In this document: piece after piece, positions 1 to 64,000 of the stretch | Layout: every line of letters starts with the position of its first letter | How positions within the stretch are numbered: position 1 is the stretch's first letter | From: Phaeosaccion multiseriatum | Taxonomy: Eukaryota; Protista; Ochrophyta, other classes | Length of the DNA: 64,000 bases | NCBI GenBank assembly: GCA_965112735.1 | Contig: OZ218963.1 | Location: forward strand, 62,001-126,000 | Reading direction: 5' to 3' | Program-made: the position numbers and the translations under genes | Notes under the pieces: generated by a model | Databases searched by the model: none | Seen by the model: the letters and a program-made list of their open reading frames with translations, nothing else | Told to the model about the DNA's origin: nothing

Positions 1-5765
<5,765 letters not shown>

Positions 5766-6412
5766 GGCGTGCGCTGCCTCGATGTCTGCTGAGGGCGCCG
5801 CGATGCTTTAGAGAGAAGGGGACTTCTGGTGCCATCCGGGCTACCAACTTGTTGATCTTCCTTCTTCTCAGGCTCTTCTCAAACTGTAAAAATTAACTCG
5901 CTTCGCTCGCACGCGATAAACTATCCTTGTCTACACCTTAAGCTATTTGCGCCCCCGCAGGGAGAGAAGAAAAGGTAGGAGTGGGGAGGGTGTGGATAGA
6001 GAGGGGAGGGTGAGAAGGGGGGGGGGAAGGGGGGTACGTCAAGCATTGGAAAAACAGGGAGGGGGCGAGCAGCAGGCGTCTCGAGCAACACATGAGCGAC
6101 TGCCTTTCCACGGCTAGGAGGAGTGGTGGATATCGATGCTTGATGGTGGATTTGAGGATTTGTGCTGGTAGAGAGAGGGGCGGCATGCTGGGAGGAGGAG
6201 AAGGGGTGGTGTTGTGGGAGGAGGGGAGTAGAGGGTGTGTGGGGAGGGGGGTGGGGCGCGGGAGTGGGGGGCACGTATCCAAGACCATAGAATCAGGACC
6301 ATACGGGAGGGGAGGTCTCTCGTGTGGGCCCGGAAGCCCGTGTTTCCCCCCCCTTCATCCCCCCTGCCTTTGCTTCTTGTGCCTCTCCTTTTATACACCT
6401 ACAAGTGAGAGT
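5766..6412. promoter_or_regulatory. Probable bidirectional promoter between XPG (-) and ankyrin gene (+)
   Basis: Divergent start codons at 5765 and 6413. Inferred from position only. Confidence 0.45.
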
Positions 6413-8592
6413 ATGGAGAGAGCGGCCGACTGGAAGGCGGGTCTCACTCAGGCTCAGGAGCACGGGAAGCGAAGATGCCTGAGCAGTAGTAGCACCAACA
6501 GCACCAGTAGCAGCAGCAGTGGAGGCATGGCTCTTGCAAGCGACACTGTCAGAGGCTCCAGTGGCACTGGGAGGTTTGTGGACTCTTTGCCAGACGACCC
6601 TCTGGCGGTCTTACTAATGTTTGTGGACTCTGTTCCAGATATCTCCAAAGTCACAAGCCTCATCAGCAGGGCCAACGCAGTGGGGCCGGAGCGAAAGAGA
6701 GTGTGGCACCTTTTGGGAAGGTACAGTAGTAGGCGTATTACATACGGAAGAAAATGGGTACTGACTAGTGAAGCTGCCCCCTCTCTTGCCGGCTTGCCCC
6801 ATCCGCCCATCAATGTTTCAGGCACTTGCAACTTGATATGCCTGCGAGGACAGAGAGGACCACACGTGGAAACGCAAACAGCAAGAGGGCTTTGTTCCAA
6901 AAGTGGGCCTCCTCGACCAGGATGATGCTGTGAGTCAGGGAGGGACAACTGAATGTGGGCAAGGGAGGAAAGTCTAATAAAAGAAAGGAGGGAAGGGAGG
7001 GAAGGAGAGACAGCGAGGGAGAAGGAGGAAGAGGGAAAGCGGCGTCCTTCCAAGGATTATCCATCATTGCCGCTGCTAACGGCTGGAGTGTCTGCAACGG
7101 TACACCATGGTGCTCAACCACCGTTAACCATCCCAGCAACTCCCTGTGCTGCTGACATACTCTCTTCTCTTCTCCCTCTCGTGTCCCGCACCCACGCACG
7201 CACCCACCCACCCTCAGCTTGTCTCGCGAGTCGACTCTCGGCGCAGCTTACAACGACATCTTCCGGCGGCCTGGGGGGGGGGACTCCGTGCGGGCAGTGC
7301 GGCGCCTGCTGCACAAGCGGTGGGGGGCAGCGGTGGGCACGGACGGTGTCAGGACCGTGGGGCTCAGTGGTGTTAGGAGCCTGTACTGGATGGACGTGAA
7401 TCACAAGTCCACAATCTACGAAGGGAACACCATCCTCAACCTCGCATGTAAGTCTGTGGACAACTCGAAGACAAACTGTCCGAGTCCCCGTCTGAGGACT
7501 AAAGGATAGAACCCTTGCCTTGCCTCAAGCCCTCAAAGTCTCCGTAAGTTGCTTCCGTCCGGTGCCATCCGTCAGGGAGCGAGGGCTTGACGTATTATCA
7601 CGTGTTGTGGCTCAGTCACCTCACGCCCCCCACCCCACTCTCCCATTCTTATTAGGTGATTCCTATTAAGTCAATATATTTACCCCCACACTCACTCGCC
7701 TCTCACCTCTCACCTCTCACCTCAACCCCCTTTCCGGTCCCCTCCTCCCTCCCTCCCTCCCTCTCGCCCTTTACTGCCTTACTGCGAAGGCCGCTGCGGG
7801 TGCCGCAAAGTAGTGCTGTTCCTGTTGGACACGCTGGGGGCGGACATTTCGCTCCCGGACGATGGCGGTTTCACCCCAGCCATGAATGCGGCTTGGAGAG
7901 GCGACAAAGCGCTGCTCAAGTTGCTGTTGGAGAGGGGAGCAGACCCCACCGCCACGGGGCACTCAAGGGTGAGTGAGTGGGTGAGTGAGCGGGTGAGTCA
8001 GTCAATGCGTGAGTATCTTGAGTGAGGGAAGGAGGGAAGGAGGGATAGAGAGTGAGTGAGTGAGTGAGTGAGTGAGTGAGGGAGGGAGGGAGGGAGGGAG
8101 GGAGGGAGAGGGATGAGGCGGGCGAGGAAGCGCGGGTGTGTGTATGTGTACGTGTACCGGGTGTGAAGCGCGAACAAAAGTGCCCCCACTGCCGCCGCCT
8201 CTCTGCCTCACCGCCCTCCCTCCCTTGTTCCTGCCCTCTTCGTGGCCTTGGTCTGGACCCCTCACACTCACCCCCGCCTCCCTCTCCCCTCGCTCTCTCG
8301 CTGCCCTCATCGCTGCCCTCATCAGGTGGGGCGGCACAAAGGTGTGCATAGTGTGGTGGGGTGGGCGAGGCTCAGGGGACACGGGCCTTGTGCAGACCTC
8401 GCACAGCGCTACGCAGAGCGGTTCGTGGCTCTGTCGGCACCGGCAGTTGGTGGTACGGCAGCTGGTAGGGCAGTTGGTGGTACAGCGAGCGACAGCCAGG
8501 GCGCCAGTGCTTGTGCGGCAGAGCCTCAAGCTGAGGCCCGTGTGGCGCGATTGGAGGCTGCGGAGCAGAAGACCCACGCCCCTCGGGGATGA
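6413..8592 (+). CDS. Ankyrin-repeat protein with N-terminal F-box-like segment
   Basis: Exons 6413-6720, 6822-6929, 7218-7447, 7790-7968, 8326-8592 in phase. F-box-like DSLPDDPLAVLLMFV. Ankyrin motifs VNHKSTIYEGNTILNLAC, GADISLPDDGGFTPAMNAAWRGDKALLKLLLERGADP and degenerate HSVVGWARLRGHGPCADL. Confidence 0.75.
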
Positions 8593-8909
8593 ATGCGGCG
8601 CTATCGTACATTCGCTACATGAGAGGACAGGAGACCGACGCGATGCTGCAGCAGTCTCAACCGAGCGGGGAGGGATGGCAGCGGATGGATATGGCTCTCG
8701 CCAATGTCATCAGTCATTTACAAGTTTATGAATGTACGGTGCGTTCCGATATCGCACAAGACCGACTGCCAAGGCTCAAAACTGAGCCTCCCTACCTCCC
8801 TACCTCCCTTCCTCTCTCTCTGGACTCTCCGCAGAATAGCTATCCATGATCTCTCGTGTCCTGCTATACTGTGAGTCAAGCCAACTGTGATTCTCAATCT
8901 CACATCTCT

Positions 8910-11900
8910 CTAGACGTCGAACGCGTCTTTGTCCTTCCAGCTCGCCTCTACCCTGTGGTCGAGCGGCAGGCTGTGCAGCCGCCCCCCCCCCGCCCCAAGC
9001 CACCACAGCTCTGCCCCTCCGTCTGCTGCCATCTTCTGCGGCGCTCGTAGCTCCAGCGACGCGAGCACTGTATCACCAACTGCTGTATCTGGTGGCTGCT
9101 TCAGCGCGGCGGGGATGCCCCCCTTCCCCTTGCCCCCGCTGGCAAAGGAGCACCAGAGACACTCGCGCTGGGGCTGCAGCTGGCCCTGTATCACCACCTC
9201 GCTCACTCGGAAGGTGCACAGCTGCCCGGTGGCCGCCTCGAGCTGCGTGACGTAGAGTGCGTGCCTGTGCTTGAGACGGGTGCGCTTGCGTGCCTTACGG
9301 CTCAGTACGAGGTTGCACCAGAAGGGCCTGAGCACGTGTCCCCCAGTGCCCTCCTCGCCCGGCCCTCCCAGCTTCACCGCGGCCGCTGCCCCCGTCTGGC
9401 CAGTGCTCTCCTGCTTGGCCTCTCCCGCCTCGAACTCTGCCCTGCTGTAGCCCGCATAGGCGCACAATGGGCCCAGGGGGTGCTGTGGCGTCAACGTGTT
9501 GAGGTGTGTCAGGGGTGCGTGGGTGAGTGAGTGTCAGGACAGTGAGTGTCAGGACAGTGAGTGTCAGGACAGTGAGTGTCAGGACAGTGAGTGTCAGGAC
9601 AGTGAGTGTCAGGACAGTGAGTGTCAGGACAGTGAGTGTCAGGACAGTGAGTGTCAGGACAGTGAGTGTCAGGACAGTGAGTGTCAGGACAGTCAGGGAT
9701 GGGGTTGAACTTGAGGGATTAAAAAAGACGACAGTCGCTTGCGAGGTACAGTAGGAGTAGCTTTCAGGTTCCCGCCCCCGGCCCTCCCTCCCTCTCCCCT
9801 CCCTTCACCGCCCGCTGATGCTTCTCTTTCCACCCACCTGATATAGAACCAGGTTGCCCCCCTTTCCCTCCGCCTCCCCCGCTGTCCGAAAGAGGAAGTT
9901 GCGCGAGCCGAGCCAATCTCCGCCCCTCATGGAGTTCTCCCCCCTGAGAAGGTCCTGACACCTCGCCCCTCCCTGCCCTTCCTGTCCTCCCTGCCACCAC
10001 ACCATGCGCTGGAGGGGCCCCGGGGTCTCGCTCCGTGGGCTGGCGCCTGCGTGGATCGCCAACCGTCCATCCGGCCTGAGCACAGCAAAGAGGCAAGCCA
10101 CGCCATCTGTGAACCGGAGCATCTCCCCGGACTTCCACAGCACCTGGCCACCGCCCACTCTGGCGCTGCATGCCTGCTCCTCCCAAAAGTCCCCCCATCC
10201 ACTGCCATCCTCCCCGTAGCTGTGCACCACTAGATTACCATCTCCCTGCAGCCCCACTACCACACTGCGCTCTCCCTCCACCCCCTCCTCCTCCTGCTGC
10301 TGCTGCTGCTGCTGCTGGTGTTGGTCCCCGCCCGCCCCCTCTGCAGATGTCTGCCTTGCTGCCAATCGCTTCGCCTCTGCCGCCGCCGCCGCCGCCGCCT
10401 GCAGATCTTCCTCCGTGGGCACTCTCCACAGCTCCACCGCCTCCGGATCCCTCGGGCCGAGGCCGCGTTTCACCGCAAGCCCGTCTCGAGTGGTCTCCAT
10501 GAACAGCATCGGGCCACCCTCACCACCACCACCAACAGCCACATCAATGGACACGGGAGTGGACAATGGAGGGTACAGTGTGAGTGGCACGCGGTCCCAT
10601 GTGAGGGATGCCTCGTGCATGGCCACCCACTGCCCTTGTTGCAGGAAGGAGAGCACGGGGATGAAGTCGTAGTGCACGCCTGGCATGGAGTTTCCCGCAC
10701 ACTTGCGCAGCCAAGAGCCCTTGTTGAAGTGCTGCACAAAGCTCGTCCACCCCTCCAGGGAGGCCTTTGACTGCAGCTCGTAGAAGGCCTGGCCGCGAGA
10801 GTGGGCAGAGGAGAAGGCGGGGATGCCCAACACTTTCACCTGCACCGGGGAAAAGGGTTGGGTGTTCGCCAGCGCAACATCTGTGAACACGCCCGGCCCG
10901 GTCTTGAGGATGGTCTCGATGTGGTGACACGCGCCCTTTCGCCGGCTGTGAATCTCTCTGTACACATCGGTGGTGTCCTTGATGTTGTCGGCCACGCTCT
11001 CCACCACCTTCCACAGCACGTCGTTGCGGGGGCGCGACGCGAAGGCGTGCAGAGAGAGCGACTTGGGCCTTGCGTAAGCCCACTCCAGAGACTTTGCCTC
11101 GGACTCAAAGTCGCTCTCCAGCCCCACCACGAAGGCATCGGAGGGCGTGTACATACCCCACACAGGCTCCAGCGGCAGCGTGTCCAGGTCCGCATACACC
11201 CCGCCCAAGTGGTACATGAACAGGTAGCGCGCAAAGTCCGCCAGCTCTCCTCCGTTGGCCACGGCGCCAACCACCCCCTCGAATTGGGGGTAGTGCTCCC
11301 CAATGAAGGCAAGGATGCGCTCGTCGTCCAGGAAGGCGTACTCGTGGCACGGGTGCATGGTCATCCACGCCATGGGCCCTCGCAGCGCCTCGAAGCTGTA
11401 GCCGCTCACCAGGCCCGTCTTGCCGCTCTGCAGGATGCGGGGAGGGATGGCGTACTCCGCCAGCCGCCGCCTTTCCTCCTCCGAGCATTGCCCCTCCTGC
11501 AGGCTCCTCGCCAGGCCTTCCATCGTCAGCGCTTGCCCTCGCTCCTGCCCGTCAACCATCGCCACAGCGACGCTCTCCTCCCCCTTGCTCGCTGCTCTGG
11601 GCACGCCGCCCAACCCCCTGTTCACGACCCGCCACGTGCTGTCGTCGAAGCACGAGTTAAATGTGTCCCTTCCCTTGGGCAGCGGGCAGCATGTCAGTGC
11701 CGCAGGAAAGGCATCAATGTAGCGAGCCGGCGGGGTGTGGCTGAGGTCCCTGCTGGGCCTCGGCACGTTGACAAACACGTCGGCCTCGTATGCCACCACA
11801 GAGGAGGGCACCACCACGACTCTGCCCCTCCCAATGTCCCACAAGTCCCTGGCGAGCAGCTCGCACTCCGAAGCCGCGCACTCCACCCCATCCCTCGCCG

Positions 11901-13398
11901 CCCGCAGCCGCAGGGATTCTTGCTGGAACACGTCGGCGTCAATGCTCACCATGCCGTTCCAGCACGAGAACACTTGGAACGGACGGCCCTCTCGCAGCGC
12001 CCGAGCCGAGTCCGCGTGACGGAGGTACGGGGGCTCGTTTGTGAACTTGTGCCCCTCCACGTCCATCCCCACCCAAATGTCATACAGGCGGAAGCCTGCA
12101 CAGCTTTCTCCTTGCGGGCAGTCGGGGTCCTTCCCGATCCAGTCGGTGGAGCAGGCCATGTCGGCCCCGTGCGGGTGCGGGAGCCGGGTTTGGTGCAGCA
12201 GGGGCAGCACGTCCTCTGCACAGAAGAACACGTCGTTGAGGAACAGCACCTGTTGTTGTGGAGACATGCAAAGTAAGCCAGTGAAAGGCTCCTTTAGTGT
12301 CTCTGTCTTTGGTGGCCGGGTAGAGAGACAAGAGTTCATTATCGTCCAGCAGAGCAGAGGAGACGCATGGATCGATCAGCAGGCTCACTAGTCACTTGGT
12401 CATACCTGGTCGTACTGCTGGCTCGACTGGTACAGAGGCAGTAGGGCCTTGTTGCGCATCGCGGCGAGGAAGGGGATGCGGTCCTCCCCAGGCTGCCGGA
12501 CCACAGCAGTGGAGAGCACCACATGCGGTACGTTCATGGCTTGGAGCTGTCTCTCCAAGTGCCGCAGGAGGACGGCCGTATCGTCCGTGCTGCCGCTCTC
12601 GTACACAGACACAAAAACGTTCCCGCCAAGGGGCCCTTCGAGCATGAGCAGCAGCTTCATGAGCTCCCTCTGCCAGGAGGGGAACACGGCGGCGTTGTTG
12701 TGCAGGTTGGCGGCGATGAAGAACATGCCCGAGCGGTACTCGTCAAGCTCCATGTAGCGCCGGCCTCTGAGGGGCGCAAGCTCTGTCAGCGACCGCGCCA
12801 GGCCGTAGGGTGTCCGCGCTCGCGTGGGACAAACATCGCCGGCCTCCTCCTTGTTCGTGCTCGTCTTCTTCCCTGCTGCCTTGGTGGTCCTTGCTGCCTT
12901 GGCTGTCTGAGGCACGCGACTGTCCACGAAGGCGATGCACTCGAGCACCGGCATCCCCAACCCCCTGATGGGCGGGGCCACTTCACCGGCGCCAAGGCCA
13001 GGGCCAGAACTGCCCTGCCCAGTCGCACCCGCCGCAGCTTCCCCCCCTCTGCCGCCCCCGACCGAAAGGCCTGCCCCGTCCTCCCAATACCGCAGACTGT
13101 TTCCTTCCAGCACTGCGCCAGCCGCCGCGAGACTCGCTGGCGCCCTCTGGGGAGGAAGGAGGCATTTGTGGCCCTGTCTCCTGTGAAAGAAGCTGTGCCC
13201 ACCCCAGTCGTATCCATCTTGATACCCTTCGTCGCCCCTGCGCTGCCTCGTCGCCAAACACACCAACACCACCGAGAAGGCCACCGCCGCGGCTCCCACA
13301 ATTCTCAGCAGCACATTCTTCCTGCCGACCTTCCACTTCCCTGCTCGCCTCCGGGGCAGCGACGAGGAGGCGTAGGGGTTGAAGAGATTCGGCTTCAT
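8910..13398 (-). CDS. Type II membrane glycosyltransferase fusion: GT69 (CAP59/CMT1-like) + GT32 (Och1-like, DXD) + bulb-type lectin-like domain(s)
   Basis: Exons 13398-12406, 12249-9838, 9482-8910. N-terminal TM (IVGAAAVAFSVVLVCL). GT69: FFIAANLHNN...FVSVYESGSTD...RIPFLAAMRNKAL...VLFLNDV...YDIWV...FQVFSCWNG...CAASEC. GT32: IPPRILQS...ELADFARYLFMYHLGGVYADLD...TGPGVFT...HFNKGSW. B-lectin-like: LQGDGNLVV, VLWKSG, AVLRPDGRLAI, GNLVLY. Confidence 0.88.
9526..9692. repeat. 15-bp minisatellite (AGTGAGTGTCAGGAC) x11, intronic
   Basis: Identical tandem units in the 3' part of glycosyltransferase intron 9483-9837. Confidence 0.95.
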
Positions 13399-14264
13399 CT
13401 TTCCTCCTAGTCTGCTTGTTCACTCATGCCTCCTTGTTCACTCATGCCTGCACCAGTGCCTCCGACCACACCGCTGACAGCGCTGCTCTCCTCAATCTCC
13501 ACATCGACGACGTGCGCTTCGTGTACCACTCACTACTCTTCTCCTTCTAATACTTCTATGTGTGCCAGGACGTTGTCAAAAAAAAAAATGATCTGAAGGA
13601 AGATACTTTGCTCACAAAATGGGAGAGCGATAAAGCTACAGGAGCGGTATCGTTCTTCTCCTTTTCTAGGCTCTTCCTGCTCTCTCCTGTCCCCTCTCCT
13701 TTTGCTGTTTTTTTTCCTTGCTTCCCTCTCGGGATCCTCTCAAAGGGGGGGGGGGGAGGGGGGGGGGGCATTGAGAATTGTTGACATACGCACGAGTTGA
13801 CTTAATCACCAACACACCAATCACCCGCGGGTGAACAAAACGTTCCCTTTTCTCCCTCCCTCGACACAGGCACTTCTGTCGGTAGCATCACAGTCACGTA
13901 AGTGTGCTACGAGTATGTGCGACGTTTAGCTTTCTCTCTCTTGCTTTGATCCTCCCTTTCCACCCTTTTTTCTGTCCCTCCGCCCTCCCTCCCTCCTTCC
14001 TTCTTTAGGCCACACTGATATGTTCTCCGTCGGTTCCACTCCTTCCCCCCTCTCTCTATCCCGCTCTCCCTCTGTCTCTCCTTCACTCTCTCTCGCTCCC
14101 TCCCTCCATTCCGGCGCCTCTCTCTCTGTCTTACAGTCGAGGGTAACTGTGCGACGTCGGGGCGAGACAGGCAGTGTATATATCCCTCGCTCCCTCCAAC
14201 AACCCGTTCCCCCTCTGTGTGCCCACTCTGCGTATTGATTCTATGGGGTACCAATCAGCTTAGG

Positions 14265-15540
14265 ATGCTCAAGCGGTCTACGCTCGAAGCGAAGGGGGCG
14301 GTGGTGAGCCCGCTGGCGCAAGTGCTATCGAAAGCGCGTCAAGACCAGAGGGAAGAGGAGAGATACCGACGAGGAGACGGAGATGGGGACGGGGAGTATG
14401 CCGGTCCGATCACCCTCAGTGATGAGGTTACTCGGTGGCTTCCAGGGACTTGGCTGTTCCCAATCAGTCTGGGGGCGAGGTTCTGGGCCGTCCTGGAGGA
14501 CGGAGGGAGCACTCTGCTGCTTTTCAACACACAGGACGATTGGTTGCAGGACAAAGATCCAGCGGAGGCATATGATATTGCGCCAGATACGGATATAGAG
14601 GAGGTGCTGCATCGCGGACAGGTCAGTGAGTCTACACTTGCGGTGCTGCTGCTGTTGTTGCTGGTTGTGTCATCTCCGCAATTCTTGAGGCTTCTTTCCT
14701 TTCTTTCGCGCTCAACTCAACTAACTCACTCACTCACTCACACACTCCTCTCAACTGCATTCACTCACTCACTCACATCACATCACCTCGACTGCATTCA
14801 CTCACTCACTCACTCACACACTCCTCTCAACTGCATTCACTCACTCACTCACACACTCCTCAACTGCATTCACTCACTCACTCACACACTCCTCTCAACT
14901 GCATTCACTCACTCACTCACTCACATCACATCACCTCGACTTCCGCTCCCTCCCTCCCTCCCTCCCTCGCCCACTCTTGGCATGCTCTCTTCGGTGGACC
15001 CCTGATCTTGAGCAGGAGGCCGTGACCATCTCTGCCCGGCAAGAGGCGGCCTCCATGACCTTCGCTCCAAGCACACCCTCCACCGCTCTGGACTGGGCAC
15101 ACGCCATGCGCAGGGCTGTCTTGCTGGGCCTCGAGCAGGGGCAGCAGTTTGCCCTGCAGCAGGGGCGGGTGGGGGAGGGAGGAAGGGGGTCGGCCCCACT
15201 CGCCAGCGAGGCAGAGACCAAGGAGGGGGAGGGAGGGGCAGAGGGTACAGTCGGAGCAGGGCGAGCAGGAGTAGCAGGAAGAAAACAAGACTTGGAGGAG
15301 GACGAGGAGGACGAGGACGACGAGGAGGAGGAGGAGGGTGCTTGGAGGAAACACCACCTGCACCATAAGCGCGCCAGGACTGGGGGTGCGGGTGGATGGG
15401 CGAGGTCGTTGCTGTGCGAGGCCAAGTCCCTGGCTGCTTTACTGACCCGTCACAAGGGCCCCTGCGGAGAGTGCCACTGCTCAATGTGTAAAGACGACTC
15501 CGGCCTCACAGGTGAGTCAGTTGGATAGGTAAATAAATAA

Positions 15541-15589
<49 letters not shown>

Positions 15590-18500
15590 GATGACGGCAC
15601 CCTGTCTATGGCACCCTAACCCCACCCTTTCGAGTCTTGCCACCACTCTCCCTCTCCGTCACTAACACTCGCGCCCACACCGCACCCCACGGTCAGAGCG
15701 CGGGGGTGCCATCGGGCCTGGCAAGCTTAAACGCGCTCTGTCTCGGCGCTCCTCGGGGCGGCGCCTCATCCCGGAGCGGCTCATGTTCCTCGCAAGGAAG
15801 CGCTCCTCCAGGCGGAGTGACGGTAGCGGCAGCAGTACTCACTTGGGTGGCAGCAGCAGCAACACCGTGCTGGGCGAGGAGGAGATGGCGCAAATGACTC
15901 GTGTGGAGGCTAATTGGGCCTTCCTCACCAACAAGTACATTGGGGTCAAGCTCGCCAGAGAGGGCAGCGTGGAGGCCGTCAGCACCTTTCTCCGGAGAAG
16001 GCCCGGCTACCCTGGTACGTGAGAGTGTGTAGGGCTGTTGCTGCCTCGATTGGTTGTTGGATTGAGTGCCAATCTCCGCTTGCTGGCCCCTAGTTGTCAG
16101 TTTCAGTTGGGGTGCTTTTCAGCGCGGCTGCACTGAGCACAGAAGCTTCCTGATATGGACCCCCATTTATGCCCATTTATGGGTTTTCTTTTTCTAAGGT
16201 CACATCAACTGAAAACTGAAAAATGCTGGAAATCTGCAAATCACACATAAAACATGGATACACACACACACACACACACACTCACTCACAGACGCGATGA
16301 ACATGTTCCGAGCGGCGGTGCGTTACAAGCACTTCGCTCTCGTGGAGTGGTTCCTCGACTCCTTCGGGGCCGACGTCAACACTCGCAACAGCATGGGCAT
16401 GCCCATGGTCTGGTTCGCCGCCATGTTCAACCAGGTAAGGTGGGGTAAGTAAGGTTAGGTAAGGTTAGGAAGGTTAGGTTATAGGTAAGGTGCGGTGTGT
16501 GGGCTGATTGTGGTGTGCTTTGCAACGGACCGCTCGTCAGAAAGTCAGGAAGTCAGAAAGTCAGGAAGTCAGGAAGTCAGAAAGTCAGGAAGTCAGAAAG
16601 TCAGGAAGTCAGGAAGTCAGGAAGGAGGATGTGGTGCGTCTGGGCCCTCCCTCTGAGGTCTCTTTTGCTCTCATTACTTGTGCGGCGTGAGGTGGACGAT
16701 GGTGAGGCTATCTGACGCATGGTCTTGTCATCTTCTCTTTAATGGGTACCATTCCAACTATCTCGATGCCCACTTCCTTCACTGAGTGAATCAAACAATC
16801 CATTGACTTACTCCCAACCACCGCAGGGCGACAACCAAGCGGGCGCGCGAATGGTTGAGCTGTTACTGTCTAGAGGCGCGGACATCACTCAGACCAACCG
16901 GTACGGCCAGACCGTGCTCTTCCTGCTTGTGATAGGGCCGTCCGCCAAGGCCTTACCGCAGATCAAGGCTCTCATGTTGCAGGAGCCAGGCCTGTCTCTC
17001 AAGCACCGCGATAAGTTCGGCGTCACTTGCCTGCACTACGCCGTGCTCTTCGGACACCTCGCGACGTGAGTACCGAGTGCCGAGAGCCGAGTGCCGAGTG
17101 GCGAGTGGCGAGTGCGCATGGGTATCTGGAAAGGCAGCACCCCAACTTCTTCTCTTGGCTGTGCTTTTGCAGAAGGGCAGAGCTCAGTGTTTCTGCGCGC
17201 GTGTGTGCGTGCGTGTCCTCTGCTCTGTCTGTTGCTCTGTGTGCGGACACGCTATGCCCGCACTACCTCCAACAACCCGTCTGCTGCCATCTCATGCCGT
17301 CCGCTACCATCTCTGTCTACAGGGTGAAGTGGATCGTGCATCAGACGCACTTCTACTGCGCTGCAGGGGACTGGGACGCCATCCTGCACGAGCACAGCAG
17401 GAACAGCGTGCTGCTCAACGAGGAGCACTACGGTGCCATCCGGGCATGGAAAGCAAGGTCAGGGGATGGCAGTGGATGGCAGTGGGCGGGTGAGGGGTCA
17501 GGAGTGAGACTGGCGAACGAGACGCATATGAATCAAACTGAAACTCGCACCCCCCCTACTCCACCCACTGCTATGCCCCCAGGAAGCTGGGCCGGATGAG
17601 CAAGTACCTTCGGACGCTGACGCCCTTGGGGGTGAGCATCGTGCACAACCATGAGCACATCACGCGCTGGCTCATCGGCTTCTCGCAGTTCGAGGGAGAC
17701 GACAAGGAGTGCCAGAAGACGCGCAGGTGAGTCAGTGAGCAAGTCAGTGAGTGAGTAAGTCAGTGAGTGAGTAAGTCAGTGAGCAAGTCAGTGAGTGAGT
17801 AAGTCAGTGAGCAAGTCAGTAAGTGAGTAAGTGAGTGATGTGAGTGAGTGACTGAGTGAGTGAGTGAGTCAGTGGGTGAGTGAGTCAGTGGGTGAGTCTC
17901 TAAGTGAGTGAGTCAGTGAGCGAGTCTCACTCCGTGAGTGAGTCAGTGAGGGTGAGTCAGTGAGCAAGTCAGTGAGTGAGTAAGTGAGTGAGTCAGTGAC
18001 TGAGTGACTGAGCGAGTGAGTCAGTGGGTGAGTCTCTAAGTGAGTGAGTCAGTGAGAGGGAGGCAATGGCAAGACGTCATCACACTCACGTCATTTAGAC
18101 TTGATGTCAGTTTCACATGCGTTGGAGATTGTTTGTCGATCCACCAATGATTGCCAAGCACATGCACCAGACGTGGAGGTTATGGTAGTCCCATCCACTG
18201 CCATAATCGAGGGCTACCCATCTGCTGCCATCACTCACGGGCTGCCCCAGAAGAAGCGCGCATTGTCTCGCCCTTCGTCGCTCGCCAGGCCGGCCCTCCA
18301 CTGCCCTCCGAATCTCTCGTCCACACCCCCTTTCCCTGACTTTTCCCTCCTGACACCAGACACTGCCCGTCCCTACCCCCCGAATAATGCCATCCGCTGC
18401 CATCCCCCCCCCCGTCTTATGACAGACGCATGCTGTTCCAGCGTGATAATCAGGACCTGCTCCTCCTCACGAGCACCTATCCAGAGATGTTGCCACTCGT

Positions 18501-21500
18501 CCTCGAGTCGCTTTCCTCCACCTACAGCAACAACCCCGCCGAAACACGGTGAGTGCCTGCACCATCCACTACCATCCACTGCCATTCACTGCCATCGCCC
18601 CTCGTCCGCCCCTCCTGACCGACTCTCTACCCCCTGCTGACCGCTGCCCCTGCCCCATGCAATGCAGTGCTCAGAGCCGGTCTGGCTGGACGCAGCAGCT
18701 GTACGACATCCGCCTGCTGTACGGGCTGCCCAGCACTGCTGTCAAGCGCACCCCCCTCGCGGTCATCCTCCGGGAGGGGGACGTCTGCCTGCCCTGCTTC
18801 GACTCCAAGGTCAGCCTGGTCATCCACTGCCATCCTTTCGTCCTGACCTAGGCAGACCCTAACGCTCCCTCTGCACTCCCTTACCGCTGCCCTGCTCTGT
18901 ATCACCAACTGCCCTGCTCTGCTCTGCTGCTATCGAAGGTCATGAGACTCGTCATTGGCCTCAAGTGGACGAGCTTCGGTGCGCGGTGAGTGAGTGTGTG
19001 CGTGCGTGTGTGCGTTTGTGCGTGTGTGTGTGTGTATGTGTGTTTCCGTGTGTTGCCCCACCGAGGATTTCCTTCGCAAAGCTTCGGCGTGCGTGTGTGC
19101 GTGTACGTGGTTCGGTCCGAGCGCCTCAAGGGTGCCGCTGTGTGGTGCTGGGGTTTGTCATGCACTGCCATTCCGTCCTTTGTATACCCTTTCCTCTTCT
19201 CTCATCCCTCCTTCCCTCCTGTCCCTAACCCTCTCCCTCCCTCCCTCCCCCTCTCCCTCCCTCCCCCTCTCCCTCCCTCCCCCTCTCCCTCCCTCCCTCC
19301 CTCCTGCCCCTACCTCCCTGCCTCCCTCCATCCATCTATCCATCCATCCCTTCCACCCCTTCCACCCCACAGCCAATACTTCAGAGAAACGACTCGCTAC
19401 GCTTTGCTCTGCACGTCCTTCGTGTGGGGCTTCATCCTGTACCCGCACCTCGGCAGCCTTATGGGGGTGGTGCCGCGGCTCCTGTGCTGGGCACTCACCC
19501 TCTACAACCTCGTCTTTGAAGAAGGTGCGGCAGTAAGGCAGCGAGGCTGTGAGGCAGAGAGGCAGAGAGGCAGAGAGGCAGGGGCAGGCAGAATCGATCA
19601 GGCACATGGGAGGAAGGAAGGAAGGAAGGAAGGAAGGAAAGAAGGAAGGTAAGAAGGCCCACTCTCTCACTCACTTAACTCAGTCAGTATGGAATGAAAG
19701 CTCAATAGCTCACTCTCACTCATTCACTCACCGATGCACCCACCCATCCACCCATCCACCCGCTCGCTCACTCACTCACACCCCGTCTCCCTCGTTCTTC
19801 TCTCTGTCATCCGCTGCCATCCGCTGCCATCCCCACCCACAGTTCGCGAGGCCCGCGCGTACCCCCTGAAGGACTACGTGTCCTCTGGCTGGAACCTCGC
19901 CAGCCTGCTCGCCTACCTGCTCTGCCTCAGCCTCATGATCGTGTACGGCCTCGAGGGCGTGACGCACACACCGTCAGGTGTGTGAGGGGGGATGGGTGGG
20001 GGGGGGGGGTGAGCTGGCTCAAGGCTGGGCTTGCTTGTGTGTGGGCCAAGTGCTTCGGACTTGCTGGCTTGGCTTGGCTTGGCTTGCTTGGCTTGCTCGC
20101 TCACTCCGCTTGTGGTCCCTGCCCCTGCCTCTGTGTCTGTGCATGTCCGCCTTTTCTGCTCTCTCTCTCCCTGGTACGTCCCGCCTGGTTCCGTCTGGTG
20201 CCATCCTCAGACGAGATGGACACGGTGCGGCGCCTTGTGGTAGGGCCGGCCTCGCTGCTGCTCTTCATCCGCTCCATGGCAAGTACAGTACAAGCACTGC
20301 GTATCACCAATCTCCTAGCCAACTGAAACTGTAAACTCCCTCTTGCTCTCTTGCAGGAGCACCTGGCGGTGTGGCGCGTGACGGGCATCTTCATCGCAGT
20401 CATACGGGCCATCCTCGTGGAGACGGCCCGCTGGAGTGTCGTGTTCGTCCTGTTTGAGGTGATGGCAGCGGATGACCTCTATGACATCTCTCTATCTTGT
20501 GTGTGTGTGTGTGTGTGTGTGTGTGCATGTGTGGTTTGTGTATATTTTCAGTGTCCAGCGCTGGGAATGGCAAGTCTTGTTTGTCCCCGTGTAGACAAAG
20601 CAAAGCCAACATACACATCCACGTGTAGACGAAGACGACATAACACACACCCCCGTGCCGTCCGAAGGGAGAGCAGATTCCTTCCTACATCGATCCGCCA
20701 CCCCACCAACTGCCAATCCCCCATTCATACCCGACCAACTGCCCAACTGCCTGCCAGCTCCAACTAACTCCCCGAGCTGGATCTCCCCGACAGACCGCCT
20801 TTATTATCAGCTTCTACGGGCTGCTGGCGGGCGAGCCGGGCTACGGCACACTCGGAGAGGCCATGGTGAGTGACGAGTGCTTACTGAATGCTGCCGAGGG
20901 CTTGGTCAGCGAGACTGCCGAGACTGCTCTCGTTCCCTACCACTACGCCAGGGGGGGGCTGCCAGGGGGGGTTAAGCAGTGCCGCTGGGCTCACACCACG
21001 CCGATGGCATTCCACCTTGGCTGGCAACAGTCGCCAAGAGTCGCCAACAGTCGCCGCTTCACTGACAATCGATACCCCCTTCACCTTGGCTGCCTCAGAC
21101 CACCACCTTCGCCATGAGCTTCGGGGAGAGCACCTTGCCCTTCAGCGATGACGTATTCCTCAACGTGTTCGCCGTGCTGCTGTGGGTGGCCTTCATGCTG
21201 CTCGTGGCCGTGCTCTACCTCAACTTGGTGCGTGGGTTGTTGGTTCGGGTCAGGGGTCACAGATGGCTAAGGATCACAGGCATCAAGTGTCGGTCGAAGG
21301 GTTATGAGGAGGAGAAGATGGAGCGGAGGAGATGTGGTGGGGAATATGAGACATGGGCCGGTCTAACCCTCGCTCACCGAAGCTCTCCCCATTCATTGCC
21401 ATCCCTCTCAGCTGGTGGCCCTGATGACCACATCCTACGACAAATTACTAAAGGACGCGGATGCTCAGGCCCAGTCGCAGAGAGCGGAGGCCCTCGTCAA

Positions 21501-22208
21501 GTGGGAGATGGTACAGGGGCAGGAGGAGAGGAAGCGTCATTACGACATCATTGTGCCCTTCAAGGGCAGGTGAGTAGTGCACGTCTGTTTCGATGTCTCC
21601 CTTCTCTTGACCCACCCGCGCTAACGCCTCGCTCTCCTCCTCCCTCCCCCCCTTCCTTCCTTGCCAGGCGGCACCACCTACTGCTGCGTGACGGATCGAA
21701 CTCCAGTCTGGCACCAACACAGGCTCGGCGCGTGCACGTTGTCACAGATGGCATCGTGGTGCAAGAGCCTGTGGGGAGCATTGCAGGCATGCGGGCAGGC
21801 AGGGAGAAGGCCGAGTGCGACTACATGAGAGAGGTGTGTGTTTGTGTGCGTGTGCGTGTATGTGTGTGTGCTAGCTTGGGCGTGTGTGTGTTGTGTCCAT
21901 GTGCCTGTGTGCGTGCGTGTGCATACATGTGCGTCCTCTGTAGCCCCAACATCCCGCCCCCCCCATTCCACCTGGACTGCCATCCCCAGCAAATGGCCAG
22001 TCTCACTGCACAGCTGGAGGCAGTGGCGGCACAGCTCAGCCAGGACAGGTGAGCGGCGGAGTCAACGGATGGGGTGGTAGACATATACCAGGCAGGGTAT
22101 CAGTGTTAGCGCCATGTCCCTGCTGCCAAACAGGCCGTGCTTGCTCGAACGAGGGGATGGCCGTGCTTGCTCAAAGGCCGAGAGAGTATGACACGAGAGC
22201 GCAGGGCC

Positions 22209-22305
<97 letters not shown>

Positions 22306-22340
22306 GGTGTGTGTGTGTGTGTGTGTGTCTGTGTGTCTGT

Positions 22341-22383
<43 letters not shown>

Positions 22384-22810
22384 GAATCCGTTGAATCCGT
22401 TGAATCCGTTGAATCCGTCCGGTGTACTCGAGTGCTTTCTCTCTTATTTCTGTACTTCGTTTTCTATCTCCCTCTCTGTGTGGCCCTCTCTCTCTCTCTC
22501 TCCCAGGACCCCCCCCGCCTCAACCACAAAGGCCGGAGGCGCAAGAGGAGCAGCAGCGACTCAGCGCCCGTCCACTCGCCCCCCCCTGGAGAGGCAGGAC
22601 GTGGGTTTCCGAGGCGTGGTGCGTCGCGAGGGAAGCTCGCTTTCGCCGGACGATACGGAGTTGTATAGGCAGCAGGCGGCGGCCCTGTCGGCGCTTCAGG
22701 ATGGCAACAGACGGGTGGTGAGGGCTCAGGCCATGGTGAGAGGGGCGCTGGAGCGGAAGCGGGTACGGAGGATGTTGCAGCGGGGAGGGGGGTTAGGATT
22801 AGGCCGGTGA
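14265..22810 (+). CDS. TRP-family cation channel with N-terminal PH domain, ankyrin repeats, 6-TM pore and C-terminal IQ motif
   Basis: 20 phase-consistent exons: 14265-14621, 15016-15511, 15697-16014, 16292-16434, 16827-17065, 17323-17457, 17583-17726, 18426-18548, 18668-18809, 18939-18985, 19373-19524, 19843-19977, 20211-20278, 20357-20458, 20794-20865, 21099-21227, 21412-21569, 21668-21833, 21990-22048, 22507-22810. PH-like: RFWAVLED...LLLFN...AMRRAV. Ankyrins: GADVNTRNSMG, GADITQTNRYGQTVL, DKFGVTCLHYAVLFGH. Pre-S1 LVIGLKWTSFG; S3 YVSSGWNL; pore TTFAMSFGE; S6 LYLNLLVALMTTSY. Confidence 0.88.
14721..14940. repeat. Compound (CTCA)n / about 35-bp intronic tandem repeat
   Basis: Repeated ctcctctcaactgcattcactcactcac units in TRP intron 1. 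Confidence 0.85.
16535..16623. repeat. 9-bp tandem repeat (AAGTCAGRA)n, intronic
   Basis: Directly visible tandem units. Confidence 0.85.
17727..18056. repeat. Degenerate (GAGT/CAGT)n array starting at an intron donor
   Basis: Many GTGAGT/GTCAGT/GTAAGT hexamers immediately after donor 17727. Confidence 0.85.
22211..22418. repeat. (GT)n microsatellite followed by (GTTGAATCC)x4
   Basis: Visible in the last TRP intron. Confidence 0.9.
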
Positions 22811-23131
22811 GCAGGGGGGAGAGGGGGGGGGCGTGATGTGATGATAATGTATAATGGTATGGTACTAAGGGGCCTCTCCTTGAGCCTCAAGAGAAGGGTA
22901 GGGGGAGTAGGAGCCCGAGCAGATGGCAGTGGAAGTGAGGAGGGGGTGAGGTCGAGACGATGGCAGTGAATGCAATGAAGGCCGAGAGAGGTGCCGAGAG
23001 TGGTGCTGCCTCCCTTTCGGACTTCATGCAGTTCAGCACTTCAGTAAATTAATGTAGCGGCAGAATGCCCCCACGATCCACAATTAGAGCGGTGTCTCCT
23101 CCACCCGAGACACTATGGCCATCTGTGATTC

Positions 23132-23870
23132 TCAACACCGTTTAACCATGTTCCCCTCTGAGTCCATGATGCGCGTCACCATCCCGTTCATGTCCACCCT
23201 CGCCTCGTGCACCGTCACCCCGCCTCGATGCCTACCCCCCTGGGGAGGAGTGCTCCCCTGGGGCGGTACCACACTCTCCTCCCCACCTGGCTGCTGTGCA
23301 GCCAACTGCTGCTGCTGCTGCTGCTGTATCATCAACTGCTGCCCCCACCACTCGTCCACTGCCACCTCGACCTGGTCCCTGGCCGCCTGCCCCTCCGCCT
23401 TGGTGATTAGACCGATGAAGCCCCCCCCCCCCGCCCCCGCCAGGGACATGCCCAGGCAGAGAGGGGAGAGCTTCGCCATCAGAGACGCCACGCGGGGGGG
23501 ATTGGAGCCCGCTGCACATGGAGGGGATGGCAGTGGATGGACAGGAGGGGAGGGGAGGAGAGGGAAGGGAAGGGAAGGAAAGTGAGGGGAGGGGAGGGGA
23601 CGGCAGTGGATGGACAGGAGGGGAGTGGAGGGGAGGGGAGTGAGTATTGTTCAGTGTGTGTAGTTACATCACTTGGTTGTACGAGGGGCAGACAGGGGTA
23701 GGCGGTTATGCAAACAGGCAGGCAGATAGGAGGTAGGCAGACAAACAAGATAGAAAGACACTTCAGATAGTCAATCAGTCAGTGGGCCAGTTAGACAGAC
23801 AGAGAGACAGAGAGACAGAGAGACTGACAGACAGACAGACAGACAGACACACAGACAGACACACAGACAC

Positions 23871-23927
<57 letters not shown>

Positions 23928-25087
23928 GTCGCTCCTCCCTCACTCACCCGCCATGGCTTGTTTCTGCCCCCAATAGGCACTCAGACATGTCCCCACCCGC
24001 TCCAAGCTCCCCCCCCGCACCGCCTCGCACGCCTCCTCCGCCGTGTGTCGGAGCTGCCCCACGGCCGTAACGGTTTCTTGTGCCCTGAGGTGCCATCCCC
24101 TGACGACGGTCTGTAGCAAGTCCCTCGCCAGGCGTTGCTTGCCTGTGAAGACAAGCACCAACCGCCCGGAGAACATGTCCTGATACTCAGTAGTGGAGCT
24201 GAACATGTCCTGACACTCAGTAGTGGAGCTGCTCTTGCGTCCCTCCAGGGTGGAGCTTCCTTCCCCTGGGGTGGAGCTCTCCCTGCCTCTGCCCACCGGG
24301 GGCCCTCGTCCTCCTGCTGCCAGTGGGAGGGGCGTGGTGTCAACTCTGAGCGGCAGAGAGGCGTCAGAGCGCGTCACCTTCACCCCTCCGAAGAGGCCTC
24401 CCGCCTGGTCCTGAGGGGGTGGGGTAGTAGCGGTAGAGGGAGGGAAGGGAGGGAGGGAGGGAGGGAGGGAGGGGAGGGAGGGAGGGAGGGAGGGAAGGGA
24501 GGGGGGGGAGGGGAGGGAGGGAAGGGAGGGGAGGGAGGGGAGGGAGGGGAGGGAGGGGAGGGAGGGGAGGGAGGGAAGGGAGGGAAGGGAGGGAAGGGAG
24601 GGAAGGGAGGGAAGGGAGGGAAGGGAGGGAAGGGAGGGAAGGGAGGGAAGGGAAGGGAGGGAGGGAAGGGAGGGAAGGGAGGGAAGGGAGGGAAGGGAGG
24701 GAAGGGAGGGGAGGGAGGGAGGGGAGGGAGGGAAGGGAGGGAAGGGAGGGAAGGGAGGGAAGGGAGGGAAGGGAGGGAAGGGAGGGAAGGGAGGGAAGGG
24801 AGGGAAGGGAGGGAAGGGAGGGAAGGGAGGCAGTGAGTTGGAGAGGGACGCCACTCCATTCTGCTCTCTCTCCGAAAGAGTGACAGGGTGCGTCTCCCCC
24901 CAGCAGCCCTAAGGTGCCATCCCTTTACTTCGCTCTGTCTGTCTGATCTCGCTCTCGCTCTTCTATCGCTCCTCTCCTCTCTCGCCGTCTCCAATGTCCT
25001 TCTCTGTCACTCCCTCCTCTGCCCACGCTCCACCCATACCCCCACACCCACACCCACACCATACGTGCACACACACACCCACACACA

Positions 25088-25133
<46 letters not shown>

Positions 25134-25443
25134 CACACATGCACACACACCCACACCCACACCCACCTGCCAGCCGCCCCCCGTGGAGAGGAGCTGTTCC
25201 ACCAGCAGCACGGCGTGTGTGAGCTCTCCGTTGGACAGGGGTAGGCCCAGAGCAACGCTCACGGCAGCCAGCACCACCCCCGCCAGGATACTGCTTGTGC
25301 CCAGGCCCGAGCCCTGCGGCAGGCACGTCTCGGAAACCACCTCCAGCCCTATGGTGCCATCACCCCCCAGCGCCGCGGTGAGCTGTTCTGACAGGGGGGG
25401 GGTGGGGACCGAGAGGGGCATCGATATTGACATCGAGGAGGGC

Positions 25444-25483
<40 letters not shown>

Positions 25484-26543
25484 GTGATGGCGATGATGAG
25501 ACACCGGCCCAGGCGTCTGCGGTGTCGGGCAAGGCGACGAGGGGCAGCACATGAACCCGCTCTGTCTCTGTCTCTGTCTCTGTCTCTCGCTCGGCCTCTA
25601 CCTCCCCCTGCTGCCCTTGTTGCTCTACCTCCCCCTGCCGTCCTTGTTGCTCTACCTCCCCCTGCCGTCCTTGTTGGCTGCTGAGGCGCACAACGCACAA
25701 GACAGCAGCCTTGAGTAGCGCACAGGGGGCGGAGGGGTCGCAATGGTCCGCCAGATCGGCCAGGCTAAGGCATTCGCACGACACCTCGGACATCACACTC
25801 GAGGCCCTTGAGGAGCTTAAGGAGTCAGAGGCGTCAGGACCGCCAGGAGAGCTCTGCCTGCAGATGAGGCGGAGGCGGGGGGGATGGCAGCGGATGCGGC
25901 GCGCTGTCGCTCGGATTGGCGTGGGCAGGCCCTCCAGCCGGACTGCGGCGTTCACCACCACCCCCCCATCCCCACCCCGTCGACTGCCATCCCCATCTCT
26001 TTCCCCATCCACTGCCATCCCCGTCGCCATCCGCTCGTAGCACAGGGGCGGGGTGTCGCTCCATCCGCCGGCGAGGTCGAGGCGAGCAGGGGCCTCACAC
26101 ACCGCCGACTGCCCCACGGGGAGAAGCAGCGCTGATCCCCATCCACTGCCATCTTGTCTGACTTTGCCCTTGCCATCCGCTGCCATCTGCCTTACGAGCC
26201 GCTCTATGCTCTCCCTGGGCATGGCGAAGGTGCGTGCGGTGTTGACGGCCTTCCTGGTGATCAGAGCTGAGGCCCGCTCGTACGCCCTCGCTGCCCGTAC
26301 AAGCAGCTGGGGATTACCGCCCTGCACCCATTGGGAGCGGAGGGCAGCCAGCCTTGGGAGGGGGGAGGGGGGGGGGGGGTAAGGGAGAGGGAGAGAGGAG
26401 AGGAGAAGAGAGCACCGGCACCGCCGCGCAGCCTGCTGACACCCTGTCCTTCCTCCATCTCTTTTCTTCTTCCTCTCCCTCTCCCTCTCTCTCCCTCTCC
26501 CTCTCACCTTTTCCATACTTCCTTCATCTCTCTTCTCCTTCCT

Positions 26544-26578
<35 letters not shown>

Positions 26579-26661
26579 CCCTCTCCCTCTCACCTTTTCC
26601 ATACCTACCTCCCTCCCTCCCTCCCTCTCTCTCTTTCACCCCCTCACCCGCTCATGCTGTC

Positions 26662-26692
<31 letters not shown>

Positions 26693-29600
26693 CCCTCGCT
26701 CTTTAAGCACTGCTCCCTCTCTCTCTCTCTCTCCCTTTCTCTCTCTCTCCCTCGCTCTTTAAGCACTGCACTGCTCCCTCTCACCTCTGCACGGCCTTGC
26801 TCCTTCCCCTCCCGTCCAGCCCCCTCCGGGCCCTCCTCCACAGCATGGAGTCCCCCGGTCCTGTCAGGTGCCCGCCCCCCCCCAGCGTCTCCGCACACAC
26901 GAGCAGTGCCGCAGAGACGAGCGCCAGGAGCCGGCTCACAGATGGCAGCACGCTGTCGTCATCGTCGTCGCCGCCAGCACCAGGAGCTGTACCACCACTT
27001 GCTGCACTTGTGGTGGCGTCGGCCAGGGCCTTGTCGAGGAGGGGCAGGACTTTGCCTTGCAGCGCTGCGAATACTGCCCCGCCACTTCATTACAAGTGTT
27101 ATTGTTGGCGGTTACAAGTGTCGTTGTTGGCGGTTACAAGTGTTGTTGTTGGCGGTACAAGTGTTATTGTTGGCGGTACAAGTGTCGTTGTTGGCGGTTA
27201 CAAGTGTCGTTGTTGGGGGGAAGAGAGGGGAGGATAGCGTGCACGTAAGTCGTGAGAACGAGACTGCTGCCATCTGCTGCCCTCTTCACTAGAGGGTACA
27301 GCGCCCGCTGCCATCTTGTGTCAACTGCTGCCATCTGCTGCCATCTTGTGTCAACTGCTGCCCTCATCACCTTAACGCCACCTTGCACCCCAGTAAGTCA
27401 CCAACCAACCACATGCTGCCATCCCCTCACTCCCCTCACTCACCTAACTGTCGGGTCCAGCCTCGCTGCCATCTCCGCCAGTCGCGCGACCACACGCTGA
27501 GGCTGAGGCTTGGGCTCTCCATCCACTGCCATCCTCCCTTCCCCATCCACTGCCATTCCGCCTTCCGCCTCCCCCCCCACTGCCATGTCGACATGATCGA
27601 TGCCAATATCGATGCCAATATCGATGCCAATATCGATGCCAATATCGACCCTCTCCATCCCCACCCCGCCCATCTCCTCCTCCAGAGCTCCCACCAAATC
27701 GGCAAGGCTGAGGTCGCCAAGGCTCCCCCATCCACTGCCATCCCCGCCCTTGTCGGCTGCTACGTAGGTGAAGCGTCCGAAGCAGCCTCTCGCCCCTCTC
27801 ACCCCTTCTGTGGCCGTGGGCCCTGCCGCAGCAGTTGGTGCTACAGCCATAGCCAACGCTAGCGCAGCGGAGACGCAGTCTTCACCGCACAGAACCAGAC
27901 CGCGCACGCGCCCCCCCCCTCCACTGCCATCCCCCTCCCCTCCCCCCTCTGTGAGGCCCTCTGTGAGCACTACACATCCGCCCGTCGCCCGCTGTGAGGC
28001 TCTCTTGCATGCGGGCACAAGGGAGTCCCCCTCCAAGCTTTGCATCCACTGCCATCCCCCCAAGTCCGTCATCCACACCGCGGGAGGACACTTTCCCACT
28101 ACACTCCCCTCCTCCACGCCAGCCGAGCCCAGGCCCATAATACTTCGCCTGGTGCCCATATGCTTGCCCATATGCCTTGTGATAAGTACCCTCCTCCCCT
28201 GCAAGGCTCTGGCTGACGTCACACACGTGCCCAAGAGGTCGGTCTGACACGCGCTGTGGTGCTCGGCAGTCGCCAGCAGTGCGTTCAGCAGCAGAGCACC
28301 AATGCCCCCCCCCCCTCCTCCTCCTCCTCCTCCTCCTCCTCCTCCTCCTCCCACCTCTCGCTGAGGCTCCTCCTTCCCCCCCCATCCACTGCCATCCTCA
28401 CACTCAGGGTAGGCTGGAGGGACGCACAGCACCACTTTGCTCACTGCGAAGCACGATTGGGAAGACGCCTCTTCAAGGACACCCTCCTATGGCAGTGGAT
28501 GGCAGTGGATGGCAGTGGATGGCAGTGGAAGGGAGGGGCGGGGGGGGGGGGCAAAGAGCGCACAAGAGGGGGAGGGGGGTTTAGTTAGTTAGTGGTCTTC
28601 CTTTGCTCTGTGTGCGTCTGTGTGCCCCCTCTCTACTCCCTCTCCCCTCTCCCCTCCAGTAGCAGCGAGGAGAGCAGCGGCTAGACATTCGTTTCGGTAC
28701 GCTCGTCCTCTGCCCTTCCCTGCCATCCGCCGCCATCTCCTGCCATCCACTTGAATCTGGACCCACCGCACACGCACGCACCGACGGAGGGAGGAGCCCC
28801 TGGGCAGTGGGCCAGCGGCGCAGGGCGGGCAGGAGGAGAGCCGAGAGGGAGGTGGTCTGCGGCAGACTTGAGCACGCCACCACAAGGGTGTCTATACAGC
28901 CCCCACAGAGGGCCCTGAGGAGGAGAGGGGAGCGCATGGCAGTTTGTGGATAGACACAAGTGAGAGAGAGGAAGGTGTGCGAGACGGTGATCGATGATCG
29001 ATGATCCAGCCCCCTGGGAGGGACCTATCCATCCCCTGCCATCCGCCGGTCATCCACTGCCATCCCCTGTCAGTACCTCGCGGTAGCCAGGCTATCATCC
29101 TCAGCAGTGTGGTGCTCACCGGCAGTGGCAGCAGTTGGTGATACACGGGCAGTCTTAGCCGTCGATACAGTTGAGAAAGCCGAAGTCGAAATCGAGGTGT
29201 TGCTGTGACGTGTCTTGTGCAGCTCTCTGCGCCACTGGAACTCGGTGTGCGGGTACGCTCGGCCCAATAAGTCAGCGAAGGAGAGCCTCTCCATGCCCAG
29301 CCACACGGCCGCCGCCTCCTGCACCTCATCCGCTGCCATCCCTTGCCCCTCTGCTTCCCCATCCACTGCCATCCCTTGCCCCTCAGCTTCCCCGTCCTGC
29401 CCAGCGAGGTGCTGCAGCCACAACACACTCCCCCTCTGCTCCGCACACGTCAGCACCGGGTACAGCTTGGCCTGGATGGCAGGGGATGGATGGCAGTGGA
29501 TAGATGGCAGTGGATGAAGGCCAGTGGATAGATGGCAGTGGATAGATGGCAGTGGATGGCAGTGGATAGATGGCAGTGGATGGCAGTGGATAGATGGCAG

Positions 29601-32522
29601 TGGATGAAGGCCAGTGGATGGCAGTGGACGGGCATGACGGACGGTTTGGGCGAAGGGTAACGGAGTGGCAAAGACGGGGCAAAGAAGGGGCAAAGAAGGG
29701 GCAGGGCGACACCTTGGGACAATGTCCGTCACAGCCTTGGCAGTCAAAGCAGTGGCACGTAGAGAGTAAGAAGCGGAGCAAACATTCCGTGAAACATTCC
29801 GTGAAACATTCCCCCCTTGCGCACGCACAGCCGTCGCAGCGAAAGAAGCGCATCCACTGCCATCCTCCCAGCCCCTCCCCTGCCACACCTCCCTGCCTTA
29901 TCTCACTGACTTACTCTCCACAGGGTCCTATCCTCCTCCCCCAGGCCTGGCCACACGTCCTCGGGTCCGCACTGCGCCGCCGTGAAGATGGCACTCCATG
30001 GGGCGCCGCACACGCGCCCACGGCCCCCGGGGTCGTCCAACCGTAGCTTCACGCCATCCAAAACGCCGAATAGAGTCAACACGAAGGGGCAGCGGGGGGA
30101 TGGAGGGTGCCCAGGGGGGTTGGGGAGGGCGGTCTCCTGCAGCACCATTTGGGGTAAGATGTGCAGGGGAGGGATTGCTAACCCTAAGCCACCCAATCCA
30201 CTGCCATCCCCCCCGCCTCCTCCTGCTGCTGCTGGTGCTGTTGGAGCGTCTTTTGCCCCGCTTACACAGGCCCGGCGGACTGGGAGGGGATGGCAGTGGA
30301 GGGGAGGGAGGGAGAGGGAGATGAACAAAGAAGAGAGTGAGTGAGAGAGAGAGGAAGAGAGGAAGAGAGGAACAGGGGGAGAGAGGGACGTGGGAGAAGG
30401 ATGGCAGCGGATCGTGGGCCTGGGAAACGGTGGTGGATGGATGGCAGTGGATGGCAGTGGATGGCAGCTCATTCTCCTGGGCCTGACCCTGACCCTGACC
30501 CCGACCCCGACCCTGACCCTGACCTCCGCTCAAGAGGCTCCCCTTGCCCACGCTCCACGTTGAGGTTTCCGACGTGACTTTGCAGTGCTCCAGTACCGCC
30601 CCCTCCCCCACAGAGCCCCGCCCGCCCAGATGGCAGTTCACGAGCGTGGCCCCAGCGTGCACCTCCACCCCGGGGCTGCCCCCCCCCTCCCCCCCTGGGC
30701 CGGCCTCCTCCTCAACGCTGGCACCCGCCCTGTGTCCGAGGTTGAAGGGCTGAGTGAAGTTGGGCATCCTCAGGGCCATCATCTCCATGAGCTCGCGCGT
30801 GGTGCCCAAGTGCGCGAAGCTGGCTGCCGGTACACTCCCACTAGCAGGCACCTGTCCACTAGCATCCCCAACCCCCTCCCTCCTGGCCATCAGCAGGGCC
30901 CCCATTCGAAAGGCGCTGAAGGCGTCAAAGATTGCTCTCCGCGCCACGGACAGCGCACAGCTCACAGATGGCAAAGGGGGCCCGCACCGCGCCAAATACC
31001 CCGCCAGCGCAGTCTCAGTTTCAGTGCCAGTGTGGGCGCCTGCTGTGCCGACTGCGAGAAGGATATCCGAGTAGAGCTCCAGCCTCAGGGCGGGGACCCC
31101 TTCCCCCTCCCCCTGCTGTGTGCAGCCTGCAAACACTTCCGACGCTGCCAACCCCCGCAGGGCCCGCCCCGCCCTCCCGTCCAGCACCACCACGCCGGTG
31201 TCCACGGCCACAAGCCGCCGCCGCCGTCCACTGCCATCCTCTACTGTGTCACAAACTGCTGTATCGCCAACGACTGTACCACCAGCTGACAGGAAGGCGT
31301 GGGCTCTCTCAACGTCGTCAAGGCCGGGCTTCTGTAGATACTGAGCCACGGGCTGCACGGTGTAGGGCCCCAGGAGGGAGGGGTGAGAGCCAGACCCAGC
31401 GGGGGCGGGGAGCCCTGCTTGCCGCCCCTGAATGGCATACACCCCTGGGGAGTGGGAGTGGGAGGTGGGAGGGGGTGGCAATCCATGGGGGGGGGGGGGG
31501 AGACTTGGGTCACAGCGCTACAATGTAAGCGTAAGAGACCCCAAGAGCTGCTGCCAAATGACAGAGCGTTCTTGGCGACTTTCAACAAGCCTCAGTCATC
31601 AGCCCCTCAGCAGGCTCTCAGGAGTAGATCGATCCCGCCCGCTGTCTAGACTGCCCTCGAACGAAGGGAATGTTGAAGAGCTCAAAACAACACTTCGTTC
31701 GTAAGATTACGTACCGTGTGCGCTGGCGTACGCCTCGTCTGCTGGCACGGCAAGCCCGCACACCTCTCCTCCCCACGCCCACTCCAGGGGGGGCGCCCCA
31801 GAGGGGAGGAGTAGCATAACGTCACAGGAAGTGATGACGAGGCTGCCCGGCTGCAGCCCCGCCCCCGGCCCTCCGAAGAGCTGCTGCGCTTGACCGAGGA
31901 GGAGGTCCATCGGTGTGCTCCACTCACGTTGGGGGGGCAGGTCCGTCTTCTGCTGGGCAGAGGAGGGGCGGAAGAGTGGGGTGGGCGGGGCGTTCAGAGC
32001 GGAGAAGGCCTTGCCGCACACGCACTGCGTCGCCGAGCGCTGCGAGTCTCCTCCCGAGTGCACAAGGAGGGTGGTGTAGTCGTGGGTGTTGGGAGGGGTG
32101 TCTGCGTCTGTAGTGTCGCGCACGGCCTTGTCGATCTCAGCAAGGGCGTTGATGGTGCCCCCACCACTTCCCACCCGCACGCCTTTCGGATCGGCCACGG
32201 TGACGCAGAGGATGCGCTGGGAGGGGAGAATGAGGGAAGGAAGAACGAGGGAGGAGGAAGAAAAAGAAGAAAGGAAGTCAACGGGAGGAGGTTTCGATGT
32301 GCACAGCGCCCCTTCCCGCCTTCTGCACCCAAACCTCACCTCTGCGAAGGTATCCCCGTCCCGCTCCTCCACAACCCCTCCCGTTAACAGCAGTACTGCA
32401 TCACACAATTCCGCGAGGAAGGCATTGGCCGCCCTCTCACTCGAGGCGCTCAAGGCGATCACGTCGAACGGGAAGCTCGCTCCCCCTCCTTGGCGAGCGT
32501 AGCACACCACTTGGTGCGGCAT
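23132..32522 (-). CDS. FUK: Bifunctional L-fucokinase / GDP-L-fucose pyrophosphorylase (fucose salvage) with an extra degenerate fucokinase-type N-domain
   Basis: Exons approx. 32522-31715, 31444-30524, 30279-29915, 29471-29077, 28914-28782, 28486-27444, 27084-26785 (acceptor uncertain), 26352-25167, 24410-23948, 23511-23132. Pyrophosphorylase: VADPKGVRVGSGGGT...HSGGDSQR...GKAF...HGVY...FAHLGTTRE. GHMP kinase: APARLDLAGGWSDTPP...LPQGSGLGTSSILAG...EQLLSTGGGWQDQ...LAGAGGGGF. Confidence 0.9.
23790..23925. repeat. (GACA)n microsatellite, intronic
   Basis: Visible tandem units. Confidence 0.9.
24437..24829. repeat. About 9-bp polypurine repeat (GGGAAGGGA)n, intronic
   Basis: About 390 bp of pure purine on + strand in fucokinase intron 24411-25166. 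Confidence 0.95.
27091..27213. repeat. 23-24-bp minisatellite (TACAAGTGTYRTTGTTGGCGG) about x5
   Basis: Tandem units in fucokinase intron; contains a variant of the GTTGGTGRTAC word. Confidence 0.85.
28489..28529. repeat. 10-bp tandem (ATGGCAGTGG)x4 abutting a splice acceptor
   Basis: Minus-strand intron ends ...CCACTGCCATCCACTGCCATAG at 28487. Confidence 0.9.
29474..29630. repeat. 10/14-bp tandem array of GATGGCAGTG(GATA)
   Basis: About 9 exact ATGGCAGTGG copies next to acceptor 29472. Confidence 0.9.
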
Positions 32523-32777
32523 GTGTACTATATCCCCCCTTTTTCTTATGATAATGCCTTCCTCGTCTGGGTGGCGATCTGGTCATTCGTTCTCTGCCAG
32601 CCTGTTGAGACCTCTTCCATCGATCGAGATCGACGCACGTTGGTGAATTCCATGAATATTGGCGCTGATCTTGGGCCGTTGAGGGAGTCAGATTAGGAAA
32701 GAGAAAATAAAAGACACTCGTAGTGAGGGGCCAGTCCTCGCTCTTCCCAAGAGCGACCCCGGTCTTTTCTTCCAAAT
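32523..32777. promoter_or_regulatory. Probable compact bidirectional promoter (fucokinase - / C-type lectin +)
   Basis: Predicted start codons about 255 bp apart on opposite strands. Confidence 0.45.
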
Positions 32778-35700
32778 ATGTATCTACCGACTGTGCCACT
32801 GGCCCTTCTCACCTACTGCCTGCTTCTGCCGCGTATCGCCGAAGGGCAGGCCACGACAAACCTCGAGTGCGCTATGCAGGTACTGCCGCTCCTCCCACCA
32901 CCCCCCGGTCTCCCGTCCCCCGTCTCCTCCTCCCGTCTCCTCCTTAATTTGAGAAAAATTAATTCAAAAAATGCCCCCCCCCGCGTCCGCCCGAACTTAC
33001 GCACCCCCACACCAACGCCCTTGCAGGTGCCTCTCGAGGAGGTGAGGAGGGGTAAAGCAGCCTTCTACTCCGGGTGTGACACACCGGGCGGTGAGGTCCC
33101 CACTGGTTGCTGGACCCCTGGGCAATGGTGGCGAGACAACCCTGGGGAATGGGGCATTGAGAACCAGAATTATGGCTGCCAAACCTGCGTCCTGCGTGAG
33201 GAGTGGGCGGAGGATTCCCTCTTCAACGTGTACTGGGGAGAGGGCGAGGGCTTGTCCGGTTCCGGGCTGCGGAGGGACAGCATCGCCCCGTGCCCGGAGG
33301 TACCCTTCCCCGAGGAGTGGCAGGAGGCGCAGTTCGGCTCGTCGGACCAATACGAGACGCTGTACGCTCTCATGTACGGGGCTGTCGACATCGTGACGGG
33401 GGCGTCGCTCACCAATGACACCGAGTGCGGGGACTACCCGGAGGACACGCTGTACAACAGCGCCGAGAACCGCTGCTACTTCAAGTCCAATCGGTGAGTT
33501 TGGCGGGCGTGGCCGGGTCAGACTTCCCTTGCCTGCCTTGCCTTGCTTGCCCCTCTGCTCCGCTCCACTCCCTGCCCATGCAGCTGCTCTGCTGCCGCTG
33601 CTCTCTCTCACACACTCTCACACACACTCCCTCCCCATCCGTCGCGTCTCTCCCCCCACTCAGCTACGACCTGTCCACGTCCTGGAACGCGGCAGTCGCC
33701 ATCTGTGACGACATGGGGGGGGCGCTGGTGGGCATCGACAGCGAGGCGGAGGACCAATGGTTCAAGCACAACCTTCTGTGGACGGGCTTCATGGGGGAAA
33801 CCTTCACCGGCCTGCACAAGAACAACACAGAGCAGGTCAGGAGGGGGGGGGGGGCGTGGTGCTAGGCTGCTGCTTGCTGCTGCTGCTTACTGCTCCTCTT
33901 TCTTCTTCTTCTACTCCTACTCTACTGCTACCACTCCCACTGCTACTACTACTACTACTACTACTACTACTATGCGACTACTAACTCCGCCCACGACACT
34001 ACTACCACAACGACAGAACTTTGTCTCACAGTCACAGAATCATCATCTCGTCACGTACACTTCCACTTCCACTCCTTGTGCATATCACCAACAGGTGTAC
34101 CGCTACGTGCAGTCGGACGCGATTTATAACCCGGAGGAGATGGACGTGGAGGACGTGGCGTCTTGGTACGGGGGGGAGGGACCCTGGTACCCAGAAATGT
34201 CCGCTGACACCGACTACGGAGGTATGTTGTGGATATATGCATGTGTTATGTGTGCGTGTATGTGTGCGTGCGTGCGTGTTTGTGTGTTTGTGTGTGTGTG
34301 TGTGTTTGCCCGAGCATCCACCCCCCCCCACTCTTGTTTGTTGTTTGTTTTGACGTATTTCGACCTCGACTTACGGAGTGAATGCGTATCGATTTTGATA
34401 TGAATATCGATGCCCTACCCCATATTTCGACCTCGACTTACGGAGTGAATGAATATCGATGCTCTACCCCCTACCCCTCCAGACCCGTCCGACAACCCCC
34501 GGACGTGCATGGAGTACTACCCCAACGGTACGTTAACGTTACCGGTGCGGTGCGTCCTTCTGACTCAGCCCCTCTCACCCCCATAACTAACGTGCTGACT
34601 TTCTGTGCTACCGTCTCTGCGTCTCTGTATGTGTCTCTCCCTGTCCCGTCGTCGGGTGCCATCTCCATCCTCCCCACTCGCCGCAGACCCCAAGCGCTGG
34701 AACCCCTTCAGGTCAGTGCGGGTCAACGGCATGGGGCATCTGTCGGGGCGGAGGCACTGAAGTTCACATTTATTTGTTGTTCCGTAGCAGAGCACTGCAG
34801 TGTATGAAGTCCCTCTCCTTCTCTCGCCCCTGCCTACTCATCCGCACTCCCGTCCTCTGCCATATGTTGCCATCTGTGACCCCCCCCCGCTCTCCTGTCT
34901 CTGCTCAGCTGCGATGTGCTCAAGCAGTACGCGTGTGAGCTCCCCAGGTACGTAAGAGGGTACGTAAGAGGAATGCAAGTGCTGTTCTGCTCTCGTCCAG
35001 TCCCGTCCACTGCCATCCTCCCAGTCCGTTTCATCTGCTCTCCATCTGCTCTCCGCCTCTGGCGTGGCGACTTTCGTTCGCCCTCACCCTTTTTTCCCTC
35101 AGAGACTGACCGTACCGTCTCCCCCCCCCCCCCCATCCACTGCCATCCTTCAGTGCCAGCTGCATCGAGTCCGGCGATATTGACTGTGAAGGCACTCCCC
35201 TCCCCGCCTCGACGGAGGGTCCTCGCGACCCTGATCTGACCTGGGGCCCCACTCCCACCCCGGCTTCCCCTGCCACCACTTCTGGGCCCACGGCAGCAGA
35301 GGAAGAAGAGGAGGAAGAGGAGGAGGAGGAGGAGGAGGAGGAGGAGGAAGAAGAGGAGGAAGAGGAGGAAGAGGAGGAAACCACTGAAGAGGAAGAGGAG
35401 GAGGAAGAAGAGGAGGAAGAGGAGGAGGAAGAGGAGGAAACCACTGAAGAGGAAGAGGAGGAGGAGGAGGAGGAGGAGGAGGAAACTACTGCAGAGGAAG
35501 AAGAAGAGGAGGGGGGGGAGGATGAGGAGGGGGAGGAGACTAGTGAGGAGGAAACTACAGAGAGGAGCACTATCACTGGGGGAGGTGCCACTGACGAGGA
35601 TAACGAGGAGGGTTCCACTACCACTGGAGGGGAGGAGGAGGAGGAGGAGGAGGAGGAGGAGGAGGAGGAGGAGGGGGAGGAAGAGGAGGCGGAGGGGGGA

Positions 35701-36180
35701 GAGGAGGAGGAGGAGGAGGAGGAGGAGGAGGAGGAAGAGGAGGACGGGGGCGGGGGGGAGGACGGGGAGGGGGAGGAAGAGGAGGAGGAAAGCACTGGCA
35801 CTGGTGGGGGTGCCACTGAGAGGGATAGCGCTGACGAGGAGGAGGAAGCCACTGGGGAAGAGGAAGGGGAGGACACCACCAGTGAGGAGGGTAGCGAGGA
35901 GGAGGGGGATGACCCTCCCGCACCCACTCCCGCACCCACACCCGCCATGCGTGGCGGTGTAGACGGGTCCGGCAGGTCGGGGGGCGGCGGCGAGGAAGGG
36001 GCAGGGGACGACTCCTTCTCAGTGGTGGGGCTCGGCGAGGTGGCCTCCATTGCCGTTGTGGCGGCGGCGGCGAGTATAGGGATGGCGTTGGTGGTGGCGG
36101 GGGGAGTGCTGCTGCACACGGGCAGCAGACAGGCACCCAAGCAGCAGGCGGGGCTGCGGCCTTCGGAGTTCAGCCCGTGA
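32778..36180 (+). CDS. Type I membrane protein: signal peptide, Cys-rich domain, C-type lectin-like domain, poly-Glu/Thr stalk, TM helix, short tail
   Basis: Exons 32778-32879, 33027-33493, 33664-33835, 34095-34221, 34483-34527, 34687-34711, 34909-34947, 35154-36180. Signal MYLPTVPLALLTYCLLLPRIAEG. CTLD: NRCYF...SWNAAVAICDDMGGALVGIDSEAEDQW...FTGLH...TC...WNPFSCDVLKQYACE. TM: VASIAVVAAAASIGMALVVAGGVLL. Confidence 0.85.
35297..35910 (+). repeat. (GAG/GAA)n-rich coding low-complexity region (poly-Glu stalk)
   Basis: Open frame from exon start 35154 to stop 36180. Confidence 0.85.
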
Positions 36181-36688
36181 GGAGTGGGGATGGTGGAGGT
36201 CCGTGAGGAGCGACAAGTTTGTGAGTGTTTTAGAGTTTATTTATTTAGAGAGCCTTTTTAGCCTCCCATCCGTGTATCCCATCACACCAGCTTAGCGCCG
36301 ATGGTTCCCAAACTGAGGCCGAGAGGAGGGGAGGAGGAGGGCGGCTGTAGTACTTGTATAGGAGGGGAATCCGTCATTGGAGGCAATGGGAGCAGAAGAA
36401 GAAGAAGAGGAGGAGGAGGAGGAGGAGGAGGAGGAGCGGGAGGAGGAGGAGGAGGCGGGAGGAACATCGGGTAAAGCATGGAAGGAGGGGCCGCACCCAC
36501 CCACCCACGCAACGGGGCCTTCGTCTGCTTGTCGAGTCGTGACGGTCGGGCCGTTGCAGTCTGATGGAGGGCGAGGGAGGACGAGGCGATGGAGCAGTGC
36601 CTACATGGGGGGGGGTGCATAGAGGAGGAAGTGTGTGACCTTTGTATAGAGGATGAGGTGTGTGACATTTGGTGCCATCAGCAGACCG

Positions 36689-36736
<48 letters not shown>

Positions 36737-37329
36737 GGCGAAGGCGAGGACTGCCCAGTCCATCGCTCTCGTGGGGCGGGGAGGAGGGAGTAAGTTGCTT
36801 AGGTCGAGGCTGCTGCAGAAGGCAACGTATTGTACTGTAGATATATACACGTGTTTGTGCTGACACCGAAGGAGGGAGGGAGAGAAGTGCTCTGGTCGTG
36901 TCGAGGTCAGGTGAGGTGAGGTAGGAAGCCTTGAAGCTATAAACTCTAACCAAGCTCTCTGGCAATACTTTCAGCACACTTCCGTTCTGTTTCACAGCAT
37001 AGAGGCCAAGCGCCGAGCAGGGATTGCCCTCGGACACTCTTCGTCTTCCCCTCCCACGGAATCATGGCCCCTCCCACGGAATCATGGCTGGGCCCCCAGT
37101 GACCCCGGCTCCCGGCCTGCTGATTCCCATGTCTACAAGCCCATCACTGCCATTTCTGGGGGCCCTTTGGACAAGCGATTTGATGATTTCATTGACTTAG
37201 CTTCTCTACGATTGAATGAATGAGCCACGCTTCGCCGCGGTGGGTAACAACGGCGATGATGAGGCGGGCGGAAGGCGGTCGGGTCGCTGTCTACATCTCC
37301 AGTCCTGAGGCATCAGCAGCAGGGCCCTC

Positions 37330-37510
37330 CACACGCACGCACGCTCGCAGCGCCTTCCGCCCGCGCTTCGACATGGGACTTGCACAATCCTCCTTCGATC
37401 CGATTCTTTTCGCACCCCTCGACAGTACACTTCTTGACCACAGCTCCATGGGACACGCACAATCCTCCCTGCTGCGCGCACCCCTCGACAATACAGCGCC
37501 TCCTCCTTCC
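37330..37510 (-). pseudogene. Degenerate WRKY19-like Cys/His zinc-finger repeats (C-x4-C...C-x2-H)
   Basis: RRCIVEGCAQQGGLCVSHG and KKCTVEGCEKNRIEGGLCKSH in ORF 37313..37657(-). The first repeat is shortened and the third (GGRRCE...RVEG) is split across frames. Confidence 0.5.
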
Positions 37511-37934
37511 CCCTTTCCTCATTCTTCTTCCCTTCCACACACCTCCGAACACGCTCCGAACAAGGAATAGAGGGTTGTTGGTTTTGGTTTGGGAGACGAG
37601 ATCCTCACGCGCATCCAACGCACACCAGGGATCAGCTCTGAGTGGCTCGTTCCTCACTTTGAAAAAAGGAGGTGAAATGAAATGATATGTAGGAGCAGCA
37701 GGCTTTTATTGACTTACAGGAACCTCCCTTCCCATATGCCTCTATACTGCCTCCAGGGCGGCCAAGCGCGTGCCAAAGGAAGCTCCGAAGGCCTCCCGTA
37801 TGCCTCTCCAGGGCAGGAAGAGAGCTCACCCATCGGCTCTATACATGAAGAGAGCTCACCCACCCGCTCTCCCCCCCCATCGAATGCAGCCACAACGAAA
37901 GAGAGACATGACTCATCCTCTTCCCCATATGCCT

Positions 37935-39741
37935 CTACACTGCGCACGCCTCCTCCAGCGTGTGTGCAGGCAGGAGCAGGTCTGTAACGGTTTTTCCGAA
38001 GACGGACAGCGAACAGAACTCCCTGCCTGCCCGGGAAGGCTTGTCTCTGCAGCTCGTGACGAGGTGCGTCACCTGTTGGTGGTACAGTCAGCGGGATTGA
38101 GTGGCATGTTAAGGGAGGAGGCAAGGGCGGCAGTGAGTCGGTGATACAACGGAGGAGGCTATCGGAGGAGGCGGGGGCAGGAAGGCAGGATACGCCCGAA
38201 ACATCATGCGGACTTGACTCGGAGCGCGAGCGAGCGAGGGACAGGCCTGCCACTCCCTCCCTCCCTCCCTCCCTCCCCCCCTCTCGTCCACTGCCGTCCC
38301 TCCCTTTCTCACTCACCACCTCTCCATTGAACACTACGCGAACGAAGTGGTCTCCGCCCCCCTCCTCCCCCTCCTCCCTCGCCCCCTTGCCGCTGGCGTC
38401 CCTCCCTTGCCCTTGCCCTTGCCAGAGCTCAAAGACCACGTGGGAGGCATCTGCAAAGTGCAAAGTGCACGGAGCAAGAAGCAAGGAGCAAGGAGCAAGG
38501 AGCAAGGCGAGAGCGCGTTGGCCCCTCTCGTTAGTACGCCTCTCTCTGCCTGCCCATACGCCTCTCTCTCTGCCTGCCCATACGCCTCTCTCTCTCTGCC
38601 TGCCCATACGCCTCTCTCTGCCTGCCCATACGCCTCTCTCTCTGCCTGCCCATACGCCTCTCTCTCTGCCTGCCCATACGCCTCTCTCTCTGCCTGCCCA
38701 TACGCCTCTCTCTGCCTGCCCATACGCCTCTATCTCTGCCTGCCCATACGCCCCTCTCTGCCTGCCCATACGCCTCTCTCTCTGCCTGCCCATACGCCTC
38801 TCTCTGCCTGCACATACGCCTCTCTCTCTGCCTGCCCATACGCCTCTCTCTCTCTGTCTGCCCATACGCCTCTCTCTCTGCCTGCCCATACGCCTCTATC
38901 TCTGCCTGCCCATACGCCCCTCTCTGCCTGCCCATACGCCTCTCTCTCTGCCTGCCCATACGTCTCTCTCTGCCTGCCCATACGCCTCTCTCTCTGCCTG
39001 CCCATACGCCTCTCTCTCTGCCTGCCCATACGCCTCTCTCTGCCTGCCCATACGCCTCTCTCTCTGCCTGCCCATACGCCTCTCTCTCTGCCTGCCCATA
39101 CGCCTCTCTCTCTGCCTGCCCATACGCCTCTCTCTCTGCCTGCCCATACGCCTCTATCTCTGCCTGCCCATACGCCTCTCTCTCTGCCTGCCCATACGCC
39201 TCTCTCTCTGCCTGCACATACGCCTCTCTCTCTGCCTGCCCATATGCCTCTGTGTCTGTCCTAACATTGACTTACACGGAGGCCAGTCGCAGTCGTACGC
39301 CCCCAAAGCCGCCAGCACAGGCGCGATGACTGTGTCGTGCCCCGAGAAGAGGGCAAACAAGAGGGGAGATTCCCCCTGGACCTTACGCGTGAAACCGTCA
39401 AGCAGTTCTTGGAGGAACGGGTAGATGGAAAGCTGAGAGGGGGGGGGGGAGGGGGAGGGGGCAGGAGGGTGGGAGAGGGGGGTGTGGAGCATGCAGGGAG
39501 GAGGGGGGGGGGGAGTGGACACGGCCGTCAGGGAGAGAGAGGGGAGGAGAGAGGCAGAGAAGAAACAGATTGATAGATAAAGAGAGCGACAGAGAGACAG
39601 AGGGAGCCAGAGAGAGACGGAGAGACGGACGGGTAAGGATAGATGCGAGAGAGAGAGTTTAGGCAAAGTCCAAAGTCGGTGCTCGTGCACGTACACCCCT
39701 ACACTGCCCAGCACAACAACAACAACAACAACAACAACAGC

Positions 39742-39784
<43 letters not shown>

Positions 39785-42700
39785 CCAACAAGCCTATTGA
39801 ATTGCCCCCCGCCCTCTGACCTTGGTGGCCTGATGCCCCCCCTGCCCCCCCAAGTACCGCATGCAGAAGTGCCTGTCGCTCTCGCTCTCCATGCTGCGAG
39901 CCGTTGCTTGGGGCAGGGGCAGGGGCTTGTTGTGGCAGATGAGGGAGTGGAGGTTGTCGGATAAGTCAGTGATCTTGGTGGAGGCGATGGACGAGTCGAA
40001 CAGGTCTGTTCGAGAGTATGGACGGCAGTGGATGGGAGCCGAGAGGAGGGCAGGGGATGGCAGGGGATGGCAGGGGGTGGGAGGGGAGGGAGCAGGGGCC
40101 ACAGGGAAGGGTTAGGAGGTGCACGAATCACAGGGAGGAGCAGGATGGTAAGGGCACGGCAAGAGCAAAGCAAGGGCAAAACATGGGCAAGGCATATGGG
40201 CAAGGCATATGGGCAAGATATATGGGCAAGGCGTATGGGCAAGGCAAGAGCAAAGCATATGGGCAAGGCGGGCATTGGCAAGGAACATGGGCAAGGCATA
40301 TGGGCAAGCAGCTCCCGGCATTGTACGGCCCCTCCCGCCCACCTGCCCGGCCTTGTCTTCATAGACCAACCCGCCAACCCTTGCTGCCGACCCATGGCGT
40401 CGGTTACTCACCTCCCAGACGCTCCTTGACGTCATCCCTGAGCGTGAAGGCGTCTGCCTGCTCCTTGCTGAGCCGAACCGCCCTCGAGCAGGACCCTTCC
40501 TTCTCCGTCTCACCCCCGCCCTTCCCGTTGCTGCCGAAAGGGGAAGAGCAGAGGGGAGGACAAGAGGGGAGGGGAAGGGAGGAATGCATGAGTGGCAGCA
40601 TATGGGATTCTCACTCAGAGAGTCAGTCAAAAGCCAAAGTCAAGTACTTGGCATCTACTGCCATCCATCGAAGCCCTTGCCGTGCAGTGCCATCCCCTCC
40701 CACCTGCTGGCCTGCAGCCCGATGCCCTGCATAACTTCCGCCGACTCGTCCTCGTTGGTCAGCAGCGTGATGCCTCCATCCGCTGCCATCCACCCCCCTC
40801 CCCCCGGGGGCAGCAGACCCAGCAGGAAGGCCGCGGCACTCTGCTGCGTGCGCATGTAATCGGTGCAGCGCACATAGAGCTCGTCTGCTGCCATCCCGCC
40901 TGACTCTGACCCTGAGCCTGCGGGCCCCTTCTGCTGCTTGAGGAGGCCTCCGTAGGCCTCTCCGTAGGCGGCCCCCAAACGGAGGTGCTGAGCGGCGCCG
41001 TACTCGCTGAGCTGCCCCGGGAAGCACTCGCCCTTGGAGGCGCCCTCCACCATTAGGGCCAGTGCCTGAGAGAGGAGGGGTGTCAGGACAGAGGGGTGAA
41101 GGGTGTCAGGACAGAGGGGTGAAGGGTGTCAGGACAGAGGGGGTGAGGGGTGTCAGGACAGAGGGGTGAGGGGTGTCAGGACAGAGGGGTGAGGGGTGTC
41201 AGGACAGAGGGGTGAGGGGTGTCAGGACAGGGGGGTGAGGGGTGTCAGGACAGAGGGAAGGGGCGGGTTGAGTGTCAGAACAGTAGGTGGGTGATGGGTG
41301 TCAGGACAGTAGGTGGGTGATGGGTGTCAGAACAGTAGGTGGGTGATGCGTGTCAGGACAGTAGGTGGGTGATGCGTGTCAGGACAGTAGGTGGGTGATG
41401 AGTGTCAGGACAGTAGGTGGGTGATGGGTGTCAGGACAGTAGGTGGGTGATGGGTGTCAGGACAGTAGGTGGGTGATGGGTGTCAGGACAGTAGGTGGGT
41501 GATGGGTGTCAGGACAGTAGGTGGGTGATGGGTGTCAGGACAGTAGGTGGGTGATGGGTGTCAGGACAGTAGGTGGGTGATGAGTGTCAGGACAGTAGGT
41601 GGGTGATGGGTGTCAGGACAGTAGGTGGGTGATGCGTGTCAGGACAGCAGGTGGGTGATGGGTGTCAGGACAGTAGGTGGGTGACGGGTGTCAGGACAGT
41701 AGGTCACAGGGAGCCAGTCGGGGGGGCAATAGACCCAATGAGGCCCAATTAATGAGGCCCAATCCACCCTACCCACCACCGATCAACCCATCTGTTCTCC
41801 CCCTGCCCCTCCCCCATACATTGCCATCCTCAAGACCCCTTCCCTCCCGTATGCTTAGACGGACTCCCGATAGCCAACACATGAAACAAAAAGCCCTCAA
41901 TCAGATGACTCACCAGCGGATGTCCCGGAGCCAGCGCCCTCTCCACCTCCTCCCCCTCTGTGTTGACGACCTTGTACCTGCCAATGGCCTCCCACGCCTC
42001 TGCCACATGTCCTGAGAAGGGCGGGCACATGAAGTGACTCTCCTCAGGGGCCGGGAGGGGACTGCTCCAAGGGATCTGGTGGATAGCGGAGCGGTCACCG
42101 TGCCGAATGGTCATCTGGTGGTGGTGGGGGGGGGGAGGGAGAGAGAGTGAGGGAGAGAGGAGGAGAGATCGAGAGAGAGAGAGGGAGCGATTCGGTCCAT
42201 CGCGCACACACACACACACACCCACACACGCACCTGCACCATCTGCAGCTCCAGGCCGTGGTCTTTGGGCAGGGGGGGCGGGTACGAATGCGGGGCGTCG
42301 CAGTAGGGGTCAGAGGTGGAAGGGAAGGGCCGCGGTACCTCATCTTCATGCGGCCGCTTCTTCTTCTGCTTCTTCTGCTGTTGCTGTATCACCAACGGGT
42401 GGGCTTGATCTTCGTACTGTATGTAGTCGCGGTGGACAGGCAGCCCCGCCCCTGCCCCTCCTCGCCAACCAAAGGCCGTCTTCCACCAAGGGCCCGCGCC
42501 TGCCCCTCCCTCGCCTCCTCCTCCTCCTGCTGCTGCTGTTGGTGCTATTTCCCATCCACTGCCATCTGTCTCCCCGCTCCTCACGGGCTGGAGCAGGGCG
42601 GCCCGTGCCGATAGCCCGAGCACGGTAACTGTGACTGTGACTCCGGCCCCGAGCAGGCCCATACGCCTCCACGATCTCTTGCGTGATGCTCCCTTGTCCC

Positions 42701-43246
42701 CCCCCCCGTCCCTGTCTCTATTGTACATTCCTTCAGATGCGTCTTCCAGTCCCCGCTCTGCGTCGCGCTCTCGGTCCTCCTGAGGAGAGGGGCAGCGGAG
42801 CAGAGGGGTGTGTGAGTAGTGAGTGAGTGAGCAAGCATGCAAGGCAAGCCAGAGCAGCAGCAGGAGTCAGTCAACAGGGAGGCAGCATGAAGTGCAGCTT
42901 CTCACGCCCCCGGGAGCCACTGCATCGCAGAAGGACTTGGGAACTTCCCTGGGAACTTCCCTCCCATCCACATACGCACGCACGCACTCGCTCACCCTGC
43001 CACCCAGCCTGTATTGCGTTCCTCGTCTCACCTCCACGTCTCTATCAGTGGCCATTGCGGCTCTTCCGCTCCAAACGGAGCTGTCGGGCCTGCTGCTGCG
43101 CAGGATGGCCCCCTGGCCCACAGACCGGGGCGGGGGGGGAGGGGGGCCCTGCCTGGACCTGCCCAGACTCACGAGGTTTCCTGTACTCCCTGTGCATGCG
43201 AGAGAGAGGCCAATGGCGGGGTGTGGGAGAGAGAGCGAGAGGTCAA

Positions 43247-43303
<57 letters not shown>

Positions 43304-43593
43304 GAGGAGAGGGGAGAGGGAGAGAAAGAGAGGAGAGAAATTAAGGAGAAGCGGAGAGAGAGAATGACGAGAAGCAGAGAGAGTGAGAGAGAGAAGCAGA
43401 CATGAGGGGAGAGAGATGCAGAAAGAAGACGGGGGCGGCTCAGTACAGGGAAGAGAGGGACGGGGAACAAGTCCGATTAACCTAAGGCAGAGCAGCGTGA
43501 TGCAGGCGCCCCGACGGCGCAAGATACTCCCTCGCCCACGCGCTCACCGTAAGCGCTGCTCAGCCTGCCCACCTTACTGCGGGGACTGGGCAT
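37935..43593 (-). CDS. Histidine acid phosphatase (clade 2), N-terminal membrane anchor
   Basis: Exons approx. 43593-43548, 43180-43032, 42779-42234, 42114-41914, 41065-40704, 40530-40412, 40005-39821, 39432-39276, 38450-38317, 38072-37935. Motifs TIRHGDR, GQLSEYGAAQHLRLG, VRCTDYMRTQQSA, FSGHDTVI, WPPYASHVVFELW, FVRVVFNG. The first two exons are least certain. Confidence 0.88.
38536..39250. repeat. 24-28-bp minisatellite (TGCCTGCCCATACGCCTCTC[TC]n), intronic
   Basis: About 700 bp of near-identical units in phosphatase intron 38451-39275. Confidence 0.95.
39712..39783. repeat. (CAA)n microsatellite, intronic
   Basis: Visible run. Confidence 0.9.
40190..40310. repeat. 13-bp degenerate tandem (GGCATATGGGCAA)n
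   Basis: Intronic; reverse complement of the GCCCATAYGC word. Confidence 0.8.
41070..41702. repeat. 22-bp then 26-bp minisatellites sharing the core GTGTCAGGACAG
   Basis: (gggtgtcaggacagaggggtga)n followed by (gtgtcaggacagtaggtgggtgatgg)n in phosphatase intron 41066-41913. Confidence 0.95.
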
Positions 43594-43836
43594 GAGCTAG
43601 AGAGAAGGGGTTGGTTTGTATTTAGAGAAGGTTTTGGTCACACAAAACACAAAACAACATCCCCTCTTTGGTGTCAGGACCAGCCCTATCGTAAGCAACG
43701 GTCACATGAGCCTCAGCCCCCAGGCCAACCCACTCATATTGAATTGGACGGGTTTGTCAGGAGAGAGGAGAGGGCAGACAATGAACAGAACGTAGGAGGA
43801 GTGCCTGAGTCGACGGAGGCCACACTAGCGTGGACG
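43594..43836. promoter_or_regulatory. Probable compact bidirectional promoter (phosphatase - / IF-2 +)
   Basis: Predicted starts about 243 bp apart on opposite strands. Confidence 0.45.
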
Positions 43837-46489
43837 ATGGGAGTGAAGCGGACAATGGGGGCGGCGACAACAGCATCAGTCCTGGGGCTGGGGGCAATGA
43901 CGCTTCTAGGAGCATTGACAAGCGTAAGTGGATGGGTAGTGCCTGCCGGGCTGGCACCCCCGTTGGCGGGGAAGGACAGCGGCCGCAGAAGTAGCAGCAG
44001 CAGCAGCAGCGGTAGCAGCAGCAGAGGCAAGGGCCTTCAACAGGCGCTCGTCGCCAGCCGAGATGTTCGCTCCATTTCCACATGCGGCCTGGGGGGCGAG
44101 GTGAGCACTGTGCGAACGAGTCGGCTCATGCCGCTATACATGTCGAAGGAAGGCAGAGGCCCCCCGCCGGGCTATGGCAGGGATCAGGGGAGGGGAAGGG
44201 GGGCACCCCCGCCCGGGTATAGAGACAGACCTGGCTACAACGGGGGAGGAGGGAGAGGGCCTCCGCCGGGCTACAACGGAGGAGGCAGAGGGCCTCCGGG
44301 AGGGTACAATGGAGGGGGAGGGCGAGGGCCCCCGGGAGGGTACAATGGCGGGGGAGGGCGAGGCCCCCCACCGGGATACAGCGGAGGAGGGCGAGGGCCT
44401 CCTCCACCTGGCTACAGCGGAGGAGGAGGGAGGGGCTACCCCGGAAGGGGCCCCCCTGGGTACAGCGGTGGGGGCGGGAGAGGGTACGAGGGGGGAGGAG
44501 GGCGAGGGCCCCCGGGAGGAGGCTACGGAGGAGGAGGAGGGAGGGGCTACCCCGGAAGGGGGCCTCCCGGCTACAGTGGAGGGGGTAGAGGTCCTCCGGG
44601 AGGAGGAGGCGGAGGCTACCAAGGAGGAGGGCCAGGGCGGGGACCACCAGGAAGGAGAGGACCTCCCTTTGGGGGGGGAGGCCGAGGAGGAGAGGGGGGC
44701 AGCTATCAAGGGGGGAGGGGGGGCGGCATGGGGAGCCCAGGAGGGGGGCGAGGCTCCTACGGAGGGGACTACGGTGGAGCAGCAGACTTGTCGCCTGGGG
44801 GCAGGGGCGGCATGGGCAGGGGTATGCCCCCCCCCCCCCCTCTCGACAGTGACATGGGGGTGGACGGACGGCCGGCGAGGGGGGACCGCAGAGGGGGGGT
44901 GGGCAGGGGCAGGGGCTCGACGTCCTTCACCGGCAGGGGAGGGCCGGGCGGGGGGAGGGGCGGAGGGCGAGGCAGGGCCGGGGGCAGGAGCCAGGGCGGC
45001 GGCGGCGGTTACAGGTGACTGAGGAGATTGAGGGTGGATGGGGGAGGGCAGGGGAAGGCGTAGGGTATGGCGGAGCGGAGTGGACTTGGCGCAGGCATAT
45101 GGGTCTTGTTGGACTTGGTGCAGGCATATGGGTCTTGTTGGACTTGGCGCAGGCATATGGGTCTTGTTGGACTTGGTGCAGGCATATGGGTCTTGTTGGA
45201 CTTGGTGCCTGTGCCTGCGCTGATTTAGAACATTTGTATGGTGGTGTTGGTGGCCGGTGGACTGTTGCCTTTCTCTGCTGCGATGTCATGCCGTGCGGGG
45301 CGGTGCCGCGACATGTGTGGCGTGTTTGGTGTTTGCAACCACGCACTCTCTTTGACCGACTTGTTCCTCGTATCACCAACTGCCACACACACACAGTGAC
45401 TTTGACGATGGCGGCGGTTACATGGGCAGCGGTGCAATGTCCAACCCTGCCAACACGGAAAACTCCGCCTCTATGGACATGTTCGACGACGGTGATGCAG
45501 GCTACGCAGATCCCGTGGGGGGGGGCAGGAATCTCAGGTGGGTCGGGAGAAGGAGGGAGGAGAGGGGAGGAGGGGGAGGAGGGGGGGACGGACGTGACGT
45601 ATACTCACCGCGCACACACTGCATCAAACATCCCACGCACACTCACACACACACACACACACTGCATCAAACATCCACAAACGTATTCGAACCCTTACTT
45701 CAATGAATCAAAGCATACACAACCCCGCACTCAATTGATCAAAACAAAACAAAACACGTACGTACACCCCTTCCCCCCACAGGACACAACGGCGCCGGCC
45801 CAAGCAGCGAGGGGGGCGCAGAGGGGGGGCTCCGAAGGTGGCGCCTCCTCCTCCTCGGCCTGTGACTCTGCTCGAGCCAACTGTGACCGTGTTCGAGCTC
45901 GCCACCATGATGGACGTCAAGGTACGGAAGTTCGTTGGGGGCATTATGTATGTATTATCCTTTTGGGGGGGTGTTACTTCCTTTTGCTTGTAACTGTAAG
46001 AGTAAGTCAGTGAGTGAGGGGGCGCTTGTGAGGCGTTAAATCCCCCTCAGTCTCTGGGGGTGGGTGATGTTCTTGGCGTTGTCTTGTCTATTCGATGTCA
46101 CTCTAACACTGAAAGTAATACGATACGGGTATGTTCTATGGGTTGGCTGTTCGCACTCACTCACTCACTCACTCACGTGTACCCCCGTACTGTTGCTACT
46201 TTACTTCCTTCTCCCCTCTCCCTCCTCTTCCTTTTAGGTGGGGGAGGTGATCAAGTACCTCATGCTCAACGTCGGCGTCATGGCCGCAGCCCCCCAGAGC
46301 ATCGAGGCCGACGTGGCTGCAGCGGTGGCTGAGGCCTTCGGCAAGGAGGTGGTGAGAGAGGCCAGGGAGGAGGAGGTGTCCGCCCTTGGAGGGGACGGCG
46401 ATGAGAGGGGAGAGGCGGCGCTGGAGCTCATGGTGGGGGTGGACAGCGGGGAGGGAGGCACCGTCATCATGACCGACGAGGAGAAGGGT

Positions 46490-46535
<46 letters not shown>

Positions 46536-48852
46536 TAGGGGAAGAGGGGAGGGGAGGGCATGAGATAGCCTGTCCGGTCCTGTCCTGACACCTCTGATAT
46601 CGTAGCTGGCCTATGTGGCCTGTCCGGTCCTGTCCTGACACGTGTGAGCTCTGAGCTGTGAGGATGATCTGTGTGGTGTGTGGTGTGTGTGCGTGTGTGT
46701 GTGTGTGTGTGTGGGTGGGTGGGTGTGAGTGTGTGTGCCTGTGTGTGTGTGTGTGTGGTGTGTGGTGGGTGTGTGTGTGGTGTGTGTGTGTGTGTGTGCG
46801 TGTGTGTGTGTGTGTGTGTGGTGTGTGTGTGTGTGTGTGTGTGGTGTGTGTGTGTGTGTGGTGTGTGGTGTGTGTGCTGCTTGTTTGGATCGATCTGTCG
46901 CTCACGCACATGGTACTGCCCCCGTGGGGGCTCTCCGTGAGAGGTCAGAGGCATGTGGATTGTGGAGGAAAGGGGAAGAAGGGCTTGAGATTAGAGGCAC
47001 ACGCACACGACGGTTTCAGAGAAGAGGCATTCGAGGGCTTCCTCTTCCAAATATGCATCTCCCCCCTGCCTGCCCGCCTGTGAGCCCCCATTCACCAGCC
47101 GAAGAAGCCGCTCTGGTGACCCCCTCACACCTCTAAGCCGTTCCCTGCATCCCTCCCCTCCCCGCCTTATCCCTCTGTATCACCAACAGCCGCAGACGCG
47201 CTGCTGATGACGCCCCGCCCCCCCGTCGTGACCATCATGGGGCATGTGGACCACGGCAAGACGTCTCTGCTCGACGCCATTCGCAAGAGCAGAGTGGCGG
47301 ACAAGGAGGCAGGGGGCATCACGCAGCATGTCGGAGCCTACCAGGTGGGTGGGGAGTAAGTCAATGGGTGGGTGGGGAGATAGAGAGGGTGTGTGTGGGA
47401 GGGAGTGTGGGGAAAGAGAGGACTGAGCACCTGCTCTCTCTCTCTCTCTCTCTTGGCCGCTTGCTCCCTTCCTCCACCGCTTCTTCTTTTCACCCTCCCT
47501 CTTCCCTCCCATCCCCTCCCCTCCACACCATCCACTGCCATTCACTACTATCCCCCCCCCCCAGGTGACCACTGACGCCGGCCGAGACGTAACCTTCATC
47601 GACACCCCGGGCCACGCCGCCTTCTCTGAGATGCGATCCCGTGGGGCCACCGTAACGGACGTGGTGATCTTGGTTGTGGCCGCGGACGACGGAGTGAGCG
47701 AGCAGACCAAGGAGAGCATCGCCACCGCTCGCCTCGCTGAGGTATGTGTCCAGCCATCTCCTACCATCCCATCCTCTGCTTGTCAGCCCCGCCCTCCCAT
47801 CCCCCGTAACCCTCCACCCTCCCCGCCCTCTTTTCTCTCATACCTGAAGGTGCCCATCGTGGTGGCCATCAACAAGATCGACAAGGAGGGCGCTGACCCC
47901 GCCAAGGTGAAGAACGAGCTCATGGGCTTCGACCTCTTGCCAGAGGAGTTCGGAGGAGACACGCAGGTGTGTAGAGAACCAACGGGTACAGTCTGGCTGA
48001 GTGGTCGGAGAGTGTGGTGCAAACACTCTTCGTCTCGTCTCTTTCTCCGCATGCCCAAGTACTTCAAAGTTCATTCCCCTCCCACCCCCCCCTGTCCTGA
48101 TACCTGACACCTCTTCCTACTCCCTCACTCAGGTGGCCGAGGTGTCCGCGAAGCAGCTCACCGGACTGGAGAATCTGCTCGAAAAGGTCCTTCTCCAGAC
48201 CGATGTGTTGGACCTCCGGGCCAATAGTGAGGCCTCGGCGGAGGGCGTGCTGCTGGAGGCCCAGATGGAGAGGGGCCTAGGCACTGTGGGCACTCTCATC
48301 GTTCAGAAGGGAACCCTCAAGGTGAGGGAAGGGAAAGTATTATATATATAGGGTCTTTACTCTGGTGTACCCTAGAGAAGAACTGACGCAAACTGGAACT
48401 TTTTCTGCAGCTCACCTAACTTATGTACTCTCTTACTGAGTCACTGATCCACTCTCTTCACTCACTTCACTCCCTCATTCCCTCACTCACACACTCCACT
48501 CACCCACTCCCTTACTTACTTGCTCACCCACTCAACTCATCACAGGTCGGCGACTTCTTCATCTGCGGCTCGAGCTACGGCCGAGTGAGGACCCTCAGGG
48601 ACTTCAATGGCAAGAGGATAAAGGAGGCAGGACCGAGCACACCCGTGCAGGTCGGAGGCTTCGACGGCATCCCCTCTGCGGGTGACGCCTTCCTCGTCAC
48701 TGACAAGGAGGACACTGCCCGAGAGACGGCCCTCGCTCGCCGCAACCTCGCCAGGAACGCGGGGGCCGCGGTGGGCGCCAAGGCCATGCGTTCCAACATC
48801 GAGGACATTATCAACGGAGTCGTCAAGGAGGAGCCCAAGTAAGTTTCTGTCC

Positions 48853-48912
<60 letters not shown>

Positions 48913-49763
48913 CTGTCATATCCAGCTGTGGCTGCTCTGTCTCTCTCTGTCTCTACCTGTAGCTGGTGCTGCTGCTCTTGTTTTTGTGCTCTTGTCTCTG
49001 TGGCTTGTGGCGCACCTCTGCTCAATCGACGCATCCACTGCCATCCTCAGGGAGATTTTGGAGCTGTCCATCGTGCTCAAGGCGGATGTGGACGGCTCCG
49101 CTGAGGCTATCATGGGCGCCATTGAGGGGCTCAAGAGTGAAGACGACTATTTCAAGGTACAGTCATTGAGGAGAAGGAAGAGAACAAAAAATGTGATTCT
49201 CCCTTGTCCTCTCTCTTCGACACTAACCACCTACACCATTGACTGCCATCTTTACGTCCCCTCCCTTTGCTCCCTTAGGTCAAGGTCAACGTGGTGGTGA
49301 ACTCCGTGGGCGACCTCAGCAAGAGCGATGTAACTGTTGCTTCCGTGAGCAACGCCTTCGTGGTGTGCTTCAACGTGCAGGCCCACCAGGAGGCACTGGA
49401 CGAGGCCGTGAGGGAGCACATCGACATCGGCTACTACGGAGTGGTGTACGACATCCTCGACGATGTGCAGGCCAGGATGGATGAGATCCGGAGCCCCACG
49501 CCCGACGGAGAGTACATTGGAAAGGTACGTGCAGCGGCAGGGGGGTGGGCAGGGGTAACGGTTAGGGGTTAACGGTAAGGGGTTAACGGCAAAGCTGTAG
49601 CGGTAAGGGGGGGTGGATTGGATGGGTATGAATGTATGAATGAGTGTCGTGTCCCTGGTCCGACGGATCCGAGCCCTCTTCCTCCTCTCCGACCCCGCTT
49701 TGCTTGATACCGCCCCATTAATCTCCGCCCCCCTCCCTCACCCCCCTGTATCCTGAATGACCA

Positions 49764-49800
<37 letters not shown>

Positions 49801-50028
49801 CCGCTGTGAAGGAGGTGTTCAACATCGGCAAGGTGGGCAACATCGCGGGCTGCACCGTGCTGGACGGGCTCGTGAGGAAGAGGGCCAACTGCCGCATCAT
49901 GAGGAGGGGCCGGGTGCAGCACGAGGGAAGGCTCAAAACCCTCAAGAACCTCAAGCTCGACGCGGAGGAGATGGTCGCAGGCACCGAGTGCGGCATACAG
50001 GTTAGTCCATTTGTGTGGGGGAGGGGGG

Positions 50029-50076
<48 letters not shown>

Positions 50077-50337
50077 CAGGCGTGGGTGGGTGTGGGTGTG
50101 GCCGTGTGTGGGTGTGGCCGTGTGTGGGTGTGGGTGGGGGCGTATGTGAAAATGGGTACAAGCTGGTATGGAGGAGCTCTGGATAGATTGAGGTTATCGA
50201 CATGTTCGACGTGTGTACTCGGTGAGTGGAGTCGAACTGATCTAAAACTGTACCACTACGTACTGTGAACACAGGTGGAGGGCTTCGAGAACTTCGAGGA
50301 GGGAGACCACATCGAGTGCTACGTCGAGAAAAAGTAG
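43837..50337 (+). CDS. infB: Translation initiation factor IF-2, nuclear-encoded, probably plastid-targeted
   Basis: Exons 43837-45014, 45397-45537, 45783-45921, 46238-46487, 47190-47344, 47565-47741, 47850-47966, 48133-48321, 48546-48838, 49051-49156, 49279-49524, 49800-50000, 50275-50337. G-domain [20 protein letters not shown]...EAGGITQH...[10 protein letters not shown]...NKID; [10 protein letters not shown]; GTECGI. Signal peptide ending VSG-WVVP (ASAFAP-like) followed by a Ser/Arg-rich transit peptide. Confidence 0.95.
45081..45207. repeat. 29-bp minisatellite (TGGACTTGGYGCAGGCATATGGGTCTTGT) about x4
   Basis: Intronic tandem units containing GCATATGGG. Confidence 0.9.
46492..46875. repeat. 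(GT)n-rich tracts in IF-2 intron
   Basis: Visible runs 46492-46532 and 46668-46875. Confidence 0.9.
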
Positions 50338-51778
50338 AGAGCTAGTGCGACGTTGACAGAAAGTAGAGTACTAAGTGCAACGTCGAAAGAAAGTAGATAG
50401 TGGGACTGTAAGGGTTGTGTCGAAGGAACTCCAGTGCCATCTCGACAAGAAGCAGAGTGAGAGAGCACGAGATGGAAAGAGAGAGGGAGTGTGTGTGTGT
50501 GTGTGTGTGTCGACACACAGACCACATGCCAGTGGTATGTCGGCAACGAGGAGGAGGAGGAGGAGGAGGAGGAGGAGGAGGAGGAGGAGGACGGGGAGGA
50601 GTAGAGAGAGGGCGAGAGAAGAGGGAGGAGGGGTGGAGCAGAGCGTGGCCGGGAGGGGGCGGCAGTGTTTGGCGTGGCTGGCTTAGGTGGGGGAGCAGCG
50701 ATGGCAGTCGACGGCGGCAGACTAGGAGCTTCAAGGAGCCTCTGACAGGCAGTTAGGGACGGACGAGACAGTGTGACGCACGCGGGCACGGATGGGAAAG
50801 AGTGGATGGTTTCCGCGTACGTACCGTAGGCTTGATGTACTCTTGTAGAGAGGGCATTGATACACGGCTGCCGCAAATGGGAGGCAGCTAGTTGCAAAGC
50901 CTCTGGGATATTAAGTAATAAGTCAGTTAAAATAAAAAAAAGAGTGGGCATGAGTGGATCTGCCCTGGGTTATGAAGCTAGTCACCAATCGCTCAGTCTG
51001 TCAGCCACTCAGTCTCGTCTATCCGTCAGTCCGGCAGTCAGACAGTGTTGCAGCGCTTCAGGGCAGTGGATGGCAGTCTATGATGTTAACTGTGTTTTAA
51101 AAAAAGAGTGTGGTTGTACATAGTGTAGCCGTTTCACAGATGCAGAGCCATTAGTCGAGACCGACCATTCGACCATTCACCGGCATCGTCCACTGCCATC
51201 CCGCAATCAATCAGACCATCACTGCTGCCCAGGAGCCATAGAAGATCAAGAAGAAGAGGGAGAAGAAGACAGCCCACCTCAGCTGCTCACCTCAGCTGCC
51301 CACCTCCGCCGATGTCCAATGTGGGGCATGTGAAACACAAGCCTTCTTTTCTTCCTTCCAAACGCAAGCCGGGCTGCCTGTGGATCTCCCAGCTGTGAGT
51401 AGAGCCGATGCTAGCCCATATGCCCACAGCCCATAAACCCCATGGGGTCTAATGGGACAATGGCGCTCGTCCTCTCTCACCCTCCCCCCCTGGAGAATGT
51501 CGATGTCGATGTATTCGATATTGACCGAAAGTGAAAGAGGCCTCTTGCCAGAAACTCGCTTGGGTTGGCCCCACTTCTCCCCCCCCAGGCCTTCTGGGGA
51601 TGCCTCTCTCTCTCTCGCTCGCGTCTGTCTGCCTCTCTTCCCCTCCCTGCCCGCGGGTGCCATCCAGTGCCATCCAGACAGTCAGTAAGTCAGCAACAGG
51701 GGGGAGTTGTACACTTCACACAACTCCTACAAGTAGGTGTGCGTGTGTGTGTGTGTGCAGCATACATAAGTCAATAAT

Positions 51779-54700
51779 TCAGCCGCTGTAGCCCACGTAA
51801 GTGGGTGTGTATGCAGGGGGGCCGCCTCCCACGTTCATGGTATCTGCGCCCCCCTCGCCCTGTGCCCCTGCCCCTGCCCCCCCCTGTACCTCCACAGTCC
51901 CGAACAGCGGCGGAGGGCTTGCCCACACGTTCTCGAACGAAAAGCCCGAGGTCACCCCCTGTGATGTGTTGCCCCCTCCGCCGCCGAAGTTGCTGGGTGC
52001 GAAGGTCCCCGCCCCCCCCCCTCCCGCCCCCCCGCCCGTCGCCTCCCCGTAGCTTGGGAGCGCATCGTCCTGCCCCGTGGATACGGCCGCCCCTCCCGCA
52101 TGCGGGTATACCTTACCATCGCCGCCCATACCGATTGGCTGCTCCATGCCCTGCGGCTGTTGGTTCACCACCACGCCCTGTTGGATTTGCCCCAGCGGCA
52201 CCACACCGAGGGGTTGCTGCCCTTGTGGCTGCTGCGCATATGCCTGCTGCTGCGCGTTGACAAAGTTGGTGCTGAAAGCCTCGGGTAGAGAGGCGCACTC
52301 CACGGGCTGATTCAGCGTCTTCTTGGTCTTGAAGCAGCCGAAGATCCCGTCGGGGATGTTGAGCGAAACTGCCACCACATAGCTCCACACCAAGGGGTCC
52401 GCCTGCCTCTCCTTGCCGCCCATGGCAGCGAGCCTTGCCTCGGCCTCCAACTTGGCTCTCTCTCGGCCCTCCTTGTCTGCCCCGTACATGGCTAGCATAT
52501 GTCGGCTAGGCCCGCCGAAGCCCTCGAAGGAGGGAGGACCCGGGGGCATCATGAACACGGGCTCTTGTCCATCAAACACGGCCTGGGGGAGGTGTCAGGA
52601 CAGGAGGAGTCAGGACAGTGGATGGGTTTCAGCAAAGAGGGCGTCAGCATAGAGGGTGTCAGGACCGGTTATTGTCTGGCGAACACGGCCTGGGGAGTGG
52701 TGAGTGAGTGAGAGATTGAGTGAGTGAGTAAGAAGGAAGTGAATATGTGAGTCATTAATGCGTGAGTGGGAGGTAAGTGAGTGAGCTGCGGAGAAACCTT
52801 CGGTTTTTGATCTTCCGGCATATCGATCTAGGTGAGAGCTCCATTAAACTGCAACTTCAACTCACCGCCGCCTCCCCATCCATGCCTCCACCGAGGAAGA
52901 TCGTCCTCTGCGCGAGGGTGACGGAGTTGCCGTGCGAGTGGCTGCTGTTGTTGGTTTGGAGGCTCATCATGCGAATCAGGCGGAACTCCATCTGTTGATC
53001 AACGAGGGGGTGAGATGTAAGAGAGAGAGAGAGACAGATGGAGAGACCGAGATGAGAGTCTGAGAGGGAGAGAGATGAGGACATGGAGAGTCGGAGAGAG
53101 AGAGAGAGAGAGAGACAGGCCTCGTGCCCATTGGAATGGTCGTGGGCCCCTCGAGGAGAAAGCCAAAGTGATGCTCGTCGCTTCTCCTCCCCTGCGCAAC
53201 AAGCACACGCACGCACACACACACCGCCCTCCAGTGCCATCTTCTCCCCCTGAGTCCCTCCTCCTCCTCGTGCCCCCCCCCCCCCCCATCCACTGCCATC
53301 TGTTGACTTACCGTGGCCCCCTGCGCCAAGTCCTCAGGGATGAGGGTCCTCATTGCGCCCTTCTGCATGAATACCCCTTCGTTGGGCATGTACCTGGGTA
53401 GGCGTATGTCAATGAACAGAATCAGTAAGTCAATGACTAGTGAGGTTCGTGGGCATCGAGATATAAGATGCGATACCCATTCAAGGGAAGGTGGCACAAA
53501 ACGTCTAGAGGTAGTGAGTTGTTTGAAGTGCATTAATGATGGGCCTCGAGATGATAAATTCAGTTAGCCACCGCCTTAACGTTGGTAGGTTGGAAGGGAG
53601 GTAGGCAGACAGGCAGGTTGGCAAACAAGCAGAGATAGGTAGATCGGTGGGCAGGCAGGTAGGTAGGTAGGCAGGTAGGAAGGTAGGCAGGTAGGTAGGT
53701 GGGTAGGCAGGTAGCTAGGTAGGTAGGTAGGTAGGTAGGTAGGTAGGTAGGTAGGTAGGTAGGTAGGCAGGCAGGCAGGTAGGCAGGTACGTAAGCTTCT
53801 TGGTCGCGACACGTTCGTACCCGGATTTGAGCAGCGACACACTGAGGCTCACTTCTCCTCTAGTTACGCACGGACAGGGCATGGAGCAGCAGCAGAAGAT
53901 CAGGCAAGCGGGCACACGCTGCTTCACCTGTTGGTGATACAGGCGGAGGGGGCAGGGAGGGGCTAGTGAGAGGCGACAATACATGCCTGTTCGGCTGTGC
54001 AGTCACTCACACACTCAGCAGGGAGTGTGTCATAAGTCGTCACGATTCAGCGAAGCTCTGCTCTGCCGACGTCTTGGCCAGACTCAGGCTCTCACAGATG
54101 ATGAGCACCTCACAGCCCAGGCACTTCAACGCGCCATCTGTCGTTCTCTCTTGCTCTGTATTTCTCTCTCTCCGTCTCTCCCTCCCTCTCTATGTATCGC
54201 TCTCCCTGCAGTGCCCTCTCTCTATTTCGCCCCCTCTCTCTCTCTCTCTCTTCCCGACATGGCAATGCACTCACTCACCGTAAATGTCTCCTGCGCGATG
54301 GGCGGGGGGATGGGCAAGGAGGGCGAGGGCTGCAGCACGGTGAAGTACGCACGCGTGGAAGGGTTCTTCTTCCATGCTGCGGGGGATGGCAGTAGACGGG
54401 GGGAGGGGCGGCGGTTTCCGAGTAGAGGAGGGGGAGGGGGGGAGGGTGGAGAGATGAGACCAGTGAGGAAGAGTAGCACACGCGGCCTCGACACGCGCAA
54501 AGGCCTGACACCTGGTACCTGACACTTGACGTTGAAAGAGCCCGACACGGGTATTCACTGGTATCTACCGCTCCCTCGCTTTTACCCTCATACCCCACGC
54601 ACCCGATCCTCCCCATCCTCGTCCACTTCCTCGTCGTCCTCCTCATCCTCCCCCTCCTCCTCCTCCTCCTCCTCCTCCTCCTCCTCCTCCTCCTCCTCCT

Positions 54701-56503
54701 CCTCCTCCTCCTCCTCCTCCTCCTCCTCCTCCTCCTCCTCCTCCTCCTCCTCCCCATCCTCGTCCACTTCCTCGTCGTCCTCCTCATCCTCCCCCTTCTC
54801 CTCCTCCTCCTCCTCCTCCTCCTCCTCCTCCCCATCCTCGTCCACTTCCTCGTCGTCCTCCTCATCCTCCCCCTTCTCCTCCTCCTTCCTCCCGTTCACC
54901 CCCCCCCCCTCCTCTTTCCAGATAGCACTCCTACTTGTACTCACAGATGTCGATGAAGCTGTAGACGCTGTACCGCACGTAGCCTGCTGCGTCGGAGCGC
55001 CCCCCCCCCCTCCCACCTGCGCTGGGCCCCCGTCATCATTGTCGTGGTCGTGCTGTCCGTGCCTATCCGACATCTCGATCGTGGAGGGTAGAGTGCTGGA
55101 CAGAGGGAAGGAGAAGGGCATGGTTACGGTGCCCGGTGGAAGCACGAACTCCTCGTCGGGGGGCGGGAAGGCGGTGCCCATCGGCATGGCGCTCGGAGCG
55201 GAGTACACCTGCGGCGGGCGAGGAGAGGAAGGAAAGGGTGGGTGATGCATGGGTTTGTTAGACAAGTATGGCAGACACGCAAGAACGTGCTCTGCTCTGC
55301 TCACAAAGCTCAAAGGAACTTCTTCCTTCCTCCCCGCAGACGAGCAGGCGAGCAACGACATTGTACGTGGGTGGGTGGGTGGGTCAAGGAACAAACAGCA
55401 GCAGGTGGGCACAGAGAGAGAGAGAGAGAGAGGAACAGCACACACAGAGAGAGAGAATGAAACTCGCCTGCACATACACATCATTCTTTCCAATGAGGTC
55501 CGCCTTCCTCAGCCCGGAGGCCCTGATGAACTCGATCCGCAGCTGCCGCTTCGTGGGGGCGCCCATCTCTCCTTGCCCCTGGCTGCCCCCCATCCTGGGC
55601 GAGTGAGGAGGGATGCCCATCCTGGCTTCGTACTCGTCGAGCCATTGCACGTCCACCTCCACCTCTCCCTTAGGGAGGGGCTGCCCCTTGCGGCTGAGCT
55701 GTAGAACGCTCCTCCCCCCTCCCTGCCGCGTGAGCAGGCCCGTGTCGAGCAGCACCTCGCCGAGCAAGTCGTCCTTCTTGCCCCTGCGAGTTGGTGATAC
55801 GGCAGGGGAGGCGACGGAGGGCATCGCGTTAAGCGGCAGACAGAGGGCAGACAGGCAGGACCAGTGGCATACCAAGGAAGGAAGGGAGGGAGGGATAGGC
55901 AGCAGCAGCTGCTCTTGACCGTGACCATCCTCTAGCACACACGCTGCTATCACCCTCCGGCCATGACCATACGCTTCTCACATATCGTAGTCCATGACCC
56001 TGCAGATGAGCGGCTCTCCCTGCCCCGCAGACACCACGAGCACCCCGCGCTTGTCCGAGCTCGGCGTGGCGAAGAAGAAGTCGCTGCCCGCCCCGTCGAT
56101 GACGCTTGTCTTGTTGAGCGGTCCAGCCACGCAGGTCTGGTACTCAGCATACTCCTTGCTGTGCGAGTGGTGCTCCACACGCCGATCGTCGCCCGTCCCG
56201 TGCTCCTCCTGCCAGCGAGAGAACGGAGGATGGAGGGCAGAGCAAAAGGAAAGGGAAAAGAGTCGTGCGCTGAGTCAGGGGCTGTGCATGGGACGAGAGA
56301 GCAAGCCTTGCAACGGAACAACAAACACACAATCGCCCTCTTACCGTCCATCGACAATGCCCTTTGCCCTCAATCTTGAGCTGCACGCCCTTGCAGGTGG
56401 TGTTTGCATTGGTGGTGAGATAGAGGACGCCCTTCACCGTTTCTCCGGCATAGTACGTCTGCCTTTCCAGCTTGATGCGAAAGTCCTTCACGCTCAGATT
56501 CAT
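51779..56503 (-). CDS. Alpha-arrestin (arrestin N + C) with inserted C2-like domain and PY motifs, copy A; 1-nt frameshift in a G homopolymer as assembled
   Basis: Exons 56503-56345, 56208-55982, 55783-55468, 55208-54945, 54376-54279, 53927-53821, 53393-53312, 52991-52866, 52582-51779. Arrestin N: TYYAGETVKGVLYL...GVQLKIEGKG..W...LPPG..MPFSFPLSSTLPST...GYVRYSV. Arrestin C: VSLSVSLLKSGYMPNE. Tail LPSY and PPAY. Alternative upstream ATG at 56584. Confidence 0.85.
54600..54890. repeat. (TCC)n-rich expansion in intron of arrestin copy A only
   Basis: Absent at the equivalent position (about 62283-62300) of copy B. Confidence 0.85.
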
Positions 56504-58067
56504 CGTGCTCTGCTTTTCTTTATGCTTCGGGTGTTGTTGTTGTTGTTGTTGTTTTTGTTGCAGTTGTGAAATCGCTTGACTCATTGCCTTATTCGACCCG
56601 TAAATGTGCAACTGAAACTGACCTTGTAACTAGCTCACTTTTTACCCCAAGAACGCAGGTCCCAGCCAGCCAGGAGTGGCTGAGGGGGGGGGTCCCGCAC
56701 GACCCGAGTCCGAGTTAATCCGGCCGAATCCAAGTTAGGCTGGCAGATTCAGAGCTAGCCCCTGCCTCAAGACTAGGAATGACCTGCAATCTGAGTTAGC
56801 AAGCCCAATATCCAGTAAAAAAGCCCTTAGTAGCTAGCTATATGCGCCCCCCCCGGGTCATAATTCACATCTCTCGTACCCTTCCCCCTCCTTGAACATA
56901 CCTGCCTGTTACGAGTGGGGCCGTACATTCTAGTCTACCCTTTTTAAGACCAAAGCTGAGTTAAGAAGGAGTCCAAAAATGCGTTTTAGGTCAGCCAAGC
57001 GCTATCCGAGTCCGAGACGGCGGAATCCACGTTAGGAGCGAGTCTGGGAATCCATGCGGGACTGTGTGTCGTGGAGTCTCAAATGTCAGACCTCCCGGTC
57101 TAAAGTCAGAGGATAGGTATCAGCAAAAGAAAAGGAAAAGGATGAGTTCTAACACAAAGGTGGTGCACATGTTGGAATCCGGTCTGTAGTCGTCATCTGG
57201 CTGGAGCTGGCCCCTCTTGTATGCACGGTCAGTCGCAGGTGGTGGATAGAGATAGGGAGAGTGGATAAAGGTCAAAACAACAACATCCAAGCACATACGA
57301 TCCCCTAGCTGTTGGACATCCTGTGTGTGTGTTGGCGGCGACTCCACACATAGGGTGGCTGGCTCACGTGTGGCGGGCGTAGTAGCCCTTCCCACCCCCC
57401 CCACTGGCTACGCATCGTTCAAGATCCTTCATGCAAGCTAATTGTGTCACTCATAATTGTCACAAGGCAGAGCAAGTCGTCCGATCTTCCCCTCGCTCCG
57501 CCAGCAGTGCAGAAAGACCTGCCTTGTTGAGCCCCAACTCGGTTTGGTATAGGAATGGGTGAACTCGGATCTGGCATTGGCTGATGGGACTGGCCGGGTC
57601 GATTCGGGCATTATCCGGAGTGAGGGGAAAAGGATATCTTCATGATGATCTTGTGAAATGTATAATGTAAGGCATTTGCTCCTGGGAATTCCAATGAATG
57701 AACTGCTGCACCTGCACTTTCCTTCCCTCGAAGAGCCTCCTTCTCCTCCCGGGAAGAAGAGAAGAGTCTCTCCCTGCCGAGCGAGGCAAGAGACTCTCTC
57801 CCCTCCAGCCTACTGCCTCTATCTATCGATATCTATATCTATATAGAAGAGATTATACACCGAACCGCGTACGCCATGTCACGGAAAAGCACGCCGAGTC
57901 CGTTCGTCCTGCAGTTGCGATACTTTGCCGAACTGAGGGTCTTGTCTCTCTGTCTCGATCCTCTGCCATCCCCCACGCTCATCTTTGTCTCAAGCAAAGA
58001 GCCCCTTCCTCACTGACGTCCTAGCTAGGCCTAGGACAAGAGGAGGGGGCAGTCTCTCGTTGGCTTA

Positions 58068-58549
58068 CTAGGCGGAGGCGGAGGGCATCTTGTCGGGAAG
58101 GTACCGGATGAACACTCCGTCTGAGCCGATGGCGAAGCCCTGTCACACGCAACAAAGGCACAAGACAGAGAGAGAGGGAGAGAAAGAGAGGAGACACAGA
58201 GAGAGAGAGGTTTAAGTGACAAGGAAATAGGCAGCGGTTCTCCACTCTGCCCCTCTGGTGAGAGTTAGCGTAAACGCCGGCCCTTCCTCCCCACCCCCTG
58301 CCTACATGCCTCCCTCCCTTCCTTCTGTGTTCCGAAATCGACCTCTTGATTGAAACTCGTGTGCTGGCAGTATTGGATAGTGAAACCGAAACTCCTGTGA
58401 CCGCTACCACTGCCCCACGCACACGCGCACGCACCTTGTCCTGTCCGAAGAAGAGCACATTGTACAGGTTTCCGCGCTGTGCGTACACTAGTCGTCGAAT
58501 CTGTGGCAGGATGGCGGGCTTGCCCATACTCCGCGCCCTTGGTAGACAC
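58068..58549 (-). pseudogene. HCF136: 3' fragment (last two exons) of an HCF136/Ycf48-like photosystem II assembly factor
   Basis: Exons 58549-58435 and 58139-58068 splice to ...RGNLYNVLFFGQDK|GFAIGSDGVFIRYLP...stop, matching the remembered HCF136/Ycf48 C-terminus (NLY.V.F....GF.LG.DGVLLRY). The upstream part is cut at the duplication junction (about 58812). Confidence 0.6.
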
Positions 58550-59426
58550 CTGCGGGGATGGCAGGGGATGGCCGAGGATGGCAGTGGACAGGGAGGGGGG
58601 GTAGTACAAAACGGTAAGAGGGGACACGAGTACGCATACACTCACACACACACACCCACACGCGCGCGCAACACAAACACTCAAACGCACACACGCACAC
58701 ACACGCACACACTCACACACTCACTCATACACACACATGAACACACTCTCACACACACACACAAACACACTCACACACACACGGACACACTCACGCGCAC
58801 ACAGAGCCAACTCGTCGAGACCGACCATTCACCGGCATCGTCCACTGCCATCGCGCAAGCAATCAGACCATCACTGCTGCCCAGGAGCCATAGAAGATCA
58901 AGAAGAAGAGGGAGAAGAAGATAGCCCACCTCAGCTGCCACCTCAGCTGCTCACCTAAGCTGATGTCCAATGTGGGGCATGCGAAACACAAGCCTTCTTT
59001 TCTTCTTTCCAAACGCAAGCCGGGCTGCCTGTGGACCTCCCAGCTGTGAGTAGAGCCGATGCTAGCCCATATGCCCACAGCCCATAAACCCCATGGAGTA
59101 TAATGGGACAATGGGGCTCGTCCTCTCTCACCCTCCCCCCCTGGAGAATGTCGATGTCGATGTATTCGATATTGACCGAAAGTGGAAGAGGCCTCTTGCC
59201 AGAAACTCGCTTGGGCTGCCCCCACTCCTCCCCCCCAGGCCTTCTGGGGATGCCTCTCTCTCTCTCGCTCGCGTCTGTCTGCCTCTCTTCCCCTCCCTGC
59301 CCGCGGGTGCCATCCAGTGCCATCCAGACAGTCAGTAAGTCAGCAACAGGGGGGAGTTGTACACTTCACACAACTCCTACAAGTAGGTGTGCGTATGTGT
59401 GTGTGTACCATACATAAGTCACTAAT

Positions 59427-62400
59427 TCAGCCGCTGTAGCCCACGTAAGTGGGTGTGTATGCAGGGGGGCCGCCTCCCACGTTCATGGTATCTGCGCCCC
59501 CCTCGCCCTGTGCCCCTGCCCCTGCCCCCCCCTGTACCTCCACAGTCCCGAACAGCGGCGGAGGGCTTGCCCACACGTTCTCGAACGAAAAGCCCGAGGT
59601 CACCCCCTGTGATGTGTTGCCCCCTCCGCCGCCGAAGTTGCTGGGTGCGAAGGTCCCCGCCCCCCCCCCTCCCGCCCCCCCGCCCGTCGCCTCCCCGTAG
59701 CTTGGGAGCGCATCGTCCTGCACGGCCGCCCCTCCTGCGTGCGCGGGGTACAGTTTCCCATCGTCGCCCATACCGATTGGCTGCTCCATGCCCTGCGGCT
59801 GTTGGTTCACCACCACGCCCTGTTGGATTTGCCCCAGCGGCACCACACCGAGGGGTTGCTGCCCTTGTGGCTGCTGCGCATATGCCTGCTGCTGCGCGTT
59901 GACAAAGTTGGTGCTGAAAGCCTCGGGTAGAGAGGCGCAATCCACGGGCTGATGCAGCGTCTTCTTGGTGTGGAAGCAGCCGAAGATCCCATCGGGGATG
60001 ACGAGCGAAACTGCCACCACATAGCTCCACACCAAGGGGTCCGCCTGCTTCTCCTTGCCGCCCATGGCAGCGAGCCTTGCCGCGGCCTCCAACTTGGCTC
60101 TCTCTCGGCCCTCCTTGTCTGCCCAGTACATGGCTAGCATATGTGGGCTGGGCTCGCCGAAGCCCTAGAAGGAGGGAGGACCCGGGGGCATCATGAACAC
60201 GGGCTCTTGTCCATCAAACACGGCCTGGGGGAGGTGTCAGGACAGGAGGAGTCAGGACAGTGGATGGGTTTGGGTAAAGAGGGTGTGACGACAGAGGGTG
60301 TCAGGACCGGTTGTTGCCTGGCGAACACGGCCTGGGGAGTGGTGAGTGAGTGAGAGAGTGAGTGAGAAGGTAAGTGAGTGAGTGAGTGAGTGAGTGAGTG
60401 AGTGAGTGAGTGAGAGAGTTTGTGAGTAGTAAGTGAATGGGTGAATCATTGAGTGAGTGGGGGAGAGAGTGAGAGAGTGAGGGAGTAAGTGAGTACTAAG
60501 TGAGTGAGTGGCAGAGAAACATTCGGTTTTTGATCTTCCGGCATATCGACCTAGGTGAGAGCTCCATTAAACTGCAACTTCAACTCACCGCCGCCTCCCC
60601 ATCCATGCCTCCGCCGAGGGAGATCGCCCTCTTTGCGAGGATGACGGAATTGCCACGCGAGTGCATGCCGCTGTTGGTTTGGAGGCTGATGGTGCGGATT
60701 AAGCTGAACCCCATCTATTGATCAACGAGGGGGTGAGATGTAAGAGAGAGAGGGAGAGAGGGAGGCGGAGAGAGAGAGACAGATGGAGAGACCGAGATGA
60801 GAGTCTGAGAGGGAGAGAGATGAGGACATGGAGAGTCGGAGAGAGAGAGAGAGAGAGACAGGCCTCGTGCCCATTGGAATGGTCGTGGGCCCCGCGAGGA
60901 GAAAGCCAAAGTGATGCTCGTCGCTTCTCCTCCCCTGCGCAACAAGCACACGCACGCACACACACACCGCCCTCCAGTGCCATCTTCTCCCCCTGAGTCC
61001 CTCCTCCTCGTGCCCCCCCCCCCATCCACCGCCATCTGTTGACCTACCGTGGCCCCCTGCGCCAAGTCCTCAGGGATGAGGGTCCTCATTGCGCCCTTCT
61101 GCATGAACACCCCTTCGTTGGGCATGTACCTGGGTAGGCATACATGTCAATGAATAGAATCAGTAAGTCAGTGACTAGGGAGGTTCGTGGGCATCGAGAT
61201 ATAAGATGCGATACCCATTCAAGGGAAGGTGGCACAAAACGTCTAGAGGTAGTGAGTTGTTTGAAGTGCATGAATGATGAGCCTCGAGCTAGGTAGGCAG
61301 GCAGGCAGGTAGGTAGGTAGGTAGATAGGTACGTAAGCTTTTTGGTTGCGACACGTTCGTACCCGGATTTGAGCAGCGACATACTGAAGCTCACTTCTCC
61401 TCTTGTTACGCACGGGCAGGGCATGGAGCAGCAGCAGAAGATCAGGCAAGCGGGCACACGCTGCTTCAGCTGTTGGTGATACAGGCGGATAAGGCAGGGA
61501 CGGGCGAGTGAGAGGCGATAATAACATGCCTGTTCGGCTGTGCAGTCACTCACGCGCTCAGCAGGAAGCGTGTCATAAGTCGTCACGATTTAGCGAAGCT
61601 CTGCTCTGCTGTCGTCTTGGCCAGGCTCAGGCTCAGGCTCTCACAGATGATGCTGCAGCCAGGAGCAGGGCAGCACCTCACAGCCCAGGCACTTCAAAGC
61701 GCCCTCTCTCTGTCGTTCTCTGTCGCTCTGTATTTCTCTCTCTCTGTCTCTCCCTCCCTCTCTATGTATCGCTCTCCCTGCCCCTCTCTCTCTATGTCGC
61801 TCTCTCTCTCCGCCCCTCTCTGCACATCACTCTCACTTTCTCTCCCCCCCTCTCTATACATAGCTCTCTCTCTCTCTCCATCTCTCTCTATACATAGCTC
61901 TCTCTATATGTCGCCCCCCCTCTCTCTCTTCCTGACATGGCAATGTACTCACTCACCGTAAACGTCTTCTGCGCGATGGGCGGGGGGATGGGCAAGGAGG
62001 GCGAGGGCTGCAGCACGGTGAAGTACGCACGCGTGGAAGGGTTCTTCTTCCATGCTGCGGGGGATGGCAGTAGACGGGGGAAGGGGCGGCGGTTTCCGAG
62101 TAGAGGAGGGGGAGGGGGGGGGAGTGGAGAGATGAGACGAGTGAGGAAGAGTAGCACACGCGGCCGCGACACGCGCAAAGGCCTGACACCTGGTATCTGA
62201 CACTTCACCTTGACAGAGCCCGACACGGGCATTCACTGGTATCTACCGCTCCCTCGCTTTTACCCTCATACCCCACGCACCCGATCCTCCTCCTCCTTCC
62301 TCCCATTCACCCTCCCCCTCTCCTCTCTCCCGGACAGCACTCCTACTTGTACTCACAGATGTCGATGAAGCTGTAGACGCTGTACCGCACGTAGCCTACT

Positions 62401-62825
62401 GTATCGTTGCGTCCCCCCCCCCCGCCCACCTGCTCTTGTCCCCTGTCATCATGGAGGGGGAGGAGCTGCTCCTGGCCACGCCTGAACTCGATCGTGGAGG
62501 GCAGAGTGCTCGACAGAGGGAAGGAGAAGGGCATGGTAATAGTTCCCGCTGGCAGCACAAATCTCTCGTTGGGGGGCGGGAAGGCGGTGGTCAGCGGCAT
62601 ATCGGCGCTCGGAGCGGAGTACACCTGCGAGGGAGGAGAGGAAGGAAAGGGTGGGTGATGCATGGGTTTGTTAGACAAGTATGGCAGACACCCAAGCACG
62701 TGCTCTGCTCTGCTCTGCTCACAAAGGTCAAGGAACTTCTTCCTTCCTCCCCGCAGACGAGCAGGCGAGCAACGACATTGCACGTGGGTGGGTGGGTGGG
62801 TCAAGGAACAAACAGCAGCAGGTGG

Positions 62826-62862
<37 letters not shown>

Positions 62863-63993
62863 CAGCACACAGAGAGAGAGAATACAACTCGCCTGCATAT
62901 ACACATCATTCTTTCCCCTGAGATCCGCCCACGGCAGCCCCGAGACCCTGATGAACTCGATCCGCAGCTGCCGCTTCGTGGGGGCGCCCATCTCTCCTTG
63001 CCCCTGGCTGCCCCCCATCCTGGGCGAGTGAGGAGGGATGCCCATCCTGGCTTCGTACTCGTCGAGCCATTGCACGTCCACCTCCACCTCTCCCTTAGGG
63101 AGGGGCAGCCCGTTGCGGCTGAGCTGTAGAACGCTCCCCCTTCCTCCCTGCCGCGTGAGCAGGCCCGTGTCGAGGAGCACCTCACCGAGCAAGTCGTCCT
63201 TCTTGCCCCTGCGAGTTGGTGATACGGCAGGGGCGGCGACGGAGGGCATCGCGTTAAGCGGCAGACAGAGGGCAGACAGGCAGGACCAGTGGTATACCAA
63301 GGAAGGAAGGAAGGAAGGAAGGGAGGGAGGGAGGGAGGGAGGGAGGGATATTAGGCAGCAGCGCTCTTGACCGTGACCATCCTCTAGCACACACGCTGCC
63401 ATCAGCCTCCTCCCATGCCTATACGCTGCTCACATATCGTAGTCCATGACCCTGCAGATGAGCGGCACTCCCAGCTCCGTAGACACCACGAGCACCCCGC
63501 GCTTGTCCGAGCTCGGCGTGGCGAAGAAGAAGTCGCTGCCCGCCTCCTCGATGACGCTTGTCTTGTTGAGCGGTCCAGCCACGCAGGTCTGGTACTCCGC
63601 ATACTCCTTGCTGTGCGAGTGGTGCACGAAACGCCGCTTCGTCCCCTTCTCGCCCGTCTCTTGCACCACCTCCTGCCAGCGAGATAAAGGAGAATGGAGA
63701 GGGGGAGAGGAAGAAGAAAAGAGGAAGGAAAAAGAGGAAAAGGAAAAGGAAAAGAGTGGTGCGCTGAGGGGATGTGCATGGGACGAGAGAACAAGCCTTG
63801 CAACGAAACAACAAACTCACAATCGCCCTCTTACCGTCCATCTGCAATGCCCTTTGCCCTCAATCTTGAGCTGCACGCCCTTGCAGGTGGTGTTTGCGAT
63901 GGTGGTGAGATGGAGGACGCCCTTCACCGTCTCTCCGGCATAGTATGTATACCTCTCCAGCATGATGCGAAAGTCTATCACGCTCATATTCAT
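59427..63993 (-). pseudogene. Alpha-arrestin with inserted C2-like domain, copy B; premature TAG in last exon
   Basis: Exons 63993-63835, 63672-63434, 63208-62893, 62624-62357, 62054-61957, 61469-61363, 61129-61048, 60714-60589, 60224-59427. Codon GAG (Glu) of copy A is TAG at 60165-60167. Confidence 0.75.
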
Positions 63994-64000
63994 CGTGCTC

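Follow-up and report, generated by a model that had tools for sequence, protein, structure and literature searches.

A probable FK-GFPP fusion gene for fucose salvage in Phaeosaccion multiseriatum, with a vestigial fucokinase-type lobe between pyrophosphorylase and kinase

The Phaeosaccion multiseriatum DNA analyzed here (64,000 nucleotides, called the window below) carries on its minus strand a four-part fucose-salvage locus, which runs from 32522 to about 23135. In reading order it is composed of a GDP-fucose pyrophosphorylase (GFPP), a GT..AG segment, a degenerate N-type domain, and a helical linker followed by a GHMP fucokinase. An earlier note had described this gene from 32522 to 26785; the features it listed lie on the minus strand where it had placed them, and the animal-like linker (LLVRAARAYE) and the GHMP kinase extend past its range to about 23135. 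The parts are as follows (P0001 and P0151 are brown-algal homologs discussed below; each window query was one open-frame piece, never a joined spliced protein):

32340..32522, minus strand: GFPP exon 1, with the start codon (32522-32520) and the first nucleotidyltransferase-lobe strand FDVIALSAS; read from the open frame and sequence, aligns to the P0151 N-terminus, donor GAG/GTGAGG at 32339.
31715..32216, minus strand: GFPP exon 2, carrying the GSGGGT loop, HSGGDSQR...GKAF, and the CDV and H(G) motifs; matches PF07959 at profile positions 5-110 (E 1.5e-14) and is found by tblastn with many FKP/FUK N-domains.
30524..31444, minus strand: GFPP exon 3, with YLQKP, FAHLGTT and the beginning of the left-handed beta-helix, and a possible in-frame insertion at about 31225; PF07959 positions 110-326 (E 4e-18), 39% identity to P0151 residues 242-487.
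29915..30177, minus strand: GFPP exon 4, the end of the beta-helix up to TLWR, splice sites read from the sequence; aligned by tblastn with P0151 residues 498-581 and matched by the active-type HMM at positions 404-479 (E 1.8e-13).
29077..29471, minus strand: GFPP exon 5, the last of GFPP, with AKLYPV...ERLSF...EFQWRRELH and a low-complexity tail; HMM matches.
28915..29076, minus strand: junction segment, a putative intron (GT..AG, 162 nt, phase 2).
28782..28914, minus strand: putative first exon of domain 2, ALCGGCIDTLVVAC...RRWPTAQG; an open frame, 3' boundary approximate.
28058..28443, minus strand: domain 2 core, VVLCVPPAYP, a (GGA)n run up to 28306, then GIGALLLNALLATAEHHSA...RVLITRHMG...AVWMTD (28306-28058); exon boundaries approximate.
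27443..27900, minus strand: putative further part of domain 2, with GLVLCGEDC, FTYVAADKG, LSLADLV and RVVARLAEMAARL; read from the open frame.
26785..27086, minus strand: helical-linker exon, LLALVSAALLVCAETLGGGGHLTGPG...; brown-algal HMM positions 312-353 (E 4.6e-8).
25695..26352, minus strand: last stretch of the linker, NPQLLVRAARAYE, then the opening part of the GHMP kinase, RLDLAGGWSDTPP, with short in-frame introns or insertions possible; tblastn to P0001 and P0151, HMM match, genome search.
25185..25394, minus strand: kinase exon with GHMP motif II, LPQGSGLGTSS; PF00288 (E 1e-6), 53-54% identity to P0001 and P0151.
23949..24413, minus strand: middle kinase exon(s), QDQAGG...LVLVFTGKQRLARDLL...YWGQK; tblastn E 9e-26 (P0001) and 4e-24 (P0151).
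23132..23515, minus strand: last kinase exon, with the C-terminal GHMP motif GAGGGGF and the stop codon; open reading frame 23132-23491, tblastn.

A profile and homolog search of the genome found one PF07959 locus and one fucokinase locus, and a word search using a piece of a domain-1 exon returned two fragments only. The start codon of a divergently oriented neighboring gene lies 256 nt from that of the fucose-salvage gene, so intergenic spacers in the window can be short, and long open frames are common in its GC-rich DNA.

Domain 1, the GFPP part, displays its motifs in the order GSGGGT, HSGGDSQR, GKAF, CDV, HG, QKP, FAHLGTT, beta-helix part, and AKLYPV...ERLSF, and is as intact as the earlier note had read it. 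Two exon pieces, 31710-32522 (positions 5-110 of the profile) and 29931-31481 (positions 110-326), exceed the PF07959 cut-off of 34 bits with scores of 54.2 and 66; the genome search gave 64.8 and 52.6 bits. Profile alignment to the Bacteroides fragilis FKP (BfFKP) structures 9iis and 9iit (E 6e-46) places counterparts of the catalytic residues of that enzyme in domain 1, namely His73, Ser78, Arg80, Lys89, Asp136, His168-Gly169, Gln186-Lys187, and Phe270/His272 (the roles of the BfFKP active-site residues are described in PMC11982464). Judged by its sequence, domain 1 is a complete, active-type GDP-fucose pyrophosphorylase of the FPGT type in which the catalytic motifs are all present. Among the first 150 matches of the kinase search, its closest single-domain relative is the FKP of Chrysoparadoxa australica (P0023, 964 amino acids), which gave the top tblastn match to domain 1 in that set (91 and 96 bits); P0151, the fusion protein from brown algae, outscores it (127 and 148 bits).

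At the other end of the locus the linker is matched by a brown-algal HMM and the kinase by PF00288, with GGWSDTPP, GSGLGTSS, GGGWQ/DQ, and GAGGGGF present. The kinase search returned 1168 homologs with brown-algal P0001 at the top, and the tblastn alignments of kinase and linker to P0001 and P0151 are colinear.

One of the homologs is named "FK/GFPP [Ectocarpus sp. CCAP 1310/34]" (P0153, 1529 amino acids), and an HMM built from the brown-algal proteins between RLSF and the linker matched four window segments in the right order (E 4e-6, 2e-5, 5e-8, and 8e-4). The brown-algal FK-GFPP proteins have the same colinear parts as the window gene (GFPP, a short second domain, linker, and kinase) and the same active-site motifs in domain 1, and share the phase of the junction intron and the position of the intron before it. 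The two differ in sequence, at no more than 38-50% identity, and strongly in GC content and genome size, so the window does not come from a brown alga. Seven raw, unspliced open reading frames in 32778-40731, a weak probe for the sulfotransferase/hydrolase neighbor cluster of the brown-algal gene, gave no Pfam match. By its layout and matches, the locus is an ortholog of the FK-GFPP fusion gene of brown algae, a family that is already known: the fusion of GFPP and FK in brown algae was reported in 2016, 2019, and 2024 (PMC5144679, PMC6418280, PMC11468063). The third architecture that the earlier note had inferred is thus no new gene. These papers name "FK" and "GFPP/GHMP" domains only, and the most recent calls the protein "usually bimodular" (PMC11468063); we found no published description of the dead second domain.

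Whether the pyrophosphorylase and kinase are one gene or two turns on the segment 28915-29076, which has the form that the earlier note gave it. The donor GT is at 29076-29075 and the acceptor AG at 28916-28915, with a pyrimidine tract before the AG and a split codon AG/G. The upstream reading frame ends within the segment at TGA 29072-29070, where a GFPP on its own would terminate, and the ATG at 28937-28935 is a possible start for a separate kinase. Because the TGA follows the donor and the ATG stands ahead of domain 2, the locus also fits two adjacent, unfused genes, an FPGT-like gene that ends at 29070 and a FUK-like kinase that begins at 28937 with its own vestigial N-domain. The ATG is in frame 15 codons before the first domain-2 strand, about where animal fucokinases begin, the TGA comes one codon past the proposed donor, spacers in the window are short, and the first Ectocarpus annotation had GFPP and FK as two separate genes. 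However, a stop right after a phase-2 donor of the GTRAG type is expected anyway and so carries no weight; the 133 nt between stop and ATG would have to house a 3' end, a promoter, and a 5' UTR; and the ATG sits in a pyrimidine tract ending in CAG/G, as in the other acceptors of this gene. The junction intron has phase 2 in the window and in the fused gene models of Ectocarpus (L005) and Choristocarpus (L001), the preceding intron (before exon 5) has phase 0 and an identical position in all three, and fused mRNA without stop codons has been reported from Nemacystus decipiens and Cladosiphon okamuranus (PMC6418280, PMC5144679). We therefore regard two separate genes as unlikely; a variant, in which retention of the intron gives GFPP alone and its splicing gives the fusion, is possible. 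Four sequencing runs from one study contain 93-96% of the sequence words, introns included, and so look like DNA, and a dispersed 15-nt motif considered as an intron marker does not discriminate, with 57 copies in the window on both strands and also inside open frames. On the conserved intron phases and the published brown-algal mRNA, it seems quite likely that GFPP and kinase are spliced into one transcript in P. multiseriatum.

Between this junction and the linker, the earlier note had proposed a second, tandem pyrophosphorylase-fold domain that resembles the animal fucokinase N-terminus. The resemblance is borne out in the middle of 27444-28914: the 83 residues of 28306-28058 (GIGALLLNALL...VWMTD) match an HMM of animal-type fucokinase N-termini with E 7.5e-4 when the window's 1530 open-frame segments are searched (E 1.8 for the next one, which is unrelated), as against E 29 with the active-type N-domain HMM. 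The same segment matches the brown-algal domain-2 HMM with E 2e-5, where noise lies at E 0.7 or worse, and is 41% identical to P0151. Statistical support for domain 2 in the window is limited to these central 83 residues; outside them there is no significant profile match, including in 28782..28914 and 27443..27900, and IDTLVVAC, FTYVAADKG, and LSLADLV are present yet individually not significant against the brown-algal HMM. By eye, 28782..28914 is colinear with brown-algal WDAVAVVAP...ARRWLDS, and FTYVAADKG resembles brown-algal LTYLGADNA. A second PF07959 match, which had been expected here, is absent at E<=1 both from the window pieces and from the orthologs P0001, P0151, and P0152 beyond domain 1, because domain 2 is truncated and divergent. 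Searches of domain 2 against Pfam and PDB sequences gave nothing or poly-glycine noise only.

The brown-algal orthologs allow a firmer comparison of the domain as a whole. Their domain 2 aligns with animal L-fucose-kinase N-termini by hhalign with a probability of 95%, E 1.5-2.5e-8, and a score of 65 (14.7 for the reversed control, at most 27.7 for 20 column shuffles); the fucokinase labels of the animal sequences were verified. An AF2 model of P0151 residues 712-905 has moderate confidence (pLDDT 66.7, pTM 0.68), and its best match among 48,161 chains is the pyrophosphorylase part of BfFKP (9iis_A, Z 8.2, 136 residues, 3.3 A), followed by a second BfFKP chain (9iit_A, Z 7.3) and then an unrelated one (Z 4.2). 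A Foldseek search of the same model against the PDB gave no significant match. There is neither room nor a match for the beta-helix and C-terminal domain part between about 27700 and the linker exon at 27086, and the beta-helix part is missing from domain 2 of the brown-algal proteins too. The proposed domain is therefore real in kind but smaller than a tandem copy: it is an alpha/beta lobe only, of about 200 residues, which lacks the beta-helix, the nucleotide-binding and catalytic residues, and also the GSGG loop. A dead fucokinase-type N-domain between an intact pyrophosphorylase and the kinase is supported by profile, structure, and cross-species conservation, which agree.

If 28914-27443 were instead intronic, the gene would encode a canonical one-domain FKP and the fucokinase-like stretch would be a decaying relic or chance. 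This would account for the lack of a Pfam match in 28914-27443 and for a tblastn search with the N-domains of 150 kinase-search homologs that found nothing in 28937-27440 at E<1e-3; long open frames are frequent in such GC-rich DNA, and the Chrysoparadoxa protein has no domain 2. Against it, the core is conserved with brown algae (E 2e-5 and 41% over 83 residues) about as well as catalytic domain 1 (38-39%), and domain 2 lies within annotated brown-algal proteins. A non-coding relic would not have stayed so well conserved at the protein level, and we consider an intronic origin of the stretch very improbable indeed.

With domain 2 read as coding, the locus would specify one polypeptide of roughly 1700 residues, in which an FPGT-type GFPP is followed by a vestigial FUK/FCSK-like lobe, a three-helix linker, and a GHMP L-fucokinase. 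The kinase is predicted to convert fucose and ATP to fucose-1-phosphate, and domain 1 to convert fucose-1-phosphate and GTP to GDP-fucose; domain 2 could have a structural role at most, for example in packing against the kinase half or in oligomerization. Of the two origins that the earlier note had allowed, paralog fusion and internal duplication, the sequence comparisons favor fusion. The brown-algal domain 2 scores 65 against animal fucokinase N-termini and 14.7 against its own domain 1. The alternative, in which part of domain 1 was duplicated inside an ancestral FKP to give the same polypeptide, draws on a quick kinase tree that sets the brown-algal kinase as sister to the active-type Chrysoparadoxa FKP (SH-aLRT 87) and not with the degenerate-type fucokinases; the remainder of that tree is a polytomy, largely without resolution. 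It would leave unexplained why domain 2 has no detectable similarity to brown-algal domain 1 but reaches scores of up to 49 with degenerate-type proteins in single-sequence comparisons, and the relics of a stop and an ATG at the junction, like the FPGT-like end of domain 1, fit two once-complete genes. We consider duplication improbable. The architecture most likely arose by the joining of adjacent FPGT-like and FUK-like genes, after which an intron would now remove the former stop codon and the former start region. The locus is thus probably a single-copy gene for GDP-L-fucose salvage, orthologous to brown-algal FK-GFPP, in which GFPP, vestigial lobe, linker, and kinase were joined by fusion.

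The closest enzymatic parallels are the FKP/FKGP proteins of Bacteroides fragilis (PDB 5yys, 9iit) and plants, which like the window gene combine an active PF07959 domain, a helical linker, and a GHMP fucokinase. These are single chains, as the window product is inferred to be, but have one N-domain and about 950-1100 residues, whereas the window gene adds the dead alpha/beta lobe between pyrophosphorylase and linker. FK-GFPP proteins of the brown-algal type exceed the plant and bacterial FKPs by about 450-600 residues because the dead N-domain of the kinase partner was carried along. Animals have the same components in two separate genes, FPGT and FCSK/FUK, and their kinase has its own N-domain without the HxGGxSxR motif; it is these fucokinase N-termini that domain 2 most resembles, although in the window it is reduced to the alpha/beta lobe and the GSGG loop is gone. 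The FPGT-like and FUK-like parts that are apart in animals lie side by side in the window, where splicing apparently yields a single product. In the FKP of the related alga Chrysoparadoxa, domain 2 and the helical linker are both missing, and its compact gene leaves no space for skipped exons; with this short form in the comparison, the ancestral state is uncertain.

All bifunctional FKPs have recently been proposed to go back to one fusion event (PMC12732313), and the window gene bears on that proposal. The brown-algal and window FK-GFPP might instead stem from a second fusion event, in which an FPGT-like gene was joined independently to a complete FUK-like gene, the retained lobe being a selected structural or regulatory module; we put this forward tentatively, and somewhat short of an even chance. 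If it is true, the single ancestral fusion proposed for the FKPs would be a different event, the short Chrysoparadoxa form would be a secondary deletion, and, as a distantly related alga shares FK-GFPP, this second fusion would be old in the photosynthetic stramenopiles or would have moved between algal lineages. The dead domain would stand as a record of the fusion route, two adjacent complete genes joined by an intron, and it may offer enzyme engineering a natural boundary at which to separate the two activities. The P. multiseriatum locus extends the FK-GFPP gene beyond the brown algae, where the supply of GDP-fucose matters for fucoidan synthesis.

The window is intron-rich and eukaryotic in character (GC ∼62%) and carries a fucose-salvage locus on its minus strand. 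All of the motifs quoted in an earlier note on this DNA were located in the sequence, but the locus extends past the gene range proposed there, with its last exon ending near 23135. Exon ends were taken from sequence and homology, and some are approximate; each window query was a single open-frame piece. The note had expected PF07959 to match twice ahead of the kinase. Among these pieces Pfam matches only two exons to it, both from domain 1 (the active-type GDP-fucose pyrophosphorylase, GFPP; profile positions 5–110 and 110–326); the kinase is identified by PF00288. The family matches once because domain 2, the short segment that precedes the helical linker and kinase, is a vestige of one lobe. 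Intron 1 (32217–32339, 123 nt) is in frame and stop-free, so a raw ORF crosses it. On the plus strand a divergent ORF, whose start resembles a signal peptide, opens at 32778, only 256 nt from the locus ATG (32522), a spacing that suggests a short promoter region shared by the two.

The kinase piece drew 1168 matches in a full HMMER search, none of them a near-identical protein; the top match, P0001, belongs to the brown alga Choristocarpus tenellus. The N-domains of the homologues among the first 150 hits are all colinear with domain 1 in tblastn against the window, and none maps onto 28937–27440. Word searches seeded by P0001 and then by P0151, a 1644-aa EukProt protein, recovered P0151 itself, an Ectocarpus "FK/GFPP" (P0153, 1529 aa) and two Ectocarpus partials. 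These brown-algal-type proteins all contain, in order, a full PF07959 domain with HSGGDSQR, an LFPV...RLSF tail, a segment of ∼200 residues (motifs WDAV.., ..CVPP.., GPLVLNALLVVAERYSA.., MRVLL, GVWV and TYLGxDNA), the linker and the kinase. P0001 falsely resembles a kinase without PF07959 because a contig split places Choristocarpus domain 1 elsewhere, on the contig that encodes the partial protein P0156 (400 aa); its model (L001 2188–2300) begins inside an intron since the 22.5-kb contig ends upstream. An HMM of the brown-algal middle region matches the window in the same order (29897–29073, 28486–27443, 27086–26784 and 26651–24966; noise starts at E 0.7), which makes the window gene orthologous in architecture to brown-algal FK-GFPP. 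Only one PF07959 locus and one fucokinase locus exist in the genome, and both are the window locus.

An HMM of animal-type N-termini (L-fucose kinases of bird, coral, sea-anemone, brachiopod and mollusc) matches the window core of domain 2 with E 7.5e-4, whereas the active-type N-domain HMM gives no match to this core. In profile-profile comparison, brown-algal domain 2 aligns to the animal N-termini from the very N-terminus over 113–121 columns (probability 95%, E ∼2e-8, score 65, versus 14.7 for the reversed control and at most 27.7 for 20 column shuffles); it scores 40 against active-type N-domains and 14.7 against brown-algal domain 1. An AlphaFold2 model of P0151 residues 712–905, built on seven rows only and with fucokinase sequences left out, has pLDDT 66.7 and pTM 0.68. 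Foldseek found no match for this model; in an exhaustive VIA-align comparison with 48,161 chains, ranks 1 and 2 are the GDP-fucose pyrophosphorylase part of Bacteroides fragilis FKP, the bifunctional fucokinase/pyrophosphorylase (Z 8.2 and 7.3; next match Z 4.2), with model residues 1–160 aligned to FKP residues 0–233. Since it has no GSGG loop, HxGGxSxR, QKP or beta-helix, domain 2 is incapable of catalysis. A (GGA)n run at 28310–28355, about 16 glycines if translated, lies directly before its conserved core.

Judged by their motifs, both domain 1 and the kinase appear to be active. The active N-domain profile aligns to FKP structures (E 6e-46), and domain 1 of the window has sequence counterparts of the residues assigned to GTP and fucose-1-phosphate binding in FKP (PMC11982464). 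The kinase motifs are intact, and the P0151 kinase matches that of FKP (E 7e-46).

The upstream reading frame terminates at a TGA (29072–29070), beside the donor of a proposed junction intron between the GFPP part and domain 2:

29076–28915, minus strand: proposed junction intron, GT 29076–29075 to AG 28916–28915, 162 nt, phase 2, pyrimidine-rich acceptor

The locus could instead be two adjacent genes, a stand-alone FPGT-like and a FUK-like one: the stop and the next ATG fall exactly where the former should end and the latter begin, spacers in the window can be short, and the first Ectocarpus annotation had two separate genes. The stop itself counts for little, since one usually results when a phase-2 intron has a GTRAG-type donor. 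Only 133 nt separate it from that ATG, which lies inside the acceptor's pyrimidine tract. Further against two genes, the window shares with the gene models of Ectocarpus and Choristocarpus a phase-2 intron at the junction, a few residues ahead of the first strand of domain 2 in all three, and the intron directly before A[KR]L[FY]PV is likewise identical in position and phase. Nemacystus and Cladosiphon are reported to have a fused mRNA without stop codons (PMC6418280, PMC5144679), and the FK-GFPP protein is described as usually bimodular in brown algae (PMC11468063). It thus seems quite likely that the window alga has one fused gene.

A 15-nt motif (from 29065–29051) has 57 copies across the 64 kb, each exact or with a single mismatch, counting both strands and with 28489–28529 masked, often as short tandem arrays inside introns:

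29474–29616, 29030–29065, 28383, 28043, 27729, 26140, 26006 and 31225, both strands window-wide: example sites of the 15-nt motif
28489–28529: 15-nt motif array, an intronic short tandem repeat

It is stop-free in the sense frames, so DGSGWG, MAVDG and WQWM recur in raw ORFs and false ORFs are kept open. Long microsatellites in the kinase introns (24380–25260; GT/CA runs and CCTTCC-type repeats) give rise to spurious ORFs of great length on both strands.

As to origin, internal duplication of domain 1 is less favored than a fusion of two paralogous genes, since domain 2 looks like a fucokinase N-terminus rather than like domain 1, and the junction retains apparent traces of where one gene ended and another began. 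A quick kinase tree was unresolved except for grouping the brown algae with Chrysoparadoxa. The Chrysoparadoxa australica FKP (P0023, 964 aa; L006 7649–13772) differs in having neither domain 2 nor the helical linker, which is reported to be essential for solubility of the Bacteroides enzyme; its kinase motif follows the pyrophosphorylase tail (RLSY) within ∼70 residues. The gene is compact, so the absent parts are not skipped exons, and the short form is probably a secondary deletion.

A recent paper on FKP evolution proposes a single ancestral fusion and mentions neither brown algae nor a duplicated domain (PMC12732313). Brown-algal papers describe the GFPP+FK fusion, and no mention of the vestigial domain was found in them (PMC5144679, PMC6418280, PMC11468063). 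The window gene belongs to the known fused FK-GFPP family, here in an alga from outside the brown algae. The structural insight of the earlier note, a second N-type domain before the kinase, is real and apparently undescribed in the literature, though that domain is one lobe and the surprise is moderate.

Follow-up and report, generated by a model that had tools for sequence, protein, structure and literature searches.

Few membrane-targeting modules are as common as the C2 domain, for which textbooks give exactly two strand topologies. PMC10369986, citing Nalefski and Falke (1996), describes two permutations of the domain, topologies I and II only. In topology II the strands follow each other from beta1 to beta8, while in topology I beta8 is followed by beta1-beta7. 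In the Dictyostelium proteins AdcB and AdcC, the C2 domain is N-terminal and canonical in strand order. Both are arrestin-domain proteins in which C2 lies beside the arrestin core, together with a SAM domain (PMC3001460). Arrestin_N and Arrestin_C also make up the alpha-arrestins, e.g., human ARRDC3 and TXNIP, ARRD-6 of C. elegans and the yeast ARTs. An N-lobe without helix I separates these proteins from visual and beta-arrestins.

The locus analyzed here resembles the alpha-arrestins in possessing Arrestin_N and Arrestin_C, with ARRD-6 as the best sequence match. Unlike in AdcB and AdcC, its C2 domain is permuted and lies within Arrestin_N, separating the two halves of this lobe, the strand order being beta3-beta8, a linker and beta1-beta2, and no SAM domain was found by Pfam in the window protein or in the homologues scanned. 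In the literature, we found no description of a permuted C2, of an arrestin-nested C2 or of a C2-arrestin in diatoms, and the first-pass annotation had likewise known of no permuted internal C2 insertion. Our main reading, to which we assign a probability of about 80%, is an alpha-arrestin with a complete, circularly permuted PKC/synaptotagmin-type C2 domain nested in its N-lobe, together with the mechanism and the origin proposed below.

Gene structure of the two tandem copies

On the minus strand of the window (the whole 64-kb stretch of DNA that was analyzed), two tandem duplicates of about 7.5 kb each were identified, each comprising a nine-exon alpha-arrestin gene. All features given below belong to this strand, and the gene models of both copies were built by hand from the genomic sequence. 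Copy A (51778..56503) was delimited by splice sites, reading frames, colinear alignment with family proteins and a tblastn search of the window with copy B. Its exons are located at 56503-56345, 56208-55982, 55783-55468, 55208-54945, 54376-54279, 53927-53821, 53393-53312, 52991-52866 and 52582-51778. Copy B (59427..63993) was mapped from copy A by alignment and has its exons at 63993-63835, 63672-63434, 63208-62893, 62624-62357, 62054-61957, 61469-61363, 61129-61048, 60714-60589 and 60224-59427. The two copies are recent tandem duplicates. All splice dinucleotides are kept between them, and introns 2 and 3 occupy the same positions in both. Near the arrestin locus there is a glycosyltransferase gene, whose best named match (36%) is in the green alga Edaphochlamys.

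In both copies, the Arrestin_N lobe is split by an insert of approximately 155 residues. The first half of the lobe in copy A (56125..56503) is encoded by exon 1 and the first part of exon 2, as far as ...YQTCVA. It is followed by C2 segment I with strands beta3'-beta8' (GPLNKTSV...GEVEVDVQW; 55642..56124), which matches positions 52-116 of the canonical-C2 profile, and by a linker (55543..55641, LDEYEARMGIPPHSPRMGGSQGQGEMGAPTKRQ) which was delimited by a rotation scan and connects the former C-terminus (beta8') with the former N-terminus (beta1'). C2 segment II with strands beta1'-beta2' (LRIEFIRASGLRKADLIGKNDVYVQ/VY; 55203..55542) matches positions 2-27 of the Pfam C2 profile and 2-30 of the canonical-C2 profile. 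The second half of the lobe (54945..55202; SAPSA...EFVLPPGTVTMPFSFPL...GYVRYSVYSFIDI) shows a weak match to positions 84-112 of Pfam Arrestin_N. The corresponding insert of copy B (GPLNKTSVIEE...NDVYMQVY), recognized by the canonical-C2 profile, extends over 62619..63576. These bounds, 55203-56124 for copy A, are close to those proposed at first (55200-56115 and 62619-63566), and the peptide strings on which that proposal was based were all recovered on the minus strand at the places given for them.

Exon 2 of copy A (56208-55982) encodes ...HHSHSKEYAEYQTCVAGPLNKTSVIDGAGSDFFFATPSSDKRGVLVVSAGQGEPLICRVMDYD, the single uninterrupted exon 3 (55783-55468) encodes M/GKKDDLLGEVLL...GEVEVDVQW, the linker and LRIEFIRASGLRKADLIGKNDVYVQ, and exon 4 (55208-54945) begins with VYSAPSA and leads to EFVLPPGTVTMPFSFPL. 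Since exon 3 alone holds beta6'-beta8', the linker and beta1'-beta2', the permuted order is not a splicing artefact. Intron 2 (55981-55784) cuts the loop-3 motif within segment I between VMDYD and MGKKDD, whereas intron 3 (55467-55209) lies within segment II and has a GC-AG boundary (CAG/GCGAGT), the donor of exon 3 being GC and not GT. This donor is supported because the homologues read NDVYVQ(A/V)Y. A GT donor (GAT/GTGTAT) was rejected, as it would remove the residues VYVQ, in which the family shows no variation. For exon 6, the donor ...CTTAC/GT was dropped in favor of ...TCCGG/GT, which restores the GYxPxE motif of the arrestin C-lobe.

Arrestin host and position of the insert

Scanning the separate exon translations of the window with Pfam, the only domain above its cut-off was Arrestin_N on exon 1 of copy A (30.9 bits vs. 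a cut-off of 24.9; profile positions 5-48). Both Arrestin_N and Arrestin_C are matched by homologues whose alignment with the window protein is colinear over the two lobes. Among nine family members scanned with Pfam, Arrestin_N was detected in all nine (in two stretches in seven of them) and Arrestin_C in seven. A profile of the family's N-flank matches residues 31-104 of ARRD-6 and 20-91 of ARRDC3, that of the C-flank residues 115-173 of ARRD-6, and the insertion point thus falls at ARRD-6 residues 104/115. Between these two residues, ARRD-6 itself has about 10 residues, unlike the family with its 135-160 extra ones. The segment behind the insert can be aligned with residues 100-150 of beta-arrestin-1, which include helix I, but this alignment is weak (E about 0.04).

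Structure prediction with AF2 was performed on a homologue of the window protein. The model of N-lobe plus insert reached a pLDDT of 93.6 and a pTM of 0.88, and DSSP assigned no helix to its arrestin part. With the whole model, Foldseek retrieved the N-lobes of ARRDC3 and TXNIP (E 1e-7, target TM 0.65-0.77), whereby about 290 query columns were aligned to targets of 149 residues. These were the best structural matches, in agreement with the alpha-arrestin host suggested by the first-pass annotation. LPSY and PPAY are present in the C-terminal tail of either copy and are candidate motifs for WW-domain ubiquitin ligases. In copy A this tail (51803..52060) is Gln- and Gly-rich and has LPSY in the region of 52060-52043 and PPAY in that of 51820-51803; no Pfam domain was found in the tail exon. 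The homologue P0119 carries PPPY, while many diatom members possess a DUF4476 end instead of a PPxY tail.

Circular permutation of the C2 domain and its conservation

Profile comparison identified the insert as a homologue of PKC/synaptotagmin-type C2 domains (PF00168). A canonical-C2 profile was built from 85 canonical C2 domains. Against this profile, the insert of copy A in its native order gave two partial matches, one to profile positions 52-116 at residues 24-91 and the other to positions 2-30 at residues 126-154. After de-permutation in silico, a single match over positions 2-116 was obtained (59.6 bits, E 1e-18). In the de-permutation test this value compares to 29.4 bits for the native order of copy A. 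Scored against the 85-domain profile, the window insert reached 51.4 bits natively and 59.6 bits de-permuted. Copy B behaved similarly, with two reversed partial matches of 18.1 and 16.7 bits in the native order and a single match of 43.7 bits after de-permutation. The de-permuted score was higher in all 68 family sequences (mean best-domain score 48.3 vs. 24.0 bits natively). When all rotations were scanned, the score peaked with the chain starting immediately upstream of LRIEFIR, and that of the native order was close to those of the lowest-scoring rotations; the best scores were obtained with the chain opened anywhere in the copy A linker 55543..55641. On the basis of these scores, the reversed order of the C2 pieces is far beyond chance. 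As profile positions 52-116 precede 2-30 in the chain, the connectivity corresponds neither to topology I nor to topology II.

With Pfam, the C2 score of the separate exon 3 translation remained below the cut-off of 22 (12.4 bits). By contrast, in full-length homologues a stretch matching profile positions 57-100 (approximately) is located upstream of the N-terminal strands (positions 2-34). The reversed order was seen in all nine members scanned, seven of which were at or above the gathering cut-off of 22 (22.4-32.2 bits). It had been predicted that PF00168 would appear as two reversed partial matches nested in the arrestin N-domain, and exactly this is found in the homologues. For the window insert itself, the spliced sequence compared with the canonical-C2 profile bears out the permuted order, and with it the earlier statement that neither of the two topologies applies. 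As to the individual motifs, the order assigned to them stands, while the strand named FxF is more likely GVLVVS than DFFF.

In a profile search of the PDB, the best matches were synaptotagmins with tandem C2A-C2B domains, which were colinear with the insert across the C2A-to-C2B junction, whereas chains with a single C2 were matched in reversed order. In synaptotagmins and multi-C2 proteins the insert profile thus begins in the C-terminal portion of C2A and continues into the initial strands of C2B, as would be expected of a permuted unit excised out of register from tandem C2 domains. Unlike these proteins, the insert comprises a single full set of eight strands and lacks both a transmembrane anchor and a further C2 domain. 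It shares with the C2 domains of PKC and synaptotagmin a significant profile homology over all eight strands and the motifs of loops 1 and 3 with five acidic residues. For the homologue, an eight-strand all-beta domain is predicted. Unlike canonical C2 domains, the insert is nested in another domain and not free-standing. Modeled in isolation, the homologue's insert (pLDDT 90.1, pTM 0.85) shows eight main strands at positions homologous to beta1-beta8. Foldseek of this isolated model against the PDB yielded no significant match; the C2 domain 9zk1_C appeared at E 0.03 with a TM of 0.21. This is probably due to the sensitivity of the 3Di alphabet and of the sequential alignment to chain order. 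Homology and AF2 confidence together suggest a closed eight-strand sandwich.

Five putative Ca2+ ligands were located by alignment to synaptotagmin loop motifs. In copy A, the Asp codons of loop 1 (xADxxGxND) are at 55500-55498 and 55482-55480, those of loop 3 (MDYDxGKKDDLLGE) at 55992-55990, 55986-55984 and 55770-55768. The residues D224, D230, D126, D128 and D134 all have equivalents in copy B and are, in this order, conserved in 56 (plus 6 Glu), 61, 62, 63 and 61 of 66 family sequences (85-95%). The five canonical Asp ligands claimed for both copies are thus all present by their codon coordinates.

About 100 colinear homologues, including complete transcripts, were found in diatoms, Triparma, Phaeomonas, Tetraselmis and Cymbomonas by searches that gave 76 and 65 matches in overlapping sets, the colinear matches lying at residues 126-225 (approximately) of arrestin-like proteins. 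The length of the linker is variable in the family alignment. Most homologues are annotated as arrestin-like only. The window protein is approximately 30% identical to the family and forms a long branch in the arrestin tree, beside environmental sequences; its own full-length sequence is absent from the databases searched. The top-ranking matches, among them P0001, P0003 and P0005, reached E values as low as 5e-31 and covered as many as 19 stretches. They were discarded as spurious, since they are bias matches of K/L/E/P-rich repeat proteins to the LSRKGQPLPKGE region.

Alternative readings and proposed mechanism

That the order merely reflects an error of the assembly or of the gene model, the true transcript being canonical or containing extra exons, is very improbable. 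The hand-built model and the non-canonical donor of intron 3 would speak for it, but besides the strands united in exon 3, beta3'-beta5' follow an arrestin strand within exon 2, copies A and B agree with each other, and the same order is found in complete MMETSP transcripts and in the uninterrupted, intron-free ORF P0119 on JGI contig L001. It is also improbable, though less so, that the insert is a degenerate spacer with unassembled remnants of two separate C2 domains, in which the C-terminal three quarters of a first domain would be followed by the N-terminal hairpin of a second. Colinearity across the synaptotagmin junction and the failure of Foldseek to recognize a C2 fold in the isolated model would fit such relics. 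The isolated insert is, however, predicted as one compact unit (pTM 0.85, pLDDT 90), and throughout a wide family the two pieces show strong conservation. They sum up to exactly one eight-strand set with no strand missing or duplicated. Moreover, a Ca2+ site would have to combine loop 1 of the last piece with loop 3 of the first, and none of the five Asp has been lost. A folded but Ca2+-independent C2, acting as a constitutive lipid- or protein-binding module, is conceivable but rather unlikely. Many C2 domains do not depend on Ca2+ (PMC10369986), and loop 1 is altered from RKADLIG in copy A to PWADLRG in copy B. On the other hand, the set of five Asp is usually incomplete in C2 domains that work without Ca2+ (PMC10369986), and here it is retained in 85-95% of the members and in both window copies.

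A different matter is whether the two window copies are still active, and since each of them bears one apparent lesion, their functionality is uncertain. In copy A, a poly-G run (55000..55013) is 1 nt shorter than in copy B according to the alignment of the two exons 4, shifting the frame before GYVRYSVYSFIDI. A mini-intron over this frameshift was considered and rejected, as there is no frame-restoring GT..AG pair and the candidate has only 30 nt; the difference is a 1-nt poly-G indel. Copy B contains an in-frame TAG at codon 485 (60165..60167, between ...PPGPPSF and GFG; GAG in copy A), upstream of the last strands of the arrestin C-lobe. Along with the long branch, an exon identity between the copies about equal to that of introns and a dN/dS of 0.80 over the C2 part, compatible with relaxed constraint, these lesions would suit decaying, non-functional pseudogenes (one or both copies) within an otherwise real family architecture. 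We regard this as less probable than not by a clear distance, yet as the most probable of these alternatives. Indels in long homopolymers are typical assembly errors, and the frameshift sits in a homopolymer of 11-12 bases within a variable, lineage-specific loop. Furthermore, dN/dS is only 0.29-0.37 in the arrestin exons, and both copies retain 38 of the 46 near-invariant family residues as well as every splice site.

Returning to the nested, permuted C2 domain, its position right after a long beta-hairpin and just before the segment aligning with beta-arrestin helix I and the following strands would let the chain enter at beta3, run to beta8, pass a flexible linker of approximately 10-35 residues and return via beta1, loop 1 and beta2 to the arrestin fold. 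In canonical C2 domains, the connection between beta2 and beta3 is on the face opposite to the Ca2+-binding loops. Thus, the C2 domain would be anchored at its bottom, and loops 1 and 3 with the five conserved Asp would face outward. Most likely, a rise of cytosolic Ca2+ would load the predicted C2 loops and dock the arrestin on anionic membranes, where its core may bind cargo and the PPxY/LPxY tail may recruit a NEDD4-type ubiquitin ligase. As the design is conserved in many microalgae, it is predicted to be a calcium-switched membrane adaptor. The permuted unit itself was most likely excised out of register from an array of tandem C2 domains. On balance, we lean towards the wider interpretation that this is a third natural, so far undescribed C2 permutation that arose out of register from such an array. 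It would have become fixed in an alpha-arrestin at the site of helix I, as an internal Ca2+ switch recruiting a ubiquitin-ligase adaptor to the membrane, and both ochrophyte and prasinophyte algae would have retained this design.

A third permutation that is conserved shows the C2 fold to be more plastic than known so far, and the arrestin-nested domain would be a clean natural example of the route to permutation by tandem duplication and subsequent out-of-register excision. Annotation pipelines miss or under-score this C2 domain, and the family may therefore be useful for testing permutation-aware annotation. Ca2+ transients are prominent in the stress and nutrient signaling of diatoms. The nesting of a sensor in the arrestin N-lobe suggests that such transients may be coupled directly to the turnover of transporters or receptors, a link for which this family is a testable candidate.

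The tandem gene pair and its surroundings

The window sequence is GC-rich (60%), eukaryotic and contains introns, and both arrestin-C2 genes lie on its minus strand. For copy A, a model of nine exons was built (56503-56345, 56208-55982, 55783-55468, 55208-54945, 54376-54279, 53927-53821, 53393-53312, 52991-52866 and 52582-51778), which was transferred to copy B (63993-59427); the copies share all splice dinucleotides. Intron 3 (55467-55209 in copy A, 62892-62625 in copy B) has a GC-AG boundary (CAG|GCGAGT...CAG) in both genes, and its splicing yields NDVYVQ|VY, matching an invariant motif of the family, i.e. of the homologues colinear with the window protein. The copies form part of a tandem segmental duplication (about 7.5 kb, 83-99% identity), in which introns are as similar as exons. 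No third copy was found within the 64-kb window. Intron 4 of copy A harbors a long (GAG)n/(CTC)n microsatellite (54600-54900) with interspersed 'GAGGATGAGGAGGACGACGAGGAAGTGGACGAGGATGGG' units, which accounts for its length of 568 nt compared to 302 nt in copy B and gives rise, on either strand, to spurious ORFs for poly-Glu and poly-Ser. Tetranucleotide (TACC/CTAC)n repeats occur in intron 6 (53640-53800 in copy A, 61290-61345 in copy B) and are far longer in copy A (intron of 427 nt versus 233 nt). Elsewhere in the window, likewise on the minus strand, one long exon (9805-12339) encodes a CAP59-type mannosyltransferase (PF11735) fused to Gly_transf_sug (PF04488), whose best named relative, from the chlorophyte green alga Edaphochlamys debaryana, is only 36% identical. 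At 24963-31481 (minus strand), ORFs encode GHMP-kinase N and fucose pyrophosphorylase domains and together resemble a gene for a bifunctional fucokinase/GDP-fucose pyrophosphorylase, and an open reading frame of 1114 residues (725-4069, minus strand) is without Pfam match.

Both copies carry an apparent lesion. In copy A, a poly-G run (about 55000-55013) lacks one base, which results in a frameshift in a lineage-specific loop of exon 4. Rescue by splicing was ruled out since no intron can restore the frame, and an assembly error may account for the homopolymer indel. Such an error is a harder explanation for copy B, in which TAG (60165-60167) replaces the GAG of copy A at a site upstream of the final C-lobe strands. 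The dN/dS values between the copies are 0.29 for exon 1, 0.37 for exons 5-8 and 0.80 for the C2 part. Of the 46 positions with family-wide conservation of at least 90%, the copies retain 38, but they form a long branch in the family tree. It is rather unlikely that at least one of them is a pseudogene, and the family-level conclusion is unaffected by their status.

Strand order of the inserted segment

The first-pass annotation had proposed a circularly permuted C2 domain inside the arrestin N-domain. Its peptide strings were reproduced exactly by the spliced translation, and its insert bounds differ by about 10 nt or less from those set here (55203-56124 in copy A, 62619-63576 in copy B). Since exon 2 joins an arrestin strand (...HHSHSKEYAEYQTCVA) to β3'-β5' (primes denote canonical C2 numbering), and exon 3 contains β6'-β8', a linker and β1'-β2' without interruption, the strand order is robust. 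It is no artefact of the gene model either, because several family members are complete MMETSP transcripts and the ORF of the closest homologue, P0119, runs without interruption on its contig.

On isolated exon pieces of the window, Pfam matches were weak: Arrestin_N on exon 1 (30.9 bits), C2 at the end of exon 3 (12.4 bits, profile 2-27) and Arrestin_N profile 84-112 on exon 4. When exon 3 was used as query against 1.84 billion representative proteins, it matched proteins of 270-723 residues colinearly and end-to-end at residues ~126-225. Nine of these homologues all revealed Arrestin_N (two stretches in seven) and C2, the latter at or above the gathering cut-off in seven (22.4-32.2 bits versus 22); Arrestin_C was present in seven. 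Residues ~107-153 matched the C2 profile in its C-terminal half (~57-100) and residues ~196-230 in its N-terminal part (2-34), hence the reversed partial C2 matches nested in a split Arrestin_N that had been predicted were indeed seen. The same search gave P0001, P0003 and P0005, very long K/L/E/P-rich proteins with repeat units of ~35-70 residues ('...GLPLPEG(K/R)T.SEK.LI.K...') and no credible Pfam domain, which outscored true homologues through repeat bias and were rejected.

Compared with PDB sequences, the insert profile best matched tandem C2A-C2B synaptotagmins, colinearly across the C2A-to-C2B junction, while single C2 chains were matched in reversed order, as is classically seen, at the sequence level, with circular permutants. 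A canonical-C2 profile was built from 85 near-full-length canonical domains drawn from unrelated matches. The window insert in native order gave two partial matches (profile 52-116 at residues 24-91, 2-30 at 126-154); after its last C2 segment had been moved to the front in silico, a single match covered profile 2-116. The best-domain score thereby rose from 29.4 to 59.6 bits (E 1e-18) for copy A, from 18.1 to 43.7 bits for copy B and from a mean of 24.0 to 48.3 bits for 68 sequences, each of which gained. In a scan of all rotations, the peak had the chain start in the linker just before LRIEFIR, and the native order was near the lowest-scoring rotations. Profile matches, de-permutation and rotation scan thus give the order β3-β8, linker, β1-β2 in topology-II numbering. 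Only topologies I and II have been described for C2 domains (PMC10369986); the former runs β8 then β1-β7, the latter β1-β8, and the earlier claim that the insert fits neither is borne out by these three analyses. One detail of the earlier strand assignment was altered: GVLVVS is a better candidate for the 'FxF' strand than DFFF.

Predicted structure and putative Ca2+ ligands

Structures were modelled for P0119, which is colinear with copy B at 31-34% identity, using a 66-sequence family alignment. The N-lobe plus insert reached a pLDDT of 93.6 and a pTM of 0.88, and Foldseek against the PDB retrieved the N-lobes of ARRDC3 and TXNIP as well as C. elegans ARRD-6. As ~290 query columns were aligned with 149-residue targets (E 1e-7, TM by target 0.65-0.77), the arrestin fold is predicted to close around a large insertion. 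The insert alone (pLDDT 90.1, pTM 0.85) has eight main strands at positions homologous to β3'-β8' and β1'-β2'. Foldseek found no significant match for this isolated model in the PDB, one C2 domain appearing at E 0.03 and TM 0.21; from homology and model confidence, we infer that the insert probably forms a closed C2 sandwich.

The arrestin-flank profiles map to residues 31-104 (E 1e-12) and 115-173 (E 1e-3) of ARRD-6 and to 20-91 (E 2e-7) and 104-159 (weak) of ARRDC3. Hence, ordinary alpha-arrestins have ~10 residues at the insertion point, whereas the arrestin-C2 family has 135-160. The stretch that directly follows the insert can be aligned, if weakly (E ~0.04), with beta-arrestin-1 residues 100-150, a range that includes helix I; the C2 may thus follow the long hairpin and occupy the helix-I site or the position immediately preceding it.

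In copy A, Asp occupies all five canonical ligand positions, in loop 1 (RKA-D, KN-D) and loop 3 (M-D-Y-D, KKD-D-LLG). Copy B is the same, in agreement with the first-pass annotation. Of 66 family members, 56 (plus 6 with Glu), 61, 62, 63 and 61 have Asp at the respective positions.

Distribution, and possible origin and mode of action

Homologue searches gave overlapping sets of 76 and 65 proteins, all with precomputed Arrestin_N, Arrestin_C and/or C2 matches; the source annotation of family proteins is arrestin-like only. Named members occur in diatoms (Cylindrotheca closterium, Fistulifera solaris), in further algae (Triparma laevis, Phaeomonas parva) and in sequences attributed to the green algae Tetraselmis chuii and Cymbomonas tetramitiformis. 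The latter (P0095 from Tetraselmis, P0115 from Cymbomonas) nest among diatom and other ochrophyte sequences, for which gene transfer, transcriptome contamination or an older origin could each be responsible. Many diatom members, e.g. P0015, P0019, P0041 and P0048, carry a C-terminal DUF4476. By contrast, P0119 has PPxY-type motifs like the window protein, which ends in a Gln/Gly-rich tail with LPSY and PPAY. Thus, the output module differs between sub-clades.

Because the insert profile aligns across tandem C2 junctions, sequence comparison suggests that the permuted unit was originally cut, out of register, from a tandem C2 array. Canonical C2 domains have their β2-β3 connection, like both chain termini, on the side facing away from the Ca2+-binding loops. 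With the chain opened at β2-β3 and β8-β1 closed by the linker, the C2 would plug into the host loop by its bottom face and leave its Ca2+ loops exposed. On a rise in Ca2+, the arrestin would be docked to anionic membranes, where its core and PPxY/LPxY tail may serve, as in other alpha-arrestins, as cargo adaptor for NEDD4-type ligases. We infer this Ca2+-switched docking and adaptor role to be the most likely working. The closest functional analogues are AdcB and AdcC of Dictyostelium, whose C2 is adjacent to the arrestin core (PMC3001460), whereas here it is nested. In open-access literature, no account was found of a C2 domain that is permuted or that lies inside an arrestin. Both parent families are well known; what would be new is the third topology and the nested architecture.
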